Of a stretch of DNA of 64,000 bases, positions 1 through 64,000 are shown piece after piece. Location of the stretch: contig CAVSHF010000003.1 in assembly GCA_963727805.1 (NCBI GenBank), positions 949,698 through 1,013,697 of the forward strand. The letters run 5' to 3'. The notes beneath the pieces were generated by a model. The model was not told the DNA's origin, did no database searches, and saw only the letters and a list, made by a program, of their open reading frames with translations. How positions within the stretch are numbered: position 1 is the stretch's first letter; each line of letters begins with the position of its first letter. The position numbers and the translations under genes were made by a program. The stretch comes from an uncultured Nitrospiraceae bacterium. Its GTDB lineage: Bacteria; Nitrospirota; Thermodesulfovibrionia; Thermodesulfovibrionales; Dissulfurispiraceae.

Positions 1-193
1 AAGAAAAGAGATCGATACCCGTTATCCGTTGCCCTTCTTTTTCATGCTAATGATGTTCCTCGGCAAAAAAGCCATGACAATAAACGATATATATAACAAT
101 ATCATGAAATCTTATTCGTTGCAATAAGGTATTCCCTTATAACTATCTTCGATAATCCTTACCCGGACAATATGCTATGCTCCTCTTTTATTG

Positions 194-3052
194 TTAATTA
201 TTTAATGCTTGAAGATTCCATGGAACTGTCACAAGGACCGTAGTTCCTGAATTAATAACCGATTGTATATCGATCTGACCGCCCATAGTATTTAACCGTT
301 CAGATATGTTTAAAATGCCGAATCCTTCATTGCTACCATTCGGTCTAATCTCAGTGGTGTCAAATCCCATTCCATCGTCTTTAACTGCTATTTTTATTTC
401 CTTAGCATCTCGCAGAACCGATATGCTTGCTGTTTCGGCTTTTGCGTGCTTCACGACATTGACCATCAACTCACGTACAATATTAAAAAGAAGGATGCGC
501 GTTGCATCATCAAGCGGCCTTTTATCCCCGTCAGTTTGAAAGTAAAACCTGACATCATATCTCCCTTGAAACTGCTCCACAAGCCGCTGCACTGCTGCAT
601 CAAACCCTAATTCGTATAGCATAGGTGGACTGAGATCCACCGTCAAGGTTCGCACGAATTGGATTGCCTGATCGATAAGCTCCCGAATTTGCTGGATTTC
701 ATCGCATGCCTCTGCTGAGTGAATCGACTCGGCTAATGCTCCCAACTCTATTCTTATAAGAGCGAGAATTTGTCCGATATTTTCATGAAGTCCGGTTGCA
801 ATGCGGCGTCTCTCGCGCTCCTCGGTTAAAGATAGCTGAGTCACAAGCGCTTTCAGATGTTTTTCGTGGGCTGTAATGGTTTCCTTGGACCGTCTGAGGT
901 CGGAAACCAAAACCGCCAACGACTCATTCACTCGGACGAGCTCTTTAGTCCTCTCCTTCACCCGCTCTTCCAATGTATCGTACGCTATTTTAAGCCCTTC
1001 CTCGGCCTGCTTGCGCTTACTGATATCCAGTATGGTCCCAATAATTGCTGGTCTATTTTTGTAGAAGACTCTGGAGCCGTATACCTCAACGTTTATGATT
1101 TCTTTAGTTTTCTTTATTAGTTTGAATTCATAATGAGCAGTTGTTATTTCGCCTCCTATTCGTCTTCTCATATTTTCTAAGATAATTGACAAATCATCCG
1201 GATGCGCAACTGTGTTGATAAATTTCTCATCCAGACATTCATCCACTGAATAACCGACCATTTTTACAAACTGTGGGTTTACATATTTCATCGCGCTGTC
1301 CTGTATGAGATAAATGCCCACGAGTGCATTTTCAGCGAAACTCTTGAACATATCTTCAGATTCCTTTAGCTGCTCTTCTGCAAGCTTCCGCTCAGAGATA
1401 TCTCTGCCGACAGACTGGTATTCAATAATGTCCCCGCGATCGTCGAAAATCGCACGATTCGTCCATTGATGCCAGTGCATATTCCCATCAGGAAACAGTA
1501 GGCGGCCTTCTGAGACGTTGTGAGGCTTGTCCTTTGTCAATGATTCAATCTGCCTTATCACTGCCTGACGGTCTTCCTCGTGAATGAGTGAATAGAAAGA
1601 ATTACCTAACAGATCCTCCGGCCTAGCTCCTAATGCCTTGATCAGTGCTCCATTCACATAGGTCAGTATACCGCCAGGGAGATGACGACTAACATACTCC
1701 GTCTGATTTTCAATGATATCCCGATAGCGCTCCTCACTTTTCCGCAACATATCGGCAATCCGGATTCGCTCCGCGATCTCCGCTTGAATCTTCTCTTGCA
1801 TTTTTTTCCGTGCGGTGACATCTCTGCCTATCTCTATCCCAGCAATGATTTCTCCCTTGGCATTCTTGAGGGAGGAAGCAGTGATTTCGATACATTTTAC
1901 CCCTTCGGGTACCTGAATCGTTCTTTCAACCCTATGTATCTGTCCATCCTGGAAAGCCATTGCCACGGGACAGCCTCCGCATTTCGATACATTGTATTCA
2001 TAAGTCAGATAACAATACTCACCGACATGGTCTCCAGAAAGCTCCTTCTGAGCGGCATTCTGATATATAATCCTGTAATCAAGATCCTGAATGGTAACGG
2101 CATCACCCATGCTGGCCAAGATGGCATCTGTTTTTGACTTTTCATCTTCAAGTTGGTTCACAGCTGCGGACAGTCCGCTTCGCAACTCACCCCAGTATGT
2201 GCCGAGCAATAATGGAATAGCCCATATATGGAGATTATGCCTGATCGGCGCATAAACGTTGACATAGCGATCATGAGCACTAATATTGAAAATCATGAGG
2301 AATTCGTCAAGGAAGAAGAACAAAAAGCCCAAGATTAATGTGTTTTGGACCTTGGTCCCTCGCCTTTTTGTAGACAAAAATATCCACAGAGCATACCCCA
2401 TAAAAATAGAGGCTGCCATTCTATCAGCCCACTCTCCCCAGAATGTGTGGAATGTCGCTCCCGGGTCATCTTTCAAATAAGCTGGCCACTGAAGGGCAAT
2501 TGCAACGTATAAAATAAAGGTAATCGCTGATGAAATGATTACAAATCTGCGGGATATATTCTTCTTCTTAACCAGATAATTCATAAATGCAAAGGCAATC
2601 AGAATGCATGACATCATCGTGGCAGCATGCTCTAGTGGCGGATAAAATTTATACATGAACTCAAAAGATATATACCCTCTTAAACTTCCGTATTCGGCCG
2701 TAAGCATGAGCAACTCTCTAGCCATTCCAATGACCGAAGCAATTCCTATATAAATGTCCTTTTGCGATTTGGTCTTCACCCATTCTTTGTATGCGACCCA
2801 AGCAAGAATGCTCCAGAAGAATGTGGGTAGTAGGAAGCGCACAGCCACTGGGCCGGGGGCCCCACCAGTGAGACCACCAAACTCGGCAAGAATTGCAAGT
2901 ATTTCTTTGGCTAAAATCATAACGCTGGTTTGAAGAATGAGATACAAGACAACTCCATCATCATCGTTTCCCCAAGCACCCAGTATACCACTTCCTGAAA
3001 TCACACAACAAAAGGAGCCCTCCACGCTCAGATTCTGGTCCTGAGAGAACAC
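194..3052 (-). CDS. Membrane-anchored multi-PAS sensor histidine kinase (HisKA_3/NarX-type H-box plus HATPase_c)
   Basis: 952-aa ORF. The N-terminal ~300 aa are strongly hydrophobic (multiple helices), followed by three PAS-like segments. H-box region RRRIATGLHENIGQILA. C-terminal ATPase motifs DDGMGFD and GFGILNISERL. The exact start is uncertain. Confidence 0.8.
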   Translation of the reverse strand: MFSQDQNLSVEGSFCCVISGSGILGAWGNDDDGVVLYLILQTSVMILAKEILAILAEFGGLTGGAPGPVAVRFLLPTFFWSILAWVAYKEWVKTKSQKDIYIGIASVIGMARELLMLTAEYGSLRGYISFEFMYKFYPPLEHAATMMSCILIAFAFMNYLVKKKNISRRFVIISSAITFILYVAIALQWPAYLKDDPGATFHTFWGEWADRMAASIFMGYALWIFLSTKRRGTKVQNTLILGFLFFFLDEFLMIFNISAHDRYVNVYAPIRHNLHIWAIPLLLGTYWGELRSGLSAAVNQLEDEKSKTDAILASMGDAVTIQDLDYRIIYQNAAQKELSGDHVGEYCYLTYEYNVSKCGGCPVAMAFQDGQIHRVERTIQVPEGVKCIEITASSLKNAKGEIIAGIEIGRDVTARKKMQEKIQAEIAERIRIADMLRKSEERYRDIIENQTEYVSRHLPGGILTYVNGALIKALGARPEDLLGNSFYSLIHEEDRQAVIRQIESLTKDKPHNVSEGRLLFPDGNMHWHQWTNRAIFDDRGDIIEYQSVGRDISERKLAEEQLKESEDMFKSFAENALVGIYLIQDSAMKYVNPQFVKMVGYSVDECLDEKFINTVAHPDDLSIILENMRRRIGGEITTAHYEFKLIKKTKEIINVEVYGSRVFYKNRPAIIGTILDISKRKQAEEGLKIAYDTLEERVKERTKELVRVNESLAVLVSDLRRSKETITAHEKHLKALVTQLSLTEERERRRIATGLHENIGQILALIRIELGALAESIHSAEACDEIQQIRELIDQAIQFVRTLTVDLSPPMLYELGFDAAVQRLVEQFQGRYDVRFYFQTDGDKRPLDDATRILLFNIVRELMVNVVKHAKAETASISVLRDAKEIKIAVKDDGMGFDTTEIRPNGSNEGFGILNISERLNTMGGQIDIQSVINSGTTVLVTVPWNLQALNN

Positions 3053-3361
3053 GCTGCAAGTTGTGGCGTCTCTTTACTTCACAACAAAATCTCAGCAACT
3101 TAGGTCCGCTAGAGATTGGGAGAACGGCTTAGCTTGTTAGCAGGATGTTACAGTCTTTTTTGACATTCTCCCCGGCCTAAAGGCCGAGAATTCCCGACTC
3201 ATGCAGAGAGTCAAGACCTTAGTCAGTATCTATCCGAGTGGCCTGCCCGCTCCATATCGCCGCTCGCCTATAGGGCGAGTCCCACTCCTGGTGTATTTTG
3301 CGTGAAGTGCATTTTGCGCTGGAAAGTATCAGTCATTATATTGATGAGCAATCTCCTTCTA

Positions 3362-3766
3362 TCACAAAACACTCTGCTGGCCTTGTAGAAGGTCACCGAT
3401 CTTCCTGTTGAGTTCGTTGATGTCTCTCTTTATTTTATGGATGTGGGTCCTTTTGATATACCCCAGCTGTTCTGTCAGGACAAGTCTTTTGTGGATCTCC
3501 TCGAGACTATTGAGTGCCATGAAAATAGAATCATTTCTGTACTTTCTATTTTTCATCATAAATCCCTCGGCGAGGTGACATGGAACTGAATGGGTCATTC
3601 TATTCAACGTACTGCAGACATCGCTGGAGCCTGACGAAGAGAGGTCAACGGTCATCTCATGTATTGTCTCTGCCAGCTCCAGTCCTTCCTGCCATATCTT
3701 ATACTCTTCAAGATTTTTCATCAGCTGGTTCATACTACAATCTTCCTCCTGAGATAGGGTTAGCAA
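3362..3766 (-). CDS. Four-helix-bundle protein (23S rRNA intervening-sequence protein / Avd-like family)
   Basis: 134-aa ORF. The pattern YKIWQEGLELAETIHEMT...HLAEGF...SLEEIHKRLVLTEQLGYI is typical of this small helical family. A start at the internal Met (3733) is possible. Confidence 0.55.
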   Translation of the reverse strand: MLTLSQEEDCSMNQLMKNLEEYKIWQEGLELAETIHEMTVDLSSSGSSDVCSTLNRMTHSVPCHLAEGFMMKNRKYRNDSIFMALNSLEEIHKRLVLTEQLGYIKRTHIHKIKRDINELNRKIGDLLQGQQSVL

Positions 3767-3879
3767 AGTTTTTCCTCTTAATCCAAAAATATAAGACTAC
3801 ATAAAACATATACGTGTTGGCTGAAGCCTGCTCCTCAGTAAACTGATCGGCGATTATATCGGCTATGCTGATTCCTTCC

Positions 3880-4068
3880 TCAAACAGCTTTCAGACAATC
3901 TTCTCTCCAAAGACAATTGGCTTGATTGCATTCGTGCACATAACGCGTTGCATAACAATCATTATTGCCCTCTGCCCTCTGAATGGATCGGATGAACTCA
4001 ATTTTGTTCTGCCTTCCGACTTTTACTCCCTTCGTTTTTGCAATTGTTCTAATAGCCTGCATCTTCAT
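3880..4068 (-). CDS. Small Rho_N/SAP-like domain protein with a C-terminal Cys motif
   Basis: 62-aa ORF with GGGGGA 5-6 nt upstream of the ATG. It has an N-terminal IRTIAKTKGVKVGRQNKIEFIRSIQRAEG helix-hairpin-like motif followed by CYAT...CNQANCLWREDC. Confidence 0.5.
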   Translation of the reverse strand: MKMQAIRTIAKTKGVKVGRQNKIEFIRSIQRAEGNNDCYATRYVHECNQANCLWREDCLKAV

Positions 4069-4781
4069 GCGTGATCCCCCTATTTTTCAGACGAAATAGG
4101 TTTTATTTCCATAGTGGCATATATAACCTCGCACTGTGTCAAAGCATAGATTTTCGCGATTGAACATAGTTGAATGTATTTAAAGCAATATCGTCCCATC
4201 TCATCGATGCCTGGAATAAATGTATAGTTTGCTACGTATGCTCGTAAAGCATAAACTACTAATATCCTGCATACTCATGATAATGATATAAATATATTAT
4301 GTTTAAATGGACTTTAAATATATCCGATATCGTCTGATATTATTGTAGGAGACAAGGAAGTATCCTGTCAGTGCTTGTCTGACATACGACTGCATACGAC
4401 TTTACAAGAAGGGCCTCGCACAAAAGTAATCCTTGAGCGCAAGGCTATCTATTCAAAGAATTGTGGCTACTGAAGTTTTAAAATAAACATAGTGCTCAGA
4501 GGCAAGAATGTATTTTGGGAAACGATGTCTCTACCTCAGCATTGAAAGTTGCCATGATTGCTCTAACAACAACAAACATCAGATTGACATTTCATACCGC
4601 GCGCTTTAGATATCGTACCTAAACCCGGAATTTTACGGCGCTTCCTGATAATATTTGAAAATTAAGCATCAGTAAAAGGTTATATGATGCGGTATGCGCC
4701 CCTGTTAGCTCCTACTTGGGGCACGATTACTGATAAATTAGTGAAACCTGACACCATATTGACAGGCAGTCTGCTCGGTTA

Positions 4782-5318
4782 TTACTTCGGCCGTGAGATG
4801 CTACGAACACTGTACAGCTCAAAGCGCTTTGCCCACCTAAAGGCTGTCGTATTACAAATACCAAGAATTTTAGCTGCCGAACAAAAAGTATTGCCTTCGG
4901 CCAGAAGAGTTTTGAGCTTATTGACATCAAAAGAGAGACGGACGCCTGGAATACCCTTGATCACTGTAATCCCATGTTTTCGCGCGAGCTTATATATAAT
5001 CGCAGACTTGACGCCAAGACCTTTGGCGATTTCAGGTGCCGTAAGTCCGGCTTCCGTCATGCGACGGATTTTTTCGATTTTGTATTGCAGGGTCTCATCC
5101 GTGGGCACAGGTATCCGGGCCCTTAACCTAATCCTCCTGACAAGCTCAGATGTACATCCTACCATTCTGGCAATGACAGTATTCCTGAACTTAGGCAAAA
5201 GGGGAACAATTCGAGCGCTTACGCTGCCAGGCCTGAAGTTTTTCGCAATCGACCCCTTAGGCCTGCCTGGTTTGCGCTTGATTTGCTTTATTGTGTATGG
5301 GAAGTGTCTATTTTGCAT
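4782..5318 (-). CDS. Hypothetical DNA-binding protein with three tandem helix-turn-helix-like units
   Basis: 178-aa basic ORF with three repeated HTH-like segments: TVIARMVGCTSELVRRIR, TAPEIAKGLGVKSAIIYKLARKHGI and TFCSAAKILGICNTTAFRWAKRF. I recognised no enzymatic motif. Confidence 0.5.
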   Translation of the reverse strand: MQNRHFPYTIKQIKRKPGRPKGSIAKNFRPGSVSARIVPLLPKFRNTVIARMVGCTSELVRRIRLRARIPVPTDETLQYKIEKIRRMTEAGLTAPEIAKGLGVKSAIIYKLARKHGITVIKGIPGVRLSFDVNKLKTLLAEGNTFCSAAKILGICNTTAFRWAKRFELYSVRSISRPK

Positions 5319-5883
5319 AGCTTTTTTTATTTTGTATCGACAGCTATTATGACATAGACGTTATTCTGGCATTGAAGTTTTATGGTCATTATTACCCCCA
5401 TCCACCGGCGAGATTATATCATCATAACTATATTAACTATATTATGATATCAAACTTTTGGACCGTAAAACATACAAAATTGCAAGTCAATAAGGTGAAT
5501 TTGCATATATCGTGATGACTGTCACAATATGCCACTTCCTATATTGGTCGGCCAGATGCTCAATGCGTTCCATCGATCCGACTTCCTCAACCAAGGCGAT
5601 GCATCGGAGGGAGAAAGATAACTCATTGAAAGAAAAATCGGGAATTGCATTTTAACCGATGACCTGCTGATTACTAATTATCTGCATTTCTTTTATCTTA
5701 TTGTTTTACTTGTTTTATTTGATCTGCGTCATGCCACTACTGGCACAGCTTTTTTTCGCACTGAGCATTCGAACTGGTCCTTTAAGCGAGGGACAAGATC
5801 GCTTCAAATGGATGTTCGAATCAGCATAATGAATCGCTGAAAAATGATAAGGTAAGATATATTCTGTTTGTTACAATGAATCA

Positions 5884-6228
5884 ATGAAATTAAAAATAAA
5901 TATGTTGAAGCAGATAAAGAAGGTTATGTCAGTACATATGCCTCCATTCACGAAATCAAAGAAAGGGCAAACTCAGGTATTTGATGAAGTTATTAAAGAG
6001 ACTGAAAAAGGGTTACTGATATCTGTGCCCATAGTTGATCATCTCCGACGAATCCGTGAGCACGCCCAGAATCGATATACTTTTGATTATCGGTGCAAAG
6101 GGCTTAAAATCATCATCGAAAACATGCCAGAAATTAGCATCATAGCTTATTATTCAGATGACCGAGATGGAAGTATCGGCACAGACACCGCGCAGCCGCC
6201 CTTTGATAAGATACTACGATTTTCCTAA
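5884..6228 (+). CDS. Hypothetical protein
   Basis: 114-aa ORF in an AT-rich region with no recognisable motif. Confidence 0.3.
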   Translation: MKLKINMLKQIKKVMSVHMPPFTKSKKGQTQVFDEVIKETEKGLLISVPIVDHLRRIREHAQNRYTFDYRCKGLKIIIENMPEISIIAYYSDDRDGSIGTDTAQPPFDKILRFS

Positions 6229-6312
6229 GTTGCCATTTAAAAATAGCATGAAAGTCTGGTTATAGTTTAAGCTTTGGTTGTCTTGGTATAACCTATTGGT
6301 TATATAGGACAT

Positions 6313-6819
6313 TTAAGCAGCAGTTTTTCTCTGAACGCATATGATATTCCACTCCTTTAGTTTATCAATGGTCAAATTTATGGCTTTCTCGATGTTGTCA
6401 TTAACAATGTCAGACATTTCAAGTCCAAAGGTGTGATCGGCCGCGGCCGGCTGGATGCCGATCAGGCAAAGATGGGAAGGCATGGATCCCCTCAGGTTGG
6501 CAGCTGTAAGGAGATCGGCAAGACCGAGATTATGCAGCGAAACCTTCGGGAAGATGAGAGCCGCTATTTCGTTGTCTTCGATGATTCCTACATAGCCCGG
6601 CTCTTTACCGAAATCCATGGCGTCGACGATGAGGACTTTATCGACGCTTTCGAAAAGAGGGAGGAGGTCGAGGCCCAGCGTACCGCCATCAACGATCTGA
6701 ATCCCAGGAGAACAGGCATATCGCTCTTTGATGGTATTGACCACGTGGACCCCGACCTGCTCATCTTTAAGCAGAATATTTCCCAGTCCTAAAAGTGCTG
6801 CTGACAAATTAATGACCAT
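6313..6819 (-). CDS. hyaD: [NiFe]-hydrogenase maturation endopeptidase
   Basis: 168 aa. Contains GNILLKDEQVGVHVV, DGGTLGLDLLP and LIVDAMDFG motifs. It overlaps the cytochrome b gene by 11 nt and is the last gene of the hydrogenase operon. Confidence 0.85.
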   Translation of the reverse strand: MVINLSAALLGLGNILLKDEQVGVHVVNTIKERYACSPGIQIVDGGTLGLDLLPLFESVDKVLIVDAMDFGKEPGYVGIIEDNEIAALIFPKVSLHNLGLADLLTAANLRGSMPSHLCLIGIQPAAADHTFGLEMSDIVNDNIEKAINLTIDKLKEWNIICVQRKTAA

Positions 6820-7453
6820 CCTCCATATTTTTATAACCGCTAAACATAGAGCTCATCAAACCATTCCTCTCGATGAGGTCATTGTGCCACGAGATGTATA
6901 TATGAACGATCACGAAAAGGCCGATGACCCACATAATCAAGTGGTGGACAAGCCTCAGATAGGCAACATTCATCAACCCCAGCGACCAGCCCCCGAGCAT
7001 TGTCCAAATCGCTCCACCCCCATGAGCCAACGACAACATGGCAAAGCCTGTGACTATCTGGAAGATGTAAAGACAGAACAGGAACGTGTACGAAAGTCCG
7101 GCCAACCCGGTATGTCCCGGATAGTGCGGCAGGTCCTTCCTGCAAAAAGCGTAAAACGATGCCGTACAAACCGTGTTGTCAAACCTCTCTTTGGACGTCG
7201 GGATAAACTGGTTGAGCTTTGCATACTTGTTGCCCGCAAACCACCAGTACATCCTCACTAAGACGCAGACCGTAAAGAGAAAGGCCGCGACAAAGTGAAC
7301 GAACCGCATGTAAGCCATGATCAGTGAATCGGCATCTCCATCCAAGAAGGGGGCGCCGATGTAAAACCCCGTTACGGATAGCACCACGATGCTCAACGCA
7401 ATCAGCCAGTGCGCCACTCGTACCGGGAACTCCCAAACATAGATTCGACTCAT
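6809..7453 (-). CDS. hyaC: Ni/Fe-hydrogenase b-type cytochrome subunit
   Basis: 214 aa with four predicted TM helices and conserved His residues (VRVAHW, FVHF, VHH, HIYISWHND). It lies directly downstream of the large subunit. Confidence 0.85.
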   Translation of the reverse strand: MSRIYVWEFPVRVAHWLIALSIVVLSVTGFYIGAPFLDGDADSLIMAYMRFVHFVAAFLFTVCVLVRMYWWFAGNKYAKLNQFIPTSKERFDNTVCTASFYAFCRKDLPHYPGHTGLAGLSYTFLFCLYIFQIVTGFAMLSLAHGGGAIWTMLGGWSLGLMNVAYLRLVHHLIMWVIGLFVIVHIYISWHNDLIERNGLMSSMFSGYKNMEDGH

Positions 7454-7463
7454 GGCGGCCTCC

Positions 7464-9161
7464 TTATTTCACTTCGACTTTAAAAAGCTCTTTATGTTCT
7501 GCGTCAAAGAGATGAATTGCGCAGGCCATGCAGGGATCAAAGGAATGGATTGTCCTCTGGATCTCAATAGGCTTGGAGGGGTCCGCAATCGGCGTTCCGA
7601 TAAGGGCAGCTTCAAACGGACTCTTCTGGCCTTTCGGGTCTCTCGGTCCGGCATTCCACGTTGTGGGGACGACGGCCTGGTAATTCTCGATCTTCCCATC
7701 TTTTATGACAATATAATGAGCGAGGGTGCCCCTCGGTGCATCGTGGAATCCGACGCCTTTGGCTTCTGCAGGCCAGGTTGAAGGGTCCCACTTGTCCGTA
7801 TTGGCGGTTTTCAGGTCACCCTTTTTCATGTTTGCAGCAAGCTCGCCGATCCAGTCATTTAACTTTCCGGCGATAATCGCTGTCTCAATGCCCCTTGCAG
7901 CGGTCCGGCCGAGTGTCGAGAAAAGTGCTGCCGGTCCGACTCCCAGCTTGCCAAGAACCATGTCGACGGTTTCCTTGACCTGTTTTTGTCCCGACGCATA
8001 GGCCACGAGGCATCTGGCGAGAGGACCCACTTCCATGGCCTGATCATCATATCTTGGCGTCTTAACCCAGCTGTATTTCTTGCTAGTGTCGAGAGACTCA
8101 TAAGGAGGCTTGGGTCCTGTATAGTTGGGGGTTGTTTCGCCCACATACGGATGCTTCGCCTTCGAATCGCCGCCCGAATAGCTGTACCACGAATTGTTGA
8201 TGTATTCAGTGATCTTCGCCGCATCGACAGGATATATCTTGCTCAAATCCTTGTCTTTGATGACTCCCGCTGGGAAAAAGAATTTCCCACTCGCATCGGG
8301 GAACTCACCGCACGCCAGGAAATTGTTAAAACTCCCGTGGCCAGCCCAATCCTTGTAGAACGAAGCGATCGCGAGTAGATCGGGGATATACACCTTGTTC
8401 ACAAAATCAACTGACTTCTGGGCGACTTCATTGAGGAATGCAATGCTTCCCGCATTGATGGCGTTCTGGCTGTTCGGGTCAACTGGAATGGACATACCAC
8501 CGACGAGGAATGTCTGCGGATGCGGATTTTTGGCTCCCAACAGTGCATGAGCACGGATAATGTCTCTCTGCCAGTCGAGTGCTTCGAGGTAATGGGCAAC
8601 AGCCATTAGGTTCGCTTCGGGAGGCAGCTTATATTCCTTGTGTCCCCAGTATCCGTTGGCGAAGATGCCGAGCTGGCCGCTCTCGACAAAGGCCTTGAGC
8701 TTGGCGGCGACAGACTTGAAGTAACTAACCGATGAGTTGTTCGGCCAATCTGAAATAGATGAAGCGAGGGCTGCAGTCTTTGCGGGGTCGGCCTTTAACG
8801 CGCTTACGACATCGACCCAGTCAAGGGCGTGCAGATGATAAAAATGGATTACATGGTCATGCACAGACTGGAATCCCATGATCAGGTTTCTGATTATGCG
8901 GGCGTTGTCGGGGATCGTAATGTTAAGTGCGTTTTCAACAGCCCTTATTGACGCAAGGGCATGGACCGTAGTGCAGACGCCACAAAAACGGGAAACAAAG
9001 GTCCAGGCATCTCTTGGGTCTCTGCCCTTCATCATGACTTCGACACCCCTCCACATTGTGCCCGATGCCCAGGCATCTACAATTTTGCCGCCATCGACCT
9101 GCGCTTCAACTCTTAAATGTCCTTCTATTCTTGTTATTGGATCAACGATTATTTTAGCCAT
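7464..9161 (-). CDS. hyaB: Uptake [NiFe]-hydrogenase large subunit (group 1)
   Basis: 565 aa. N-terminal RIEGHLR and RFCGVCT (Ni-binding CxxC). C-terminal DPCMACAIH followed by a 15-aa cleavable extension. Confidence 0.95.
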   Translation of the reverse strand: MAKIIVDPITRIEGHLRVEAQVDGGKIVDAWASGTMWRGVEVMMKGRDPRDAWTFVSRFCGVCTTVHALASIRAVENALNITIPDNARIIRNLIMGFQSVHDHVIHFYHLHALDWVDVVSALKADPAKTAALASSISDWPNNSSVSYFKSVAAKLKAFVESGQLGIFANGYWGHKEYKLPPEANLMAVAHYLEALDWQRDIIRAHALLGAKNPHPQTFLVGGMSIPVDPNSQNAINAGSIAFLNEVAQKSVDFVNKVYIPDLLAIASFYKDWAGHGSFNNFLACGEFPDASGKFFFPAGVIKDKDLSKIYPVDAAKITEYINNSWYSYSGGDSKAKHPYVGETTPNYTGPKPPYESLDTSKKYSWVKTPRYDDQAMEVGPLARCLVAYASGQKQVKETVDMVLGKLGVGPAALFSTLGRTAARGIETAIIAGKLNDWIGELAANMKKGDLKTANTDKWDPSTWPAEAKGVGFHDAPRGTLAHYIVIKDGKIENYQAVVPTTWNAGPRDPKGQKSPFEAALIGTPIADPSKPIEIQRTIHSFDPCMACAIHLFDAEHKELFKVEVK

Positions 9162-9174
9162 TTTTCATCTCCCT

Positions 9175-10242
9175 TTATTTTTCTTTATTTTTGCCTTTTG
9201 TGGCTGTCCTGATAGCTGCGTGAGCCGCTACGGCGGCCACTGCAACTGCCGCTATACCAAGGCCGATCTTGTCAGCGTTGGCCATAACACTCGCGCCAGG
9301 TACCTTGGGCATTCTCTTGTAGAACGGATATGCCGCGTCCCAGTTCCCCGGTGTCGAGCAGGCAATGCAGCCATGTCCGGCCATTACCGGCCAGCTCGTA
9401 CCACCGTTCCACCTGATTGTCGGACAGTTCTGATGTGCCATCGGGCCCTTGCAGCCCATCTCGTAAAGACACCATCCCTGCTTGGCCCCTTCGTCTCCCC
9501 ACGCCTTCACAAACTGCCCGGCATCAAAATGCGGACGCCTCTCACAGTTGTTGTGGATCAGTTTTCCAAAAGCAAACTTCGGACGGCCATTGCTATCCAG
9601 GGCGGGTAATGCACCAAAAGTGAGGAAATGTACTACGGTGGCGGTGAAGTTCTCTACGTTCATCGGACAACCGGCGATGTTGACGACTGTGCCGCCGATA
9701 GCTTCCTGAATACCAACATATCCACCCGGGTTTGGGGCGGCTGCGGAGAGCCCGCCGAAACAGGCACAGTTGCCTACAGCGATATTCGCCATTGCGCCGG
9801 CCGCGACTTCCTTGAGGATAGCCATCGAGGACTTCCCGGCAACGCAGCAATAGACTCCGCCGTCCTTCGAAGAGACTGCTCCCTCATAAACAGCGATATA
9901 CTGCCCCTTCTTGTTTTTCAGAATGTCCTGCAGCGATTTCTCAGCGGCTGTTCCACAAGGGGCCATGAGAGTCTCATGGTAATCAAGCGAGATGATATCA
10001 AGCACAATCTGCCCGATAGTCGGCTTTGTCGCCCTCAAGACTGATTCGGAATCACCGGTACATTCCGCAAAGTGCATCCAGACAACCGACGGTCTCTGCT
10101 TCTTTTCCAGGGCTTCGGCGATCTGCGGGACCGCTGAAGAGCTCAAACCTAAAGTCGCAGCTGTTCCAGCGCAAAACTTCAGGAAGTCCCTGCGCGACAC
10201 CCCTCGTCGCGTCAGATAAGAATAAATGCTCTCGTTCTCCAT
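9175..10242 (-). CDS. hyaA: Uptake [NiFe]-hydrogenase small subunit with Tat signal
   Basis: 355 aa. Twin-arginine motif SRRDFLKF, Fe-S cluster Cys ligands (ECTGDSE, GNCACFGG, CPTIRWN, GHGCIAC) and a C-terminal membrane anchor. Confidence 0.95.
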   Translation of the reverse strand: MENESIYSYLTRRGVSRRDFLKFCAGTAATLGLSSSAVPQIAEALEKKQRPSVVWMHFAECTGDSESVLRATKPTIGQIVLDIISLDYHETLMAPCGTAAEKSLQDILKNKKGQYIAVYEGAVSSKDGGVYCCVAGKSSMAILKEVAAGAMANIAVGNCACFGGLSAAAPNPGGYVGIQEAIGGTVVNIAGCPMNVENFTATVVHFLTFGALPALDSNGRPKFAFGKLIHNNCERRPHFDAGQFVKAWGDEGAKQGWCLYEMGCKGPMAHQNCPTIRWNGGTSWPVMAGHGCIACSTPGNWDAAYPFYKRMPKVPGASVMANADKIGLGIAAVAVAAVAAHAAIRTATKGKNKEK

Positions 10243-10344
10243 ACCCGTCCTCCTGTGACGAAATTTAACTCTACAATATAGAGTTAATGATGTCGATATC
10301 CATATGAAGCGAAAACGCCGAAAAATAGGCCTCCATTCTCAAAT

Positions 10345-10838
10345 TGGAGAGAGGCAGTGGGAATCGGACCCACTCTCGGTTCATTAATATATGGCAAGCG
10401 CTCAATTGCCTTGAACCGTGATGCTGGTTTTGCACACCAGATGAGGCACCAGCCCCATGCCCCCCGGAAACAGCTCAGAGTAGAGACGGTCATCTCCTAT
10501 TACTTCATCCATACGATGGAAACAGTAGCTTATTTGACCAGATATGGTTTCCGAACCGGAATGGCGAAACTGAAGAGTATTCATATTTTCATTCAATTCG
10601 CCTTTATTGATACGTCGTGGGTAGTTGTCTCAGAGAGTGTACTATATTTAAGGCCTATGCCTATGCCTATGCCTATGATAGCCCGGTGGATCATTAGCAG
10701 TTAAATTAATATAGATGATGTCAATATGTAAAATAGATTAATTGAATAGTTTAAACTGGAGTTATAGATTTGTCCCCACAATCTAAAGATGGATGGATGA
10801 TGACTGGCTGAGATCCAAGCGTTACATTAAAGTTGCAG
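10345..10838. repeat. Copy 1 of a ~495-nt paralogous noncoding element (candidate structured RNA or long leader upstream of the hydrogenase operon)
   Basis: Aligns by eye along its whole length with 44491-44986 in the same orientation. Shared hairpins include CTGGT-TTTGCAC-ACCAG (10424-10440) and CCAT-ACG-ATGG (10509-10519). On the minus strand it ends in GTGGG-TCCGATT-CCCAC...TCCA. It lies 103 nt upstream of the hyaA start. Confidence 0.7.
10653..10676. repeat. Hexanucleotide microsatellite (GCCTAT)x4 inside element copy 1
   Basis: Four perfect tandem GCCTAT units. The homologous position in copy 2 carries a shorter, degenerate version (gcctatgcccatgtctat). Confidence 0.9.
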
Positions 10839-11078
10839 ATTCGAAATCTACGGGACAGACAGCTTCAAAGAGCCCGCATAGGCCGCATTCAAAATGAATT
10901 AACCGGTGCCCTCTGTCAGCAGGTCGAAAGGCCTTGGCTATTTTATTAGGAAGACCATATTTCTGTAGGAAACCGCACTCGGACTAGCACTCTCCGCATT
11001 CAACGCATTTTTGGCTATCTCAGCCGTCACCGAAAGTGAAGAGATATTCATGTTTGTTCCCCGAGATGTATTCACCTT

Positions 11079-11882
11079 TTATTTTGCAATCGGCATCCCG
11101 GCCTCTTTCCATGAGGCATAAAGGGTCTGGAAGATATTCGGATAAGCAAGTTTCATCAATTTCCGGTACGCTATATAACTCCGACTTCCAGTGTTGCAAT
11201 AGACAATAATCTTTTTTCCCTTCGGTAATACATCGGATTTTGACGCAAAAACATCAACTGGAATATTAATTGCCGACGGGATATGTCCTTCATTGAATTC
11301 TCCAGGTTCTCTTACATCGACGAGCACGTAATCTCCTTTATCCTCTTTCAGAAGGCTTTGCACTTGAGCGGGACTCAGCATAATTGTCTCTATTTTTTTG
11401 CTGTAATTGGGGCCTGCAACAAAACACAGATCCTTCTCTTCCCAAACAGGAAATCCTTCACTGTAGACCATGATATTTTTATACCCAGCAATTTCCACCT
11501 TTTGCGCGAGTTTCTTGCTCTTGCCACATTTGATGCCATTACAGTAGATCACTAGAAGGGTATTTTTGTCAGTGGGAAGTTTTGATGAGGCATTTTCAAA
11601 CTTATTCTCTGGAATATTGATTGCATCGACGATGTGTGCATCATCATATTCTTCTTTTGTTCTGGCATCTATGAGGATAAATTCCATTTTTGAATCCATC
11701 ATTTCCTTCAGTGCTTCGGTGGTGACGACCTTAGATTCCGCAGCGGCACAGAGCCCAAAAACAAATAAAACACTCATTAACGTCAGGCAGACCAGTACTG
11801 CTCGAAATTTCCGAAATCTTATGGAATCCATCGTTCCTCCCTCAGGATTATCTTCAATGGAGAGTACCCGTCCTTTCTCCAT
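11079..11882 (-). CDS. Exported tandem-rhodanese sulfurtransferase
   Basis: 267 aa with an N-terminal hydrophobic signal or anchor. Two rhodanese domains carry active-site loops CNGIKCGKS and CNTGSRS. Confidence 0.8.
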   Translation of the reverse strand: MEKGRVLSIEDNPEGGTMDSIRFRKFRAVLVCLTLMSVLFVFGLCAAAESKVVTTEALKEMMDSKMEFILIDARTKEEYDDAHIVDAINIPENKFENASSKLPTDKNTLLVIYCNGIKCGKSKKLAQKVEIAGYKNIMVYSEGFPVWEEKDLCFVAGPNYSKKIETIMLSPAQVQSLLKEDKGDYVLVDVREPGEFNEGHIPSAINIPVDVFASKSDVLPKGKKIIVYCNTGSRSYIAYRKLMKLAYPNIFQTLYASWKEAGMPIAK

Positions 11883-12227
11883 CGTTTCATGTTGCTACTC
11901 ATATTTTAGAAGTGATAATGAAAGTAAACGTATAATAGATGCCAAAGCCTTTTGGGCGAACATGCAACCTATTCGGACATGCTGATTACATCCTGCTAAC
12001 ATTGCCTTGTATTTTGCGCAGTTCGCCTCCAAAATAGGTATAGGGATAAACTGATGATACGCTATTTCAATTCACAGAATACCGAGATAAAGGAATTCAA
12101 TTAGCATTCCGGCAAGGTCTTACGGATACTCTGTAAACGTCATCATAAAACACATTTTTCAAAATGCTAAGGAAACAACGGGGAGAGACGAATCGATCAG
12201 TCCCTCCCCCTGCATTGAAAAAGATTT

Positions 12228-12782
12228 TTATTTTACGCTTTCCATAGGATAATCCGCCTCTTTCCAAGCCTTAATCCCACCGGGATGTCGATAGACATTC
12301 TTATAGCCGAGTTTGATCGCCCACATCGCTGCGTTATGGCTACGGGTGCATTCCGTAAACCCACAATAAAAGACAAGCGTCCGGTTTTTGTCTGGTCCAA
12401 GGAGTTTCTCGAACTCGGTCTTCTTATTCTCATCCAACACGGTCACTTCCGGGATCGGGAACTCGAACTGGACGGCTCCCAATATATGATTTTTTTTATA
12501 GCTTGCCTCATATGGCATGGTATCGACAATGAACATGTCCTTCTTTTGGTCAATCCAGGTCTTTAATTCCTCAGTGGTAACTATTTTATATCCGCCTCGT
12601 TCCAGTTCGTGGGCGAAGTTCACAGCGACCTTTTCGGTTTCAAGGTCTTTGTTGCCCAATGAATAGGCACTCGGTGAAAAAGAGAGAACCAGCAAAAAAA
12701 CAAATAGACAAAATAGTGTCTTCTTCGGCATCGTTACATACTCCTTTAGTTTAGTTAATAGATTGGATTGAGCCAAGTCCAT
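12228..12782 (-). CDS. Exported single-domain rhodanese-like protein
   Basis: 184 aa with a signal peptide. Contains the rhodanese loop FYCGFTECTRSHNAA and the ending KAWKEADYP. Confidence 0.8.
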   Translation of the reverse strand: MDLAQSNLLTKLKEYVTMPKKTLFCLFVFLLVLSFSPSAYSLGNKDLETEKVAVNFAHELERGGYKIVTTEELKTWIDQKKDMFIVDTMPYEASYKKNHILGAVQFEFPIPEVTVLDENKKTEFEKLLGPDKNRTLVFYCGFTECTRSHNAAMWAIKLGYKNVYRHPGGIKAWKEADYPMESVK

Positions 12783-13100
12783 TGCCGCTGCTGCGGTGTG
12801 TATATTATGATACGATTTAAGGCAGACCAGGTCTAATAGATAATGGGCTTGCTTGCTCTGTTATTGATTGGAATTACCTATCGAAGCCAATCCACTAGAT
12901 GGAGAGAGTGAAGGGGACATACGGGAGTGGCTCTCAGCCTCGTCATCTGAAGTGTTGAAACCAACTAAGAGATTGGAATCCTGAGAAGGACTGAGTGCTT
13001 ACAGTGCGCCCAACAGATCTGACGGACCAATTTTAGCCGCTCAGCCACACGTGAGAGAGAGTCCAGTTAATGTTTTTTACCGGAAGAATTTCATTCTTTG

Positions 13101-13697
13101 TTACCAGCCAGACATCTGTCGAGGGAAGTAATTTCCATAGCGAAGCTCTCTCAGCAGATCGTTCATGCCATGAATATCTTTATCGAACACAGTCACGATT
13201 TTCCCTACCTCTTCCAGAGTATGGGCATCACTGCCTCCGACCTGCTTTATTCCGTTACCCTGTCTATTCAGCCATTCATTGCACAAACCGTTCTCGGCAG
13301 GGTGATTTCTCCCGTTTAGCCCCTCAACAATTTGAGAGTTTTGAAGAACGCTTGTCAGAACTGGCCTGTTGTGACGGAAAGGATGGGCCGGAATCGCAAC
13401 TCCGTCTTCTCTTTGAACCCACGGAAGAAGCTCATCGGCATCCATGTGGTGTGGAATACGATCAAAAGGTCCAAATACCAGAAAGTCCCCCTTTGGTGTT
13501 GTATATTCCATGCCGACAATAACACATATCCCATATCTATCAGCGATACTTTCGAATACTGATTTTGAAGCTACAGAATCATGATCTGTTATGCAAATTC
13601 CGTGTAGGCCGACATCGCTTGCTCTTCTTAGGAGTTGAGGGATATCGATTATACTGCAAGGCGAAAAGTGAGTATGGATATGCATATCTATAACCAT
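13101..13697 (-). CDS. PHP-domain metal-dependent phosphoesterase
   Basis: 198 aa. Contains the PHP signatures DMHIHTHFSPCS, ITDHDS and GGSDAH. Confidence 0.8.
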   Translation of the reverse strand: MVIDMHIHTHFSPCSIIDIPQLLRRASDVGLHGICITDHDSVASKSVFESIADRYGICVIVGMEYTTPKGDFLVFGPFDRIPHHMDADELLPWVQREDGVAIPAHPFRHNRPVLTSVLQNSQIVEGLNGRNHPAENGLCNEWLNRQGNGIKQVGGSDAHTLEEVGKIVTVFDKDIHGMNDLLRELRYGNYFPRQMSGW

Positions 13698-13816
13698 ACT
13701 TTAATACTAGCCCCCCGGTCTTATTCAGTCAAATAGGTACTATCAATGGAAGAAGTAAATTCTATCGCTCAAATCTATTCGCCGGAGGTGAAAGGTAATG
13801 GTATGATAGAAATCAA

Positions 13817-15115
13817 ATGCGCTGCATATTAGTAATTCTTGACGGCATTGGCGATAGGGGACAGGTCTGCTTTGATGGCAAGACTCCCCTTGATGCTGCA
13901 TACACGCCTAACATGGATCATCTCGCCTCTATAGGGATGAATGGCCTGTATCATAGTCTGGCGCAGGGCATTCCAATGTCAAGCGAAACCGCTCATTTTT
14001 TAATCTTTGGCAATGATATCGAGGACTTTCCCGGAAGGGGTGTTATTGAGGCCATAGGTGAGGGGATTCCTGTCGAAAATACGGATGTTGCAATACTGTG
14101 CCATTTGTGCTCTGTTGACAAAAAAGATAATTGTCTCATCCTAACCCATGGGCGCCCCGAAAGCCATGACGAAGTACTTATGGCATTGAAAGAAGAGATA
14201 AGGACATTTGAAGCTGAGGGGATAGAGATCCAACTCGTACATTCCAGAAAGATCGATGGCTTTCTTATGTTAAAAGGAGATGTATCGGCGGATATAACCG
14301 ATTCCGACCCTATATACGAAGGGAAGCGGGTTATTGAGGTTATGCCGACGCTTCGACAAACGATCACGAGAGCATCAGAAAAAACTGCGGCAGTATTAAA
14401 TCGATATCTGATCTGGTCTCATCAAAAGCTCTCTGCTCATCCCACCAATATGGATAGAATTGCAGGTGGCCTCCTACCCATGAACGCTCTTGTTACTCAA
14501 AGAGCAGGTAAAAAAAGAGAATTGGCATCTTTCACGAAGAAATGGGGGCTTCGGGGCCTCTCAATCTCTTCTGGTCCCATCTATTGGGGGTTATGCAGTG
14601 AATTGGGGATAGAAACCGTAAAAGTCCGAGACACAGGAAATATTGAAGAAGACTTGAAATACCGTCTCCGCGTCGCCAAGGATGCCAAGAATTATGATTT
14701 CATCCATGTCCACACGAAGATGCCTGACGAGGCTGGTCATACAAAAAACCCTCAGTACAAGAAAGAAGTCATTGAAGCTATCGATCGAGCGATGTCTGTT
14801 GCTATCAGTGAAATCATACCAGATAATGAAGTCTTGCTTGTTGTTACCGCAGATCATTCTACGGCAAGCTCGGGTATTATGATACACACAGGTGAGACGG
14901 TACCACTGACCATGGTCGGCAAATATGTGAGAAGGGATAAGGTCGGAGAATTTAATGAAGTCAGTTGCGCAAGCGGAGCGTTGGGAATTGTAAAAGGGAA
15001 GGAATTGATGTACCTCATTCTTAATTTTCTTGACAGGATAAAAATGTATGGACTTATGGATACACCCGTCGATCAGCCATACTATCCTGGGAATTATAAG
15101 CCGTTGACACTGTAA
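13817..15115 (+). CDS. apgM: Cofactor-independent phosphoglycerate mutase, archaeal type (alkaline-phosphatase superfamily)
   Basis: 432 aa. N-terminal ILDGIGDR...GKTPLDAAYTPNMDHLA, plus TADHSTA and HTKMPDEAGH metal-site motifs. Confidence 0.7.
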   Translation: MRCILVILDGIGDRGQVCFDGKTPLDAAYTPNMDHLASIGMNGLYHSLAQGIPMSSETAHFLIFGNDIEDFPGRGVIEAIGEGIPVENTDVAILCHLCSVDKKDNCLILTHGRPESHDEVLMALKEEIRTFEAEGIEIQLVHSRKIDGFLMLKGDVSADITDSDPIYEGKRVIEVMPTLRQTITRASEKTAAVLNRYLIWSHQKLSAHPTNMDRIAGGLLPMNALVTQRAGKKRELASFTKKWGLRGLSISSGPIYWGLCSELGIETVKVRDTGNIEEDLKYRLRVAKDAKNYDFIHVHTKMPDEAGHTKNPQYKKEVIEAIDRAMSVAISEIIPDNEVLLVVTADHSTASSGIMIHTGETVPLTMVGKYVRRDKVGEFNEVSCASGALGIVKGKELMYLILNFLDRIKMYGLMDTPVDQPYYPGNYKPLTL

Positions 15116-15119
15116 TCAT

Positions 15120-15944
15120 ATGGAGAAAAGGCTTCTCGATATTTTGGCCACCAAGCCAACACTTGTCTTTAATTTCCCCGAGTGGATGCTCCCTGCGGCA
15201 ATGATTGATGAGATCCTAGAGACAGCGGATACTATCATAGTTGAAATGGCGGGAAGGGATAGCATTGCAGCGGCAATAAAGGCAACCAGTATGATCTCGG
15301 TCAAAGCGGTCATCCCCACTATAGCCTACTCCGGCACAGAATTCGGAAGCTGGGAGATACTGCTAAAAAAAACCGCCTTTCTCAAAGAGAGGCTAAAAAG
15401 TTTCGACATTAAGGTTTTTGACCCCGTCTTTTTGGGTGATGCCAGACTCTGGCGAGTGCTCTGCGGAAGATATACGACTCATCTTTTCAAGCGTTTCGGC
15501 TTTTATACGCCCTGTGTGGGTTGCCATTTATATCTTCATGTCTTAAGAATACCCCTGGCGAAAATGTTGGGCTGCAAGAAGGTCATCGGCGGAGAACGCG
15601 AAACTCATGACGGCAAAATCAAACTCAATCAAATCAGCATTGCCCTTGATGCATATATCGACCTGCTCCAGAATTTCGGCATAGAACTCATTTTGCCGCT
15701 CAGGCACGTCAAATCAGGTAACGATGTAGAGTCAATTATAGGACAACATTGGGAGGAAGGAGGGGAACAAATGCAGTGTATCATGAGTAATAATTATCGA
15801 GAGGTTGATGGTTCCGCAGTCTATGTAGAAAACTCCATGAAAAGATACTTCGATGAGTTTGCATTAAATATTGCTGAAAGAGCGATACGTAGTTATCTTG
15901 AGAAAAAGACACCTGAATATGAAAAGCTGATTCAGTCTCCTTAA
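15120..15944 (+). CDS. Hypothetical protein, possibly PP-loop/adenine-nucleotide alpha-hydrolase-like
   Basis: 274 aa, starting 4 nt after the apgM stop. EMAGRDS resembles a degenerate SGGxDS PP-loop, and a CVGCH motif is present. The assignment is weak. Confidence 0.35.
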   Translation: MEKRLLDILATKPTLVFNFPEWMLPAAMIDEILETADTIIVEMAGRDSIAAAIKATSMISVKAVIPTIAYSGTEFGSWEILLKKTAFLKERLKSFDIKVFDPVFLGDARLWRVLCGRYTTHLFKRFGFYTPCVGCHLYLHVLRIPLAKMLGCKKVIGGERETHDGKIKLNQISIALDAYIDLLQNFGIELILPLRHVKSGNDVESIIGQHWEEGGEQMQCIMSNNYREVDGSAVYVENSMKRYFDEFALNIAERAIRSYLEKKTPEYEKLIQSP

Positions 15945-16123
15945 TTTGCATGTTACATGCGCGCACTACCTTGATCACATGCCAAATGTGCTTATTGACA
16001 GTGTCTTTCTTTCCCATGCCTCTCACACTCCTTCAGTCCGAAGGCCGTATAAGTGTGGGGGGATGGCTGCACATCTGCCACCCCCTCCTTGTTATGCCCT
16101 TCTATCCGGGCATGCACGAAGAA

Positions 16124-16684
16124 TTACTTAGTAGCCGATTCCGTCTTAGACTGCAGTTTTGAGATAACTTTTTGCATGCGAAGCTTGGACTTTGCAAGTC
16201 TTCCCTGAACCACGGCCTGCTGGTCTGGTGTAAGTATCGGCATCACCTGGCTGAAGACTTTTGCGCGTGAAATGGCCATCTTCTCCTGTGCTGCTGAAAC
16301 ATCTCCGAATGCTTTCTGCACGGCGGATTGATCAAATGTTGAGCTAGTCGTGGCCATCATCAGGTTCTGTCTCGCTTGGAGAACTGCAATTCTGCCCTCG
16401 ATAAACTCCTTGTGATGACCTTTCATAATGCCTTTGACCTGCTCTTTTTGGGCCGATGTAAGATTGAGCCCCTTGAACATCTTCCACTCGTGATGTCCGC
16501 AACGCCCACCATGTTTATGGTGTTTGCCATACTTTCCATCCATGCCATGTTTACCCTGTTCTACATGCCTCTGCCCACCATCGCGGTCACCCTCCGCATA
16601 CACATTGGAAACCATGCTGCCTCCCAGCAGCATGGTTAGCGACACTGCTGCAGCCAATGCAGAAAAACGACTTAACCCCTTCAT
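16124..16684 (-). CDS. Periplasmic CpxP/Spy/ZraP-family protein (LTxxQ motifs) with a His-rich N-terminal region
   Basis: 186 aa with a signal peptide. Has a His/Gly-rich stretch (GKHGMDGKYGKHHKHGGRCGHH) and LTSAQ and LTPDQQ motifs. Confidence 0.7.
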   Translation of the reverse strand: MKGLSRFSALAAAVSLTMLLGGSMVSNVYAEGDRDGGQRHVEQGKHGMDGKYGKHHKHGGRCGHHEWKMFKGLNLTSAQKEQVKGIMKGHHKEFIEGRIAVLQARQNLMMATTSSTFDQSAVQKAFGDVSAAQEKMAISRAKVFSQVMPILTPDQQAVVQGRLAKSKLRMQKVISKLQSKTESATK

Positions 16685-17191
16685 TACATTTCCTCCTTTG
16701 AAAGTTTATCTTCTATAACTTATAGACGAGCAAGATTATCAAAAGGTTACAAGTATGAAGATATTGACCAACAGGAATAGAGTATTTTACGAAACTGTTG
16801 AAATGTTGGGGTTAATGTTTGGGGTGCTGAAAGTTCCAGCACTGAATAATGCGGAACTCTAACCGTGCGTTAGCAAACATGAGCCCTATACGGTTTGTAT
16901 TCTGTGTGGCGGAAGACTATTGGATAGTTTCCGCCTTCACAGAAAAGCTACCACAACCTTAAGCACATTCACACTTAAGCCGCTGGCGCTGCCTTTGAGC
17001 CTTAGTCTTCAATCTCGTCAAATTATGATCATTCCTTCAGTAGATCAATCGGTCTGTTGCCAATTTACTAGTCTTTGTAACCTTTTATATCTCAGCATCG
17101 TCTATCTACAGGGAGATAAGATCTGAAGTAATCGAAAAAGAACTGCTTCAAAATGAATATTCTGACATAAGTCATTGAGCTGAGAAAGACT

Positions 17192-18031
17192 TTGAAACGA
17201 TTTGTAATTATTTCAATCATTTTTCACACTTTAATTATCGTTATTGCCCTTTTTCTAATATCAAATAAAAGACAAGAGGAGCAAAAGCCTTTTATTGCGC
17301 GGATTGTTACACCGGAAGAATTGAGCAATGAAGGGAAGAAAGAGAATACTGCTGTACTGAAAAAAGACAGAAACAGCAAAAGCGATCACAACATCAGGAT
17401 ACACAGCATGAAAAGAGAAGCCCCGAAAGTTTTGTCGGCTATCCCCGCAAGTCCTTCGGCAAAAGAGTCTCCTCTTGGACCGCCTGCTTTAGCGAGAGAA
17501 CTACCTTCAAAGGGCGGAGGGATGAAATCACTCCCTGATTTGGGGGGCGCGAAAGAATACAGAGAAGAGAGCGGCGCACAACGCTCTGGAAAAGAGCTGC
17601 AGCCCGGAGCCCAGCAATCCCCAATGAGGGAACGGCTTTTTGACCGGGACATTATCGCGAAATTGTCTAAACAGGATCAGGAGGGTGTACAGAATGGCAG
17701 TTCAATTACTTTCGATACTGAAGAATTTAAATATTACGGATACATGCAACGCCTGAAAGAAAAGATAGAAAGCGTATGGAAATATCCTCCTGATGCTGCT
17801 GCACGGGGAGAGTATGGCGATCTGTATATACAGTTTACGATCAAGAAAAATGGGAAGATCGGGGCAGTGGAATTAGTCAAAACATCGGGGCATCCCAACC
17901 TCGACGCCGCGGCGATAATAGCGCTAAAAAATGCGGATCCCTATTGGCCGCTTCCCGATGCCATGGGTAAGGACAGTCTGACAATCACCGGTCATTTTAT
18001 CTATGTCAATGGAGGATACTACATCAGATAA
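17192..18031 (+). CDS. tonB: TonB-family energy transducer
   Basis: 279 aa with an N-terminal TM helix, a Pro/Lys/Glu-rich linker and a C-terminal TonB domain (YPPDAAARGEYGDLYIQFTIKKNGKIGAVELVKTSGHPNLDAAA). Non-ATG start. Confidence 0.75.
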   Translation: MKRFVIISIIFHTLIIVIALFLISNKRQEEQKPFIARIVTPEELSNEGKKENTAVLKKDRNSKSDHNIRIHSMKREAPKVLSAIPASPSAKESPLGPPALARELPSKGGGMKSLPDLGGAKEYREESGAQRSGKELQPGAQQSPMRERLFDRDIIAKLSKQDQEGVQNGSSITFDTEEFKYYGYMQRLKEKIESVWKYPPDAAARGEYGDLYIQFTIKKNGKIGAVELVKTSGHPNLDAAAIIALKNADPYWPLPDAMGKDSLTITGHFIYVNGGYYIR

Positions 18032-18166
18032 CAATTCAAGCACCCTCAGCAGTGAAATACCTTGTGCCAACGGAGTGACTGTTTATTATCGTAAGAGGAA
18101 CTGCCACAACACACTGTCAGATTAAACTTATCAGTTTTTGCATTGCTCTATTTTTAAGGAGGTCAG

Positions 18167-18796
18167 ATGGAACAGTCAGCTTTACAAATGATTTTACAGG
18201 CGGGATACGTCGTCAAGTGCGTACTGATCATTCTGTTGATGTTTTCAATTACATCATGGACGATCATATTCTATAAATGGCGGCTCTTCGCAAAAGCGGA
18301 CGATGAGAATGCCACTTTTATGAAGATCTATAATGTGTCAAAGAGTCCGAAGGATCTCTACACATCATCAAAGAAGCTCGAACTGAGCCCCCTTGCACGA
18401 CTCTTCAAGTCGGTCTACTCTGAAAAGGCCTATACTGACAAGCAGGAGCTGCGGAGGATGCTCAAGAGATACGGGGCGCTCGAGTCGGCGCGGCTTGAGC
18501 GGTACCTTAACTTCCTCGCTACAACAGGTACGACTACTCCCTTTATCGGTCTCTTCGGAACAGTGTGGGGGATAATGAATGCCTTCACTGGCATAGGAAC
18601 TGCAGGATCAGCATCACTCGCTGTAGTCGCCCCGGGAATCGCCGAAGCCCTTGTCACTACGGCGATGGGTCTTGCTGCGGCCATCCCCGCCGTAATTGCC
18701 TACAATTACAACCTGAGTCGGGTGAATCGTATGATCATCAACATGGATGACTATTCCGAGGAGCTCGTTGACTACATTCTCGGTACCGGCTTATGA
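18167..18796 (+). CDS. exbB: MotA/TolQ/ExbB proton-channel protein
   Basis: 209 aa with three TM helices and the conserved TTPFIGLFGTVWGIM...ALVTTAMGL motif. Confidence 0.85.
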   Translation: MEQSALQMILQAGYVVKCVLIILLMFSITSWTIIFYKWRLFAKADDENATFMKIYNVSKSPKDLYTSSKKLELSPLARLFKSVYSEKAYTDKQELRRMLKRYGALESARLERYLNFLATTGTTTPFIGLFGTVWGIMNAFTGIGTAGSASLAVVAPGIAEALVTTAMGLAAAIPAVIAYNYNLSRVNRMIINMDDYSEELVDYILGTGL

Positions 18797-19194
18797 AAAC
18801 CGGCCACAACAGAACCGCTTTGTCTGAAATCAACGTGACCCCCTTGGTCGACGTCATGCTGGTCTTGCTGATTATTTTCATGGTGACGGCACCTCTGATG
18901 CAGCAAGGAATAGATGTTAATCTGCCCAAGGCCAAAGGTAAAGAGCTGCCTCCCGAAGAGAGAATTACGATTATCGTCAAGAATGGTGGAGTGATCTTTC
19001 TGAATGATAATCCAATATCGAAACAGGATATGACAAATAAGCTCTCTGCTATCAGCAAGCTCAGCCCGAATGTATTCCTAAAGGCGGACCAGGACGTTCC
19101 GTATGGGACTGTCGTCGAGATTATGGGTGACATAAAAGATGCGGGGATAGAAAGACTTGGGATGATCACTGAGCCAAAGATTTCATTGAAATGA
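18793..19194 (+). CDS. exbD: ExbD/TolR biopolymer transport protein
   Basis: 133 aa. Contains INVTPLVDVMLVLLIIFM. It overlaps the exbB stop by 4 nt. Confidence 0.85.
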   Translation: MKTGHNRTALSEINVTPLVDVMLVLLIIFMVTAPLMQQGIDVNLPKAKGKELPPEERITIIVKNGGVIFLNDNPISKQDMTNKLSAISKLSPNVFLKADQDVPYGTVVEIMGDIKDAGIERLGMITEPKISLK

Positions 19195-19545
19195 GAACGG
19201 GGATGTTTGAATCAGCAGGCTTCGAAATGGCGGATGTGTGAAGAACTCGATGTATTGACGCGCCTCCGGTTGATAGACTAGATTTTGAGGCTTGGCAAAG
19301 ATCTCTTATACAACCCCCATTAAAAACACTAAGCACATAGTAACCTGTCGCCGGACCCGACCGTCTTTTGATTTAAAAAGGATGAAAACGTGAGCAGCTG
19401 ATGTTGAAATTTAAACGCCGATTAGGACATGTTGCGCCGGCAGCCTTTGACATAGCAATCACTGTCAACAGGATAATCCTGTTCGCTTATTTTAATCTCA
19501 CATATCGCTTTCATCGTCTTGGTACTTGATAAAGGAGGAGATTAC

Positions 19546-19662
19546 ATGAAGAGATTGAGCGGCGCAGTAATTGCCTTTTTGGTGTTGGCGATAGTAGCAA
19601 TCGGGGGGTTGGCATATGAACTTATATGTTTCTATAGGCAGGTCATGGGCCTCAATATGTGA
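19546..19662 (+). CDS. Possible 38-aa small membrane peptide
   Basis: ATG preceded by AAAGGAGG. It encodes MKRLSGAVIAFLVLAIVAIGGLAYELICFYRQVMGLNM (one TM helix). It is below the ORF-track length cutoff and was found by reading the sequence. Confidence 0.35.
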   Translation: MKRLSGAVIAFLVLAIVAIGGLAYELICFYRQVMGLNM

Positions 19663-19697
19663 AGATGATTTGCCAGAGATTTTAACGTATTTCTCGT

Positions 19698-20615
19698 CTA
19701 TTTCTTTGTGTAATATTTGTAAAGTTGGCGGTCTAATTCTTGGAAACGACGAGATATGGTATGAATGACCAATCCAGTAAAGCAGATAATCAATCCGGTT
19801 AAGACAAGACCTACGGCAAGTATAGCAGAGGGCATTCGGCTAATGAAGCCTGTTTTAATAAACTCATTGATGACAAGAATACCAGGTATTAACCCTAAAA
19901 TTATGAAGAACAGTCCTAAGATGCCGAAGGCAGTCAATGGCTTATAATCCCTAAAGAATGCAAGTATAGTATTAAATATCAGAAAGCCGTCGCCCCAAAT
20001 CCTGATCTTGGACATGCTACCGTCAGGGCGCGCTGATAAATCTATCGGTATTTCTATAATCCTGTAGTTCCGTTCGAGGCTTGCAATCGTAATTTCGGTG
20101 TCCACTTCAAAACCACGGCTTGTAATTGGCAAATGTTTAACGACATCCCTGCTAAAAGCCCTGTATCCAGACAACAAATCGGTTATTTCAACTCTAAAAA
20201 TTGAATTCGTGAGAAATAAAAATACACGGTTTCCTATCCTGTTTATTAGGTGAAAATGACTTTTAGCCGACGGATGGAGGCGCGATCCGATAACCATATC
20301 TGCATCGCCGCTTAGAATGGGTGAGATAAGATCTTCTACCTTATTCGCAGGGTATGTCCCATCACCGTCGACAAGTATATAAATGTCAGCCTCAATTTCT
20401 CTGAACATTGTGCTAATAACATTACCTTTACCCTGTCTTCTTTCGAAGCGGACGATCGCACCTGCGTCCTTTGCCTGATCTGCCGTTCTGTCAGTAGAAT
20501 TATTGTCGTAGACATATACTTCAGCATCAGGAAGCTGCAATTTGAAGTCAGTCACGACCTGCCTAATTGTCATTTCTTCGTTAAAACAAGGTATTAAGAC
20601 TGCAATTTTCCCCAT
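19698..20615 (-). CDS. Family-2 glycosyltransferase (polyprenyl-phosphate sugar synthase-like) with C-terminal TM helices
   Basis: 305 aa. Contains LIPCFNEE, YDNNSTDRT and VDGDGTY motifs, with two C-terminal hydrophobic helices. Confidence 0.85.
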   Translation of the reverse strand: MGKIAVLIPCFNEEMTIRQVVTDFKLQLPDAEVYVYDNNSTDRTADQAKDAGAIVRFERRQGKGNVISTMFREIEADIYILVDGDGTYPANKVEDLISPILSGDADMVIGSRLHPSAKSHFHLINRIGNRVFLFLTNSIFRVEITDLLSGYRAFSRDVVKHLPITSRGFEVDTEITIASLERNYRIIEIPIDLSARPDGSMSKIRIWGDGFLIFNTILAFFRDYKPLTAFGILGLFFIILGLIPGILVINEFIKTGFISRMPSAILAVGLVLTGLIICFTGLVIHTISRRFQELDRQLYKYYTKK

Positions 20616-20668
20616 TGATTAGTATATATCATTCTCGCATGGTTTTAAATGTATGTTAAAATATTTCG

Positions 20669-22855
20669 ATGAGGAAATCGACCAATAAGAACAACGCGTT
20701 TAACACCCCTATTACTACTCAAATTAGCCATGAAGAACCAGCAGACAAGACCGTTTATCGCAAGATGGCTGTCCATATCGCCTGCATCATAATCATTGGC
20801 ATTTTAGCCTATTCAAATACCTTAAACTCGCCATTTGTATTTGATGATTATGAATATATTGTAAATAATTCCGTGATAAAAGAACTGACGGTATCCCCTG
20901 ATCCTGCTAAAATAATTTCTCTCCCGTACGATCTAAAAAAACAGTTCTGGAACCGAATATTAGGACATTTGTCATTTGCGCTTAATTACAAGATACATGG
21001 GCTGGATGTAAAAGGCTATCACCTGTTTAATCTAACAATACATTTAGTTAACGCGCTTCTGATTTACGTGCTCATACAGTTAACTTTTAAAACTCCTTTT
21101 ATCTTGTCCAGAACAAAGTTTGACCCATCTTTCGACCCAGGGATGAGCAAGTCAATCTCATTTATATGTGCGCTACTGTTTACTATTCACCCAATACAGA
21201 CTGAGGCCGTATCCTACATTAGCCAGAGGCTTACCTCTTTGGCGACGCTTTTTTACTTTGTTGCATTAATTTTTTATGTCAAATCAAGATATTCGAAGAC
21301 AGCCTATGTTTCTGTGAATTATTTTATTGCGCTTGTCGCAACTATTTTTGCCATGAAGACAAAAGAAATTTCATTTACATTGCCAATTTGCATATCCGTT
21401 TACGAATTCATGTTTTTCACTGGTGCTTGGAAGAAAAGACTCGCATATCTATTGCCTTTCATACTAACAATGTTTATTATCCCGCTAACTCTCTTGCCAA
21501 CGGACACATTAGGCTCACTGTTTAACGGTATTGGCCAGGCATCAAAAGAAACAGTGTCAATTTCTCGGCTGGATTATCTGTATACACAGTTCAGCGTGAT
21601 CGCTACATATTTAAGACTCCTCGTTCTGCCAGTCAACCAAAACTTGGATTATGACTATCCCGTATATCACTCCCTCGCTGTCCCCACTGTGTATCTATCA
21701 TTTCTTCTGCTTCTGCTGATTATTGCCATCGCATTTTTTCTTCTTCATCTCTCGCGAAAAAATCGGAGCTTATCGTGGTGCTATCGTTTAATCTCTTTCG
21801 GTATTTTCTATTCCTTCATAACGATTTCTGTCGAATCGAGCATAATACCAATAAAAGACGTCATATTTGAACATAGAATGTATCTGCCATTTTTTGGTTT
21901 TTCTTTGAGTGTAGCGACAGGGCTCATAGCTTTTAGAAGAAACTTAAATGGACCTATATTTTCCGGGATCGCAATTCTGGCAACTCTTGTCGTGGTGGTT
22001 ATCTTGACAGGTACAACTTACTTACGAAATATGATATGGAGCAGTCCCATTGCATTATGGCAGGACACTGTCGAAAAAAGCCCGTCGAAATCCCAAGCTC
22101 ACAATAATCTTGGCCTTAGTTATGCTAAGGTGGGTAGAATTGATGATGCTATCAAAGAATATCGCATTGCAATAACTCTAAAGCCTGATCATCCCGAAGC
22201 ACATAATAATCTTGGCGTAAATTATTCTAAGATAGGTAGGATAGATGACGCCATTAAAGAATTTCTCTTAGTTATTGCTCTGAATCCTGATAATCCCGAA
22301 GCGCATAATAATCTTGGCGTAAATTATTCTAAGATAGGTAGGATAGATGACGCCATTAAAGAATTTCTCTTGGCGATAAGATTAAGGCCGTATTATACAG
22401 AAGTGCATAATAATCTCGCCATTTCTTACGAGAATAAAGGAGAATTTAGTAACGCTATAACAGAATATTCGATAATATCGAAATTGGATCCCGAAACTGC
22501 CGAAATACATAATAAACTTGGAGCTCTTTACCGTAGGATGGCCCGTTATGATGATGCCCGTGTGGAATATCTGAAAGCTATCAAACTTAAACCTGATTTT
22601 GTCGCTGCACACAATAATCTCGGATTTATTTATGAGCAACAGGGTCATCTTGATGACGCAATAAAGGAATACCTCATCGCCGTTAAAATCAAGCCAGATC
22701 TTGATGAAGCTCACTTTGGTCTTGGATTATGTTACTTAAGAAAGAATCAGCGTGATAACGCTCTGGCGGAATTTACAACAGCCCTTAAGATTAGTCCACA
22801 GTTTGTAGAAGCCCGTAAGTATGTTGAATATTTATCAAAGAGCGAACGACGCTGA
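20669..22855 (+). CDS. Polytopic membrane protein (PMT/ArnT-like glycosyltransferase fold) with a C-terminal TPR array
   Basis: 728 aa. About 450 aa of multi-TM region is followed by about eight 34-aa TPR units of the form AHNNLG...G..DDAI.EY..A....P. Confidence 0.75.
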   Translation: MRKSTNKNNAFNTPITTQISHEEPADKTVYRKMAVHIACIIIIGILAYSNTLNSPFVFDDYEYIVNNSVIKELTVSPDPAKIISLPYDLKKQFWNRILGHLSFALNYKIHGLDVKGYHLFNLTIHLVNALLIYVLIQLTFKTPFILSRTKFDPSFDPGMSKSISFICALLFTIHPIQTEAVSYISQRLTSLATLFYFVALIFYVKSRYSKTAYVSVNYFIALVATIFAMKTKEISFTLPICISVYEFMFFTGAWKKRLAYLLPFILTMFIIPLTLLPTDTLGSLFNGIGQASKETVSISRLDYLYTQFSVIATYLRLLVLPVNQNLDYDYPVYHSLAVPTVYLSFLLLLLIIAIAFFLLHLSRKNRSLSWCYRLISFGIFYSFITISVESSIIPIKDVIFEHRMYLPFFGFSLSVATGLIAFRRNLNGPIFSGIAILATLVVVVILTGTTYLRNMIWSSPIALWQDTVEKSPSKSQAHNNLGLSYAKVGRIDDAIKEYRIAITLKPDHPEAHNNLGVNYSKIGRIDDAIKEFLLVIALNPDNPEAHNNLGVNYSKIGRIDDAIKEFLLAIRLRPYYTEVHNNLAISYENKGEFSNAITEYSIISKLDPETAEIHNKLGALYRRMARYDDARVEYLKAIKLKPDFVAAHNNLGFIYEQQGHLDDAIKEYLIAVKIKPDLDEAHFGLGLCYLRKNQRDNALAEFTTALKISPQFVEARKYVEYLSKSERR
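22193..22396 (+). repeat. Recent 102-bp tandem duplication (one TPR unit) inside the TPR gene
   Basis: 22193-22269 and 22295-22371 differ at a single base over 77 nt. The copies diverge only in the last ~25 nt of each unit. Confidence 0.9.
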
Positions 22856-22902
22856 TTAGTAAGCTCATCTCTCATAGAGAGCAAGTGAAATTAATGTTGT
22901 AT

Positions 22903-23562
22903 TTATGCGAGGTCCTCACGAAAGCTTTTTCCCACCACAACCCCAATTACCGTTCCGACAATGGCCCCAGCTACAAAATCTGAAAACCAGTGAATGCTTA
23001 TAGATACTCCGAATCCGATGTAGAGCGCATAAGAAAGCGAGAGATATCTTACAATTTTATTTTTTGGATACAGCATCAACAGCGTTACAGACATAGCAAA
23101 AGCAATAGTGGTGTGAGAGGATGGCCAACCCCAAAACACTCCGCCGCGCAGAAAGCCAAAGTCAAATTCACGGCTGATGTCGACAATAGCTGGTGTGCAC
23201 AATCTTGGCGGATGAACTCTCCCGGTGAATGCCTTGTAAAAGGCAGCTATGAGCAAGCCAATGAGTACTGATTGACCTAAAGCGAAGGCTGTATTCATAG
23301 CTCTCAAATTCTTACTCACCTTGCCCACAACAAAAAGAGTGAGTGGTACGATAATTGGCAGACGACTACCAAGAATGACAGCCGGAAAAAGAAGTGATAA
23401 TAAAAGGACGCTTCTGGATGATTTGAAGTAGAGCCAGTCAAAACCAGAGGTTACGAAGATGCATGTAAAAATAATCGCCAACAGATGCCAGAGAAAATTA
23501 TACCCTCCAAAGCATTTGATGATATTCTTGGGTAGACTGTAGAAAAATGCTCGCATGGCCAT
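22903..23562 (-). CDS. PAP2-family membrane phosphatase
   Basis: 219 aa, multi-TM. Contains PAP2 motifs PSSHT and SISIHWFSDFVAG. Confidence 0.75.
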   Translation of the reverse strand: MAMRAFFYSLPKNIIKCFGGYNFLWHLLAIIFTCIFVTSGFDWLYFKSSRSVLLLSLLFPAVILGSRLPIIVPLTLFVVGKVSKNLRAMNTAFALGQSVLIGLLIAAFYKAFTGRVHPPRLCTPAIVDISREFDFGFLRGGVFWGWPSSHTTIAFAMSVTLLMLYPKNKIVRYLSLSYALYIGFGVSISIHWFSDFVAGAIVGTVIGVVVGKSFREDLA

Positions 23563-23939
23563 TTATTGATTACCTTTCCCAAAGGGGCATACCCTGACGC
23601 ATATCCCACAAGTTCTAACTGTGATGCGGACCATATCCCTCACTACAAGGGATCCTCTGCACTCCATTGTAACAGTATCTTATGCGACGGTGGAGAATTT
23701 ATTGATCAGGGGTAATGACTCACTAATTTTCAGTGCAGGCTTTATTGTGTCTCCACGCTTTGCATCGGCATAGCCAGCTGTCTTCCTTGGAACACGTTGC
23801 ATCACGTACAATATCGATATGACGTGATACTCGGCTTTTTTTAATAATTTTCACCAATTGAGTATACTAATAATAAATAACCGTTTGTTAATAACTTTTC
23901 GGCGTGATGCAATCTAGCAGCCGGATGAGGAGGTCTCAT

Positions 23940-25130
23940 ATGAAACGACGCGATTTCCTTAAGGTGGCGGCATTGACCGCAGCCGCTGTGACAACTAGCC
24001 CGCTTTATGCGGAAACAATGACCGAAGTGTCCTCTGTCAAAAGTTATCGTGAAATCGGAAAGACCGGGTTGAAGATGAGCGATATTTCCTTCGGTGCCGG
24101 AAAGCTTTCGGCCGCTTCGATGGTCCTCAGGGCTGTGGATAGTGGCATTAACTATTTTGACACCGCTCCGGATTACGGCCAATCTGAAAATACGATCGGC
24201 GAAGCCATGGGCAAGATCAGAAGAGACAAGATCATCATTACCTCGAAATTCTGCCACCCCCAGCCCTATCCAGGTCATCTCCCTCTGGGTTCGAAGAAGG
24301 AAGATTACATAGCTTCAGTCGAAGGAAGCCTATCTAGGATGAAGACCGATTACCTCGATTTCTGCTTTGTACACGCTATAGGTGAGATGAGCAAGGACCT
24401 GGAAGCCGAGAAAAAAAGGCTCCTTAACGATGAGATGTTCGAAGCCGTGGCTAAACTGAAAAAGGCAGGGAAGATCCGTTTTTTGGGCACCTCTTCTCAC
24501 GGACCTAACAATATGGAGGAACTTCTGATGACTGCGGTCAACGCAGGCCAATTCGATGTGATCCAGCCGTCCTTCAACTTCATGAAGTTTCCGAAGCTGC
24601 CCGAGGTCATGAAGGAAGCCCACAGAAAGGGGGTTGGCGTAATCGCCATGAAAACTCTTGCTGGCGCCAAGGATATGAATGTGGAGGCAAAAGGAGCGGA
24701 GTTTTCCCATGCAGCATTCAAGTGGGTGCTGAAGCATCCGGAGGTGAGCGGCCTTATCGTCACAATGAAGACAGCTTCTGATATCGAGCTCTATCTCAAG
24801 GCTTCGGGGGCAAAATTCACCGCCGCCGATCAGGATGTCCTCGATCGTTATGCCCGTTTGTATGGAAGCGAATACTGCAGAACAGGCTGTGGAGAGTGCG
24901 AGAAATCGTGCGCCCTGGGAGTGGAGATCGCCTCAGTCATGAGATACCGGATGTATTTCATGGACTACGGCATGGAAAAGAGGGCGATGCAGTCCTATGC
25001 CTTGTTGAAAAAGAACGCATCAACCTGCTTCGGATGTGTTGATCCCGGTTGCGTCGGCAGCTGTCCCCATGGTCTCCCTGTGAAGGACATGCTCTGCGAT
25101 GCGCATGAGTCGATGTCGTTCTCAGTCTGA
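23940..25130 (+). CDS. Tat-exported aldo/keto reductase with a C-terminal Cys-rich (Fe-S-like) extension
   Basis: The ORF track begins at 23904, but AGGAGG precedes the ATG at 23940, which yields MKRRDFLKVAAL (a twin-arginine signal). AKR core motifs are NYFDTAPDYG and GTSSHG. The C-terminal part contains CRTGCGECEKSC and CFGC...C...CP. Confidence 0.8.
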   Translation: MKRRDFLKVAALTAAAVTTSPLYAETMTEVSSVKSYREIGKTGLKMSDISFGAGKLSAASMVLRAVDSGINYFDTAPDYGQSENTIGEAMGKIRRDKIIITSKFCHPQPYPGHLPLGSKKEDYIASVEGSLSRMKTDYLDFCFVHAIGEMSKDLEAEKKRLLNDEMFEAVAKLKKAGKIRFLGTSSHGPNNMEELLMTAVNAGQFDVIQPSFNFMKFPKLPEVMKEAHRKGVGVIAMKTLAGAKDMNVEAKGAEFSHAAFKWVLKHPEVSGLIVTMKTASDIELYLKASGAKFTAADQDVLDRYARLYGSEYCRTGCGECEKSCALGVEIASVMRYRMYFMDYGMEKRAMQSYALLKKNASTCFGCVDPGCVGSCPHGLPVKDMLCDAHESMSFSV

Positions 25131-26098
25131 TGAACTCGGTTCCGTTTAAATACCGCCTTCTTCTGATTGGGTTGCTGCCGCTTATCGCCGCAGTCCTATA
25201 TTTCAGAGGCCAGAACTATGATCCAGCCCTGATAGACTTCAATAAAACGGTGCAGCAGGAAGTCCTTGGTTCTGTGGCGTCACCTAAAGTTGCACAAGAG
25301 TTGCAGCCTCTCGCCGTCGCTCAGGATATAGCGGGGTTCCGGAAGTTCGGTGATGAGCATCGTTACACAAAGGAAAATCTTTATGAACATGTTGACGGCC
25401 ATGCGGAATATTTTATCAGTGCCGGGTTTCAAGGGCTTACGGTTACGGAGTACATTGCCGCAGGGTCAAAGGCTACACAGGCGGAAATCCAAGTCGAGGT
25501 CTTTGACATGGGTAAAAGCATTCAAGCCTTCGGGGTCCTGGCGGATGAGTCTGGAGAAAAACCCACTCCGGTCTCTGTTGGAACGATGGGTTACAAGACC
25601 TCAATGGGTATTAACTACATCAAAGGAAGGTATTACGTCAAGATATCGGCCTTCAGCCCTAAGACATCAATAATCAAATTTTCGAAGGGATTCGCTGACA
25701 CTCTTCCAGCGGGACGGGATCCTTTCGAGGTCTTTTCGAAGTTCCCCGATCTCGGAAAGGTCGAAAACACGAGGTTTGCAAAAGAGGGTTATCGCGGTCT
25801 CGATTTCCTCCATAATGTGGTCGAACGTGAATACTCCACAAGTAGTGGCAAGATCAAGGTGGCACTTATGGCAGGCAGTGAACATGAAATGCAATCACTG
25901 CTGTCCTCATTTCTTGACTACTTTGGAAAATCTGGGATGCGATACGAAAGAATCGAAAGGGGCGGATCAGAAGCGTACAAGGTTATGGACAAATATGAGG
26001 GCAACTGGTTTCTTATCCGGTCTCGCGATGCGGTTTTCGGTGTGTTCGGGACGAATGACGAGGGAATCTTGAAATTCTTTATGAAGGACAAGGGTTAA
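25130..26098 (+). CDS. Hypothetical exported or membrane-anchored protein
   Basis: 322 aa with an N-terminal hydrophobic helix. Its start codon overlaps the AKR stop (TGATG). I recognised no motif. Confidence 0.5.
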   Translation: MNSVPFKYRLLLIGLLPLIAAVLYFRGQNYDPALIDFNKTVQQEVLGSVASPKVAQELQPLAVAQDIAGFRKFGDEHRYTKENLYEHVDGHAEYFISAGFQGLTVTEYIAAGSKATQAEIQVEVFDMGKSIQAFGVLADESGEKPTPVSVGTMGYKTSMGINYIKGRYYVKISAFSPKTSIIKFSKGFADTLPAGRDPFEVFSKFPDLGKVENTRFAKEGYRGLDFLHNVVEREYSTSSGKIKVALMAGSEHEMQSLLSSFLDYFGKSGMRYERIERGGSEAYKVMDKYEGNWFLIRSRDAVFGVFGTNDEGILKFFMKDKG

Positions 26099-26118
26099 AA
26101 ACCCGCTGATGTAGTCCT

Positions 26119-27111
26119 ATGTCATCGAAGAACAACAAAAGAGAACCGGACATTAGCAGGAGACAATTTCTCCTGAGAACTGCTGCCACCTGCGGCCTTG
26201 CAGCAACTGCAGCAGTATGGGGATATGTATTTTATAGTGAAGAACCGGTCCGCCGGAGCGTCGGGAGGATACTCACCTTCAAGGACTTCCGCGTCGAAGA
26301 AAAAACAGTCTATCCTAAGCTTGCCGTGGTCCACGGCAAAAATGCGGAGACGATGGTCCGGGCCGCAATCGAAAAGATCGGCGGCATAGGCCGGTTTGTG
26401 AACCCCGGTGAGAAGATCTTACTAAAGCCAAATGTAGCATGGGACAGACAACCAGAACAGGCGGCCAACACCAATCCAGCGGTGGTTGCCGCAGTCGTTA
26501 AGCTTTGTCTGGAGGCACGAGCATCAGAGGTTTGGGTAACAGATGTTTCGGTGAACAATCCCTACAGATGTTTCGCCCGTTCTGGGATCGAAGATGCGGT
26601 GAAGAGAGCGGGCGGAAAGATCAGATTGACTACCGAAAACGACTTTGTCCTTACTGACCTGAAGGGTGAATCTCTCAAGGTTTGGCCTGTAAGCGCCTTT
26701 TACCACCAAGCTGACAAGCTTATCAATTTGCCGGTCGTGAAACACCATTCCCTTAGTAAGTGCACAATGGCCATGAAAAACCTTTATGGCTCCCTCGGCG
26801 GACAGAGGAACCGCCTGCATCAGGACATTAATCCCGCGATCGCAGACCTCGCCTGCGCGATCAGACCGACACTCACTGTCATGGATGCCACGAGGGTACT
26901 CAAGAGAAACGGTCCGACTGGTGGTAACCTCTCGGACGTATCCATAGAGAACACGGTTATCGCTGGAGTGGACATGGTGGCAATTGAGTCTTATGGACTC
27001 AGGTTTCTTGATCTGAAGGTTGAGGATATTCCTTTTATTTTAATGGCGGAAAAGAGAGGCATCGGGATTTCCGACTGGAAATCGCTCAACGTTGCCGAAA
27101 TGAACGTATGA
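26119..27111 (+). CDS. DUF362-domain protein with a Tat signal
   Basis: 330 aa. Contains the twin-arginine motif SRRQFLLRTAA, and LLKPNV...NTNPAVV...KHH is typical of DUF362. Confidence 0.7.
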   Translation: MSSKNNKREPDISRRQFLLRTAATCGLAATAAVWGYVFYSEEPVRRSVGRILTFKDFRVEEKTVYPKLAVVHGKNAETMVRAAIEKIGGIGRFVNPGEKILLKPNVAWDRQPEQAANTNPAVVAAVVKLCLEARASEVWVTDVSVNNPYRCFARSGIEDAVKRAGGKIRLTTENDFVLTDLKGESLKVWPVSAFYHQADKLINLPVVKHHSLSKCTMAMKNLYGSLGGQRNRLHQDINPAIADLACAIRPTLTVMDATRVLKRNGPTGGNLSDVSIENTVIAGVDMVAIESYGLRFLDLKVEDIPFILMAEKRGIGISDWKSLNVAEMNV

Positions 27112-28625
27112 ACCGAAAGATCCTGAGCCTGCGAAATATCAGGAGAATTTACGCCGTCTTTTTCATAGTGCTTTTCGTACTTCTTCTTTGGCTGACGAGT
27201 TTCGGGCGCATGAAGGGGTACGAGACACCGCTGTTTCTGGAACTCGACCCCCTCGCTGCTATCGCCTCTTTTCTCACCAGTTGGACAGTCTATAAGGGGC
27301 TCGCCCTTTCGCTTTTTGTCATTAGCGGAACGCTCTTATTCGGCCGCTTCTTCTGTTCGTGGGTGTGTCCGATGGGCATCATCAACCAGATCGCAGCAAG
27401 CGTCTTCACTAAGCTTAGGGCGGTAGATACCTTTGCACAGAATTCCTATCGACCTCTCTACCGTCTTAAATACTATCTCCTTACTATATTCCTAGCCCTT
27501 GCTGCGTTTGGTTCGCTTCAGATTGGATTACTCGATCCAATTCCATTTTTCACGCGGTCCTTCGCTATCTCAGTATTTCCGATGATTAATAGCAGCCAGG
27601 GCTGGCTCTATCTTAAACAGCCCCTTTTTAATGGTGGAACTTTGCTGGGTATGATCTTTCTTGCGGTGATCTTTGCAAACAGGTTTCTTCCGAAATTATG
27701 GTGTCGTGCGGTCTGTCCCTTGGGTGCTCTTCTCGGACTGCTATCTTACCGGCCTATTCTTAGGATATGGCGCGACGTTGACCTTTGCACCGACTGCAAA
27801 AAATGCCTCGGCCACTGTCACGGCGCATGCGATCCGCATACGGCTCTTCGGGTTTCAGAATGTCACCTTTGTATGAACTGCATCGAAGACTGCCCTGAGG
27901 GCGCAATCCATTACGGCCTGTCAAAACCTTCAAGTTCTGCACAGATGCCTCTCGATGTAAGCCGTCGCAGGCTGATCGAAAGCGCCCTCGCAGGGGCGAT
28001 TCTCCTTCCAATGATGCACAGCACTATCACCTCCAAAACTTCGCCGCAACATCGTGTGATCAGGCCGCCTGGTTCCATTTCCGAAGAAGATTTCCTCCGA
28101 CGGTGCCTCAAGTGTGGAGAATGCATGAAGGTCTGTCCGACCAACGCGATTCAGCCTGCGTTGCTGGAGGCGGGATTCGAGGGGATCTGGACACCAATAC
28201 TGATCAACAGGATCGGCTACTGCGAGTACAACTGTGTGCTATGCAGTCACGTATGCCCAACCGGCGCCATAAGCCCTATTACGGTCGATAAAAAAATTGG
28301 AAAGAGTGCCGGACAGAGGCCGCTCAAGATCGGCACTGCCTTTTACGACCGCGGAAGGTGCCTACCTTGGTCGATGAATATCGAATGTATAGTCTGCGAA
28401 GAGGTCTGCCCCACATCGCCGAAGGCGATTTGGTTTCAGACCTTTGAGGTGGAACTTAGAGATGGAACGACAAAAATGCTGAAGCGCCCTTACGTGGACC
28501 CGAATCTCTGCACCGGTTGCGGGATTTGTGAAAACAAGTGCCCTATCCGTGATCAGGCCGCGGTCCGCATTACCTCTATAGGAGAGACGCGGTCATCAAC
28601 GAACCAAATGATACTCAAGCCCTGA
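27108..28625 (+). CDS. Membrane-bound polyferredoxin (NapH/MauN-like TM module plus several 4Fe-4S motifs)
   Basis: 505 aa, overlapping the DUF362 stop by 4 nt. About 5 TM helices with CSWVCP and CRAVCP motifs, followed by repeated CxxCxxCxxxCP clusters. Confidence 0.8.
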   Translation: MNRKILSLRNIRRIYAVFFIVLFVLLLWLTSFGRMKGYETPLFLELDPLAAIASFLTSWTVYKGLALSLFVISGTLLFGRFFCSWVCPMGIINQIAASVFTKLRAVDTFAQNSYRPLYRLKYYLLTIFLALAAFGSLQIGLLDPIPFFTRSFAISVFPMINSSQGWLYLKQPLFNGGTLLGMIFLAVIFANRFLPKLWCRAVCPLGALLGLLSYRPILRIWRDVDLCTDCKKCLGHCHGACDPHTALRVSECHLCMNCIEDCPEGAIHYGLSKPSSSAQMPLDVSRRRLIESALAGAILLPMMHSTITSKTSPQHRVIRPPGSISEEDFLRRCLKCGECMKVCPTNAIQPALLEAGFEGIWTPILINRIGYCEYNCVLCSHVCPTGAISPITVDKKIGKSAGQRPLKIGTAFYDRGRCLPWSMNIECIVCEEVCPTSPKAIWFQTFEVELRDGTTKMLKRPYVDPNLCTGCGICENKCPIRDQAAVRITSIGETRSSTNQMILKP

Positions 28626-28897
28626 AAAAGATCCAATTCCCCAACTTGTTGGGTCTCGCCACTTCTTTTATCCTGCAAATGTGTGTAACAGACCATTCTT
28701 TTCACCACCCATCGTTCAAAAGTATTAAGTAGAAGTGATAAAGAAACAGATTCGGGATATCACAATTAGCTTCAGATACAGAAGCATTGGATAACGAGGT
28801 TTCGATGGTTTTTCCCGACTATTATCACCTTTCGGGTACAGCTGCACACATGACTTTCAGAAGAACTCAATCCTGCTACCACTGAACAAATCTTTCG

Positions 28898-28906
28898 TGG
28901 TATACT
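28898..28906 (+). promoter_or_regulatory. Candidate extended -10 promoter element (TGgTATACT) for the HU gene
   Basis: TGGTATACT lies 38 nt upstream of the HU ATG. The -35 match is poor. Sequence inspection only. Confidence 0.3.
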
Positions 28907-28943
28907 CTTTGTCATCAATCATCTACCTTTATAGGAGAACAAC

Positions 28944-29213
28944 ATGAACAAAGCAGAACTTGTAGAGAAGTTATCAAAGGACGCCGGGATTTCTAAGGCT
29001 CAGGCAGAGGCAGCCATTAAGTCTTTTAGCGAGGCAGTCGCCAAAACAGCTAAGAAAGATGGCAAGCTTATTCTTGTCGGTTTCGGCACATTCTCGCTGG
29101 CAAAGCGGAAGGCCAGAAAAGGAAGGAACCCCAAAACTGGAGAAGCAATTAAAATCAAGGCCAGCAAGACCGTCAAGTTCGCTGCTGGCAAAAATCTGAA
29201 AGCGATCCTATAG
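28944..29213 (+). CDS. hup: HU-family nucleoid DNA-binding protein
   Basis: 89 aa. MNKAELV...GFGTF...RKARKGRNPKTGE.I.I is a classic HU signature. Confidence 0.9.
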   Translation: MNKAELVEKLSKDAGISKAQAEAAIKSFSEAVAKTAKKDGKLILVGFGTFSLAKRKARKGRNPKTGEAIKIKASKTVKFAAGKNLKAIL

Positions 29214-29219
29214 TGCAAC

Positions 29220-29260
29220 AATATCCCCCTGTTTCACTTATATTGAAACAGGGGGATATT
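29220..29260. terminator. Perfect 17-bp hairpin between convergent genes (bidirectional terminator candidate)
   Basis: AATATCCCCCTGTTTCA (29220-29236), a 7-nt loop, then TGAAACAGGGGGATATT (29244-29260). It sits between the HU stop and the stop of the minus-strand 73-aa gene. Confidence 0.7.
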
Positions 29261-29290
29261 CTTAAATTCAGTTTAAAACAACGCCGAGAT

Positions 29291-29512
29291 TTACTTTGCT
29301 GGTTTCATCTGCTCGCCACAACAGATTATATCGCAGAAATCAACACAGCCGCAAACTTCATCTACGGTCACGGCAAGGCCGCATACACCACATTCATAAT
29401 GGTTACCACTCTTGAGCTCCTTCTGTTGCTTTGGTGCTGTCTTTTTTGCAGTTGTCTTCGTCTTCGCTGCCTTTACCGCCTTTGAAGTTGATACTTTTTT
29501 CTTTGTCGCCAT
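29291..29512 (-). CDS. Lysine-rich (histone-H1-like tail) protein with a desulforedoxin-like Cys domain
   Basis: 73 aa with AAGGAGG upstream of the ATG. The N-terminal ~33 aa are K/A/T-rich. The C-terminal YECGVCG...ICCGEQM matches the desulforedoxin (Dfx N-terminal) CxxC...CC pattern, with 8 Cys in total. Confidence 0.6.
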   Translation of the reverse strand: MATKKKVSTSKAVKAAKTKTTAKKTAPKQQKELKSGNHYECGVCGLAVTVDEVCGCVDFCDIICCGEQMKPAK

Positions 29513-29564
29513 CTTTCCTCCTTTTAAAAAAGTTTATTAATATAAATATAGCAACTACTTTATC

Positions 29565-29933
29565 CTATTTCATAAGTTGCCCCGTATCATACAATGCCTC
29601 AATGTTAAAAGCAGGTACTGTAACGGAGATATAGATAAGTTTCTCCGATCCTGCATTCTCAACCGCGTGCTCCACATTTGAAGGGATGTATAGAAGATCT
29701 CCCGTCTGAACATCGGCAATCTCAGAACCAACCTTTATACGACCCTTCCCATTGATAATGATATAGGCTTGTTCCGGCACATGATGATGAGGTTGCTGAT
29801 TTGAGCCTGGCTCAACTTCCACCCTGGCAATTGCAAGATTATCAGTTGGTGTATCTCCGGACTGTAACAATATGTGCGACACTAAGCCTGGGCGAATTCG
29901 CTTTGGTGACTCTGTAAGACTTCTTTTAAACAT
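29565..29933 (-). CDS. Cupin-domain protein
   Basis: 122 aa. Cupin motifs GSNQQPHHHVPEQAYIIINGKG and GDLLYIPSNVEHAVEN. Confidence 0.75.
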   Translation of the reverse strand: MFKRSLTESPKRIRPGLVSHILLQSGDTPTDNLAIARVEVEPGSNQQPHHHVPEQAYIIINGKGRIKVGSEIADVQTGDLLYIPSNVEHAVENAGSEKLIYISVTVPAFNIEALYDTGQLMK

Positions 29934-30353
29934 CCTCTCTCCTACGGCACCGATTAATAATATTAATTTGAAGAATCATTCATAAGTATAGCAAAAAGCT
30001 GTCCGCACAAGTACCTTTGAAAACCTGATAAGGCTAACATGTCAATGCGTTTCTAGAAATGCAACAGTGAAGATTTTTGAAAAGAATATCTCATGTCTGA
30101 GCGATACAGATCAAGGCGTGTTATAAGAAGTCAATCGACGAAGTCGCAATGAAAGTTTTTTTGCAATCACCAAATTCCTAGTACTGGTACAATCAATAAC
30201 TTTGCAGGTGACACCAACATTCTCAGGCTACGAGCTAATCCTGACTTCCTTAGAAGAGGAAGAAGTTGATCCGGAACAAGTCTTGGAAGCACCGCCCTGA
30301 CAATTGTCCAAACTATTTCACATCGCTGTCCGAACTAAATCGGAAGTTGACTG

Positions 30354-30779
30354 CTACTCTCCACTCCCATCTTTCAAGATTTGTTGAAGGTGCTTGGTCC
30401 TTTCACGGGTTAATTCAGCTTTCCGAAATAAGAAAGACATTGGATACATGCTACCCCAGCAGATTCTTACGTTGTCTTCAGGGCATGCAAATCTTGCTTC
30501 AAGATCAGCATCACGAAATGCCAGCCAAGCTTTCTGGGCAAGCTGTAGTTTGCTAATAAATAACGGGTCATCAGCCTCTTTCTTGATGAGAGACTGATAC
30601 GTTTGATTGAGCGCTTTGTCTGCCTTGGCCAAGTCATCACTAGCGCAGGCGTTTAGTTCTAATTGGCCCCCGCTATCGTTACATTTGATCTCATCGCCAG
30701 CCCATAATGCGATTGGCACAAGCGCGATCAAGGCAAAGAGAACTGCTCGAATAATAATTCGAATCCCCCATTCTAACAA
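30354..30779 (-). CDS. DUF1311 / LprI-like periplasmic protein
   Basis: 141 aa with a signal sequence. Contains ELNACASDDLAKADKALNQTYQSL and QKAWLAFRDA, characteristic of DUF1311. Confidence 0.7.
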   Translation of the reverse strand: MLEWGIRIIIRAVLFALIALVPIALWAGDEIKCNDSGGQLELNACASDDLAKADKALNQTYQSLIKKEADDPLFISKLQLAQKAWLAFRDADLEARFACPEDNVRICWGSMYPMSFLFRKAELTRERTKHLQQILKDGSGE

Positions 30780-31069
30780 TTACGATACCAACTTGGTCTT
30801 TTCTGCCAAAAGTATATCACACTTCAACACATAATAGAATATTGCTGTAACATATATTTCTTTAATATCATCCCATTAAAATTTGACAACTTGTGATAAC
30901 ACGAGATGCATTATTTTTGTTCCCTTGATGATCCGACTTTAATTATTCTATTATTGGAATGTTTTGTCGCTCAAAGAAAATATGCCGGGCAGATTATACT
31001 CACCGAAGTCATTTCAAGGAAGTCTACAGCAGTGGATTGACGGCCTGAGAATCGCCACCTAATAGACGC

Positions 31070-31315
31070 CTATGCCTTTTTCTGTCGGTCCTCACCATGC
31101 GCCTTAGATCTGTCCGTTCGTATCAATCTGCGTACAAAAAAGACTACGCCCAGCGCAATAGCAATCCAGGATATTACCATGACTATTGTAATCCATGTCG
31201 GTAGGCTCGCACCCTGCTCGTCGATGTGGCCCGGACGATCTCCATGGGCATAGGCCGATGATGCAGCGCACAGAACCGCCACCGCTACGACGTTTACCAA
31301 TTCATACAATCTCAT
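31070..31315 (-). CDS. Small exported protein with a C-terminal TM anchor
   Basis: 81 aa. A signal peptide ending AYAHG is followed by a short HGDRPGHIDEQG segment, one TM helix and a basic tail. Confidence 0.4.
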   Translation of the reverse strand: MRLYELVNVVAVAVLCAASSAYAHGDRPGHIDEQGASLPTWITIVMVISWIAIALGVVFFVRRLIRTDRSKAHGEDRQKKA

Positions 31316-31452
31316 GCGGTTGTTCCATTTTTATTTTCGATCAACGTTTTTATCTGCTTACACATGCCGTACATACAATGGAAAAAGCCGCGCATACCAT
31401 TGCGGCATCCCCAAAAAGGATTTCAGAGCTTACAACATAGCCAACACTCTTA

Positions 31453-31854
31453 TTACTTACAATAGCTGCAACTGTCCTCGCAATATTTGCACCTGTATCC
31501 CGATTTGACACAAACATTGAAACATTTGACGTCCTTATAGCGTTGACCCTGCCCCGGCTGCACCTTTTGACTGCCGCTATCACTTGTGCCACAGTTACAA
31601 CTTGACTGACAGCATTTTTGAGTGTCATCTTGAACTCTGCAGCCCTTACAGCACTCCCTTTCAGAGGATGCTGACATAGCACCGGGAGGAAGAGTCACTA
31701 AAGCAATTAAAAAAATTATCAGTAGAACTAAGGGCCCAATTGGCAGGGTATCTTGCATGGTCGTGATTTTACGGTGGATCTTCTGTCCTTCTTTACAGTT
31801 TTCAGAAAAGTCAGATTCATCAGCTGACGAGGTGGTGAAGAGATAATTGTCCAT
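31453..31854 (-). CDS. Membrane-anchored cysteine-rich protein (13 Cys in the last ~69 residues)
   Basis: 133 aa with GGAGGA 6 nt upstream of the ATG at 31854. It has a central TM helix, then ERECCKGC...KCCQSSCNCG...CFNVC...RCKYCEDSCSYCK. Confidence 0.5.
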   Translation of the reverse strand: MDNYLFTTSSADESDFSENCKEGQKIHRKITTMQDTLPIGPLVLLIIFLIALVTLPPGAMSASSERECCKGCRVQDDTQKCCQSSCNCGTSDSGSQKVQPGQGQRYKDVKCFNVCVKSGYRCKYCEDSCSYCK

Positions 31855-31935
31855 GATGTCCTCCAGTAGTCGGATAAGACAATACCCGATATGAAGTATT
31901 AACAGAACCTTCTATAATACTACTGCATAAGCGCA

Positions 31936-33186
31936 TTAATTCGCTATTGCAGGCCCGCTTAAGGTGCGAAGAAAGGCCTCAAGCTGGTCTAATTCCTTAT
32001 CGCTCAATTCGCCGTGGCCAAGCTCATGACTATCCGATCCGCGGTAAAACTTGAGTACCTCTTTTAGTGTTGAGAATTGACCGGCGTGCATATAGGGAGC
32101 TCTTTGAGCAACATTTCTCAATGTAGGCGTCTTAAAGGCGCCTGAATATTTTGTTGTATTCGTATCCAGGTATCTCAGTTCCGCACAATCACCGGGGCCG
32201 GCATCGCTGTATTTGCCCAGACAGTTAAACTCATCCGCGAGTACCTTCCTGATGCCGTCAGCCCTTCCATTGTCGCGAGGCATTTTGGTAGGCGTCGGTA
32301 CGCCAGTATTATGAAAGTCGCTATTGGTAAAGAGAGGGCCAGTATGGCAATTTGTGCATTTGGCCTTGCCTATAAAGAGCCTGAGGCCGCCCGCTTCGTC
32401 AGGTGTAAACATCTTTGAAAGAGCCGTCGTATCGCTGTCGATAAGAGCCTTGGCATACCCATCAAATCGTGACGGTCCTGGAACAATAGTCCGGACATAA
32501 GCGGCAATTGCCTTGCCCATGTTGGCATAAATGCGATCAACCTCATCACGCTGGACCGGCGTCATCGATGCCCATGTCTTGAGTGAAACGATATCTTCCG
32601 TGGCAGGGCTCGCGACAGCATTTTTTATGTCGGGTATCTTACCGAAAATCGCCTCATATTCTGTCCGGTAATGCCTGGCGATCAGATAGGCGCATGCTGT
32701 CCTTGTAAATCCGTGCTCGACGTTGCTCTCAAGCGGACCCAGTGCCTGCGACCAGAGGCTGTCTTTTCTCCCGTCCCAGAAAAACCATGTATTATAGGCA
32801 ACTCCCAACAGAGGCATCGATCTTCTTGTTGTGGATCCTATCCCATGCGCCAACGGAAGGTCATCGGTAAAGCTCATGTCGGGCCTATGGCAGGTGGCGC
32901 ATGATACTTTCAGGTTTCCGCTAAAACGCGAATCAAAGAAGAATCTTTTGCCGAGCGCTATGGCTGCAGGATTATCGGCAAAGGAATTAGAAGGATCTTT
33001 CGGTAGGGCTGGCAGAGATCCTATCCATAAAGAACGTATGACAGAGATCTCCTTTTGATCCCATGAATGAATGCCGTTTTCTGAGGCGCATGCCATCGGT
33101 GCGAGATGTAACGGTATCGCTAATACTACTATGAATAAAAGCGCTGACAGGTGATAATGTCTTTGTGCATTCTTAATGATTTTCAT
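31936..33186 (-). CDS. Di-haem cytochrome c peroxidase family protein (CCP/MauG-like)
   Basis: Two haem c motifs (CATCH and CTNCH) plus PTLRNVA and PYMHAG. The likely start is the ATG at 33186, 13 nt after the upstream stop; the ORF track extends to a TTG at 33210. Confidence 0.85.
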   Translation of the reverse strand: MKIIKNAQRHYHLSALLFIVVLAIPLHLAPMACASENGIHSWDQKEISVIRSLWIGSLPALPKDPSNSFADNPAAIALGKRFFFDSRFSGNLKVSCATCHRPDMSFTDDLPLAHGIGSTTRRSMPLLGVAYNTWFFWDGRKDSLWSQALGPLESNVEHGFTRTACAYLIARHYRTEYEAIFGKIPDIKNAVASPATEDIVSLKTWASMTPVQRDEVDRIYANMGKAIAAYVRTIVPGPSRFDGYAKALIDSDTTALSKMFTPDEAGGLRLFIGKAKCTNCHTGPLFTNSDFHNTGVPTPTKMPRDNGRADGIRKVLADEFNCLGKYSDAGPGDCAELRYLDTNTTKYSGAFKTPTLRNVAQRAPYMHAGQFSTLKEVLKFYRGSDSHELGHGELSDKELDQLEAFLRTLSGPAIAN

Positions 33187-33199
33187 AGGGACATTCTCG

Positions 33200-34036
33200 T
33201 TATGGCACAATAAGGTTAAAGGTAATAATGTCTTCCATGCCCTCTGCCTTTATCTTAAATGTCATCACCCACCATCCAGGCATACTGAATTTCAGCCCTT
33301 GTACGACATAATCTCCGGCAACTGCACCCTCAGCTACCTCTGGCATAGTTGGAAGGCCGTGCCCATGTTCAGGCATTTCACCACTAAGGACGACTTCCGC
33401 GTTCTTTACGGCGCGACCATCTGCCATCACGACTCTCAATTTCCAGCTGATTATCCTGCCGACCGGGATCGGCATGACATTGCTTGCATATGACGCTCTG
33501 AACAGTTTTTTTACTGACTCGCGGGCTGCAGATGTGTCGACATCTGCAGGGGCTGAAGAATGCATCATTTTATGCTCATCCTGCGACATTGATGCCGATC
33601 TGCTAACGTCCGGGAAATCGAAGGTGACATTGTCCTCTGTATTGTTCTTCTGAATCTTCAGTCGAAGCTCCCAGCGCCCTTCCATTATTAGGATTATATT
33701 TTCGACGCTATATGTACCCCCGCCCCTCTCTTTGACCACTGGCTTCTCAAAAACACCATGACCCATCTCCGGCATCCAGGGGACGACCTTTATTTCCGCA
33801 CCGGCCACATCCTTGTCGCTTTTGTCGTGGACGATTATGTCAAGAGTATTAACTCCCACTTTAAGGTCTTTATCTTTGATCACCATCTCGACAGAGTATA
33901 CGCCATTGTCCGTCATCTTGAAGAGGCTCTGCTCATAGTGTTTCGTGTGTTGATCGGCTTCTGAATGACCTGTATGAGCGGCAAACACAATTAACGGGAA
34001 AAGCACAACAGCTATGGCTAATAAAACAGTTCTCAT
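33200..34036 (-). CDS. Exported protein with two YtkA/FixH-like Ig-fold domains
   Basis: 278 aa with a signal peptide. The N-terminal domain is clearly homologous to the C-terminus of the CopD fusion (VVPWMPEMGHGVF.KPVVKE.GGGTYSVEN). A second domain contains MPEHGHGLP. Confidence 0.6.
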   Translation of the reverse strand: MRTVLLAIAVVLFPLIVFAAHTGHSEADQHTKHYEQSLFKMTDNGVYSVEMVIKDKDLKVGVNTLDIIVHDKSDKDVAGAEIKVVPWMPEMGHGVFEKPVVKERGGGTYSVENIILIMEGRWELRLKIQKNNTEDNVTFDFPDVSRSASMSQDEHKMMHSSAPADVDTSAARESVKKLFRASYASNVMPIPVGRIISWKLRVVMADGRAVKNAEVVLSGEMPEHGHGLPTMPEVAEGAVAGDYVVQGLKFSMPGWWVMTFKIKAEGMEDIITFNLIVP

Positions 34037-34115
34037 GGCAGGGACCTCATTCCAATAGATATAGGATGTTCTAAAAAAATATTCCTTGTCAGCAGCTGTA
34101 CTATGCTAATAAACA

Positions 34116-34147
34116 GTCAGGGCAGGAACATTAAGTCCTGCCCTGAC
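34116..34147 (-). terminator. Rho-independent terminator candidate after the Met-rich gene
   Basis: 12-bp perfect stem GTCAGGGCAGGA / TCCTGCCCTGAC with an 8-nt loop, 9 nt past the stop at 34156. On the minus strand it is followed by TGTTTATT. Confidence 0.6.
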
Positions 34148-34155
34148 GAATCAGA

Positions 34156-34905
34156 CTATTTAGAGCCGGCTGAAGGCATCTTGGAAAGTAAATCGATGAC
34201 TTTCATGGCAGCTTCGCCATGCTGATGAGACATCGCCATCATTGGGTTGTCCATCGTCATGCCCTTTTCATGCATGTCCATCATCTCTTTGCCGCCCATC
34301 ATGTCGGATACCATGGGTTTGGCATCCTTCATCATCTCTTTTCCGTGCTCGACTGTCATCTTGTCTACAGCACCTGCCATGCCCATCTCCCCAAGCATTA
34401 CCATATTAGCTCCTTCGGCAGCCATTTGCAAGGCATGATTGACCATCATATGCATATGGTGCATTGACATCATGCCAGGAGCGGACATGTCCTCCATAGA
34501 CATCTTTTCGAGTATGTCAGCGACTTTGAGCATAGATTCGCCAAGTTGATGTGTGTAGTCCATCATCGGGTCCTTGCCATGTTTCTTCATCATAGCTGTC
34601 ATCTCCGGGCCATTTAGGGCACGAACGATCAATTCCTTGCCTTCTTTCATCATGTGGTGTCCGTGATGGAGCATCTTTTCATCGACTCCCGGTGCCATTT
34701 TCATCTGCGCAAGCATCGCCATATTCGAACCCTCGGCTATCATCGATATGCCGTGATTCATCAGCATATGGAAGTGATGCATGTGCATAGAGGCATCATG
34801 GCCCTTGTGCTTCATCTCTTCAGCATTTGCAGAACCAAACATAGCAAAAGACAAGATAACTGCTAATACAATTATCCTGTTAAGTCTTTTCATCATACCT
34901 TTCAT
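34156..34905 (-). CDS. Periplasmic Met/His-rich protein with an internal ~105-aa duplication (probable Cu(I)-binding)
   Basis: 249 aa with a signal peptide. I counted about 53 Met (about one residue in five). Two repeats follow the pattern HM..NH...M.AEG.NM.ML..M.MA...D....HG..MMK. Confidence 0.65.
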   Translation of the reverse strand: MKGMMKRLNRIIVLAVILSFAMFGSANAEEMKHKGHDASMHMHHFHMLMNHGISMIAEGSNMAMLAQMKMAPGVDEKMLHHGHHMMKEGKELIVRALNGPEMTAMMKKHGKDPMMDYTHQLGESMLKVADILEKMSMEDMSAPGMMSMHHMHMMVNHALQMAAEGANMVMLGEMGMAGAVDKMTVEHGKEMMKDAKPMVSDMMGGKEMMDMHEKGMTMDNPMMAMSHQHGEAAMKVIDLLSKMPSAGSK

Positions 34906-35097
34906 AAATAATCCTCCTTTGTTGTCGGTCTAAACCGACTTTCGGTTATCTTAAAGATAACGTGTAGCCATATAAAATATAGCTATGATCGATCCGTCAA
35001 ACAACTTCACCGTAAGTTTGTGCAAATCGCCTGTCACCATTACGTCCGCAGTGGTGGAAGAAATCACTGGATTATGTTCATCCAGTGACATGTCTGC

Positions 35098-36432
35098 CTA
35101 TCCACTACTGACCGGGAAGGCAAAGGTGACATTGTCCTCTGCATTGTCCTTTTTAATCTTCAGCCTCATCTCCCAGCGTCCTTCCATTATAAGCACAACA
35201 TTTTCTACACTATATGTACCGCCTCCCTTCTCTTTGACTACGGGTTTATCAAAGACCCCATGCCCCATCTCCGGCATCCAGGGGACAACATTCATTTCCG
35301 CGCCAGTTACCTCTTTCCCATTTTTGTCCTGGAGCACGACGTCAAAAGTATTAACTCCCACCTGAAGAGCTTGATCTTTGATCACAATCTTCACAGAATA
35401 CAGACCATTGGCCGTCATCTTTAACAGACTCTGCTCATTGACCTGTTCCTTACGTTGACTCATGCCACGATCGGTACTCGTTTCAGGATTTGAAAGCGTT
35501 CTTTGTTCGCGTTCCAGCAGCAGCATATGGACAGCATGACGTGCGGGGACTTCTTGTGTGAAAAGAGAGACACAGAAAAGTATCGCCAGTATCAGGAAAG
35601 CTTCGACTCTGCTCCGCTTGAGAAACTTTGTAACGTATGCAGCTTCGTCCTTTCCCTTCTGAGGAGGGGCGATGTATCTTGAAGTGAGATATGCAAAGAT
35701 AAGCAACTTGATCGAAAGTAACCGTCCGTAGGTATTCGTCAGAAGTGCCCCGAAGGATCCGACATCTACCCAGGCGTTGTAAAGCCCCGTAAAGACGAGC
35801 ACAGCAAAAACAGGACCGAAAAGGACGTAGAACCTGTCAGCTATGCCAGATACGATATGCTGCTGTTCGACGTTGTCCGCTATTTTAGATGCAGAAAACA
35901 TAATCGATATCGTCAGTAGTGTTCCTCCCCAGGAGATAGATGCCAGAAGATGGAACCAGTCTGATAATTCCTGCAGGCTAAAGTCTCCGTTGTCTGCACC
36001 GTGGCTTGTCGCACTGCGTGAAAAGGCAATGGCAGCGCAGGCTAAAAGCAATACAATAGCTATAATACGTGAATTCAGATGCCGATTCCCCAGCCACCAA
36101 ACACACCAGGCTAAGACGATACCAACCGCCCTCACGAGCCACATGCTTCCATAATGCGAACTGAACAGAACAGTTGGCAATACAGGGACTATTTCCGTGA
36201 TGCCCAGACCTGCCATCACCATAGCTCGCTGCACAAGGAGGCCTAAGCTGCTGATGCTCAGTCCGACAAGGCAAAATAAGAGCAGCCTGCGGCAACCGTC
36301 AGAACATTGGTTGGTTGGTGAGTCGACGGATACCGGGCGCATAGTCCAGAAAAGGCAAAGGATAGTGCCAACGAACAAGGATAGCGCCGAAAGATCGATG
36401 AACGGCATCAAGCTATGCAGAAATATATCCAT
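35098..36432 (-). CDS. copD: CopD-family copper-resistance membrane protein fused to a C-terminal YtkA/FixH-like domain
   Basis: About 8 TM helices are followed by a soluble domain homologous to 33200-34036. I place the start at the ATG at 36432 (10 nt after the copC stop, GAGG upstream) rather than the track start at 36513, which overlaps copC by 71 nt. Confidence 0.75.
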   Translation of the reverse strand: MDIFLHSLMPFIDLSALSLFVGTILCLFWTMRPVSVDSPTNQCSDGCRRLLLFCLVGLSISSLGLLVQRAMVMAGLGITEIVPVLPTVLFSSHYGSMWLVRAVGIVLAWCVWWLGNRHLNSRIIAIVLLLACAAIAFSRSATSHGADNGDFSLQELSDWFHLLASISWGGTLLTISIMFSASKIADNVEQQHIVSGIADRFYVLFGPVFAVLVFTGLYNAWVDVGSFGALLTNTYGRLLSIKLLIFAYLTSRYIAPPQKGKDEAAYVTKFLKRSRVEAFLILAILFCVSLFTQEVPARHAVHMLLLEREQRTLSNPETSTDRGMSQRKEQVNEQSLLKMTANGLYSVKIVIKDQALQVGVNTFDVVLQDKNGKEVTGAEMNVVPWMPEMGHGVFDKPVVKEKGGGTYSVENVVLIMEGRWEMRLKIKKDNAEDNVTFAFPVSSG

Positions 36433-36442
36433 GTCATTGACC

Positions 36443-36817
36443 TCATTTGATCGTAAATCTATAATCCCCGGTAGTGCGGTGTCCGTCTCTTGCCACGACG
36501 TTCCAAATGACACGATAGGTTCCAGCCGGCAGCGGAGGCAAGCCGACTTCGAGCAGGACCGAATTGGAGGGGTTCACCCGGCTGTTGCCCTGGTCCACTT
36601 GTTTGCCACTCATGTCCTGGACTGTCATCTTGCTGAAGGCCGGCTCAATATCCCCATCGAACCATATATATGCGCCGACAGGCGGAGTCGAAATAGTCTC
36701 CCCGACCCTCGGAATTGAATGATCGGGGAAGGCATGCCCATGGGACATACTAGGTAATACAAGCAGTAACGCAAGATAAGAAAGCGCTACTGCCGTCCTG
36801 ACATTCATGATATGCAT
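36443..36817 (-). CDS. copC: CopC periplasmic copper-binding protein
   Basis: 124 aa. The signal peptide is cleaved before HAFPDHSIP (N-terminal His ligand). The CopC pattern PAGTYRVIWNVVARDGHRTTG is present. Confidence 0.85.
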   Translation of the reverse strand: MHIMNVRTAVALSYLALLLVLPSMSHGHAFPDHSIPRVGETISTPPVGAYIWFDGDIEPAFSKMTVQDMSGKQVDQGNSRVNPSNSVLLEVGLPPLPAGTYRVIWNVVARDGHRTTGDYRFTIK

Positions 36818-36823
36818 AAGAGT

Positions 36824-37951
36824 TTAGTGAAAAATCGGCCCGCCTATGCTCTTCGGGAACAGGTCATCAACAAATAAATGTATCAGACCAAGAACGCCGA
36901 CAGTCTTCCCCGACCTTGAGTTGACAGGCAGTTCTGCAGCAATTCCGAACTCCATGAACTTCCCCGCCCACACCACACCCGGGTTGATAGTTCCAGTCGT
37001 CAGTCCCTTACTGTCCTGGCTCACGTTGGTCTGCATGGGAAATTCCACGACAAGGATCATGCGTTTGAAGGGATCCGGCAGGCCGATGTCTTTTACATGC
37101 TGTTGCAGGTACATGAGACTGTACTGAATTGTGAACCCCCAGTTAAAAGTCTTAGCATTGTAACTTATAGTCGTGTCTCCAGTATCCGGATCCGTACTGA
37201 CATTCTTGCTTCGTGTGGGGAACCCCATACCAATAGCTCCTGTAACTGCAAACGGTCTGATAAAACTAACGGAGTCTGGCAGATCGCCAAGACCCTTTCC
37301 GAAAAAGAGCCCAGGTGTTACGGTCGAAAATGAGTCCGAAATCTGATGTGCCCCTGTGCCTCCAAGGTCGACGTCAGTACCGATTGACATAATCAGTTCA
37401 TGGGGAGCATTTGTCAAAAACTGCCATTTCGCACCCACACCGAGGTTATCCCAGCCATGCGCCGAGGTGCCATCATCGAACTTCTGGTGTATGTATGCTT
37501 CATGAAATTCAAACCCGAAGTTCGGGATCAGGCGTTTGGAAACGTCGATGTTTATGTCAGTTTCCTTCGATGCCGGGTCTCCAGATTGTCTATTGTGGTG
37601 TATAAGGATCGAAAACTCATCTGAAATAAAGGGGTCGTCCACTGCGAATGTCGTGGGGAAAAACCTGTTGCCCGCGATACCGTGTGCCAAAGCCATGTCC
37701 GGCACAAGAAGTACTAATGACAAGGCAACCCCAAGAGTGCTCAACAGAGATGCTGTCAGTATCGAACCTCCCGACAACGACCAACTTATCGTCCACTTTT
37801 TTTTCGCGTTTCTTTTAATAGATTTTATCACTTCTAAAACCTCCATATTTTTATGTTCAACATCCCTAAAGTAAGGCCGTATGGTGCCTGCTTCCTTCCA
37901 CTGTTTGTCAAAAGCAAGAGAAATATCCAAGTGGTGACCTCTGCCTTGCAC
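36824..37951 (-). CDS. Putative outer-membrane beta-barrel protein (transporter / MetA-pathway-like)
   Basis: It has alternating amphipathic beta-strand character and a signal-like segment ending ALAHG. It lies 6 nt upstream of copC. The start is uncertain (GTG at 37951 or ATG at 37846). Family assignment rests on general resemblance only. Confidence 0.45.
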   Translation of the reverse strand: MQGRGHHLDISLAFDKQWKEAGTIRPYFRDVEHKNMEVLEVIKSIKRNAKKKWTISWSLSGGSILTASLLSTLGVALSLVLLVPDMALAHGIAGNRFFPTTFAVDDPFISDEFSILIHHNRQSGDPASKETDINIDVSKRLIPNFGFEFHEAYIHQKFDDGTSAHGWDNLGVGAKWQFLTNAPHELIMSIGTDVDLGGTGAHQISDSFSTVTPGLFFGKGLGDLPDSVSFIRPFAVTGAIGMGFPTRSKNVSTDPDTGDTTISYNAKTFNWGFTIQYSLMYLQQHVKDIGLPDPFKRMILVVEFPMQTNVSQDSKGLTTGTINPGVVWAGKFMEFGIAAELPVNSRSGKTVGVLGLIHLFVDDLFPKSIGGPIFH

Positions 37952-37989
37952 ATACCAAATCTGGATATTTCAGACAGACAGTTTCGAAT

Positions 37990-38322
37990 CTAGCTTGCAT
38001 ACTCTGGGGGAGGATAATCTTGAAAGACTATCAATAAAGCGCTAGGTGTGAAACTCGATGCAGTATAACCCCCGACATAATGCATTGAAGCAGATAGGTA
38101 TGCACTTTCGTGGACAACGGGCGTGTCAATGCTCTTCTGAATCCCCTCTGTCGAAGCGTGGCAGACCTCTAGTGTAGCAATGCATGGCACGCTGGAGTTT
38201 GTAGACATGCATATATTTACTTTTGGCATTATTGATAAGACCAGACAGATTACACTTATTACCGGAATAAGTTTCGCGAAGTTTGCTATATCCAAAAAAC
38301 CTTGCGATGATTTTATTTGCAT
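37990..38322 (-). CDS. Small single-TM protein, paralogue A of an unknown family
   Basis: 110 aa, homologous to 40261-40563. Shared blocks are LEVCH, GIQ..IDT and a C-terminal TPS..LIVFQ(D/E)YPPPE. Confidence 0.45.
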   Translation of the reverse strand: MQIKSSQGFLDIANFAKLIPVISVICLVLSIMPKVNICMSTNSSVPCIATLEVCHASTEGIQKSIDTPVVHESAYLSASMHYVGGYTASSFTPSALLIVFQDYPPPEYAS

Positions 38323-38593
38323 GTTACCAGAATATCATGTCCTCAAAAAAAATCAAGGATGTCGGTGCATTTGTCACCGGGTTTGATGCTAAAACATGAT
38401 AGATTCTTTCCTTATTCCTCTCAGCATGCACTTTGCCGCAAGGTGTTATAGGCCATTTTTTTGTGGGGGGTCTTTCGACCCCTCCAAATCGGCTTCTATC
38501 AATGCGTGGTGGAATTCTAAAAAAGCTCGATGAAAGAACAGATTGCCTTCTTGCGCCTGTCTCAGCACCGCCGAAGCCGTTGACAGCCCTGAG

Positions 38594-40093
38594 CTAAAAC
38601 ATTACTTGAAAGCTGGCATTGAGAAGCCATTTAGTTTTCAACTGAATGCCGTTCAGGTCTTGATAGAGTGGAATACCTCCTTCAACTCCGATGCTGAAGG
38701 GACCCTTTTGATAACTCACACCGATCAGTCCATCGAGTCGCTGGCCGCCATAGTTGTTGGGATCGGCATCTGGCATTGGCGCCCCTGTCATGGGATTCAG
38801 TATCTCCTGGATCTGGGAATCCTGGCCCTTGATTCGCCCGGTATCGTTATAGGCAAGACGGAACGAGGGGGTAACGGGGTCTAAGGCACGCTGAATCCAA
38901 CCGGTCACCTTGAAGTTGTCCCCGTAGCTCCAGCCCTCACCATTTTTTGCAGTATGCCAGGTGTACTGTGCTTGAGCGCCCCAGTTCCATTTAGCGTCGT
39001 CGCTGAGACCGTTGTAGGTAAGCGTGGGCTTGAGATCGTATGTGCCTGAACCAAGTTGCATATCATAAGGGGCGCGCAATTCCATGCCCATTACGTCTAC
39101 TGTCTGCTTGATGCTGCCGGTCGGGAGGCTGAGACCGAGGCTGCCGACAAGATAGTTGTTGATCTTATACATACCTCTCAGCTCGGTGTCACCAAAACCG
39201 CTAGTGGACATAGGAGCGCTGGAGAAGGTGCCCATCATCGGGCCCATGTCCATTATCATTTTCATCTTGTTCGTCACATAACTCGTCATTGCCATCACGG
39301 TCACACGGTCGGTGATCCCGTACATCGCCATCACCATTTGCATATCCATCGTCATGCTGGTTGGGATCATCATATAGTTATAAGGCCGGTTCCTCATAAA
39401 ACCGACACTGCTATTCCCAGCGTTATTTGTCCCAGCGCGCAACCCCATCATGTCCATATGCATGAATGAGTAGTTAACCATCCACATGCCCGCTGGGTGG
39501 GTATGGTATATGTGATCGCTGAAGGCTGGATTGAACAGCATTTGGGCGCCCGGGCCCATATCCATATGGCGCATATCATGAGCCATGTGCCCATGATGGT
39601 CGTGGTTCATCATCCCCGCCTTCGCAACATCGTCTTCAGCGGCCTTCAGCGCCTCATCAAAGGTGCTCACTTTGCCGCCGTATTCCTTCACGAAGGCCTG
39701 CGCTTCTTTCTCCTCTGCAAAAGCCCATTCCGCTAAATAAGTCATGACCCCCGGTTTACTGCCGCCAATGACCCAGGTTGCGGTCTTTACATCTATCAGC
39801 TTCGTTGTTGCATAATCGGCAACCATAATCGACTTGACCTGCTTGTTTTTGTTTTCGTTCATCTCCTCGGCTGCACAGTGGAGGCTGCAGAACCCCACCG
39901 TGGTCCCGTCGGCATAGACAATAAGCATCCGGCTCCTGACATAAACGTTCCGGTCCATCCCGCATACGTTGCAGGTCTTGGGATTCTCTATGGTGGCCGC
40001 CTCGTTGCCGGCAATTGATGTGCGCACGCAGAATAACTGAACAAGAATAAACATGACCGCAAAAGATGTTTTAAACTTTTTTAGTGGTTTCAT
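38594..40093 (-). CDS. Fusion protein: NosL/TRASH-like Cys module plus Met/His-rich linker plus outer-membrane beta-barrel
   Basis: 499 aa with a signal peptide. Contains CNVCGM-x24-CSLHC, a NosL-like alpha/beta part (WVIGGSKPGVM...AFAEEKEAQAFVKEYGG), the stretch MMNHDHHGHMAHDMRHMDM, a Met-dense segment, and beta-strand repeats ending in the terminal aromatic ...FQVMF. Confidence 0.6.
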   Translation of the reverse strand: MKPLKKFKTSFAVMFILVQLFCVRTSIAGNEAATIENPKTCNVCGMDRNVYVRSRMLIVYADGTTVGFCSLHCAAEEMNENKNKQVKSIMVADYATTKLIDVKTATWVIGGSKPGVMTYLAEWAFAEEKEAQAFVKEYGGKVSTFDEALKAAEDDVAKAGMMNHDHHGHMAHDMRHMDMGPGAQMLFNPAFSDHIYHTHPAGMWMVNYSFMHMDMMGLRAGTNNAGNSSVGFMRNRPYNYMMIPTSMTMDMQMVMAMYGITDRVTVMAMTSYVTNKMKMIMDMGPMMGTFSSAPMSTSGFGDTELRGMYKINNYLVGSLGLSLPTGSIKQTVDVMGMELRAPYDMQLGSGTYDLKPTLTYNGLSDDAKWNWGAQAQYTWHTAKNGEGWSYGDNFKVTGWIQRALDPVTPSFRLAYNDTGRIKGQDSQIQEILNPMTGAPMPDADPNNYGGQRLDGLIGVSYQKGPFSIGVEGGIPLYQDLNGIQLKTKWLLNASFQVMF

Positions 40094-40260
40094 GCTTCCC
40101 CCTTTTGTATCAGGCTAAAAGCCTTTATGATTCGTTGCTCTTCTTATTAAATTCGTTAGATTTCAACAAACTATCACTTGCAGTAGAACTACCGATTGAC
40201 ACATCTCAACCCTGCGCCGCGCATATGTCACCTGGGCATTTCAGTCGAACTGTTTCGAAG

Positions 40261-40563
40261 TTAACTTGTTGATTCTGGGGGAGGGTATTCTTGAAAGACT
40301 ATCAGTACAAGGCTAGGCGTTGAACTCAATGTAGTATGAGTTCCAGTAGAGTTCCATGGACCAAACAGCTCAGAATCGCCAATAACTGAGGAGGTGTCAA
40401 TAATTCTCTGAATCCCTGATGTCGGATGGCAGACTTCAAGCTTACCGATGTATCGTTCCGCTGGACTTATATGAATGTTGACGAGTCCAGTCGGCATTAG
40501 GGAAACTATGAGCACGATCAGGATTATTCCCGAAAGCAGTTTCACAGCATTTGCAATGTTCAA
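40261..40563 (-). CDS. Small single-TM protein, paralogue B of an unknown family
   Basis: 100 aa with a TTG start and no clear RBS. It shares conserved blocks with 37990-38322 (see that entry). Confidence 0.45.
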   Translation of the reverse strand: MNIANAVKLLSGIILIVLIVSLMPTGLVNIHISPAERYIGKLEVCHPTSGIQRIIDTSSVIGDSELFGPWNSTGTHTTLSSTPSLVLIVFQEYPPPESTS

Positions 40564-40781
40564 AGGAACTCAGATATTTTCATTTGGATGACGCTAGCAT
40601 ATCACATCCACGGAGAATATCAAAAATATGCCGCAACCGGGATTGACATGAAGGCAAGGGTTAGTCTAACGAATAAGTATTTTTTAAAGGAGAAATGTTA
40701 GTACATGAATATTCTGTTCATCTTCGGATTTCCCGCATATATAAATCTTTTTTATGGGCCGTGATTAAATTCGTTAGTACC

Positions 40782-41276
40782 TCAGTCCGACTTTTGGAAT
40801 TCCAAGATGGGAATATGATATTTGCCATCTTGGAATTTCCCGGGAATTCTGATCGGGTAGCAGCCCCCAATTCCACTCTTTACTTCTGACACGCTATATG
40901 TCGTACCGCATTCCTTACAAGTAAAATGACCGCTACTAAAGGTGAAGCCAACCTTGGATTTACAGCTCACACATTTATCAAGAAAAGAAAGGACTTCGTT
41001 GTCGATTTTTATGACAAAGAAATTTATGTTCTCGTTCCCGGAATCATAAGTAAAGAATTGGGGAACATCGGGCTTCAGGCTTAGAACATCGATGTTCACC
41101 TCTTCGCCTGATACCGGCGCTTTCGAATAAATAGCATGCTTAGAGCAGGCAGCAAGAAGCATAAGGCATAGCAGTAAAAAATAGAGTCCCTTCTTAGCAA
41201 ATGTCCTATTGGTTAATACTTGCTTTTTAAACGTGTGCATCTTAGAGAATCTTTTGAGCCTCATGTTAGTTTGCAT
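40782..41276 (-). CDS. Lipoprotein with a CxxC...CxxC...GGC module (DUF2318-like)
   Basis: 164 aa with a lipobox LLAAC. Contains DKCVSCKSKVGF...FTCKECGTTY...GIGGCYPIRIP. The start is uncertain among several Met codons. Confidence 0.5.
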   Translation of the reverse strand: MQTNMRLKRFSKMHTFKKQVLTNRTFAKKGLYFLLLCLMLLAACSKHAIYSKAPVSGEEVNIDVLSLKPDVPQFFTYDSGNENINFFVIKIDNEVLSFLDKCVSCKSKVGFTFSSGHFTCKECGTTYSVSEVKSGIGGCYPIRIPGKFQDGKYHIPILEFQKSD

Positions 41277-41518
41277 AACCTCAAATGCAGCAGTTTCGGC
41301 ATATGTCTTTATATCTGCCCCATTGCCTAGTTCTTTTCATTATATCTTTGCTTCGTCTTAAGTAGAAGTTCCGCGGGTAGCCGGACCTCCTGATAGCAAT
41401 GTAGGCAAGGGAGATCATTTCTCGGTAATATACCACTGTATAAAAAAATCATGAGTGTTATCGACTGACATGGTAATTCCTCATTTGAGAACATGGTGAG
41501 CTCTATTCGTTAATAAAG

Positions 41519-41561
41519 AAAGCAGATACGTGTGACTGAATCATTAGTACGTATCTGCTTT
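41519..41561 (-). terminator. 13-bp hairpin (possible terminator)
   Basis: AAAGCAGATACGT (41519-41531) pairs with ACGTATCTGCTTT (41549-41561). On the minus strand it is followed by CTTTATT. Confidence 0.4.
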
Positions 41562-42401
41562 CATACTGCTTTGGCTGCCAACCTGGCAGCGTTTAACTCT
41601 TTCAACTGCTTCACTTGCGGCATATCTTGCCCGGACTAGCAGTCGTTTTCTTGAGCCTGTCCCAGAGGGCTGCCTCTTGCGTGAGAACCTTAGTGCTCAA
41701 TTCTTTCTTCATCCCGTCTTCACCTCCTCTCCGAATAATCGGATTTAGCATGCCAAATAACAGCCCAGTCAATCCTTGGGCAGTGAAATTATTAGAGCCG
41801 TACAACTCGCTTCGGGCTGATAATCACTGCTTTAGGCACTTTCATCACCATTGCCGGATTAAAGTTATCCCTGTGCTTGTCATACAGCTCTTTATTTCTG
41901 CAATGCATTCTGGGGGACCATAGCTCTTTTTACATTTGGGTTCTTCCACGGATGCTTCAGGCTTCCCTCTCGCTGCTAAGGGCTTGCTCACCACATCCGA
42001 CACTCAGTCCCTTTCTCGTCATTGTTCCTATGGCTAACCCAAGAATGACATTGCAAGTCCTTCTTGATTGAAGCATAGCCCTAACACAAGAGAAATTAAA
42101 TCAGACAAAAGCTAATTTTGTAGTCAGTCTTGTCCTACAAAGGAAATCGGGCAACAAATACAAAACTGTCTGCCTTCTTCAATGCAATCATCTTTTTTGA
42201 CCTTGGAAGTCCTCTTTGGTCTGTCTCACTTCAGCATGATGATGAATATTGAAGCTTTTGATCGGAAATGCACGTCTAACATCTTCAAGTCCTTCGAAAG
42301 GAGCATATATTGCATATTTCATTCATTGTCATTGGTCTCCCTCATTTTGTTGCATCATTCGGGGAGAAGACGGCGCCCTGTCCCCGCATGATGAACGACA
42401 A

Positions 42402-43223
42402 TTAAGATATCTTCGCTGCCTTGGCGATCGGTGGGGTCGGGATATTCGAGCCGTGACGTTCGATGCAGTTGCTCTGAGCAGTGATACCGTAGTTTGCAGA
42501 AGATACAGTACCATTCGTTTCGTACTTGCCGTCCTTCCAGGCATTCAAAAGTTTGACAACATGATAGACCGTGCTTGCGGTGACGCGGGCACAACGGTCC
42601 TTTCGTTCGGGGCTCTTAAGATCTTTGTCTGCTGCCTTCATCCATTTGCAGACCGATATGTGGCAAAAAGGAGAATCGCTGACTGTTTTAGGAAGGACAG
42701 TTTTGATCCTGGGATTGCTGGGCGTGAAGATCGGCATCTGCGCATTGGCATACCAATCAAGCATTTCGCCTCCCATCAGCGCGCCATCTTCAGACCCGGC
42801 TATCCGAGGCTTATTATCATATTGGCCACTATATTGGCTCCCATAGGCGCGCCGCAGATGGTCCCCCATCCCATGATTCCACCTTCGAGAAGGAGCAAGA
42901 GTCTATATGAAAAGACTTGTATGGCTCTCCAACTTTCTCTCTCAGCTGAGTGAAGACGCTGCTGATCACGGCCGCGCCGCAAAGAGTCGACACCATTCAT
43001 TATGGGCAAGTGCAGCGGTTTGCGCAGGGTCAAGCTTCACATACGGCCATGGCCATTTTTCTGTCGGCCCTTCCCTGGCTTCCGCGTTAGAAAGTAAGTT
43101 CCCGAGCTGATCGGCAGTCGAGCCGATAGCTAATAATCCTGCACCTGCAATGAACTTTCTTCTTGAAACCGTGTCGTTTCCGGATACCTTTTTTTTAATC
43201 CTCCTTTGTATGAAATTATTCAA
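42402..43223 (-). pseudogene. Tat-exported C_GCAxxG_C_C / split-Soret-cytochrome-like redox protein, disrupted by three frameshifts
   Basis: The N-terminal piece (42966-43223) has SRRKFIAGAGLLA and KWPWPYVKLDP. A frame-0 piece reads CGAAVISSVFTQLREKVGEPYKSF. A frame-1 piece reads GGIMGWGTICGAPMGA. The C-terminal piece (42402-42869) reads LDWYANAQMP...FCHISVCKW...RCARVTAS. The reading frame moves the same way three times and returns to the original frame. Confidence 0.65.
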
Positions 43224-43286
43224 ATAATGCGAATCTCCTGATCCGGCGTGGATGACTATAGACGTTCATCCTTGTCTTTATCCGAC

Positions 43287-44375
43287 CTAGTCCTTCATTG
43301 GCTTGATGAACATGAAGTAGACCATCGTCCAGTTGCCGAGGATTATAAATATGGTCGCCACGATGCTTGATAGGGCGAGGGATGAAACGCCGGTCAACGC
43401 ATGACCTACGGTGCATCCCCCTGCAGTCGCTGCTCCAAAGCCCATAACGAGGCTGCCAAGGAAAACCCGTATGATTTCATTCGCCGGAGGGGCCTGTAAT
43501 TTGAATTCGCCGAGTCCTTTGGCGCTAATGTAAGCGCCTAGTGGAATACCCAAAATATATAAAGCACTCCAGGTGCCCTTGAAAATCCCCCAAAAATTAA
43601 ACATAGGATCGAATTTGGACATACTGTCTCCCATCGTCACGGCTAGGAATGCCTCTGCCGTCGGTCCCGCCGCCGAAAGGCCTCGTGTCTGCCCTCCCCA
43701 GTAATTTGATGCCCAGAGCGCAAAGATAAGGATCACGCCGATCATGGCGCCGGTGAGGGACCATGAATAGCCTTTCCTCGGTCCCTTGGCAAAGGGCTTC
43801 CCTTTCAGGACAATCGGAATGATGATGAGAGCGATAACGCCGATGACTGCCCATTTCATCGATAACCCGCCAAAGATATCCCACAACGCAGGGTTGAAGA
43901 CGGCCTCATCGCCGCTGCCAATCGAAACTTTGTAGCTCTTCAGGAATTCCATGACTGGTTTGAGGGGACCATGATAGGTAGCGATAAGAGAAGAGGCAAA
44001 ACCGAGAGTGGCCACGAGAGCGGATGTATAGCCTTCTCCCACACGGTATATTATGCCGCTACCGCAACCGCCGGCCATCACAATGCCAAGTCCGAAGACA
44101 TAGCCGCCGACCATATTGGCGATAACATTGAAGGATTGCCTCCTGAGACCGAAATCACCCATAAATCCGAAGTCTTCAAGCAGATTCGCGCCAATGATTG
44201 CGATCAAAAGTGCCAGCAGATATGACCGGAATAAGGTAAAGTCTTCGAGAAATATGATGTCTCTAAAAGCCGAATTCATGCAGTAACGACCTCTCTGAAG
44301 AACAAAACCGAAAAGAATACCGACAAAGAGCCCACTTGCCAATACCATAAAACTTGCCTGCTGGACTTCCTCCAT
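43287..44375 (-). CDS. yeeE: YeeE/YedE-family sulfur (thiosulfate) transport membrane protein
   Basis: 362 aa, about 9 TM helices. Conserved Cys loops GRYCMNSAFRD, GGCGSGIIYR and GGCTVGHALTG. Confidence 0.85.
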   Translation of the reverse strand: MEEVQQASFMVLASGLFVGILFGFVLQRGRYCMNSAFRDIIFLEDFTLFRSYLLALLIAIIGANLLEDFGFMGDFGLRRQSFNVIANMVGGYVFGLGIVMAGGCGSGIIYRVGEGYTSALVATLGFASSLIATYHGPLKPVMEFLKSYKVSIGSGDEAVFNPALWDIFGGLSMKWAVIGVIALIIIPIVLKGKPFAKGPRKGYSWSLTGAMIGVILIFALWASNYWGGQTRGLSAAGPTAEAFLAVTMGDSMSKFDPMFNFWGIFKGTWSALYILGIPLGAYISAKGLGEFKLQAPPANEIIRVFLGSLVMGFGAATAGGCTVGHALTGVSSLALSSIVATIFIILGNWTMVYFMFIKPMKD

Positions 44376-44490
44376 AGAGCTTCTCCTTTTTCTTCAATTA
44401 ATCATTTGTGTGGCAATGCCACGACTACCGAATTATCTCCTTTCGTCCATATGACGAACGACCAAGCCGACTTTTTCAAAAAAGGAACAA

Positions 44491-44986
44491 TGGAGGGGAG
44501 CAGTGGGAATCGAACCCACCACGGCACCTTATGAGTGCGACACACTGCTTTGACGCCCGTATGTCTTTAGCCGTGACACTGGTTTTGCAGACCAGGTGAG
44601 GCGCCAACCCCGTGCCCCCCGGGAACAGCTCACAAAAGAGACGGCTCCCGCCTTTTACGCTATCCGTACAACGGAAACAGCAGGTTATTTGACTTGATAT
44701 GGGTTCCGAACTGGAACGGCGAAACTGAAGGGTATTCATATCTTCATTCGGTTCGCCTTTTTTGATACGTCGTGGGAAGTTGTCTCGGAGAGTGTCCTAT
44801 ATTGAAGGCCTATGCCCATGTCTATGATAGCTTGGTGGATCATTTGCAGATAATTTAGTATTGCTTCAATATATATGTCAAATTGTTTTTGTGGATGGCT
44901 TAAACGGGAGTAATAGATTTGTCGCTACAATCCAAAAACTGGCGGACGCCGAATGGCGGAGAATGCGGGCGTAACATTAAAGTTAC
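44491..44986. repeat. Copy 2 of the ~495-nt paralogous noncoding element (upstream of yeeE)
   Basis: Aligns with 10345-10838. Hairpins CTGGT-TTTGCAG-ACCAG (44579-44595) and CCGT-ACA-ACGG (44664-44674). On the minus strand it ends in GTGGG-TTCGATT-CCCAC-TGCTCCCC-T-CCA. It lies 116 nt upstream of the yeeE start. Confidence 0.7.
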
Positions 44987-45582
44987 CGGTAACCAACGGT
45001 GTCCCTGAAATATCCGATGCGTTGACTTTTTGGTAACATCAAATAAATGTTCCAGCGATGTTCCTATAATCGACAATGCACTCGACACGGTGAAGACGCT
45101 TTGTTTCAATAAGTAATCGAGAGCGGTACTGTTCGTCAATCTTTACCGAGTTCGTCTCCCTGTCATGTTTGTGAGCGTATAGATAAAAGATTCTCTCAGA
45201 GGAAAAGAACGATAGTTGAGATAATATTTTGAAAGTAATTTGCTATAATTAAACGAATAATAAGAGGTTTATGCTCCACTTTAATCTGCTAGCGTGATAT
45301 CTTTCATAGCGCCAGAAGAAGACAGGGGTAGCTGTAAATATGTAACGCCTCGAAGCAGGCTAAGTTCAGTCATCTGATAAAAGGGTGCAATTGATCTCTT
45401 TTGGAAAAAACATCTTTGGCCGGAAGTCGTCTCCAACCAAGACATCTACGCTAACTTCGGGCAACTCCCTCCAAAAGTATTTATCTCGCATCACAAAAGA
45501 TCGATCTGTTGCTAACGGTGATATAATCAAGTTTCAGACCTCAAGCAAGACAACAGCGATCGTAAACAGGTGGAGATAGACC

Positions 45583-47895
45583 ATGGCAGAAAGGAATAAG
45601 CGCAAGATGCCAGATGATCATTCATACTTACGCCGGAGAGCCGAGGAGGTGCTGAAAGGGCACGGGGAATTGGACAAAATTCCCGCCGCTCATTTAACGC
45701 GCATATTTCACGAGTTACAGGTGCATCAGATGGAGCTGGAGATGCAGAATGATGAACTTCGCCGTACGCAGCAGGAACTCGAAACAGCCCGCGAAAAATA
45801 TTTTGACCTATATGACCTAGCCCCATCGGGATATGTCTCCCTAAACGAAAAGGGAATAATACTGGAGGCCAATCTAGCGTTCGCAACATTGTTGGGAGTA
45901 GAGAGAAGCAATTTAGTCGGGCAGCCGCTGTTCCGGTTCATATACAGGGAAGATCAGGACTTATATTACCATTGTCATAAACAGCTTGTTGGAACAAATG
46001 CGAATCAGGCGTGCGTACTGAGAATGGTGAGAAAGAACGGTGCCTCACTTTGGGTGCAAATCGATATCAGCACAGCTCAAGGCATCGACGATACGACGGG
46101 GTCCCGCGCAGTCATAATCGATATCACTGAGCGGAAACAGATAGAGGAGACGCTGAAGAAAAGCGAAAAGCGCTATCACTCGCTCTTTGAAAACATGTCT
46201 GAGGGGTCTGCTTACTGCAAAATGCTTTACGACAATAACGGCAGCCCGACAGATTTTGTCTACCTCGCGGTCAACTCGGCATTCGAATGGCTGACCGGAT
46301 TGCACAATGTAGTGGGTAAGAATGTCACAGAGGTAATCCCAGGGATTAAAGAGTCACATCCGGAGTTATTCGAGATATATAGCCGGGTGGCATTGACTGG
46401 TCGGCCGGAGAAATTTGAGATCGAATTCAAACCTTTGGTGTTATGGTTCTCTATTTCAGTTTATAGCACTGAAAAGAATTACTTCGTAGCTGTTTTTGAT
46501 GACATTACCGAGCGTAAGCAGGCGGACCGTCGCCAGACACTTTCGGCTCAAATCCGTGGCATTCTGAACGATCCGCCTGCCATTGCTGATGCAATCAGCC
46601 GTATCATCACCGAAATTAAGAGGGACATGGTCTTTGACGCTGTGGGAATTCGCCTGCATCGCGGTGATGACTTTCCGTATGTTGCTCAGGACGGTTTTTC
46701 TAAAGAATTTCTCATTAAGGAAAATACGCTAGCTGTTCGCAGTCAGAATGGCGGGGTTTGCATGGATAAAGATGGCAACATCAGCTTGGAGTGTACCTGC
46801 GGTCTGGTTATTTCCGGACGGACTGATCCGACAAATCCCGTTTTTACTCCGAGGGGAAGCTTCTGGACCAACGAGTCATTTACATTATTGGATCTCCCGA
46901 TTGACAAGGATCCGAGGCTTCATCCTCGGAACCGCTGCATACTCGAGGGCTTTCATTCCGTGGCTCTCATTCCGCTGAGGGCCGGCAGCCAGATCGTAGG
47001 CATACTGCAACTCAACGATCGTAGACCCAACCGATTCACACCTGAGCTAATCTCTTTCTTTGAAGAACTGGCCGCCATTATTGGCATTGCTTTTGCGCGT
47101 AAGCAGGCGGAGGAGGAGATGAAAGAAGCAAGGGAACTGAGCGATGCCTTGAACTTAAAGCTCGAAGAGGCCAATAAAGACCTAGAAGCTTTTAGCTATT
47201 TGGTTTCTCACGATTTGAATGCACCCCTACGTCACATGACAGGCTTTGCGAAACTGCTGCAAAAGCGGATGGAAGAGCAACAGGATGAAAAAAGCCGCCA
47301 GTATGCACTCTTGATATCCGATGCGTCGACAAAGATGGCGAGGCTTATCGATGACTTGCTTTCCTATTCACGTCTTGGCCGCGAAGAGATGCCAAAGAGG
47401 GAAGTGAACTTAGATCACCTCTTAAAGGAGTCCATCGATGAGATTTCAGAGGAAACGAAGGAGCGGGACATTATGTGGAAGCTTGGTGATCTGCCCACAG
47501 TCTACGGTGAACAGTCGATGCTGAAGCTTGTGCTCGTCAATTTCATCTCCAACGCGGTCAAATTCACAAGTACTCGACCCAGAGCCGAAATCGAAATTGA
47601 CTGCAACAAGGGCGAAAAAGAGGTTATATGTTTTGTTAAAGACAACGGTGCTGGGTTTGATATGAAACACGTGGACAGACTCTTCGGAGTATTCCAACGC
47701 CTCCACACACAGGACGAATTTGAAGGCACTGGCATCGGCCTAGCAAATGTTCGTCGTATCATTTCGTTGCATGGAGGCAGGACATGGGCCGAAAGCTCTG
47801 TGGGTAAAGGAGCTACGTTTTACTTTACACTTCCAATACCGAAAGAGCAAGAATATAATGTGCTCTCCCCAGGGGATCAGGCACCTGAAAGATGA
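45583..47895 (+). CDS. Cytoplasmic PAS-PAS-GAF sensor histidine kinase
   Basis: 770 aa with no TM segment. It has a coiled-coil N-terminus, two PAS segments, a GAF-like region, the H-box SHDLNAPLRH, and ATPase motifs DNGAGFD and GTGIGLANVRRI. Confidence 0.85.
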   Translation: MAERNKRKMPDDHSYLRRRAEEVLKGHGELDKIPAAHLTRIFHELQVHQMELEMQNDELRRTQQELETAREKYFDLYDLAPSGYVSLNEKGIILEANLAFATLLGVERSNLVGQPLFRFIYREDQDLYYHCHKQLVGTNANQACVLRMVRKNGASLWVQIDISTAQGIDDTTGSRAVIIDITERKQIEETLKKSEKRYHSLFENMSEGSAYCKMLYDNNGSPTDFVYLAVNSAFEWLTGLHNVVGKNVTEVIPGIKESHPELFEIYSRVALTGRPEKFEIEFKPLVLWFSISVYSTEKNYFVAVFDDITERKQADRRQTLSAQIRGILNDPPAIADAISRIITEIKRDMVFDAVGIRLHRGDDFPYVAQDGFSKEFLIKENTLAVRSQNGGVCMDKDGNISLECTCGLVISGRTDPTNPVFTPRGSFWTNESFTLLDLPIDKDPRLHPRNRCILEGFHSVALIPLRAGSQIVGILQLNDRRPNRFTPELISFFEELAAIIGIAFARKQAEEEMKEARELSDALNLKLEEANKDLEAFSYLVSHDLNAPLRHMTGFAKLLQKRMEEQQDEKSRQYALLISDASTKMARLIDDLLSYSRLGREEMPKREVNLDHLLKESIDEISEETKERDIMWKLGDLPTVYGEQSMLKLVLVNFISNAVKFTSTRPRAEIEIDCNKGEKEVICFVKDNGAGFDMKHVDRLFGVFQRLHTQDEFEGTGIGLANVRRIISLHGGRTWAESSVGKGATFYFTLPIPKEQEYNVLSPGDQAPER

Positions 47896-48038
47896 TCCCA
47901 TTGATGGTTAATTCATCTCATTTTTTTTTGAGATTTTGTGGGTGCCCTACTCTGCAATATTGAATTCGAATTCCGGTGCTTAAAACTCTCGATTCGTAGT
48001 GATAGCAAACAGCCGGAGAGAGTCGCCCACGGTGTTGA

Positions 48039-49061
48039 TTACGTGGTGGCGTCAATATTTTCAGGAGAAGAGACTTTCGGCAAATATACTCCCACTTTTG
48101 TGCCGCGGCCCGGTTTGCTGTCTATAAGGATCTTCCCCTTATGCCCCTCAATGATTTTTTTTGCTATAGGCATCCCCAGTCCCGATCCGGAGCTCTTCCT
48201 TGTATAATACGGAATGAAAATATTTTCCAGTGTCTCCCTGTCCATTCCCGGTCCATTGTCCTCGATTCTAATGAGAAGATGCGACTTCTCGGGCGACATG
48301 CTGATGCGAACATGCTGCCCTTTGCCCGATGCCTCGATTGCGTTATTGATGAGGTTAGAGAGCGCCCGTTCAACCCGAAAGCCATCAACTTCAGCCATTA
48401 CAGATTGCGAAGGAAGATCAAGTGTAAGTAAGGTGCCGTTTTCGTCAGCCTTCAACTTACAGGCTTCGCAGGATTTGTTAACAATATCCCGGATATCCTG
48501 CGCTTTGATCTCCAGCATTATCGGTTTCGCGAAGTCAAGAACATCAAATACTATCTTTTGCATGACCTCTGCCGATTCCATAATAACCTCGGCGGCGGTA
48601 TCGTTATTCTCCTTTTTTTCCATAATGCGTTTGGCAAATCCCATGATAGTAATCAGCGGATTTTTTAGGTCATGCACTATCATCGTCGCTGCCTGCCCCA
48701 GACCCATAAGATAGCGGTCTCTTTCGGATTGTTTGCGATATCGCCTTTCCCGGTCTATGAATGCGCCGGTAAGGACAGCAAACATGCCTATAAAAAAAAG
48801 GGCCAGAAGTCGTTCGGACAGAAAGGTCCCTGTAAGGTTCAGAAAAACATAGGGGAGATAAAGCACCAAAACAAAAATAAAGGCGCCGATTGCACCCCGT
48901 AACCCGAAAAATAACGCCCCCAGCAGAACAGGTATATAGTACAGCTCGGCATATATGCCGAGCAAAGCGTGTATTGAAACAACCGTAGAATAGTGCAGAT
49001 AGCTTATCAGTATCGTCAATGCGGAAATAACTGCCACAGAATATTTATTTCTATTGCTCAT
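48039..49061 (-). CDS. Membrane sensor histidine kinase (multi-TM input, HisKA, HATPase_c)
   Basis: 340 aa with about 4-5 N-terminal TM helices, the H-box VHDLKNPL, and EDNGPGMD and GSGLGMPIAKKI. Confidence 0.8.
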   Translation of the reverse strand: MSNRNKYSVAVISALTILISYLHYSTVVSIHALLGIYAELYYIPVLLGALFFGLRGAIGAFIFVLVLYLPYVFLNLTGTFLSERLLALFFIGMFAVLTGAFIDRERRYRKQSERDRYLMGLGQAATMIVHDLKNPLITIMGFAKRIMEKKENNDTAAEVIMESAEVMQKIVFDVLDFAKPIMLEIKAQDIRDIVNKSCEACKLKADENGTLLTLDLPSQSVMAEVDGFRVERALSNLINNAIEASGKGQHVRISMSPEKSHLLIRIEDNGPGMDRETLENIFIPYYTRKSSGSGLGMPIAKKIIEGHKGKILIDSKPGRGTKVGVYLPKVSSPENIDATT

Positions 49062-49209
49062 AACCTTTCCGATTCAAAACCATCTGATTTTATTGCTGCT
49101 TCAAATATAGCCAGATATGATACGTCTGACAAACTGTGACTCGGATGGCCTCCCTGAGATTTTTTGTAATCAGCATTTCAAAGTACATTGCAGGTTAGAA
49201 GCTAGTACA

Positions 49210-50613
49210 TCAATGTCTTATGTTAGAAAGAGGTACAATTACTCTTACTGTAGTGCCTCTACCCTTGTCACTGGCAATCTCCACTTTCCCTCTCCAAGGA
49301 TAAACACGTTCACGCATTCCTATCAGACCGAAGGATTGAGGCTTTGATAGTTGTCCGTCTGTTATACCTTCGCCATTATCCATGACTTCCAGTGTCACTT
49401 GATGGTCATCATCCTTTATTAGTCTTGCTGTCACCTTTGTCGCCTTTGCATGTTTGAGGACGTTTGTCAATGCTTCCTGGAATATTCTAAAAAACGCAAT
49501 ACCCCGTTCTTTGTCTAAATAGATATCAGAAGGTTCTTCGATAACAGTGCATTCAATTCCTGTTCGTTCCTGAAATTCATACGCCTGCCATTCCATCGCA
49601 GCCACAAGGCCGAAATCATCCAATAGCGATGGTCTCAACTCAGTACAGATACGCTTGACCGACAGGATCGTCGCATTAAGTCCGTCCAGCATTGCACCGA
49701 CCTTGTCGAAAAGCGGTTTGTGGTCTGCGTATTTGTTATGTAACCAGCTTAAATCCATCTTCATAGCCGTTAGCGTCTGACCAAGTTCATCGTGTATATC
49801 ACGTGCAATGGTTCTTCTGTCATCTTCCCTGATGGTTTGCAAATGGGCGGCAAGATTACGTAATCGATCATGTGCCGTTTCTAGTTCTGCGGTTCGTTCC
49901 ATAACTTGCAACTCTAATTCCTCATGCGATCTCTTGAGAGCTTCTTCCATCTTCTTACGCTCGGTGATATCTGTGCCAATGCTCAACACTTCGACCAGGA
50001 CTCCCCCAGAGTCAAACACCGCCCTATTGGTCCAGGAGATCCAGACCCGGCGGCCGTCATGGAGCATGTTCTCAATAACGTTCCCCTCGAATGCTGCAGG
50101 GTTCCTGCAAATGATTTCCATGAGCGGGCGGAAATCCTGGCCACTGCTTTCGGTTTCTGGCGTAACGGTACCGATCACGTTACGCCCGAGGATTTCGTCC
50201 TCCCGATACCCAAAGAACTTGCACCCGAACTCGTTTAGGAAGGTAATTTCACCGTCTGATTTCCAGCGCAGGATTATGCTGTTGGCGTTTTCGACTAGCT
50301 CGCGGTATTTAAATTCGCTTTCCCGCAGCGCAGCCTCGACTCGCTTGCGCTCGGCGATCTCTTTTTGCAATATCTGTTTTTCGAGTCCTATCTTTGCCGA
50401 GTATCTAATGATAGGCAAGAGAATAAAAGTAACAATCAGAGACACAAAGATAGCGTCAATGGCACCGATCTCGGCAAGTTCACCTGAAATCATGCCCCCC
50501 CGCAAGATACTCTGAATTAAAGTAAGAACGAAGGTGAAGATTTCCGCAATAAGTACCGCAAATAGAAAAAAATGCCACGTTTTTATGCGTTCTAATGTTC
50601 GGAATATATCCAT
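49210..50613 (-). CDS. Membrane PAS sensor histidine kinase (HisKA_3 type)
   Basis: 467 aa with two TM helices, one PAS segment, the H-box IARDIHDELGQTLTA and the ATPase motifs MDNGEGI and FGLIGMRERV. Confidence 0.85.
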   Translation of the reverse strand: MDIFRTLERIKTWHFFLFAVLIAEIFTFVLTLIQSILRGGMISGELAEIGAIDAIFVSLIVTFILLPIIRYSAKIGLEKQILQKEIAERKRVEAALRESEFKYRELVENANSIILRWKSDGEITFLNEFGCKFFGYREDEILGRNVIGTVTPETESSGQDFRPLMEIICRNPAAFEGNVIENMLHDGRRVWISWTNRAVFDSGGVLVEVLSIGTDITERKKMEEALKRSHEELELQVMERTAELETAHDRLRNLAAHLQTIREDDRRTIARDIHDELGQTLTAMKMDLSWLHNKYADHKPLFDKVGAMLDGLNATILSVKRICTELRPSLLDDFGLVAAMEWQAYEFQERTGIECTVIEEPSDIYLDKERGIAFFRIFQEALTNVLKHAKATKVTARLIKDDDHQVTLEVMDNGEGITDGQLSKPQSFGLIGMRERVYPWRGKVEIASDKGRGTTVRVIVPLSNIRH

Positions 50614-51449
50614 AGGCTGTATTATAGCGCAACTTTTGGCGCTAAGTCAGGATTCTGAGGATACACTTCCAGAGTCGTATGGTGCCTGCTACGAGAGGCG
50701 TTGTTTCAACCGGACAATAACTATATTCTTTCTGATATCATCAAGTTTCCAGTGATTGATTTGGATTTGATGGTTATCAAACATGCTCAGCAGGTATTTT
50801 AAGGATGGAGCAGCAATCGAGGAAACTACTTAAATAGTTTCTAATTTATGATCATTTTTAGTGGTCAGCAGTTATTGAGGACTTCTTGGTATGCAAATCG
50901 ATTCCACAGTAAAATGTCATCGTGACCTCCTTTTAGCTTTTGAATGCGATACAATTATCGTATCAAACGGATGTCGCTCTCAATAATTATCAAGCACTGC
51001 GCACATTTAGCCAGGGGTGTTGATTTCCGAAAAAATGTGTCACAAGTGGCTTGCCGTGTACGCCCCTTACTCTTCACGGACCATTTAACTTAAGTCACAT
51101 TAAGGTCAGCCACAATGCCGCATTTCTGAATGAAGAGTTCTGGTATCTCCCGCTCACTAAAAACAACGGCACTGCTTTATCAGTAAAGAGATAGATTAGT
51201 TTTAGAAATAGGCAAGACTTACTGGTCTAAATAAATACAAGCTTGTCAGTCAACTTTCCAGCTAGTATACTCATAGTACTACAGCTGATTCTTATATATA
51301 TACAAACAAAATGGCATCAAATTGGTTCAACCAGCTAGCTCTTTGATGCCGAGTCGCTTTAGTTGCCGCTCGGTCGCGTAGCACAAGTGTGGATTGTGGC
51401 GCGAGGGGGCTGCACTGCTGGGTGAAAACAGCATTATATTGCAAAAGGA

Positions 51450-53909
51450 GTGCTAATGATGGACCGCTTTATTTGTATTCATGGGCATTTTTATCAACCC
51501 CCCAAAGAAAGTCCTTGGCTAGAGGCAATTGAGATCCAAGATTCTGCGTTTCCTTACCACGATTGGAATGAGAGGATTTCAGCTGAATGCTACGGTGCAA
51601 ATGCCGTGTCGAGAATATGGGATACGGAAGGAAGAATAGCCCAATTGGTGAACAATTATGCCAGCATAAGCTTCGACTTCGGACCGACTGTCCTGCTCTG
51701 GATGCAAAAGTATGCCACCGACGCCTATGAGGCAATTCTAGCGGCTGACCGGCAGAGCCTGGAGAAATTCTCTGGTCATGGAAATGCTTTGGCCCAAGCC
51801 TACAATCATATGATCCTGCCGCTGGCCAACAGCCGCGACAAGAAGACCCAGATTATCTGGGGAATAAAAGATTTTGAATATCGCTTTGGACGTAAGCCGG
51901 AAGGGTTGTGGCGCCCGGAGGCAGCAGTAGACCTGGAAACCCTTGACCTTATGGCACAACACGGCATCGGCTTTGCCATACTTGCCCCCAGGCAGGCAAG
52001 CCGGGTTCGGCGCATTGGGGGTGATGAATGGCAGGACGTGAGTGGTGGAAAAATCTATCCTGCCATCGCCTACCGGGTGTCGCTACCGTCTGGCCTTATC
52101 ATGAACCTATTCTTTTACGACGGTCCCATTGCACAGGAGCTTGCATTTGAAGGATTGTTAAACAACGGCGAGACGTTCGCCAACCGGCTGCTGTCCGCTT
52201 TCGCCGACGACTCTCCTCGCCTCGTCCATATCGCAACGGATGGCGAAAGCTATGGGCATCATCATCGCAACGGCGACATGGCTCTGGCGCACGCGCTCCA
52301 TCATATTGAGACCAACAAACTGGCACAGGTGACGAATTATGGTCGGTACCTGGAAGATCATCCACCGGCATACGAAGTGGAAATCTTTGAAAACAGCTCG
52401 TAGAGTTGCGAGCATGGCATAGAACGTTGGCGGTCGGATTGCGGGTGCAACAGCGGCGGTCACCCGGGTTGGAATCAGGGTTGGCGGGCTCCTCTGCGTG
52501 CAGCCCTAGATTGGCTCCGCGATGCCGTAACCCCGGCTTATGAACAAATGGCCGGACGGTTTCTGACTGATCCCTGGGCGGCTCGAGACGACTACATCGA
52601 CATCATCGTGGATCGATCACCCGAGCGTATCAGTGCGTTTATGATTCGACACGCGACCCGTCCCTTAAATTCCGAAGACGAGATCACGGTCCTGAATCTC
52701 ATGGAGCTCCAACGCCACTTAATGCTCATGTACACAAGTTGCGGTTGATTTTTTGACAAGCTTTCCGGCATTGAGACGGTTCAGGTCATAAAATATGCCG
52801 GCAGAGTTCTGCAGTTGGCCGACCAGCTTTTTAGCGAAACCTTCGAACCCGCCTTTCTCGAACATCTTGAACTGGCCAAGAGCAACATACTTGAACACCG
52901 TAATGGTCGCGCCATATACGAGATATTGGTCAGGCCTGCCATGCTCGATATGAAAGACATTGGCGCCCACTATGCCTTAAGCTCTCTGTTCCAGGATATC
53001 GGCGAGCGCAGCTCGATCTACGCGTATTCCGCCACCCGGGAGGACTACCGCAGTTTTCAGGTCGGAGGCTCAAAGCTGGTAATCGGGCGGGCCACGGTCA
53101 CTTCAGAGGTTACGCGCATATCCTCCAGCTTGTGCTTTGGCGTTCTACATCTCGGTGATCACAGTATCGCCTGCGGCACCGGTGAATATCAGGGCGCGCA
53201 AAAATATGAAGCGTTGGCCAAAGAGATTTCCGCGGCTTTCGCCGGAGCTGACTTCCCGAAGACCATACTTCTGCTGGGCAAATACTTCGGGACGTCCACG
53301 TACTCTCTGACCTCGTTGTTTGCCGATGAGCGGCGAAAAGTCCTTAACATTATCATGGGGCCAACTCTGATAGAGGCTGAAGCTGCATATAGCTCAATTT
53401 ATGAGCACCATGCTCCCTTGATTAGCTTTCTGACCGGGTCCGGCACGCCACGGCCCAAAGTCCTGTCGGTCGCCGCTGACTTGTGCTTGAATGCCAAGCT
53501 TCGCAGGGTGCTTCAAGGGGAGGGGCTTGACCCCGAAGTCGTAAAACCTCTTCTTGAAGAAGCTCGTTTGGCCGGCGCAACTCTGGATGCAACTGCTCTA
53601 GGCTTGTTACTGGCCGCTAACATCGAGAGTCTGGCCAAACAACTTTTCATACAACCTGATGACCTTTCTCGCATAGAGAGATTGAATAAGGCTGCACAAC
53701 TGGTCCGGACCTTGCCGTTCGAGGTTAATCTCTGGAAAACCCAAAACATCTGCTATAAGATCCTGCAAGCCCATTGTCACAAATTCAAGGAGAAAGCAGC
53801 CTTGGGCGACCAAAACGCGCAAGCATGGTTACGCCATTACACCGTTTTGGCTGAGAATTTTTTGCTGCAGGTTTACATATGCCCCGTAAACAGCAACCCT
53901 GCGATTTGA
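51450..53909 (+). pseudogene. Glycoside hydrolase family 57 protein with a DUF3536-like C-terminal region, interrupted by two in-frame stop codons
   Basis: A single reading frame runs from 51450 to 53909. The N-terminus has ICIHGHFYQPPKESPWL (GH57). A TAG at 52401-52403 sits in ENSS*SCEHGIERWRSDCGC, and a TGA at 52746-52748 sits in YTSCG*FFDKLSGIETVQ. From memory of the family, both positions are Trp. Confidence 0.75.
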
Positions 53910-54272
53910 TGAACGTCATCATAGAGGGTACAGATATAGCGTAAAAAAAAGCCTAATAACCATCGCCTCCACCTTACGCCTTGAATGTACACTATCGAAC
54001 GTAACTGTCGAAATCAGATTCTCAACTTCTACTTGTATCCCGTGCAATAGCTGCATCGAGGCGATTGCTTCGGTTTCTACTCATACTCAACTGAGCTGCC
54101 ACTTTGAAGAATGGTCAGCATGCGGAGTTCCACACAGTATGACAAAGAGCTGAAGCAGAACAAATGTACAATCTAGTCAAGATGCCATCGATGAAATTCT
54201 GTGTCTCTAAAAAACAACTTGATCAGATATCTGGTATTTTTGCAAAATAATATGTGATGATGAGGGCGCGAA

Positions 54273-55079
54273 ATGAGTCAACTTAAGAATCCGTTAGAAG
54301 TTTACAAAATCCTCCCGAAATCCAATTGCGGTCAATGCTCGGTTCCGACATGTATGGCTTTTGCTGCTGCCGTACTAATGGGTAAAAATCAACTGGCCGA
54401 TTGCCCTTATATCCCAAGCAGCATCTCCGAATCATTTTCCAAGAAAATAACTATACACAAATCCATCGCCAAGAACAGAGAGGAGGTAGTTGAAAAATTA
54501 AGAAGCAAAGTGTCTGCTATAGATTTAATGTCGTCAGCGCATAGATTGGGGGCAACTATTATTGGTGAAAAGTTAGCTATCAAATGCCTGGGCAAGGAGT
54601 TCTTTATAGATCAAATGGGAAATATTACATCTGAATACCACACTCACGCCTGGATGGCGTTTATATTACTTGACTATATTCTTAACAGTAAAGGCGGAAA
54701 TATATCTGGGGAATGGGTCCCATTCAGAGAACTGAAAAAGGGAGCAGGGATGAGCCCTCTTTTCGAGCAACTGTGCGAAAAACCCATGAAGCATATGGCT
54801 GACACCGGCACGGATCTTTTTAAAGATCTGATTTATATTTTTAGCGGGGATAGAGCAACCAATATGTTTTCATCCGATATATCGCTCATCTTGTATCCGC
54901 TCCCTAAAATACCCTTCTTAATCTGCTACTGGAAAAGGGATGGTGATATAGAGTCATCACTTCATGTTTTCTTTGATTTAACAGTTGAGGATCATATAAG
55001 CATTGATGCAATTCATGCACTCGGAACGGGGTTAGCTGTTATGTTTGAGAAGGTCGTTCTAAAACACAAAAATGCTTAA
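54273..55079 (+). CDS. DUF3786-like protein with an N-terminal Fe-S binding (CxxCxxxxC...C) domain
   Basis: 268 aa. LPKSNCGQCSVPTCMAFAAAVLMGKNQLADCPY resembles the RnfB/CFeSP-type putative Fe-S domain. Confidence 0.6.
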   Translation: MSQLKNPLEVYKILPKSNCGQCSVPTCMAFAAAVLMGKNQLADCPYIPSSISESFSKKITIHKSIAKNREEVVEKLRSKVSAIDLMSSAHRLGATIIGEKLAIKCLGKEFFIDQMGNITSEYHTHAWMAFILLDYILNSKGGNISGEWVPFRELKKGAGMSPLFEQLCEKPMKHMADTGTDLFKDLIYIFSGDRATNMFSSDISLILYPLPKIPFLICYWKRDGDIESSLHVFFDLTVEDHISIDAIHALGTGLAVMFEKVVLKHKNA

Positions 55080-55727
55080 AGCCTTCGATGATCCTGTTGG
55101 ACCGTGGTTTCCGAACCAACGGACAACGCCATAATCGGGTTAGGCAGTCCTCAACATGCGTTGACTACAGGAAGGACATCTCGCCTAACACGTAGCCTTG
55201 AAAGTAACAGTTTCTTTCAGAAAATAACATTTTTGGCGAAATGGCTGAGGTGTTGATTGTCAGATGAAGTATTTCGGCGGGTTCTCACATGAGTCATCGA
55301 AGGCGCGTATTCTGAATACACTGGTTGGTAGAAACTGGAAGCATCGCTGGCAAGGGTACGGTTGCCATGGGTAATATCCGCAATTATTTTCCGTATTTTA
55401 TTGAGCTCCTCCAAATGAACTGTCAATAACAGGGGCCATCCTCAAACCCAATCTTCCATGAGCCGACAGTCTTCATCTATGAAGGACGCTGCATTACCTC
55501 GTTCATGTATTTGAAGACGTGGATTCATAGTGATTCACGTCGCGCGCCACTCTCTCCGACTGTTAGTTTCCACACTGTCCAACAGGCATCAATTTATCAC
55601 AACTGTCGTTGATTGCCGAAGGAAACATGACGCCCAGAGAATGACCAGACGATGTCATTGGATGGTAGGGTTATTAATAAAAACTGGCCGTACCGGCCAA
55701 AATAACAGTTATGCAAGATAAAATCGC

Positions 55728-55759
55728 CGCGAACCATTTTTACCAGGTAATGGTTCGCG
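55728..55759. terminator. 11-bp hairpin with flanking T-tract (terminator candidate)
   Basis: CGCGAACCATT (55728-55738) pairs with AATGGTTCGCG (55749-55759). It is followed by GTTGATTTTATTTTT on the plus strand and lies 41 nt beyond the stop of the minus-strand gene at 55800. Confidence 0.5.
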
Positions 55760-55799
55760 GTTGATTTTATTTTTCTCAAGAAAGTTCTAATCGATATAC

Positions 55800-56222
55800 T
55801 TATTCTTTTTCCGATTCCATTGCTTTAAGTCTTTCGACGCATGGGAGTGATAACTCTTTGTCATGCTTTTTCAGGCATCCCATGATCCCTCCATTTGCTG
55901 GATCGGCATTCGTACAGAACTGAGCCATATCAGTGTCGCAGGCCTGACGGAACATCTTCTGTTGCTGAACCCTTTCCTTAATCTCTCCTCTTCTACCATG
56001 AATCTTTTCCTCATAAGTTCTGCATGCATCTGTCAGTTCGCTTTCATGCGATTCAAGGCACTGGATAGTGGCTACTCCGGGGCTAATGTTTTGGCAGAAC
56101 TTCGAAATATCCTCAACGCATGGATCCACTTCCGCAGCATAAGCATTTGTGCCTAAAATCAGCCCGATACAAAGAAGTCCGGCCGAGAACACTGCTGAAA
56201 AACACATCTTAATTTGTTTCAT
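55800..56222 (-). CDS. Secreted cysteine-rich repeat protein
   Basis: 140 aa with a signal peptide. It has two copies of the pattern C..D...FC....P.....I.CL..H...L...C. Confidence 0.6.
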   Translation of the reverse strand: MKQIKMCFSAVFSAGLLCIGLILGTNAYAAEVDPCVEDISKFCQNISPGVATIQCLESHESELTDACRTYEEKIHGRRGEIKERVQQQKMFRQACDTDMAQFCTNADPANGGIMGCLKKHDKELSLPCVERLKAMESEKE

Positions 56223-56455
56223 TTATCCTCCCATCATTTTATTGGTTTAGGTCATACAGGTTAGAGCAGGTATGCTTTGATTATATCAATATAATCTCAG
56301 CGGTCAAGTTATCGTCTAAACGATAACAATCATATTTTTGTTCTCAATGCAAAGCCGAATATAGACAAGGGTTCGCTATGTGCAGTGGTTGCAATAACCC
56401 ACTTCTTCCCATACTGTCACCGCAACTCCCTAAAACAGAAGATGGAAAACCGGCG

Positions 56456-56922
56456 ATGGTGGAGCTCTATTCTCTCAGCAATGAAGCTGAACTAGCTTTA
56501 ATGAAAAGTATTCTCGAAGTGGATGACATATACGATTTTGTCCGAATAAATTTTTGGGTTGTATGGAAATTGGCACTCAGATTGCATTACTTAATAAGAA
56601 GACAATAATGGTTAAAAATGATGACTATGGAAGGACGTCGGAACTTGTCACCGATTTCTTAGCTCAGACAGCAGAGGAAAAAGATGCCCCACGAGCAGAA
56701 TATAGGCTAGTTGATAAGATCAGGATGGCGATCGAGGTTCTGATATACGGGTGGTTAACGCCGGGTGGAAAAAGGAATCATAAAAATAAGGAAAAGTCCG
56801 GCGGGTCAAACCTGCAAGATTTGCGGCAACAGTTCATCGGACAAAATTCCACTAAACTATGCTTAGCAATGTGCATGTTCATCGGCATCGAATTCTGCCC
56901 CACTCTCGGCACTCAATTTTGA
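56456..56922 (+). pseudogene. DUF2007-like protein apparently split by a single-base frameshift
   Basis: MVELYSLSNEAELALMKSILEVDDIYDFV (frame of ORF 56378-56608) continues sensibly only in the frame of ORF 56554-56922 (NKFLGCMEIGTQIALLNKKTIMVKNDDYGRTSELVTDFL). The switch lies near 56543-56550 (cgaataaa). Confidence 0.45.
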
Positions 56923-57171
56923 ACCAAACCAGCTTATTATTTTATCTTAGATTTCAGGCGATATACTTAAAATATGACTCTCCGCTTGCAGAAAGAGATC
57001 CATTCCTATTAGTGCTGGTCTAGTCTAAGGAAAACCAAATAGTTTTGTTCCTTCGCATCTTTTGTCGGTACCTTATCCGCACAAGACATTTCATACTTTG
57101 ACTTGAACAAGATGATTACTATAATGAAGATGATGGCAAAACAACAATTAACAAAAAAGGAGAATGAGAAA

Positions 57172-57801
57172 ATGAAACCGTGTTTGTCGATAAGTGCAAT
57201 TTTATTGTTGGTACTTACATTCTGTATTAGCGGTGCAAGTGCACAACCTATGGACCAGGGTTCAGGGATGCAAGCTGATCCGCCAGGACAGATGAATATG
57301 AAGTGCGGCGGTATGATGCACGAAGGTATGATGCACGAAGGTATGATGCATGAAGGGATGATGCATGGAGACATGATGGAACGGCAACATCATATGAAAA
57401 TGATGCTGATGCGACTCGGTCTCGATGAAAAACAGAAGGCAGAAGTGAATAGAATAATGACTGCACACATGAAAGATGTCATTAAAAAGAAGGCTGATTT
57501 GGACATCGCAAAATTTGATCTACAAAGCATTCTCAGCAAAGATCCCATGGACATGAAAGCTGCCGAATCAAAGCTAAAGGAGATTGAGGCAATTAAGACA
57601 GCCCTATTCCTTGCTCATCTAACTGCTCATCAGGAGATTAAATCAGTACTGACGCCCGAACAACAAAGAAAAATGAAAGAGATGATGGAAATGCATATGA
57701 TGGGCGGCGGAATGATGGGCAAAGGTGGCTGTGGCTGTGACATGAAGACAGGTGTGACGAAAGGAAAAGAGCATTACGAGCACGATAAAATGATGAAATA
57801 G
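57172..57801 (+). CDS. Periplasmic CpxP/Spy-family protein with Met-rich repeats at the N-terminus and a Met-rich C-terminal end
   Basis: AAGGAG lies 9 nt upstream of the ATG at 57172 (the track start at 57103 is less likely). It has a signal peptide, GGMMHEGMMHEGMMHEGMMHGDMM, an LTPEQQ motif and a C-terminal MMEMHMMGGGMMGKGGCGC. Confidence 0.7.
   Translation: MKPCLSISAILLLVLTFCISGASAQPMDQGSGMQADPPGQMNMKCGGMMHEGMMHEGMMHEGMMHGDMMERQHHMKMMLMRLGLDEKQKAEVNRIMTAHMKDVIKKKADLDIAKFDLQSILSKDPMDMKAAESKLKEIEAIKTALFLAHLTAHQEIKSVLTPEQQRKMKEMMEMHMMGGGMMGKGGCGCDMKTGVTKGKEHYEHDKMMK
57310..57369 (+). repeat. 15-bp tandem repeat x4 encoding (GMMHE)n
   Basis: The units are ggtatgatgcacgaa x2, ggtatgatgcatgaa and gggatgatgcatgga. 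Confidence 0.9.
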
Positions 57802-57813
57802 CTCTTGCTGCGG

Positions 57814-57849
57814 CATAACAGGGCGCCAACAGTTTGGCGCTCTGTTATG
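57814..57849 (+). terminator. Hairpin terminator candidate after the CpxP-like gene
   Basis: CATAACAGGGCGCC pairs with GGCGCTCTGTTATG (14-bp stem with one G-U pair), 13 nt after the stop codon. Confidence 0.6.
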
Positions 57850-57975
57850 TGTGTGATTTATAGACATCGTTTCAATTTAGTATCTTCCTGGTAAGGAGTT
57901 TTGATAGGGCATATTGCCACGAATCATTGTACCACAGTCAAAGCAGAGCTGAGCCAGTCCATTATAACACTTTAA

Positions 57976-58008
57976 ATACTGACCTGTTTAAAGGAGGCAG
58001 GTCAGTAT
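57976..58008 (+). terminator. Second hairpin with T-tract in the same intergenic region
   Basis: ATACTGACCTG pairs with CAGGTCAGTAT (11-bp stem), followed by CTGTTTTTCTTC on the plus strand. Confidence 0.45.
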
Positions 58009-58179
58009 CTGTTTTTCTTCATTCCCAGTAGAAATGTTGTTTAATGAGCCTTGCCCCTTAAATACGCATTAGTGGCGTTCCCAAACCGACTGAACCGGAT
58101 CTGCGATATAAAGGCACATACCTCTTCTTAAGGGAATAACCCAGATATCAGAATATTTCAATGAGAGTCACAGGGATGC

Positions 58180-59580
58180 TTAGAGCAAGAATTCGGCAAG
58201 GTTAAGGTTGTATTTGTTATAGTCCAGCGTCGTTTTGATGGACCTGCGATAGCTACCGGTAAGATCTTTCTCCGCAAGATCGATGGGAGTATTTTCTATC
58301 CTTCTGCCCTGCGAATCAACTACTAGCACTATTTTCGGTCTTTCGGGTTCATCGGCATTACCTTTATACACAATACCAAGTTCGCCATGATCGAGTACTA
58401 CTAGGGTGCCTATGGGGAACACGCCGACCAGCTTGATAAACATCTTGAGCAGAAGTGGATCGACATCCTTGCCGGCGCCTTCAACGAGAATCTGAAGTGC
58501 CTTCTCAGGCGATTTCGGAACCCGCGAATATACCCTTGAAGAGGTCATGGCGTCAAACCGGTCAGCGATAGTGACAATCTTGGAATATAAATCCAGTTTG
58601 CGCTGCTGGGGTACAGAAGGATATCCTGATCCGTCATAATTATTATGATGTTCGTATGACACAATAGCGCCTTGGATCATCATGGGATCCATCTTCATGG
58701 TGTGCATAATAATCTTGACTCCCTCGCTGGGATGGCTCTTCATAACCTTCCACTCCTCATCGGTAAAAGAGGTTTCCTTATTGAGGATTTCCTTTGGAAT
58801 GTTCACCTTGCCGATATCGTGAAGAAAAGCTGCGATGCCGAGTTCGGACAGTCTCTTTTTATTTAGGCCGAGTTTCAGCCCGAGTCCGATGGAAAGGATA
58901 CTCACATTGACCGCATGGTAATACGTATAGTCGTCATAATCCTTCACAGCAGTCATCCTGATCATCGTCTGCTCATCCTGCAGTACCTGGCTGATTAGAG
59001 AATTCACGACCAGTCTCGCCTTCTTTATTTCAATCCTCTCGCCCTCTTCTATCTGTTTTATAGCGAACTTGAGGTGTGCAGCTCCATTAAAATAGTGCTT
59101 TTTGAGCATACGTCGGCTATCGACAATACTTTCTTCACAAGCCTGTTTCGGGATCCCGATATTGATGGAATCGATTGTGTCAATCCCCTGCTTCAAAGCA
59201 GTAAAAGGCGAATCAGAGGAGAGGCACGATAGAAAAGCTCTCATAAAGTTCTGCAGATTAACTCGCGAGATCGTCCCACTGATAGTGATGCTGCCCAATC
59301 CTCGTTTACGGAATTCGCTGATAAGAAAATCGAAGTTCAAATAGTATTGGATCGAATAGCGCACAGGCGCCCGATTAATATAGAAATATTCACCGAGAAG
59401 TTCGATGTCGAGCTTCGTTTCAGATACCAGTGCCGCATTCACGAGCTCGACAAATGCATTAACCGCGTTGATAAAGGCTTCATTGTCAACACTGTATGTC
59501 TGTCCAATCCTGAGAATGATCGCCAGCCTGTTGATGATATCTTTCGCATTCTTTATAGCCTGAGCATGTTGCCTATGCAT
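58180..59580 (-). CDS. HD-GYP domain protein (probable c-di-GMP phosphodiesterase) with a large N-terminal unknown domain
   Basis: 466 aa. Contains the HD motif AAFLHDIGK, HHNNYDGSGYP (the GYP signature) and ADRFDAMTSSRVY. Confidence 0.85.
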   Translation of the reverse strand: MHRQHAQAIKNAKDIINRLAIILRIGQTYSVDNEAFINAVNAFVELVNAALVSETKLDIELLGEYFYINRAPVRYSIQYYLNFDFLISEFRKRGLGSITISGTISRVNLQNFMRAFLSCLSSDSPFTALKQGIDTIDSINIGIPKQACEESIVDSRRMLKKHYFNGAAHLKFAIKQIEEGERIEIKKARLVVNSLISQVLQDEQTMIRMTAVKDYDDYTYYHAVNVSILSIGLGLKLGLNKKRLSELGIAAFLHDIGKVNIPKEILNKETSFTDEEWKVMKSHPSEGVKIIMHTMKMDPMMIQGAIVSYEHHNNYDGSGYPSVPQQRKLDLYSKIVTIADRFDAMTSSRVYSRVPKSPEKALQILVEGAGKDVDPLLLKMFIKLVGVFPIGTLVVLDHGELGIVYKGNADEPERPKIVLVVDSQGRRIENTPIDLAEKDLTGSYRRSIKTTLDYNKYNLNLAEFLL

Positions 59581-61390
59581 GTTGCATTCTCCGCAGGGCC
59601 GTAACCACTTGTTCCCTCACTAACGGCTCAGAAGACTTCTGTAGTTTCTCAAACAGCGGAAGCGCCTCGTTGCTCCGGATCAATCCAAGGTAATATGCCG
59701 CACACGCCCTCGTTTCAGTCTTCTTTTTGATTCCTAAGAAGCTCCTCGTCTTCAGCATCTCGATCATGGAGTCTTCGAGTTCCCTACTATTAGAAGACGC
59801 TAGGGCTTCGTAATATGACAGTTTCTCGCTAAAATCCCTCTTTTCAAATCCCTTTCCATTGATAGTTTCAATAATGGCGTCTTGACAGAAAAGTCGAGCG
59901 TCCTGATTATCTCTAGCTATGACTCCCATACCTTTTATGGCTAATAGCCTCACTGTCGAATCGCTATCGTAGAAGAATTCCTTAAGCACAGGGAGGGCCT
60001 TGACATTCTTGAAATCATTTAAGGCCTTGACTACTTCAAGCCTTACTCGCGGATGATCGTGTTTTGCAGTTTTCAGTATATCGTCTAACACGGCCTCATT
60101 ACCTATATGTCGAAGCACGAAAACTATGTTCCGTACAACATACCAAGTCGGGTCTCCCAATCGCGCGACTAGGGCCCCTATAGCATCCTTCCCGATTTGG
60201 ATAAGGATATCGTTGACTTTACGACGAGCAGATATGCTCTGGAGAATTCCGAGGAGAGACACGAGGGAATCGACACCGTCCTTGCCGAGACCCCGGGCAT
60301 AGTCGAGCAGCCCTTCCTCGTCGATTGCCTTAGAGGAATCAAGCATGCGCCCTATGTGCGCTATGATTTCGGAAGATTTGCAAAAAGATAAAAGTTTTTG
60401 AGCATTGTCGCGGATCGTCGGCCCCCCAAGCCTATCCTTAGGCATTCCTTCGATCCCTCTGAAGATTATTTGGGCAGGTTCGAAATCATCATCCTTGATG
60501 GCATAGGCAATAATATCTTCCAACGATTTCACGATAATCCCTGCCTCGGCACTGTCCTGAGCCTGCATGAACATCTCAACAAGAATCTGCGCAAGATGAG
60601 CGGTCTTTTTCGAGTATTCTGAACTTTCTTCGACAACCATGATGCCCTTCTCTTGGATTAATAGTCGGCTGGCGTCAAACTTCGTGACCTCTTTTTCGCT
60701 GAGAGCATCTTTATACGCCAGTAACAGTCCGCTCTCCAGACTTGAAGATTGTGCCTGGTCCTCTCCTGTTATACAGGAGGCAAGACTCCACGGCTGCTGG
60801 TCTTCAGAAAGAGATATGTTTCCCAGCCCCGGAGCCTTACCCTCCAAAGAGAAACCCCCACCATCTTCTTCCCCCATTCCATCTCCCATTTCATCTCCCT
60901 GAAAGCCCACCCCGGACCCATCCCCTGCCTGGAAAAAGAGATCATTGATCACCAATTTGATGTTTGCGAACCCCTTCTCCCATGTAGAAGATGCGAAGTC
61001 TTCACTGATGGTGTCGTCCCTATCAAAATGCATCCCAATCAACTTAAGAAATTCTTCGAGTTCCGACGAAGAGAGTCCCTCTTTGAACACTATTTCCTTA
61101 ATTCCATCCTTGAAGAAAAAAAGAGCAAGGTTATCCATTTTCTCGGAACTTTGGTAGACTGGCTCTGAACCGACCAGTATTTCATTAGGTTTTATACGGA
61201 GGATAAAATCTCCACTCGAGTCTAAATATTTTCTCACAAGGGCATAAGTCTCATCGATGGCGCTACGATAAACTGTGTTGTTAGCTGGATAGATATGCAG
61301 CAGCTTCTTAGCCTTTAAAGCCGCATTGATAAAGTTTCTTGCGAGACTTACTCTGTCATTTTCCATGTCTTTTCTAACAAGGATTTGCAA
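59573..61390 (-). CDS. HEAT-repeat protein
   Basis: 605 aa. The C-terminal half has PBS-lyase/HEAT-like repeats (HPRVRLEVVKALN, DSDSTVRLLAIKGMG, EPLVREQVVTALR). It overlaps the HD-GYP gene start by 8 nt. Confidence 0.65.
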   Translation of the reverse strand: MQILVRKDMENDRVSLARNFINAALKAKKLLHIYPANNTVYRSAIDETYALVRKYLDSSGDFILRIKPNEILVGSEPVYQSSEKMDNLALFFFKDGIKEIVFKEGLSSSELEEFLKLIGMHFDRDDTISEDFASSTWEKGFANIKLVINDLFFQAGDGSGVGFQGDEMGDGMGEEDGGGFSLEGKAPGLGNISLSEDQQPWSLASCITGEDQAQSSSLESGLLLAYKDALSEKEVTKFDASRLLIQEKGIMVVEESSEYSKKTAHLAQILVEMFMQAQDSAEAGIIVKSLEDIIAYAIKDDDFEPAQIIFRGIEGMPKDRLGGPTIRDNAQKLLSFCKSSEIIAHIGRMLDSSKAIDEEGLLDYARGLGKDGVDSLVSLLGILQSISARRKVNDILIQIGKDAIGALVARLGDPTWYVVRNIVFVLRHIGNEAVLDDILKTAKHDHPRVRLEVVKALNDFKNVKALPVLKEFFYDSDSTVRLLAIKGMGVIARDNQDARLFCQDAIIETINGKGFEKRDFSEKLSYYEALASSNSRELEDSMIEMLKTRSFLGIKKKTETRACAAYYLGLIRSNEALPLFEKLQKSSEPLVREQVVTALRRMQHA

Positions 61391-61709
61391 CCATGCTCAG
61401 CATAATAAATATCGATACGCCACTGAGTAATGTTCTTAATCCGATCAGATATGCTGCCTCTCCTTACGTAGCGTTACTTTAGTTATCGAAAAATCAAGTA
61501 ACCTCTTTAATTTGAGCTGCCAATACTGGAGATGCGCATGATATTGGGGACAGCTTGCATTAGTGATCCCGTTTCCAAGATTCCACTATATGGCTTGTAT
61601 GTCATATTTTGACCGTCGCTTTTCAACTGATTTTAGAACTATTTTAGAACGGCCTGTTTGGCTTTTTGGAGGCTGGACATGACAGTCTGTTTTATAAGAG
61701 AAAAAGAGA

Positions 61710-61782
61710 AGCCACCTGCCGGAATCGAACCGGCGACCTACTGATTACGAATCAATTGCTCTACCAGCTGAGCTAAGGTGGC
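61710..61782 (-). tRNA. tRNA-Thr (anticodon CGU)
   Basis: A 73-nt cloverleaf folded by hand. Acceptor GCCACCT/AGGTGGC, D arm GCTC-AGCTGGTA-GAGC, anticodon arm ATTGA-TTCGTAA-TCAGT, T arm GCCGG-TTCGATT-CCGGC. CCA is not encoded. Confidence 0.85.
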
Positions 61783-61833
61783 AGTCTACTATTTTAGTTG
61801 ATATTCTCCAAGACTGCAAAATATGGCACTAAA

Positions 61834-61875
61834 GCTGATTTCGAATCAGCTGCACTACCACTGTGCTATCCCGGC
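61834..61875 (-). pseudogene. Truncated tRNA-like 5' half (acceptor strand, D arm and anticodon arm only)
   Basis: The minus strand reads GCCGGGA-TA-GCAC-AGTGGTA-GTGC-A-GCTGA-TTCGAAA-TCAGC. No T arm or 3' acceptor strand (TCCCGGC) follows. It begins 2 nt after the macro-domain gene stop. Confidence 0.4.
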
Positions 61876-61876
61876 G

Positions 61877-62431
61877 TCAATGGATCTTTATTTTATCAAA
61901 TTCACAACGAAAATGCTCAAGTGTTTCTTCATCAACGATGCAAATTTCGACAAGCTGCAATGAAGAGCCTTGATTCATTTGAAGATATTTTAAAGCCTGA
62001 TAAACAAGGATTCCGGCGCACCGGTCCTTGGGAAATCCGAAGATACCTGAACTGATTGCGGGGAGAGAGATACTTTTAAGGCCTTCTTCTGATGCGAGCA
62101 CAAGACTGCTCAGAACAGCATTCTCGAGCTTGCTATCTTCGTCTCCTTCACCCATCCTTGGTCCGACAGCGTGAATGACATATCGAGCAGGGAGTCTGCC
62201 GGCTGTCGTAATCGCGGCCTGCCCCACTGGAACGTAGCCTATTTTGTTGCTCTCATCCTGGATTATCTGTCCGCCATTTCTCACGATAGCGCCTGCGACT
62301 CCTCCACCATGCTGCAGGTGAGAATTGGCAGCATTCACAATAGCATCAACCTCGCGAGAGGTGATATCTCCAAGGACAAGCCTCAAGATTTTATCGCTGA
62401 GCTTTATTTCAGAAACGATCTTCACAACCAT
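61877..62431 (-). CDS. Macro-domain protein (ADP-ribose binding or hydrolase)
   Basis: 184 aa. Contains GDITSREVDAIVNAANSHLQHGGGVAGAI and ISLPAISSGIFGFP motifs. Confidence 0.85.
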   Translation of the reverse strand: MVVKIVSEIKLSDKILRLVLGDITSREVDAIVNAANSHLQHGGGVAGAIVRNGGQIIQDESNKIGYVPVGQAAITTAGRLPARYVIHAVGPRMGEGDEDSKLENAVLSSLVLASEEGLKSISLPAISSGIFGFPKDRCAGILVYQALKYLQMNQGSSLQLVEICIVDEETLEHFRCEFDKIKIH

Positions 62432-62524
62432 TAAAAATATACAGGAAGCTGCCCAAAAGTCAATGAAGGCCTTCCAAATAAGATAAAACTTTCACTTCCC
62501 GTAAGATACATGTAAAATAGATGG

Positions 62525-63742
62525 ATGAAAACAGCTTATTTTGAATGTCCAGCAGGTATCAGCGGCGATATGTGTCTCGGGGCCCTCGTCGATGCCGGAG
62601 CGAGTCTCTCCGCAATAAAACGTTCATTGAAAAAAATCCCGATAGCCGGTTATACACTTTCTTCCAGAAAGGTTATACGCGCTGGTATTTCAGCCACGAA
62701 GGTCGATATCAAAATAAAAAAGCCAGTGGTAAATGCGTATCTGGATACGCCAATTCATAACGAACAAGCACGCAGATGGAAGGATATTCAAAACATTATC
62801 AGAAAGTCTATCCTGCCCGAAAAAATAAAAAATAAAGGACTCATTATCTTTAAAGAACTCTTCGAAGCCGAGGGCAAGGTGCATGGGAAACCCTTCGATT
62901 CGATACACCTTCATGAACTCGGGGCCACGGACTGTATAGTAGACATTTTCGGAACCTTGATCAGTTTGGACTTTCTTGGTATTGAAAAGGTAATCGCCTC
63001 GCCAGTCAATCTCGGTCAGGGTACCATAAATACGGCACACGGCTTACTTCCTGTGCCTGCACCCGCAACCATTGAATTACTCAGGGGATACCCTGTTTAC
63101 TCTTCTGAAATACCTTTTGAGCTCACTACTCCTACCGGAGCCGTCATTTTAAAGACTCTTGCATCGTCATGTGTGTCGTTTCCCCGAATCACCGTCGAAA
63201 CGATTGGGTATGGCGCAGGCAACAGGGATATCACGGCCATGCCGAATGTTCTCAGACTGATGATCGGTGAAGAATACACGGTAAACAACAAGCCAATATC
63301 GCCAGCATCTGAGAATTCGGTCATAATTCTAGAAACTAATATAGACGATATGAATCCTCAATATTTTGAGTGTGTGATGAACAGGCTTTTTGTCGCTGGC
63401 GCCCTCGATGTGTTTCTCGAAAACATAATCATGAAAAAAAGCCGTCCTGGCATCAAACTAACAGCAATCGTCAGGGAACATGATGTCGATAAAATGGCAG
63501 ATATTTTATTTAACGAGACCACAACAATCGGAATACGCATTTATAGGGCTGACAGAAAGATTCTTGAAAGGGAAGTGAAACGGATAAAGACACGATACGG
63601 CTTCGTAAGGGTTAAAGTCTCCCGTTTAAAGGGGAAAATTGTAACAACCACCCCTGAATACGAAGACATCAAGGCTATTTCAGAGAAAACAAATACTCCG
63701 ATAAAGAATATCGCTGAGGAAGTCACGAGCTGCAAATCCTGA
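62525..63742 (+). CDS. larC: Nickel-pincer cofactor biosynthesis protein LarC (DUF111 family)
   Basis: 405 aa. N-terminal FECPAGISGDMCLGALVDAG, plus HLHELGATDCIVD and TPTGA motifs. Confidence 0.9.
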   Translation: MKTAYFECPAGISGDMCLGALVDAGASLSAIKRSLKKIPIAGYTLSSRKVIRAGISATKVDIKIKKPVVNAYLDTPIHNEQARRWKDIQNIIRKSILPEKIKNKGLIIFKELFEAEGKVHGKPFDSIHLHELGATDCIVDIFGTLISLDFLGIEKVIASPVNLGQGTINTAHGLLPVPAPATIELLRGYPVYSSEIPFELTTPTGAVILKTLASSCVSFPRITVETIGYGAGNRDITAMPNVLRLMIGEEYTVNNKPISPASENSVIILETNIDDMNPQYFECVMNRLFVAGALDVFLENIIMKKSRPGIKLTAIVREHDVDKMADILFNETTTIGIRIYRADRKILEREVKRIKTRYGFVRVKVSRLKGKIVTTTPEYEDIKAISEKTNTPIKNIAEEVTSCKS

Positions 63743-63861
63743 TAATACTCTAATCTTATCATTAGCATTTTCATTCAGCCTCCTTATTTGAGAAAAGATC
63801 TTCTTTTCTGGTAATCTTTTCATTAATATCTTTTCTCATTCACTACGGATACGGAGCTACC

Positions 63862-64000
63862 ATGTTAAAAACTGATACGTTAAAAAAAGTACTGCTTTCA
63901 GGCAACGAAGCGATAGGACGGGGTGCAATCGAGGCTGGCATCTCGTTTGCGATCAGTTATCCCGGCACGCCGGCCACTGAAATTCTCGAGTATCTCGCTA
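63862..64000 (+). CDS. iorA: Indolepyruvate (2-oxoacid):ferredoxin oxidoreductase alpha subunit, 5' partial
   Basis: The 46 aa present (LLSGNEAIGRGAIEAGISFAISYPGTPATEILEYLA) match the conserved N-terminus of IorA-type enzymes. The gene runs off the window end. Confidence 0.7.
   Translation, partial: MLKTDTLKKVLLSGNEAIGRGAIEAGISFAISYPGTPATEILEYLA

Follow-up and report, generated by a model that had tools for sequence, protein, structure and literature searches.

A Promoter, Leader and tRNA-Cys Module, Probably Duplicated at the Split of a Sulfur-Transporter/Hydrogenase Operon

In the window, the whole 64-kb stretch of DNA that was analysed, a hydrogenase operon and a sulfur-transporter operon are headed by two copies of the same module. 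It is quite probable that this module combines a promoter region, a leader and a tRNA-Cys with the shape of selenocysteine tRNA (tRNA-Sec), and that it was duplicated at the split of a sulfur-transporter/hydrogenase operon. As read from the sequence, each copy is a regulator-binding/promoter region of ~140 nt, a leader of ~230 nt and a predicted tRNA gene of 121 or 130 nt, in the order of transcription (Table 1). A preliminary description had recorded the copies as a noncoding element, perhaps a shared leader, upstream of the hydrogenase and yeeE operons. This much is borne out: the copies form a shared promoter/leader module heading both operons, the minus strand is the predicted transcribed strand of both, and the element is noncoding insofar as it has no conserved protein sequence.

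Extent of the Two Copies

Alignment with MAFFT of 10245-10938 against 44376-45086, in the same orientation, gives a mean column identity of 81%. The copies themselves (10345-10838 and 44491-44986), which had been aligned end to end by eye, are collinear homologues with about 81% identity. Identity between copies A and B is 69% in the regulatory block, 79-82% in the leader and 86% in the tRNA core; it falls to the random level in the variable arm (46%), in the trailer (48%) and in the sequence past 10838 and 44986 (45%). Since the random level is reached past 10838 and 44986, the boundaries first given for the copies are correct, and 10345 and 44491 turn out to be the exact CCA 3' ends of the tRNA-like genes. 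The gaps of 102 nt to the hyaA start codon (10242) and 115 nt to that of yeeE (44375) also agree with what had been stated. A 25-nt pattern common to both copies occurs exactly twice in the window, with 0 occurrences expected in shuffles. A covariance model made in this analysis for the tRNA-like family, R1, detected no third copy in the 64-kb window.

Table 1. Positions of the module parts and of the neighbouring genes in the window.
Feature	Position	Strand	Description
Upstream conserved block, copy A	10733..10838	-	69% identical to copy B
Predicted promoter, copy A	10703..10732	-	TTTACA, 18-nt spacer, TAATTT; by eye and alignment
Leader, copy A	10466..10696	-	~230 nt, predicted start site to tRNA 5' end
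uORF, copy A	10402..10584	-	60 codons; AUG 119 nt before tRNA; stop inside variable arm
tRNA-like gene, copy A	10345..10465	-	121 nt; R1 model, Rfam RF01852, single-sequence fold
Variable arm, copy A	10373..10416	-	long irregular hairpin, closing stem CGGUUCA/UGAACCG
Trailer A	10243..10344	-	between tRNA A and hyaA
hyaA, [NiFe] hydrogenase small subunit	9175..10242	-	first gene downstream of copy A
Hydrogenase large subunit, Cys-type	7464-9161	-	follows hyaA
Cytochrome b	6809-7453	-	follows hydrogenase large subunit
Maturation protease	6313-6819	-	follows cytochrome b
Upstream conserved block, copy B	44882..44986	-	alignment with copy A
Predicted promoter, copy B	44852..44881	-	TTGACA, 18-nt spacer, TAAATT; promoter scan, 10/12 matches
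Leader, copy B	44621..44845	-	~225 nt; alignments
uORF, copy B	44476..44739	-	87 codons; AUG 119 nt before tRNA; spans whole tRNA-like gene
tRNA-like gene, copy B	44491..44620	-	130 nt; R1 model, Rfam RF01852, fold
Variable arm, copy B	44519..44571	-	closing helix CACGGC/GCCGUG and inner 7-bp helix
Trailer B	44376..44490	-	between tRNA B and yeeE; hairpin GTGGCAATGCCAC at 44410-44422; T6 just after CCA
yeeE/tsuA-family transporter	43287..44375	-	downstream of copy B; NCBIfam TsuA, E 1e-72

The Predicted tRNA Genes and Their Class

What is encoded at the 3' end of each copy? The segment folds as a cloverleaf of the selenocysteine-tRNA shape: the acceptor stem has 8 bp, the T stem 5 bp and the anticodon stem 6 bp, the loop of the D arm has 4 nt, and the variable arm is very long. 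This cloverleaf is the single-sequence fold of copy A (z = -2.8), and the fold of copy B agrees with it. Copy A carries the anticodon GCA at 10433-10431, U73 and an encoded CCA; copy B carries GCA at 44588-44586 in the loop CUGCAAA, likewise with U73 and an encoded CCA. The R1 model gives 103.5 bits (E 3e-26) for copy A and 121.2 bits (E 5e-31) for copy B. At both copies tRNA-Sec scores above the Rfam tRNA model: RF01852 reaches 44.7 bits (copy A) and 46.1 bits (copy B) against a gathering score of 47; orthologues, with 48.6-59.1 bits, pass it.

An Rfam search and a test of covariation had been suggested as checks when the element was first described. The former places tRNA-Sec just under the threshold on both tRNAs but leaves the leader without a match; the latter supports the cloverleaf across 22 distinct homologues, all of them from Thermodesulfovibrionales or Dissulfurispiraceae (20 Nitrospirota homologues came from the genome scan). 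Among these 22, pairing holds for 97.6% of cells and double changes occur in 8 pairs, a level that 0 of 500 shuffles reach, while slid controls are about 50% paired. The segment that had seemed unalignable and closed by different stems in the two copies is the variable arm, and its closing helix (helix 4) covaries, with compensatory changes in 3 pairs. In 21 of the 22 homologues there is no change in the anticodon loop CUGCAAA, U73, CCA or the T loop UUCGAUU, and U-CCA follows the acceptor strand in both copies and in all 22. Two hairpins that had been singled out fared differently. CTGGT-TTTGCAC-ACCAG is real, but it is the reverse complement of the anticodon arm; CCAT-ACG-ATGG, with its counterpart CCGT-ACA-ACGG, is found in A and B but has no conservation in other lineages.

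The two copies are not equally close to their relatives. Copy B is 83% identical to the homologue L014 over 133 nt, variable arm included, and the match of its variable arm and T arm to relatives marks it as the orthodox, yeeE-linked copy. Copy A retains every helix; in its anticodon stem a U-A pair is compensatory. Its anticodon loop, GUGCAAA, is derived according to the alignment of homologues, its variable arm is unrelated to those of all relatives, and its T loop, UCCGAUU, has C where the other 21 homologues have U. This C, at an otherwise invariant position (the U55 equivalent), suggests that copy A may not work as a tRNA.

To which class do these genes belong? Canonical tRNA-Sec (selC, with UCA, G73 and SerRS identity) is ruled out by GCA and U73. 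Canonical tRNA-Cys, with a 7-bp acceptor stem, a 5-bp T stem, a short variable loop and ~74 nt, is ruled out as well, and ARAGORN makes no call at copy A, copy B or the relatives. The tandem of identity marks, GCA and U73 with CCA on a Sec-type shape, places the predicted tRNA in the selC* tRNA-Cys or tRNA-ReC class. tRNA-ReC has reportedly also been treated by Vargas-Rodriguez et al. (2018, RNA Biol). The class, defined by U73, GCA or UCA and a tRNA-Sec-like shape, has been described from Nitrospirae, with Thermodesulfovibrio, and replaces the earlier view that no known family fits, as far as the tRNA part is concerned (PMC5389517, PMC7609411, PMC13582414). For other members of the class, charging by CysRS, usability by SelB or EF-Tu and a role in E. 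coli translation are on record (Mukai et al. 2017, NAR, PMC5389517). The operational length criterion for selC* is at least 80 nt (PMC13582414); the genes described here have 121 and 130 nt, and the Sec-type fold, U73 and the anticodon GCA are present in both copies. As with selC* tRNA-Cys, they are a near-match or false positive of the tRNA-Sec covariance model, exceed 80 nt and belong to anaerobes.

There are also differences from described selC* genes. Those of delta-proteobacteria have acceptor and T stems of 8/4 bp with a bulged A51a, whereas the stems here are of 8/5 bp, with GUGGG/CCCAC and no bulge. Each phylum has its own selC* arrangement (PMC5389517) and, thus, the mismatch with the 8/4 subtype does not exclude class membership. 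In contrast to selC* genes with selB* or cysS* downstream, the genes that follow the tRNA here are yeeE, GCAxxG or hydrogenase genes. Across the family, the variable region is 35-63 nt and the total tRNA 104-132 nt, and one clade has a 230-nt leader with the tRNA inside an upstream open reading frame (uORF); both features are unlike described selC*, but some of these differences may already appear in the supplementary figures of PMC5389517. A further mark of the class is a genome with the full selenocysteine machinery (selA, selB, selC and selD). In the 64-kb window, the ~50 ORFs scanned include none of these genes, no other part of the Sec machinery, no cysS and neither an integrase nor a transposase.

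Might the tRNA-shaped segment act only in cis, as a tRNA mimic in the 5' UTR without a ribosomal role? Bound by RNase P, CysRS or another tRNA-binding protein, such a mimic would set the processing, stability or translation of the mRNA for the sulfur and hydrogen genes. This reading is improbable, while still the best of the alternatives. It draws on the place of the segment in the 5' UTR, where several species have it 22-39 nt from the start codon, and on copy A, which keeps its helices despite the C at the T-loop U and a replaced variable arm. It draws also on the L039/L045 lineage, seen in two independent contigs, where the anticodon arm is lost through an in-frame 24-nt deletion and no CCA is encoded, while the acceptor, variable and T arms are retained together with the leader and the ORF. 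These losses indicate that tRNA function is dispensable in that lineage. By contrast, selection on a working tRNA-Cys would be expected to leave the loop CUGCAAA, U73, CCA and the T loop invariant, as they are in 21 of 22 homologues, and a mimic would have no need of an intact anticodon. The charging by CysRS of other class members and their use in E. coli translation (PMC5389517) likewise argue for a tRNA.

The Leader and the Reading Frame Through the tRNA

The promoter-like site of copy A is homologous to TTGACA-18-TAAATT of copy B and to TTTACT-18-TACATT of relatives. The promoter scan did not list it and, thus, it is a consensus match only; the transcription start of the leader is likewise placed from the promoter-like match only. 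The upstream conserved block, presumably a regulator-binding region, contains in copy A two AATCTAT motifs ~31 nt apart and is partly kept in four relatives (L032, L036, L014 and L016). A sigma-54 promoter in the GTGGCATTGCCAC hairpin was considered and rejected by eye, its spacing being off by one and the motif not conserved in copy B. An intrinsic terminator in the leader was rejected as well, as a single weak and unconserved match in copy B.

The preliminary description spoke of a large structured RNA or a shared long leader; on this view the whole ~0.5 kb would be one structured noncoding RNA, or a riboswitch-like leader folded and conserved over much of its length. Conservation between A and B is high over 494 nt and the two have some hairpins in common, yet this reading is now largely refuted and very unlikely. 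The structured part is the tRNA of 121-130 nt. Outside it, the leaders of nine lineages share 2 small hairpins (16 pairs by RNAalifold), without covariation, with a consensus energy of -11.6 kcal/mol over 237 columns and a covariation term of +0.13. The long-range helices that RNAalifold gave for two sequences vanish with nine lineages, and the CCAT/ATGG hairpin is seen in A and B only. The leader itself is restricted to the Dissulfurispiraceae-like clade and is missing in most species that have the tRNA-yeeE unit. An Rfam search of the leader gave nothing credible at E < 10, and the search at the gathering threshold gave only tRNA-Thr; a riboswitch, a T-box or another curated leader RNA is rejected, there being no Rfam match and no covarying fold. 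The leader does not form a folded RNA domain; what is conserved in it is the uORF.

At the sequence level, leaders A and B (73% identical) are each other's nearest relatives, with identity to the others at 54% or below. The leader of copy A contains a (CCTATG)4 microsatellite at 10653-10677 and a conserved block, AAAGGCGA...AUG...UUCGCC GUUCC-N5-GGAAC. The leader pattern CCCACGACGTATCNNNNAAGGCGAA had 0 matches in metagenome contigs and in genome contigs, the latter being those of species representatives, with the source genome not among them. In these collections, the sequence specific to leaders A and B is confined to this lineage.

The uORF starts in the leader and runs into the tRNA. The ORFs that the preliminary description had noted across the copies (10402-10596 and 44476-44739) are these uORFs of the minus strand, running from 10584 or 10596 to 10402 in copy A and from 44739 to 44476 in copy B. 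The distance from the AUG to the tRNA is exactly 119 nt in 11 of 12 lineages. In all nine lineages outside the window for which the start of the downstream gene is visible, the ORF reads across the entire tRNA and its stop falls between -28 and +11 nt from the downstream ATG. Shuffle tests of the uORF gave p = 0.02-0.05 per lineage. Within the tRNA, no stop occurs in the uORF frame in the long-leader clade save copy A, while 12 of 15 short-leader tRNAs have at least one. In copy B the uORF stops 10 nt after CCA, in the T6 run (about 44479-44484) and 100 nt before yeeE; one extra T in this run would carry it to 35 nt before the yeeE start. A programmed +1 frameshift at UUU UGA in the trailer of copy B was tried and rejected, the +1 frame closing after 18 codons.

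Does the uORF encode a functional small protein, with the tRNA likeness secondary? That is most improbable. The ORF is open in every lineage, gene callers independently predict it as a hypothetical protein of 111-129 aa, and an N-terminal motif, M-x-x-x-x-F/L-R-R-S-S-S-E, recurs; but two RNA hairpins lie over the codons conserved at this N-terminal end. Identity outside the RNA-constrained parts, in the middle and towards the C-terminus, is at the random level; between lineages the variable stretches come close to it, and the peptide is not conserved. The absence of a third-position excess in the ORFs crossing the copies, noted earlier for A and B, is seen again in six lineages (12/17/12 variable positions, counted by hand). 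Furthermore, lineages differ in the frame that passes through the tRNA and T arm, and short-leader species have the tRNA with no ORF.

It is possible, although we put it forward tentatively, that a Sec-shaped tRNA-Cys within a translated uORF that ends on the yeeE start (AUGGAUGA) constitutes a new attenuator governed by cysteinyl-tRNA supply in Dissulfurispiraceae-like bacteria. The end of the uORF at the start codon of the next gene in relatives has led to the proposal of competition between two fates of the transcript. In one, ribosomes would read through and unfold the tRNA, and translation would be coupled to that of yeeE. In the other, the tRNA would fold and be excised, cutting the mRNA. 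Cys codons stand at uORF positions 20-21 in 10 of 12 lineages, in tandem in 5, and ribosome stalling there may bias the choice of fate. Most lineages have no good Shine-Dalgarno sequence before the uORF. Both uORFs of the window are truncated and, thus, the coupling model may not apply in this window; under the attenuator model, copy A would have been taken over here as a [NiFe] hydrogenase leader, both uORFs having been shortened after the split.

Several known systems resemble parts of this arrangement. In Alphaproteobacteria a tRNA-Sec gene is nested in the selB ORF (Mukai 2021, PMC8124441). There, as in the relatives, a complete tRNA-Sec-type sequence lies inside an ORF whose end overlaps the start of the next gene, and tRNA folding and processing on the one hand and ORF translation on the other are the proposed alternatives (PMC8124441). 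The host ORF in that case is the real conserved protein SelB and the tRNA is true tRNA-Sec (PMC8124441), whereas here the host is a short uORF without a conserved peptide, the tRNA has cysteine identity and the neighbour is a sulfur transporter; in the window, moreover, the ORFs are truncated.

Another parallel is the E. coli thrU-tyrU-glyT-thrT-tufB operon, where tRNA genes are co-transcribed with a protein gene. In both arrangements a 5' stretch of mRNA would give rise to the tRNA, which RNase P and processing of the RNase E type would set free, and the logic of the E. coli operon is that tRNA and protein are co-regulated. It differs in having ordinary elongator tRNAs, a translation-factor gene and no ORF across the tRNAs. 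Cysteine-responsive uORFs have reportedly been found as leader-peptide attenuators in mycobacteria. The likeness lies in a short ORF that precedes an operon related to an amino acid and contains codons for it; the uORFs here differ in that no terminator/antiterminator pair was found, in running for 60-129 codons across a tRNA and in having 1-2 Cys codons.

Gene Context and History of the Copies

In relatives the element is present in a single copy, and tblastn gives the gene order rhodanese-rhodanese-element-yeeE-(GCAxxG)-hyaAB. The gene downstream of the tRNA is yeeE in 10 loci, about half of those readable, and the GCAxxG operon in 6; all of L002-L015 keep the tRNA part in front of yeeE. The distance from the CCA end to the yeeE start codon is as short as 22-39 nt in some relatives, and in L002 and L012, where a promoter-like site directly precedes the tRNA, CCA ends 21-22 nt from the ATG. 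The yeeE of the window shares 85-88% identity with the yeeE found behind the element in relatives, and the GCAxxG gene of the window (region 42417-43178) is frameshifted. In this window the operon stands split, each half with one copy of the element. The co-regulation of H2 uptake and sulfur import proposed in the preliminary description remains plausible, since yeeE and hyaAB follow one element copy in the cluster of relatives.

The trailers differ in what they match. The last 41 nt of trailer A (10243-10283) have homologues in relatives directly in front of hyaA, which there comes after yeeE or the GCAxxG gene; BLASTN matches are to L036 (5345-5384, 90%), L014 (3957-3996, 88%) and L032 (3232-3282). 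A remnant of the yeeE start region in trailer A was considered but rejected: the likeness (CATATGGAT) is weak and by eye, and the first 58 nt have no significant BLAST match. Trailer B shares 61-62% identity with those of L032, L039 and L041, and its hairpin is conserved. Downstream of copy A, the hydrogenase large subunit has the motif DPCMAC with TGC codons. The idea that this hydrogenase is a Sec enzyme or a target of UGC recoding was dropped, the subunit being of the ordinary Cys type with no sign of recoding.

How might the present arrangement have arisen? The ancestral cluster was probably split in the lineage of this genome, copy B relocating with yeeE and the now frameshifted GCAxxG gene while copy A would have stayed where the cluster had been, flanked by the rhodaneses and hyaAB. 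Such a split would account for both halves keeping the same promoter and leader. Later changes in copy A would have affected the variable arm, the T loop and the anticodon loop, and it may now serve mainly as a leader. The tRNA would be co-transcribed with the downstream genes, RNase P and 3' processing would release it, and CysRS would charge it, as experiments have shown for other class members.

A mobile element, or an attachment site duplicated on integration of a tRNA-targeting island, is a highly unlikely origin for the repeat: there are two direct copies 34 kb apart and, in L022, a partial copy beside a transposase-like ORF, but terminal inverted repeats and target-site duplications are absent, the window has only 2 copies and relatives one syntenic copy, homology extends ~370 nt 5' of the tRNA at 81% identity, unlike att repeats, and the ~40 ORFs scanned include no integrase or transposase, the 34 kb holding Tol-Pal, phosphoglycerate mutase and Fe-S proteins.

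The misses of ARAGORN and the Rfam scores just under threshold imply that genomes of this clade carry unannotated tRNAs of 104-132 nt. To our knowledge, tRNA-shaped genes of this length are among the longest known. The selC*/tRNA-ReC tRNAs appear here fixed at the head of sulfur-trafficking operons (yeeE, the GCAxxG protein, rhodaneses and TusA). Operons of Cys-type hydrogenases are likewise headed by the tRNA, which is not next to selB*. This gene context provides a testable physiological setting, namely the supply of sulfur or selenium. With the conserved ORF that crosses the tRNA and ends on the next start codon, this is only the second bacterial case of a tRNA nested in an ORF found in the literature consulted, and the first with a leader ORF; if the ORF is translated, tRNA maturation would be linked directly to translational control. 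The window, in turn, probably documents an operon split with duplication of a promoter, leader and tRNA module.

In L022, a terminator-like hairpin, read by eye, stands between the tRNA and yeeE, which indicates that co-transcription with yeeE is not universal. A second, partial tRNA-like copy in L022 adjoins the transposase-like ORF.

Identity and fold of the tRNA-like genes

Which RNA do the two element copies encode? Rfam at gathering thresholds finds only a tRNA-Thr (CGU) in the window and ARAGORN reports the same gene alone; neither calls either copy, and the tRNA-Thr gene is the sole RNA gene found there by standard tools. At relaxed thresholds, the selenocysteine tRNA family RF01852 matches both copies on the minus strand (E about 1e-7). 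Both fall just below the gathering score of 47 because of variable-arm insertions of 33 nt and 41 nt; orthologues score 48.6-59.1 bits, above that score. In each gene the acceptor stem is 8 bp long (GGGGGGCA/UGCCUCUC in copy A), the D stem is 5 bp and closes a UGGU loop, the anticodon stem has 6 bp and a single bulge, and the T stem is 5 bp; the variable arm is long, and the discriminator is a U followed by an encoded CCA. The 7-nt anticodon loops read GUGCAAA in copy A and CUGCAAA in copy B, thus the anticodon is GCA in both. GCA and U73 are the main identity elements for CysRS. tRNAs that combine these elements with the shape of tRNA-Sec form the selC* tRNA-Cys class, later named tRNA-ReC, which has been reported from Firmicutes, Thermodesulfobacteria, Nitrospirae (Thermodesulfovibrio) and delta-proteobacteria (PMC5389517; PMC7609411) and has an operational definition (PMC13582414). 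On every sequence-level criterion, the genes described here are predicted members of this class. They differ from the best-described selC* subtype, that of delta-proteobacteria, which is 8/4 with a bulge and has selB*/cysS* neighbours.

Single-sequence folding recovers the cloverleaf in both copies (z = -2.8 and -2.3). Among 22 distinct sequences, 97.6% of the proposed cloverleaf is paired, and double-sided changes occur in eight pairs of the acceptor stem, the outermost anticodon-stem pair and the closing helix of the variable arm; these pairing and covariation values were reached in 0 of 500 shuffles, and slid controls gave 48-65% pairing. A covariance model built on this alignment and run on the window scored copy A at 103.5 bits and copy B at 121.2 bits and detected no further copies there. 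Variable regions of 35-63 nt give the homologues a tRNA length of 104-132 nt. The long variable arms have in common a purine-rich asymmetric internal loop between the closing and inner helices (5' side nAAAG, 3' side AUAAGG or AGAAGG), the inner helix being GAAA-capped in some lineages; the loop looks like a protein-binding or tertiary-contact motif.

Features of the window and of related contigs (L numbers)
Feature	Position	Strand	Remark
RF01852 match, copy A	10349-10465	-	44.7 bits
RF01852 match, copy B	44495-44620	-	46.1 bits
Variable arm with internal loop	44519-44571	-	tRNA alignment A3
uORF, copy A	10584-10402	-	stop inside new variable arm
uORF, copy B	44739-44476	-	stop 10 nt after CCA, in T6 run
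Mini-ORF	10581-10592, 44736-44747	-	also L014, L016, L032, L039, L041, L044
(CCTATG)4 microsatellite	10653-10677	+	start of copy A leader
Hexamer units, copy B	about 44812-44835		about 2.5 units
Trailer U run	10320-10344, 44470-44490	-	also L032, L036, L039, L041, L044
Hairpin GUGGCAUUGCCAC	44410-44422		also L032, L036, L041, L044, L047, L048, L050
Rhodanese genes	12228-12782, 11079-11882		
hyaA	9175-10242		
Sequence just before hyaA	10243-10283		41 nt
GCAxxG-family (TAT-signal) gene	42417-43178	-	downstream of yeeE
tRNA-Thr (CGU)	61710-61782	-	
PAS-domain sensor histidine kinases	194-3052, 48039-49061, 49210-50613	-	
PAS-domain sensor histidine kinase	45583-47895	+	
Partial tRNA-like copy, L022	2093-2185	-	78 bits
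tRNA-like gene with deletion, L039	1730-1835		
tRNA-like gene with deletion, L045	2682-2787		

Relatives and the origin of the two copies

The preliminary description held 10345-10838 and 44491-44986 to be homologous end to end. This is borne out by MAFFT, in which 10245-10938 and 44376-45086 are collinear with 81% mean column identity, and by a shared 25-nt pattern that occurs exactly twice in 64 kb and never in shuffles. Identity between the copies is 86% in the tRNA core, 79-82% in the leader, 69% in the upstream block, 46% in the variable arm, 48% in the trailers (CCA end to start codon) before hyaA and yeeE, and 45%, the random level, beyond 10838 / 44986; the proposed boundaries were thus accurate, and the low ends 10345 and 44491 are the exact 3' CCA of the minus-strand RNA gene. 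The hairpin CTGGT-TTTGCAC-ACCAG, singled out in that description as nearly invariant, is the anticodon arm read on the other strand, and its unalignable segment closed by different stems is the variable arm.

YeeE homologues place the organism in Nitrospirota (Thermodesulfovibrionales, Dissulfurispiraceae and 'Nitrospiraceae' MAGs). All contigs recovered for close YeeE relatives have the tRNA-like part immediately ahead of yeeE, mostly without the rest of the element. Among species-representative genomes, an anticodon plus T-arm pattern found 20 true homologues, all in Nitrospirota, and two chance matches; a metagenome scan added more. Contig L022 has a second, partial copy 2.1 kb downstream of the complete one; it extends from the D arm to the 3' end, its variable arm is short, and a 5' acceptor strand to match is missing. 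An ORF of 195 aa, transposase-like, runs into this partial copy, and the next gene is transglutaminase-like. One metagenomic lineage, seen in two independent contigs (L039 and L045), has an in-frame 24-nt deletion that takes out the anticodon arm entirely, along with the 3' strand of the D stem; its tRNA-like gene also lacks an encoded CCA, and the leader, variable arm, T arm and through-ORF are retained.

Why are there two copies? Sister lineages have a single element in the cluster rhodanese (184 aa-like), rhodanese (267 aa-like), element, yeeE, (GCAxxG), hyaA, hyaB. Copy A has both ancestral flanks, the rhodaneses and hyaA, without yeeE, and the sequence just before hyaA matches the pre-hyaA sequence of L036, L014 and L032. 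Copy B lies 34 kb away with yeeE and the GCAxxG gene. Set against other lineages, the leaders of A and B are 73% identical and each is at most 54% identical to any other, and therefore the duplication is specific to this lineage. The simplest history suggested by these arrangements is an operon split in which each half retained the promoter-leader-tRNA module. No terminal repeats or target duplications were found at the copies, and no integrase or transposase among the ORFs between them. The variable arm, T arm and trailer of copy B are typical of relatives. Copy A has derived bases at positions that do not vary among the other 21 sequences (G instead of C at the first anticodon-loop position, C instead of U in the T loop); its variable arm has been replaced, yet the copy still pairs throughout.

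The GCAxxG gene downstream of yeeE has three frame changes and in-frame stops along a full-length match to a 260-aa L014 orthologue; either the gene is a pseudogene or assembly indels are clustered in it. Genes for PAS-domain sensor histidine kinases are numerous in the window, and one is oriented divergently from copy B; short-leader relatives have a LysR-type regulator directly upstream of the element instead.

The leader and an open frame through the tRNA

The upstream ~140 nt comprise a conserved block, in which the motif AATCTAT occurs twice, and a promoter-like site (TTTACA-18-TAATTT in copy A, read by eye; TTGACA-18-TAAATT in copy B, from a promoter scan) homologous to the site that abuts the tRNA in short-leader species. 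Only a Dissulfurispiraceae-like clade (window A and B, L014/L018, L016, L032, L036, L039, L041, L044, L047, L048 and L050) has a ~230-nt leader between this site and the tRNA. In nine lineages, RNAalifold gave two small hairpins only (GGCGA...UCGCC, enclosing an AUG, and GUUCC-N5-GGAAC; consensus energy -11.6 kcal/mol) and no covariation, and the leader has no Rfam match. The leader is no large structured RNA, and the novel RNA of that kind first proposed is not supported. Hexamer units are repeated in both window leaders; other lineages have one.

The hairpin-enclosed AUG is kept in 12 of 12 lineages. Its distance to the tRNA 5' end is exactly 119 nt in all except L036 (139 nt), although identity between lineages is at the random level in the sequence that separates the two. 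The ORF that opens at this AUG (uORF) crosses the whole tRNA and ends -28 to +11 nt from the start codon of the next gene in all nine lineages outside the window with a visible gene start. Its stop overlaps AUGGAUGA in L014, L041, L044 and L047 and the GCAxxG gene start in L048, and lies at -12 to -28 nt in L036, L032, L039 and L050. The other two frames contain 4-12 stops. Dinucleotide shuffling of leader and trailer gave an ORF of the observed length in 2-5% of trials per lineage. The lineages count as roughly independent tests because trailers and mid-leaders of the L014, L036 and L032/L041 groups are essentially unalignable. Different lineages cross the T arm in different frames and regain a common terminal frame (...VALPR...KEM..G*); L036, with 20 nt more leader, uses another frame through the tRNA, still open. 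Inside the tRNA, the uORF frame has no stop in the long-leader clade except in copy A, and at least one in 12 of 15 short-leader tRNAs. In L039/L045 the ORF persists because the deletion is in frame. These patterns are evidence that the open frame is probably maintained across long-leader lineages.

The peptide is not conserved: a hand count on the alignment gave 12/17/12 variable positions by codon position, in agreement with the even spread (8/12/8, A versus B) noted earlier. In 10 of 12 lineages, uORF codon 20, codon 21 or both specify Cys, and in five the two are in tandem. The Shine-Dalgarno sequence is weak or absent, which counts against translation. Both window uORFs are short; one extra T in the T6 run would restore that of copy B to -35 of yeeE. 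In eight of nine lineages examined, a three-codon mini-ORF (AUG or GUG, two codons, UGA) precedes the uORF, its stop overlapping the uORF start (AUGA).

Transcription and a possible competition

The gene downstream of the tRNA is yeeE in ten loci; in six others it encodes a GCAxxG-family (TAT-signal) protein and either follows the tRNA directly or comes after a gene for a small membrane protein. In L002 and L012, a spacer of 21-22 nt with a Shine-Dalgarno sequence and nothing else separates the CCA end from the yeeE ATG, and a promoter-like site (TTGACT ... TATCAT) is situated 8-57 nt ahead of the tRNA 5' end; from this geometry, the yeeE transcript of these two must have the tRNA as its 5' part. 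A terminator-like hairpin, read by eye, follows the tRNA in L022, so the tRNA and the downstream gene may not be co-transcribed everywhere. Neighbouring genes encode rhodaneses, TusA, a transglutaminase-like protein, a class-V aminotransferase and, in several loci, a LysR regulator; the setting is one of sulfur (or selenium) trafficking.

The comparisons show what the parts are, that they are conserved and how they are arranged in synteny. Transcription would run from the shared promoter through leader, tRNA and downstream genes, and RNase P and 3' processing would release a Cys-accepting tRNA. For other class members, such release and Cys-charging have been demonstrated both in vitro and in E. 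coli (PMC5389517). In the long-leader clade, ribosomes on the uORF would unfold the tRNA, end at the yeeE start and compete with tRNA folding and excision; excision would cut the mRNA. Mukai proposed the same competition logic for selC nested in selB (PMC8124441). Hypothetically, the Cys codons could tie the choice between read-through and excision to cysteinyl-tRNA supply, a dependence that, if true, would suit a sulfur-uptake operon.

The main alternative is that the tRNA shape now acts in cis only. In its favour are the L039/L045 variant, which has no anticodon, and the changes in copy A; against this, the anticodon loop, U73, CCA and T loop are near-invariant in the other 21 sequences. The class of the tRNA is already known, and its embedding in a uORF could be new. 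Searches of the accessible literature returned nothing on yeeE/hydrogenase linkage, the 104-132-nt size, a leader ahead of such tRNAs or an ORF through them.

Two further features mark the trailers. Nearly all long-leader loci have a conserved hairpin, GUGGCAUUGCCAC, 30-40 nt ahead of the yeeE (or GCAxxG) start; it is missing from copy A's trailer and could serve in processing or regulation. Seven of eight long-leader loci also have 5-7 consecutive U residues at 8-25 nt past the CCA end, a distance from the acceptor helix that is too great for a canonical intrinsic terminator.

Follow-up and report, generated by a model that had tools for sequence, protein, structure and literature searches.

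Thirteen minus-strand genes encoding envelope proteins may together form an envelope-spanning pathway for copper acquisition and delivery, a reading to which we assign a probability of about 0.5 and in which both the metal and its direction are deduced. Here, we establish to which families and folds its components belong, which ligand motifs they carry, how their genes are linked and that these are transcribed in situ; several of the components are new to study. The genes occupy an 11-kb block (30354-41276) of a 64-kb window, by which we mean the whole stretch of DNA analysed. In line with the initial annotation, which had listed thirteen co-directional genes for almost exclusively exported or membrane proteins, an ORF check placed all thirteen, and by-eye reading of the translations revealed an N-terminal signal or anchor in 13 of 13. 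Every testable domain call was confirmed, by Pfam matches for CopC, CopD-YtkA, the NosL-like domain, double YtkA, the di-haem enzyme and DUF1311, and by agreement of AF2 and Foldseek for the two barrels. The features are as follows.

g01, 40782..41276, minus strand: lipoprotein, FtrD-like/DUF2318, CxxC...CxxC (Pfam PF10080, E 5e-13)
g02, 40261..40563, minus strand: small paralogue B, about 100 aa, with N-terminal anchor, LEVCH motif and C-terminal PPPE
g03, 38594..40093, minus strand: NosL-like domain joined by a His/Met-rich linker to a 12-strand outer-membrane barrel of COG4313 type (Pfam NosL, AF2, Foldseek)
g04, 37990..38322, minus strand: small paralogue A, its gene preceding that of the second barrel (44% identity to g02)
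g05, 36824..37951, minus strand: outer-membrane barrel of an unnamed family (likely true start 37846)
g06, 36443..36817, minus strand: CopC with a predicted Cu(II)-only (C0-1-like) site (Pfam CopC, E 4e-17)
g07, 35098..36513, minus strand: inner-membrane CopD with C-terminal YtkA domain (likely true start about 36432)
g08, 34156..34905, minus strand: secreted Met/His-rich protein with two repeats of about 105 aa (composition, repeat comparison)
Hairpin, 34116..34147, minus strand: GC-rich, 12-bp stem, followed by a T-run, between g08 and g09
g09, 33200..34036, minus strand: secreted double-YtkA protein (Pfam YtkA, two domains, E 5e-24)
g10, 31936..33210, minus strand: MauG/MbnH-like di-haem enzyme (CCP_MauG, E 7e-37; likely true start 33186)
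g11, 31453..31854, minus strand: anchored Cys-rich protein (14 Cys in the ORF, 13 after the membrane anchor)
g12, 31070..31315, minus strand: small protein with signal peptide and C-terminal membrane helix, predicted mature N-terminus HGDRPGH
g13, 30354..30779, minus strand: LprI/DUF1311 protein (Pfam LprI, E 1e-19)

The absences that had been remarked on also held for the ORFs scanned. Genes for a P-type ATPase, a multicopper oxidase or an RND pump such as CusCBA were not found among the window ORFs of at least 400 aa, all of which were scanned. Regulators of the MerR, CsoR and CopY types, and likewise CueR and CopRS, were absent from the 30 flanking ORFs scanned, a set exclusive of about 10 ORFs of at least 110 aa at distances above 12 kb and of numerous shorter ORFs (e.g. 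41877-42391). No metal-sensing regulator, efflux pump or oxidase emerged beside the related loci (19 + 6), in whose flanks ORFs were compared with the proteins of the window and recurrent or precomputed families were checked. Our findings support copper in the envelope as the theme of the cluster, with efflux and oxidase genes absent within the window, and a locus that is not of the Cop/Pco/Cus/Cue resistance type.

The NosL-barrel and CopC-CopD modules

The NosL-like domain of g03 (66.9 bits, E 3e-18 in Pfam) is followed in an AF2 model (pLDDT 81) by a disordered His/Met linker and a barrel. By Foldseek, the N-terminal domain resembles NosL (7og7, TMt 0.69; 7znq_L) and the barrel the COG4313 channel 4rl8 (E 8e-13, TMt 0.73). 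Invariant in the family, which has more than 120 full-length homologues, are CxxCGM...CxxxC...M and alternating methionines on two adjacent strands; as polar residues alternate with them, these methionines may face outward rather than into the pore. NosL is a characterised Cu(I) chaperone with strictly conserved copper ligands in its Zn/Cu site (PMC8457098), and the g03 family, judged by its sequence, retains the CxxCxM...CxxxC/D...M pattern of that site.

Two smaller genes accompany this module. The lipoprotein g01, with the lipobox LLAAC read from its sequence, has homologues adjoining the NosL-barrel gene in seven related loci (L001, L003, L005, L006, L009, L012, L019); in C. jejuni FetA, DUF2318 is combined with a YHS domain (PMC10783030). 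In 10 of 19 loci the gene immediately before the NosL-barrel gene encodes a member of the g02 family (about 95 aa), which is matched by only 17 cluster representatives among 1.8 billion proteins. Each barrel gene of the cluster is preceded by a gene for such a small anchored Cys-His protein (g02, g04), and a g04 homologue precedes the barrel-CopC-CopD genes in L026/L103.

A link to a copper enzyme comes from three relatives (L005, L008, L019), in which thiocyanate dehydrogenase (PDB 8q9x, E 3e-171) is the first gene of an operon and the NosL-barrel module its last part, the 3′ genes being YtkA, small-protein and NosL-barrel genes, joined in L005 and L019 by an FtrD-like one. Placement in the operon of this tri-copper enzyme argues for the supply of copper and against its detoxification. 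Induction of thiocyanate dehydrogenase in Thioalkalivibrio is accompanied by that of copCD and two ABC sets (PMC5744179). Because of these two observations, we consider the sequestration offered by the initial annotation, as an alternative to trafficking, less likely than acquisition and delivery.

The second barrel protein, g05, matched no sequence in Pfam, NCBIfam or PDB. It has more than 3000 homologues, all annotated as hypothetical and one fused to CopC. An invariant stretch, HG.AG.RFFPTTF, comes after the predicted signal-peptide cleavage site. An all-beta AF2 model of modest confidence (pLDDT 64) matched the 12-strand barrels FapF (E 2e-8), NanC and 4rl8 by Foldseek. The order barrel-CopC-CopD recurs in eight loci (L002, L004, L006, L007, L017, L020, L026, L030). 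From sequence reading, g06 has the predicted mature N-terminus HAFPDHSIP and a DGH motif near its C-terminus and is without a Met-rich Cu(I) loop, consistent with class C0-1 as defined elsewhere (PMC12362106). Its neighbour g07 matches both CopD (E 2e-11) and YtkA (E 5e-14) in Pfam, while its NCBIfam CopD score of 93 bits is below the cut-off. By domain content, g06 and g07 are thus the split equivalent of YcnJ, the B. subtilis copper importer needed under copper starvation, whose domains are required in that state for growth and haem-copper oxidase activity (PMC13344008, PMC12362106). Hence the suggestion that the route differs from characterised systems applies to Cop/Pco/Cus/Cue, but has to be softened for this pair and for NosL, a known chaperone.

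The Met-rich protein, the YtkA/di-haem pair and the distal genes

At 21.3% Met (53/249), g08 bears out the roughly 21% first noted; it contains 8.4% His and zero Cys, and its repeats are 46% identical to each other. It has no Pfam domain and 137 homologues, almost all from Nitrospirota; co-location with other modules is seen in L003, L006, L011, L026, L028-L031 and L103. The terminator predicted downstream of g08 does exist as a hairpin; however, terminator-like sites do not exceed their frequency in shuffles (14 vs 12.5) and metatranscriptome contigs of relatives, spanning 33867-34622, run across it, so that it is not a full transcription stop.

The second domain of g09 carries a pair-specific invariant motif, MPxHGHGLPTxP...M.GWW, and a profile of this partner domain weakly matches PDB 9ll2, a "Copper resistance protein" (E 0.015). 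Domain 1 is 76% identical to the YtkA domain of g07 over 300 nt at the nucleotide level, which points to exchange within the cluster. In g10, two CxxCH motifs are conserved, and Tyr389, at least 95% conserved, aligns with the axial Tyr294 of MauG; the best NCBIfam match, at 141.9 bits and below the cut-off, is the MbnH family. In hundreds of metagenome relatives, genes of the g10 type form a tight pair with a gene for a YtkA-domain protein, which is the immediate upstream neighbour in 53 of 67 informative loci. Owing to the MauG-type tyrosine and this pairing, g09-g10 resembles by analogy an MbnH/MbnP-type pair more than oxidant defence, and the redox-stress role first suggested for the peroxidase is not upheld.

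The anchored protein g11, whose 13 Cys had been counted correctly, has no family match; in L023-L025 it again follows the di-haem gene, at 61-76% identity, and a transcript contig joins it to g10. Homologues of g12 are found behind g11 in L025, and in the vicinity of the NosL-barrel gene in both L004 and L016. By contrast with its earlier inclusion, g13 is probably a neighbour and not a member: it is set off downstream by a 290-nt gap, its homologue is absent from all related loci compared, and its transcript depth in metatranscriptome contigs is lower than that of the rest.

The genes belong to an anaerobic Nitrospirota bacterium (Thermodesulfovibrionales/Dissulfurispiraceae-like) of peat, wetland and sediment. 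Wetland metatranscriptome contigs, which derive from relatives (85-95% identical) and may contain DNA, span the genes from g12 to g05 with depths between 20 and 220, and we therefore take these genes to be expressed in ordinary anoxic soils.

A possible route for copper and its alternatives

From these data we infer the metal, the direction of transport, an order of hand-off and the chemistry of g10. Copper would pass the outer membrane through the 12-strand barrels of g03 and g05. In the periplasm, Cu(I) would be taken up by the NosL-type domain that the g03 barrel carries, with Met/His-rich g08 and the 4-Cys lipoprotein g01 as candidate buffers or relays. CopC (g06) may bind Cu(II) through the histidine brace at its N-terminus, then offer it to g07 for YcnJ-like import or hand-off at the inner membrane. 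In the putative working pair g09 and g10, the latter might modify g09, creating or tuning a copper site as MbnH does on MbnP, or might oxidise chaperone-bound Cu(I) to Cu(II), the form that CopC accepts. Periplasmic or membrane cuproenzymes would be the final destination. The tethered chaperone would be a sink favouring inward flux, and passive barrels would have no energy source for export. Counting against this reading, Met/His-rich periplasmic proteins also occur in resistance systems (PcoE/SilE), CopC and CopD were originally named as resistance genes, and no cuproenzyme gene lies within the window.

The same proteins could instead serve periplasmic Cu(I) sequestration and detoxification, a doubtful yet credible alternative in which the Met-rich, Cys-rich and YtkA proteins form a sponge, the barrels leak copper out, and the di-haem enzyme replaces a multicopper oxidase by removing peroxide or oxidising Cu(I) to less toxic Cu(II). 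With 21% Met and 8% His in g08 and 13 exposed Cys in g11, metal sponges are plausible, and two PF13801 "Metal_resist" envelope proteins are encoded elsewhere in the window. Anoxia, moreover, would make Cu(I) especially toxic and O2-dependent multicopper oxidases inoperable, and substitution by peroxide or another oxidant is conceivable. Yet the ORFs scanned in the window and in the related loci include no energised exporter or copper-sensing regulator, the CopC/CopD-YtkA set is experimentally tied to import and not export, a module is linked to the operon of a copper-requiring enzyme, the genes are expressed in unamended wetland soils, and g10, unlike detoxifying bCcPs, has a MauG-type Tyr and a dedicated partner.

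Another reading, which seems distinctly unlikely to us, is that the region is no single system but brings together by chance three or four envelope modules that do not depend on one another (NosL-barrel; barrel-CopCD; YtkA-di-haem; miscellaneous small proteins), each with its own client and regulation. Modules do occur apart, with the YtkA-di-haem pair alone amid unrelated neighbours in most of 80 metagenome loci and g02-g03 missing from the close relatives L026/L103; many genes are spaced by 120-290 nt, and there is a steep drop in transcript depth from g05 to g04. Nevertheless, the small protein with NosL-barrel, barrel-CopC-CopD, Met-rich protein and YtkA with di-haem enzyme are reunited within Thermodesulfovibrionales in at least three different gene orders (L006/L030, L026/L103, L002/L004/L007/L017/L020), all modules carry copper-type ligand motifs, and the YtkA domains of g07 and g09 share the 76% nucleotide identity described above. 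That the substrate is not copper but a different thiophilic metal (Ag, Hg, Ni, Co, Zn) or some metal sulfide species is highly improbable: although Met, His and Cys are ligands for Ag(I) and Hg(II) too, NosL has a MerB fold and holds Zn as well (PMC8457098), and in L020 a CbiMNQO Ni/Co importer is immediately preceded by a PF13557 barrel, the histidine-brace residues of CopC are those of a Cu(II) site (PMC12362106), the Cu(I) ligands of NosL are conserved, and the linked operon is that of a copper enzyme.

Comparison with known systems

With Cop/Pco, Cus and Cue, the cluster shares CopC and CopD homologues and Met-rich periplasmic proteins, whereas the ORFs scanned yielded no CopA/PcoA oxidase, CopB/PcoB, P-type ATPase, CusCBA or CueR/CopRS. 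Closer likeness exists to YcnJ, E. coli YobA-YebZ and Pseudomonas CopCD, which have the same three domains, with YtkA at the CopD C-terminus, and the C0-1-type His/Asp/His Cu(II) site of CopC is common to the YcnJ group and the cluster. Compared with YcnJ, the cluster has neither a YcnI/DUF1775 partner nor a YcnK regulator, its CopC is a separate periplasmic protein, its host is an anaerobe with two membranes, and 6 nt before copC lies the end of a gene for a dedicated outer-membrane barrel.

COG4313/PF13557 channels (Pput2725) and FapF have a barrel fold of 12 strands like that of the cluster; known members are tied to hydrophobic-compound uptake or amyloid secretion, whereas the g03 barrel has invariant alternating Met and a metal chaperone domain. 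The MauG-like di-haem enzyme MbnH turns a Trp residue of MbnP into a kynurenine that serves as copper ligand. Likewise, g10 is a secreted di-haem CCP/MauG enzyme with a MauG-type Tyr, its gene immediately following that of a small, secreted, beta-rich partner with His/Met/Trp motifs in a copper gene context. The partner is, however, a YtkA-domain protein and not MbnP, the host is an anaerobe, and the MbnH family score falls well short of the cut-off.

NosL of the NosDFYL system for nitrous oxide reductase assembly matches g03 in Pfam family, fold and CxxCxM...M ligands. In contrast to NosL, g03 is no lipoprotein and continues, beyond its His/Met-rich linker, into an outer-membrane barrel of 12 strands, it has Cys at the Asp92 position, there are no nosZDFY genes nearby, and the client in relatives appears to be thiocyanate dehydrogenase. 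The clusters for that enzyme in Thioalkalivibrio and in L005/L008/L019 both combine copCD, two FtsX-type ABC sets and a periplasmic tri-copper enzyme; while the window itself has neither the thiocyanate dehydrogenase gene nor ABC genes, the Nitrospirota clusters add NosL-barrel, YtkA, small-protein and DUF2318 genes to this shared set.

Gene content, transcription and spread

All thirteen open reading frames initially annotated in the cluster, here numbered g01 to g13 along the direction of transcription, are present on the minus strand at 30354-41276, and the domains proposed for seven of them were confirmed with Pfam:

g01, 40782-41276, minus strand: FtrD-like/DUF2318
g03, minus strand: NosL (residues 34-147)
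g06, minus strand: CopC
g07, minus strand: CopD and YtkA
g09, minus strand: two YtkA domains
g10, minus strand: CCP_MauG
g13, 30354-30779, minus strand: LprI/DUF1311

The other six (g02, g04, g05, g08, g11 and g12) have no family in Pfam or NCBIfam, and four protein families are nameless there, namely the small paralogues g02/g04 (44% identical), the barrel g05, the Met-rich g08 and the Cys-rich g11. Judged by eye, a signal peptide, lipobox or membrane anchor opens all 13 translations, in agreement with the proposed export of the products. The g08 protein consists of 21.3% Met and 8.4% His and contains two repeats that are 46% identical. Sequence search of the PDB gave no usable match for g05, g08 or g09. 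At the 3′ end of the cluster, g13 and its LprI/DUF1311 domain are real, but the gene is probably unrelated to the cluster: it is set apart by a 290-nt gap, is not linked to the other genes in relatives and has a low transcript depth.

The usual efflux, oxidase and regulator genes had been reported as missing, which is borne out by the frames scanned. We found no P-type ATPase, multicopper oxidase or RND pump among all window ORFs of at least 400 aa, which encode histidine kinases, a NiFe hydrogenase large subunit, TPR, HEAT and HD proteins, LarC and similar, and no MerR, CsoR or CopY-type regulator among the 30 flanking ORFs scanned. Likewise, the flanks of the related loci compared contained no recognisable efflux pump or oxidase. 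The NiFe(Se) hydrogenase large subunit (7464-9161) and the nickel-insertion protein LarC (62525-63742) share the window, which fits an anaerobic, metal-demanding lifestyle. Two PF13801 envelope proteins ("Heavy-metal resistance"/"Metal_resist"; LTXXQ, Spy/ZraP-like) lie 14-16 kb from the cluster, one on each side (16124-16684, minus strand; 57103-57801, plus strand).

Window-like contigs, 85-95% identical, were found in four wetland metatranscriptomes; they derive from relatives, with DNA as a possible component. Their coverage extends from g12 to g05 (31.0-37.7 kb) at an assembler depth of ~20-220, lower in a few bins, and is minimal over g01-g04, which fits the existence of relatives without g02-g03. 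Contigs also bridge the hairpin between g08 and g09 (33867-34622) and connect g10 with g11. Of the terminator predicted at 34116-34147, for which the initial annotation proposed an operon analysis, an at most partial stop is left, since contigs of relatives read through it; a split into two operons at this hairpin is correspondingly weakened. Rfam identified no riboswitch. In the 1.1-kb gap upstream of g01 sits a partial, sub-threshold match to 6S RNA (41939-42011, minus strand; 29.8 bits vs a gathering score of 46.4, E 0.008).

Relatives of g03 occur in 19 species-level genomes, almost all of them Nitrospirota/Thermodesulfovibrionales MAGs, and more than 120 full-length homologues at least 59% identical to it are annotated "NosL" in Dissulfurispiraceae, Thermodesulfovibrionales and Ca. 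Sulfobium. DNA runs bearing the region come from freshwater sediment, peat, bioreactors and permafrost. Together, these taxa and habitats suggest that the host is an anaerobe of sulfur-cycling habitats. The cluster is modular. Four close relatives (L026 and L103-L105; 86-92% identity) carry, in window order, genes for the FtrD-like protein, a small protein, the barrel, CopC, CopD-YtkA, the Met-rich protein, the double-YtkA protein and the di-haem enzyme, without g02-g03, and two other loci (L006 and L030) hold nearly all modules in changed order.

Three further loci (L005, L008 and L019) have a gene resembling that of thiocyanate dehydrogenase (TcDH) and two FtsX-type ABC sets, then YtkA, small-protein and NosL-barrel genes; in L005 and L019 an FtrD-like gene also follows. 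The TcDH genes (L005:1962-3452, L008:450-2054, L019:84-419) head operons and match PDB 8q9x (E 3e-171). Because TcDH has been described from aerobic sulfur oxidisers, its occurrence in Thermodesulfovibrionales MAGs of presumed anaerobes is unexpected. Induction of TcDH in Thioalkalivibrio is accompanied by that of copCD and such ABC genes, which have been proposed to supply the copper of the enzyme (PMC5744179).

Several neighbouring features were observed in passing. At the position of g02-g03 in the window, L103 (1263-5176; also L104 and L105) carries a TonB-dependent receptor with ExbB, ExbD and TonB divergently upstream; NCBIfam does not class the TonB-dependent receptors near the cluster (L001, L103) as copper receptors of the OprC/NosA type, and we dropped that assignment. 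Two mutually compensating frameshifts, together with in-frame stops, disrupt a gene with a Tat signal and a relationship to split-Soret cytochrome c (42435-43223, minus strand), whose CxxCH motif reads CIERH; in L016 and L017, homologues of this gene are intact and immediately precede the gene for the NosL-barrel protein (L017:8913-9851, NCBIfam E 9e-44). A 73-aa ORF (29291-29512, minus strand) with a Lys/Ala-rich N-terminal tail and the pattern CxxCG...CCGxxM has no Pfam match; to us, its Cys pattern recalls desulforedoxin. Finally, L014 (CAWFKG010000016.1), binned as "Bacteroidales", contains a frameshift-split NosL-barrel gene 81% identical to that of the window, and this contig is probably misbinned or from an error-prone long-read assembly.

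Outer-membrane barrels and the CopC-CopD core

The g03 protein matches Pfam NosL with 66.9 bits (cut-off 24). Its AF2 model, built on 46 sequences (pLDDT 81), shows a folded N-terminal domain (25-145), a disordered His/Met-rich linker (146-173) and a confident beta-barrel (190-486). By Foldseek, the former resembles the NosL copper chaperone 7og7 (TMt 0.69, 25% identity) and also 7znq_L, and the latter the 12-strand COG4313 channel 4rl8 (E 8e-13, TMt 0.73) and also FapF; the barrel scores 17.2 for PF13557 (cut-off 22), with precomputed PF13557 matches in some homologues. Invariant in the 46 sequences are C28-x-x-C31-G-M33, C56-x-x-x-C60 and M104, which reproduce the published pattern of the NosL site (Cys59, Cys62, Met64, Cys88, Asp92 and Met145, with strictly conserved Cu ligands; PMC8457098). 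The Cu ligands Cys62, Met64 and Met145 (S. denitrificans numbering) are thereby matched, the equation of M104 with Met145 being by spacing only. Further invariant Met residues occupy alternate positions on two adjacent barrel strands (234-244; 254, 256, 264-270).

The second barrel, g05, belongs to an unnamed family of more than 3000 members, one of them fused to CopC, with an invariant HG.AG.RFFPTTF just after the predicted cleavage site. Its weaker model (pLDDT 64) is all-beta and resembles 12-strand barrels (FapF, E 2e-8). As BLASTP detects no similarity between g05 and the g03 barrel, we rejected a single sequence family; judging from the models, the two share a common fold class and no recognisable common sequence family. 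Ahead of each of the two barrel genes stands a gene (g02, g04) of a very narrow small-protein family, whose members are ~95 aa long and share an N-terminal anchor, the motif L(D/E)VC(H/N) and a PPxx tail. In 10 of the 19 loci, such a gene precedes that of the NosL-barrel protein. The 3′ ends of both small-protein genes and the sequence just downstream form a repeat (37941-38066 and 40212-40337, 74%). In L020 (17880-21406), a CbiMNQO Ni/Co ECF importer is encoded immediately after a PF13557 (COG4313-type) barrel gene, a juxtaposition that hints at barrels of the PF13557 superfamily as outer-membrane metal entry ports more generally.

For g06, Pfam CopC gives 63.5 bits (cut-off 23.3), and the NCBIfam CopC equivalog 58.7 bits, under its 95-bit cut-off. 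By inspection, and with the cleavage site predicted by eye, the mature protein begins HAFPDH..., continues to ...RDGHRTTG (D-G-H) and has no Met-rich Cu(I) loop. CopC proteins of class C0-1 combine an N-terminal His and D-x-H without a Met-rich Cu(I) site (PMC12362106), and g06 is thus predicted to be of this class. Immediately downstream, g07 holds CopD (E 2e-11) and YtkA (E 5e-14) within one ORF, and the order barrel-CopC-CopD is repeated in eight loci (L002, L004, L006, L007, L017, L020, L026 and L030). A 300-nt direct repeat of 76% identity links the YtkA domain of g07 (35042-35341) to the first of g09 (33540-33839).

The di-haem enzyme and its YtkA partner

The g10 protein scores 127.8 bits for CCP_MauG, and its two CxxCH motifs, CATCH and CTNCH, are at least 95% conserved among 70 relatives. 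Against the MbnH and MauG family models it scores about equally, below both cut-offs (141.9 bits vs 362.85 for MbnH, TIGR04039). Tyr389, also at least 95% conserved in the 70 relatives, falls at the Met-ligand site of bCcPs (G. sulfurreducens CcpA) and aligns gap-free to position 294 of MauG chains, where we take Tyr294 to be the axial ligand.

Metagenomes contain at least 530 relatives of g10. Where there is upstream room (67 loci), a YtkA-domain gene lies directly upstream on the same strand in 53 and within ~2 kb in a further 7. In the partner domain peculiar to this pair, MPxHGHGLPTxP and M.GWW are invariant, and a profile of the domain weakly matches PDB 9ll2, "Copper resistance protein" (E 0.015). 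None of the 13 cluster proteins gives an MbnP-type match. In the MbnH-MbnP system, the di-haem enzyme converts a partner Trp into a kynurenine copper ligand (PMC11951088). By analogy, the pattern of g09-g10 would be that of a dedicated enzyme-substrate pair such as this one, not of a stress peroxidase. The peroxidase had been taken as a hint of redox-stress handling; the MauG-type Tyr ligand and the linkage to a YtkA partner led us to reject an ordinary detoxifying peroxidase.

Interpretation and comparison with known systems

To our knowledge, much less is understood of how bacteria import copper than of how they export it, and for strict anaerobes, to which sulfide makes copper scarce, almost nothing is known. 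We read the cluster as one for copper acquisition and delivery, the best-supported interpretation, at a probability of about 0.5. The barrels would admit copper to the periplasm, where Cu(I) would be captured by the tethered NosL domain and buffered by g08 and g01, and Cu(II) would be taken by CopC and passed to CopD-YtkA; g09-g10 may serve in maturation of a copper-binding YtkA protein, or in Cu(I)/Cu(II) conversion.

Sequestration or detoxification of copper by the same proteins appears rather unlikely; the hallmark ATPase, oxidase, RND pump and cognate regulator of Cop/Pco/Cus/Cue resistance were not found at the window locus among the ORFs scanned. That the cluster is a mere neighbourhood of independent modules we consider improbable. 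Here the search for the same gene set in other genomes, suggested initially, cuts both ways: the modules recur together, but their order varies and close relatives do without g02-g03; outside Nitrospirota, the YtkA-di-haem pair stands alone among unrelated neighbours. Another metal as substrate is very improbable, and the residues matched in g03 and g06 are those of copper proteins.

For copper acquisition and delivery, the locus ties a putative YcnJ-like importer to dedicated barrels of the outer membrane, to a NosL chaperone tethered to a channel and to a MauG-like enzyme whose partner is a YtkA protein, and relatives tie the NosL-barrel module to TcDH maturation. Undescribed in the searchable literature are the NosL-channel fusion, the CopCD-tied g05 barrels, the small Cys-His proteins, the Met-rich g08 family and the pair of YtkA with a MauG-like enzyme; searches for NosL with COG4313 or MauG with YtkA found no relevant paper. 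It is possible, though doubtful, that jointly g03 represents a new class of outer-membrane channel for Cu(I) uptake, that YtkA and the Tyr-ligated di-haem protein form a second, widespread MbnP/MbnH-like system, and that these, with the g05 barrel, amount to copper scavenging by anaerobes. If so, g03 would be a channel that carries its own NosL chaperone and a track of methionines, aided by a small Cys-His protein, the di-haem enzyme would equip its YtkA partner with a copper site or a protein-derived cofactor, and both, with the g05 family and its invariant N-terminal His, would scavenge copper in sulfidic, copper-starved habitats. The locus offers testable candidates for the missing outer-membrane step of copper uptake, for YtkA domain function and for a new client class of MauG-type protein-modifying haem enzymes.

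The envelope copper route unlike characterised systems that the initial annotation envisaged is thus upheld by the lack of resistance-system hallmarks among the ORFs scanned and curtailed by CopCD-YtkA and NosL, which are of known kinds. In contrast to MbnH-MbnP, where the partner has WxW, the partner here is YtkA-type with GWW, g10 falls short of the MbnH equivalog cut-off and there is no adjacent MbnP. NosL is an outer-membrane lipoprotein of the nos (N2O reductase) cluster, whereas g03 has no lipobox, its NosL domain is fused to a barrel, and nosZ/D/F/Y are absent from the window and related loci. C. jejuni FetA combines DUF2318, the domain of g01, with a YHS domain, next to genes for FtsX-type ABC proteins and thioredoxin that act in redox-dependent metal uptake (PMC10783030), and a comparable gene set is found downstream of the NosL-barrel gene in L001. 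The YtkA domains studied so far are only two, both from B. subtilis (PMC12362106), and that of YcnJ overlaps in function with CtaK (PMC13344008; PMC12362106). The CopC and CopD copper sites of YcnJ are required for growth and oxidase function in copper starvation (PMC13344008; PMC12362106), and all three of its domains are reproduced by g06 and g07, with CopC split off here as a separate gene.

Follow-up and report, generated by a model that had tools for sequence, protein, structure and literature searches.

Transfer RNAs of the selC* tRNA-Cys class were defined by Mukai et al. 2017 as combining a tRNA-Sec-like body with U73 and a GCA or UCA anticodon (PMC5389517). Their hosts are anaerobes of the Firmicutes, Thermodesulfobacteria, Nitrospirae (including Thermodesulfovibrio) and deltaproteobacteria, in which the gene always occurs alongside a complete selenocysteine apparatus (PMC5389517). 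U73 together with GCA forms the identity set of cysteinyl-tRNA synthetase (CysRS; PMC5389517), and passages in PMC5389517 and PMC11415595 describe cysteine charging by CysRS as shown for members from Desulfomonile and Desulfotomaculum. According to the relevant passages of PMC11415595 and PMC13582414, both of which cite Vargas-Rodriguez et al. 2018, the member from D. nigrificans is delivered by SelB and reads a SECIS-UGA as cysteine, and a GCA-anticodon member of tRNAReC is rejected by EF-Tu; the same passages state that the GCA and UCA forms of tRNAReC both decode SECIS-programmed UGA as cysteine. The tested tRNAReC members belong to Firmicutes and Desulfobacterota and carry ordinary variable arms.

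Two loci on the minus strand of the window analysed here, a 64,000-nt (64-kb) stretch of DNA from an uncultured Nitrospiraceae bacterium, are very probably real tRNA genes of this selC* tRNA-Cys/tRNAReC class, with its proposed SelB-dependent pathway from UGA to cysteine (Table 1). The class itself is already known; what these loci add is a large branched variable arm, a leader under constraint and a divergent second copy. An earlier note had recognised a T arm, a 3' acceptor strand, a discriminator U and CCA at both loci, and all of these are present in the minus-strand sequences, which read GTGGG-TTCGATT-CCCAC-TGCTCCCC-T-CCA in copy 2 (44519-44491) and GTGGG-TCCGATT-CCCAC-TGCCTCTC-T-CCA in copy 1 (10373-10345). 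The anticodon arm with GCA that it saw upstream likewise occurs in both, as CTGGT-CTGCAAA-ACCAG in copy 2 and CTGGT-GTGCAAA-ACCAG (loop GTGCAAA) in copy 1, and homology does end at the CCA: the stretch from T arm to CCA is 86% identical between the copies, the next 50 nt downstream 37%. The note could find no 5' acceptor strand and held that this was not an intact tRNA. No exact Watson-Crick complement (GGGGAGC or GAGAGGC) occurs, as the note said, but the strand GGGGGGCA stands at the 5' end of both copies and pairs with the 3' strands UGCUCCCC and UGCCUCUC at eight of eight positions when G-U pairs are allowed. Both copies are full cloverleaves, with a fold backed by covariation in 75 distinct relatives, and the module noticed earlier makes up the 3' third of a tRNA that is real and complete and belongs to a known class.

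Table 1. Features of the two tRNA loci, their leaders and neighbouring genes in the window, and selenium and cysteine genes elsewhere in the genome (C3 and C5 are contigs)
Feature	Position	Strand	Remarks
Copy 2, complete tRNA-Cys(GCA) of probable selC*/tRNAReC type	44491..44620	-	130 nt
Copy 2 5' acceptor strand	44620-44613	-	GGGGGGCA
Copy 2 D arm	44611-44598	-	
Copy 2 anticodon arm	44595-44579	-	anticodon GCA 44588-44586
Copy 2 variable arm	44577-44520	-	58 nt
Copy 2 T arm	44519-44503	-	
Copy 2 3' acceptor strand	44502-44495	-	
Copy 2 U73 + CCA	44494-44491	-	
Copy 2 leader	44621..44851	-	~230 nt, probably transcribed
Copy 2 promoter block	44852..44970	-	homology between copies begins here
Copy 2 promoter-like TTGACA-18-TAAATT	44881-44852	-	promoter scan 10/12
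Copy 1, divergent paralogue of copy 2 tRNA	10345..10465	-	121 nt
Copy 1 5' acceptor strand	10465-10458	-	GGGGGGCA
Copy 1 anticodon GCA	10433-10431	-	
Copy 1 variable arm	10422-10374	-	49 nt
Copy 1 T arm	10373-10357	-	
Copy 1 3' acceptor strand	10356-10349	-	
Copy 1 UCCA	10348-10345	-	
Copy 1 leader (10466-10702) and promoter block (10703-10820)	10466..10820	-	homologous to those of copy 2; alignment, nhmmer
YeeE/TsuA-like sulfur transporter gene	43287..44375	-	Pfam Sulf_transp 222.8 bits
[NiFe] hydrogenase operon (small subunit, large subunit, cytochrome b, HycI protease)	6313..10242	-	Pfam
True selC	C5:831772-831869		69.1 bits with Rfam tRNA-Sec; G73
Normal CysRS	C5:205489-206943		
Second CysRS-like gene	C3:1748741-1749952		406 aa, without anticodon-binding domain; next to nifS, nifU

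Folded on its own, each sequence adopts the cloverleaf as its minimum free energy structure (RNAfold). The acceptor stem has 8 bp and the D stem 5-6 bp around a loop of 4 nt; the anticodon loop reads C/G-U-GCA-AA, the variable arm is long, the T stem of 5 bp carries a loop of 7 nt, and U73 and CCA complete the structure. The D arm of both copies is of the tRNA-Sec type, and the Rfam tRNA-Sec model (RF01852), which is the best Rfam match of both, aligns them end to end at 46.1 bits (E 7e-8) for copy 2 and 44.7 bits (E 1.4e-7) for copy 1. An insertion of 33-41 nt in the variable arm keeps both scores just below the gathering cut-off of 47 bits. ARAGORN reported neither copy, probably owing to the large variable arm. 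A covariance model built from 48 relatives with the window copies left out (R1) scored copy 2 at 91.3 bits (E 5e-19) and copy 1 at 75.7 bits (E 1.9e-15), and these are its only matches in the window; elsewhere in the genome it scored the true selC at 57.5 bits and a tRNA-Ser at 29.6 bits, and the canonical tRNA-Cys(GCA) was absent from its matches. The E-values of the two models exclude chance resemblance, one of the explanations that the earlier note had left standing. The relic of an old integration (att) site, another of them, is excluded as well, since the tRNA is complete and its 3' end is unique among the tRNAs of the genome: no other site in the 3.89-Mb genome lies within 4 substitutions of either terminal 29-mer. 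The search for a permuted tmRNA that the note had suggested matched RF04321 with the 17-nt T arm alone (11.3 bits, E 8.6), and on this basis both a permuted tmRNA and a tRNA-like 3' end were rejected. A tRNA-mimic module on a larger RNA survives in a weak form, in that the tRNA is probably co-transcribed with a conserved leader of ~230 nt.

The R1-guided alignment held 89 matches, or 75 distinct sequences, from Thermodesulfovibrionia (Nitrospirota). Across the 75, standard pairs occupy 97.7% of pair cells, compared with 48-64% when the partners are slid by one to three columns; 15 of the 28 pairs have changed on both sides, and none of 500 shuffles reached any of the observed covariation measures. 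All five helices are supported by covariation, which involves 6 of the 8 acceptor pairs. The eighth acceptor pair has changed from A:U to G:C in two sequences (L044 and L062), which favours an 8/5 drawing of acceptor and T stem over the 7/6 drawing proposed by RNAalifold; the latter is less likely and would need an A-C mismatch in L044. The anticodon loop CUGCAAA is found in 72 of the 75 distinct sequences, the tail UCCA in 73 and the T loop UUCGAUU in 66, and copy 2 carries the family consensus at all three.

In a DNA search of 60 relatives, many genera of the order had the tRNA part and only the own genus had the leader. A pattern scan for the junction of D arm and anticodon arm through genomes of 185,579 species returned 71 loci, all but three of them titled Nitrospirota, Nitrospira-type, Thermodesulfovibrionales or Dissulfurispiraceae; the last is the label given to the forms of 130-131 nt from the own genus. 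Two of the exceptions were titled only 'uncultured bacterium' and one Woesearchaeota; the sequence in this Woesearchaeota MAG is identical to sequences in two Nitrospirota MAGs and is probably misbinned. Within the phylum sample, matches at the selC* level came from the own class and one other lineage only. The tRNA gene was found in 27 of 61 relatives and has been lost in two relatives of the genus that keep the leader, and it is therefore dispensable.

Divergence between the two copies is unevenly distributed. Against the 86% identity from T arm to CCA, the 5' half of the tRNA is 84% identical and the variable arm 39%. Every acceptor-stem difference can still pair, and copy 1 keeps the five helices. 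Copy 1 has two acceptor G-U pairs, G32 where the family has C32 and C55 where it has U55, the two family bases being otherwise almost invariant, and its variable arm lacks a second hairpin. Its loop GUGCAAA occurs nowhere else among the 75 distinct sequences, and a single other sequence shares its T loop UCCGAUU. Among the 89 matches, only four second copies at other loci score lower with R1, whereas copy 2 scores like intact relatives. Copy 1 may be losing function or decaying.

Lengths within the family range from 94 to 168 nt, with 40 of the 75 distinct sequences at ≤98 nt and 25 at ≥113 nt; variable arms of up to about 95 nt in relatives give rise to tRNAs of 141-168 nt. The arm branches as a three-way junction in the own genus and in several more: a basal stem that covaries leads to one variable hairpin and to a second, short one in which the motif AAGG(A/U)G recurs. 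A branched arm of 58 nt, as in copy 2, might alter recognition by CysRS or SelB. In the main-text literature on the class we found no description of the branched variable arm, with relatives of up to 168 nt, nor of the genus-specific promoter and leader of ~350 nt or the divergent copy 1.

Upstream of both tRNAs the homology continues through the leader and the promoter block, in which repeated ATCTAT boxes precede TTGACA-18-TAAATT. Identity between the copies amounts to 68% in the promoter block, 81% in the leader and 37% in the flanks on either side. Since the variable arm and the flanks have fallen to background, an identity of 81% places the leader under constraint. The promoter block is the best-conserved upstream block in the genus alignment, and nhmmer located the leader beside this tRNA only, in the own genus only. 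Two relatives of the genus (G003 and G004) keep the leader next to a decayed tRNA, and G003 retains the hydrogenase small-subunit gene downstream. The leaders share short hairpins (GGCGAA...UUCGCC, GUUCC...GGAAC and UCCGU-UGU-ACGGA), one of which shows a compensatory change from G:C to A:U between the copies, and a CATAGG repeat of which copy 1 has one unit more than copy 2 (a 6-nt alignment gap). Several other identities for this region were rejected. As a stably folded RNA the leader does no better than shuffled sequence (z = -0.03 for copy 2, and -0.36), and no Rfam family matched it at E up to 10. An 87-aa ORF across leader and tRNA (44476-44739) loses its frame to a deletion of 4 nt in G004 and to an insertion of 20 nt in another relative (G001), and its substitutions between the copies are mostly non-synonymous. 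The hairpin of a candidate terminator just upstream of the tRNA (44653-44639) is not kept in copy 1. The leader probably supplies the promoter and the 5' part of a single transcript, on which the tRNA would be followed by the downstream genes.

The genes behind the two tRNAs follow at short distance. yeeE lies on the strand of copy 2 and begins 115 nt past its CCA, no terminator-like site is predicted in between, and the two are probably co-transcribed; the order tRNA-yeeE also occurs in two relatives of the genus (L093 and L100). Against NCBIfam, the transporter scores 245 bits with TsuA and 49 bits with seleno_YedE, both below the cut-offs, and by score it is nearer to the thiosulfate importer TsuA than to the selenium YedE. 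Behind copy 1, the hydrogenase operon starts 102 nt after the CCA, again with no predicted terminator between. Its large subunit is of the Cys type, DPCMAC with TGC codons and without an in-frame TGA; facultative insertion of selenocysteine (Sec) in this enzyme was rejected on that ground and because no obvious SECIS-like hairpin follows the Cys codons. In the own genus the gene order is rhodaneses, leader-tRNA, yeeE and then a [NiFe] hydrogenase or a C_GCAxxG gene. This arrangement is split in the present genome, where yeeE and a broken C_GCAxxG gene follow copy 2, and copy 1 lies after two rhodaneses and before the hydrogenase operon. The neighbours of both copies are the YeeE/TsuA transporter, rhodaneses and the Cys-type hydrogenase, with no clear selenium genes among them.

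Selenium genes do appear in the wider family, for which open reading frames around the 75 family loci were clustered and the clusters named by Pfam and NCBIfam. A selenium-metabolism-associated LysR regulator (NF040786, 309.8 bits, above cut-off) lies upstream at 28 loci, mostly on the same strand, and a SelD-like protein at 7 and rhodaneses at 13, both mostly upstream. Downstream of the tRNA are YedF (TIGR03527, above cut-off; 23 loci), full-length SelB starting ~35 nt past the CCA (16 loci), a C_GCAxxG_C_C protein (14 loci) and a YedE/YeeE-type transporter (8 loci). The tRNA-adjacent SelB is a second copy in three of five MAGs tested, with a partial second match in a fourth, and it is more divergent than the other SelB copy in these MAGs; a SelB*-type partner thus exists in Nitrospirota too.

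The genome itself encodes selA, one selB, a true selC and two selD genes, each of the latter with an in-frame TGA; selB, selA and both selD score above the NCBIfam cut-offs. It also has a normal tRNA-Cys(GCA), a normal CysRS and a one-piece tmRNA (the last reported by ARAGORN). The one SelB is the canonical orthologue, with no SelB* paralogue in this genome, and of 60 sampled relatives, the 59 in which selB was detected each have a single SelB as well. The second CysRS-like gene occurs in 22 of 61 genomes, 8 of which carry both it and the tRNA versus 9.7 expected. With no co-occurrence with the tRNA across the 61 genomes, it was rejected as a dedicated CysRS*.

A pathway can be proposed from these components. 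Transcription would start at the conserved promoter ~230 nt upstream, probably producing one transcript with the downstream genes, from which RNase P would remove the leader and in which the encoded CCA would form the mature 3' end. From U73, GCA and G1:C72 we infer that both copies would be charged with cysteine by the ordinary CysRS. The 13-bp helix could then exclude EF-Tu and pass the tRNA to the single SelB of the genome, which would place cysteine at SECIS-marked UGA codons when Sec-tRNA-Sec is short. For the present loci themselves the data establish the gene with its fold, identity marks, family and genomic surroundings; charging, delivery by SelB and reading of UGA are carried over from experiments with other members of the class, with the 13-bp helix as the structural prerequisite. 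In this way the two UGA-interrupted selD genes might be translated before any selenocysteine exists. A bolder proposal, which we regard as improbable, is that leader and tRNA together form a cis-acting sensor or docking RNA, with the enlarged branched arm as an added functional domain and the leader as part of the same device. Such a unit would couple the cysteine or selenium charging state, or SelB binding, to expression of the thiosulfate-transporter and hydrogenase operons.

The tRNA shape could also act mainly in cis, as an RNase P processing or stability signal or a protein-binding decoy in the 5' UTR of the yeeE and hydrogenase operons, with the leader as the functional unit. Conservation of promoter and leader matches that of the tRNA core (81% vs 84-86%) while the flanks are at background, the downstream genes begin 102-115 nt past the CCA with no predicted terminator between, and the leader survives beside the decayed tRNAs of G003 and G004, with the hydrogenase gene still behind it in G003. 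Yet a mere processing signal does not need a near-invariant anticodon loop, U73 and CCA, and the folding of the leader, no better than that of shuffled sequence, also speaks against such a role. Outside the genus the tRNA occurs without the leader and beside quite different genes, and it must therefore have a function of its own. We consider a purely cis-acting element unlikely. Even less can be said for drift: that an extra tRNA was once useful and has left a pseudogene at one locus or at both is extremely unlikely. The departures of copy 1 (C55, G32, two acceptor G-U pairs, a remodelled variable arm and a low R1 score) and the clearly decayed versions in G003 and G004 would fit this explanation, but copy 2 has the consensus at every conserved position and scores like intact relatives, and copy 1 retains the five helices with acceptor-stem differences that still pair.

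Another possibility is a tRNA-Sec with a sense anticodon, charged by SerRS, converted from Ser to Sec by SelA and used by SelB to insert Sec at selected UGC or UGU codons. The tRNA-Sec-like body includes the D arm read by SelA, the long variable arm is the main SerRS determinant, and the [NiFe] hydrogenase directly behind copy 1 has Sec forms among its relatives. There is also a precedent in Aeromonas salmonicida, whose tRNA-Sec(GCA) puts Sec at targeted UGC codons, as summarised in a passage of PMC11415595 that cites Mukai et al. 2016. The discriminator base speaks against it: U73 occurs in 73 of 75 family members, whereas the selC of this genome has G73, and CysRS identity lies in U73 combined with GCA (PMC5389517). 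The hydrogenase, moreover, is of the plain Cys type and shows no obvious SECIS-like hairpin after its TGC codons. We judge a sense-codon tRNA-Sec to be very unlikely and favour assignment of both loci to the cysteine-accepting selC* class.

Genomes of this lineage go without annotation of the tRNA, as ARAGORN misses both copies and Rfam places them just under its cut-off. The tRNA may decide between cysteine and selenocysteine at UGA in the selenoprotein genes of the lineage, which would affect the reading of every predicted selenoprotein in these bacteria. Its body tolerates, or uses, a very large structured insertion, and the leader, under clear constraint, is a further addition from these loci. 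The divergent second copy and the decayed copies of sister species are natural 'experiments' on the purpose of the tRNA.

Among known RNAs, the permuted tmRNA and viral tRNA-like 3' ends resemble these loci in that a longer conserved RNA ends in a T arm, a 3' acceptor strand and CCA; they differ in that the loci described here also have a full anticodon arm and D arm. The canonical tRNA-Cys(GCA) of the same genome shares GCA, U73, G1:C72 and the loop CUGCAAA, whereas its gene is 75 nt long with a 7/5 helix, a short variable loop and another 3' end. Bacterial tRNA-Sec (RF01852) has the same 13-bp acceptor/T helix, long D stem with a 4-nt loop and long variable arm, but the present loci carry GCA instead of UCA and U73 instead of G73 and score below 47 bits. 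The tRNA-Sec(GCA) of A. salmonicida is alike in its Sec-type body and GCA, whereas the family studied here keeps a near-invariant U73, the cysteine mark. In the selC*-selB*-cysS* operon subtype of Syntrophobacterales and Desulfobacterales, a second selB and, in one subgroup, a cysS without anticodon domain directly follow the tRNA; the genes after the tRNAs of this genome are instead yeeE and the hydrogenase. The selC*/tRNAReC class as a whole is the closest system, with the tRNA-Sec-like body, 8-bp acceptor stem, long variable arm, U73, GCA and encoded CCA in common, as well as an anaerobic host with full selA/B/C/D and a canonical tRNA-Sec and, in some relatives, a second selB after the tRNA. 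From its described members the present loci differ by an 8/5 form compared with the 8/4-with-bulge form of deltaproteobacteria, by the 49-58-nt branched variable arm that brings the total to 121-130 nt, by the genus-specific conserved promoter and leader of ~350 nt, and by two copies in one genome with no selB* or linked cysS*.

Among relatives from Thermodesulfovibrionia, eight members of the selC* family (tRNA-Sec-shaped tRNA-Cys(GCA)) carry variable arms of ~70–95 nt, which extend the tRNA to 141–168 nt. In several loci (L037, L067, L072, L090) a second tRNA copy of lower score lies a few kilobases off. The selC* tRNA on contig L101 (JAWABG010000076.1), which was assigned to a 'Candidatus Woesearchaeota archaeon' bin, is identical to those of two Nitrospirota MAGs (L054, L089); the Woesearchaeota label of this contig is probably a binning error. 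Decay of the tRNA was observed in two species from the genus of the genome under study (G003, locus L018; G004, locus L013), both of which keep the promoter and the conserved leader. G004 has a broken T arm and G003 none at all; in G003 the hydrogenase small-subunit gene still lies downstream.

Within the window, the leaders of the two copies differ by a single sizeable indel, a 6-nt alignment gap that corresponds to the additional CATAGG unit in the short tandem repeat of copy 1. The 9-mer TCATATGGA is common to both tRNA loci (44449-44459 and 10303-10311, minus strand), ~30–40 nt 3' of the CCA in otherwise unrelated surroundings, and may represent either chance or a shared site. The C_GCAxxG_C_C gene near copy 2 is broken into at least two ORFs (85 and 155 aa); in relatives (L100, L062) it is one gene of about 261–302 aa.

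Both selD genes of the genome under study (G000) contain an in-frame TGA, and selenophosphate synthesis itself thus depends on UGA recoding. The second CysRS-like gene of this genome adjoins nifS and nifU. This gene was found in 22 of 61 related genomes, across which it showed no association with the selC* tRNA.

Coordinates of features in the window, in G000 (contigs C3, C5) and in extracted loci (L numbers)
Feature	Location	Strand	Remark
Large-arm family member	L080:4947-5114
Large-arm family member	L064:2146-2306
Large-arm family member	L072:2979-3136
Large-arm family member	L037:6175-6327
Large-arm family member	L051:17-164
Large-arm family member	L061:6420-6565
Large-arm family member	L092:2304-2449
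Large-arm family member	L090:3663-3803
CATAGG unit run, copy 1 leader	window 10645-10676	minus	one unit more than copy 2
Tat-signal C_GCAxxG_C_C gene	window 42402-43223	minus	downstream of yeeE (YeeE/TsuA-like transporter gene)
selD, first	G000:C3:482960-483883		in-frame TGA
selD, second	G000:C5:157506-158420		in-frame TGA
Selenium-associated LysR gene	G000:C5:156495-157376		adjoins second selD
CysRS-like gene	G000:C3:1748741-1749952 (= L116:4236-5456)	minus	score nearer CysRS than MshC
tRNA-adjacent second SelB	L106, L108 (minus), L111 (plus)		genomes G196, G197, G199

A second SelB begins ~35 nt past the selC* tRNA in some Thermodesulfovibrionales MAGs. This tRNA-adjacent SelB is the more divergent copy, and a canonical SelB is encoded elsewhere in the same three MAGs. 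One published selC*-selB* pairing concerns two deltaproteobacterial orders (PMC5389517).
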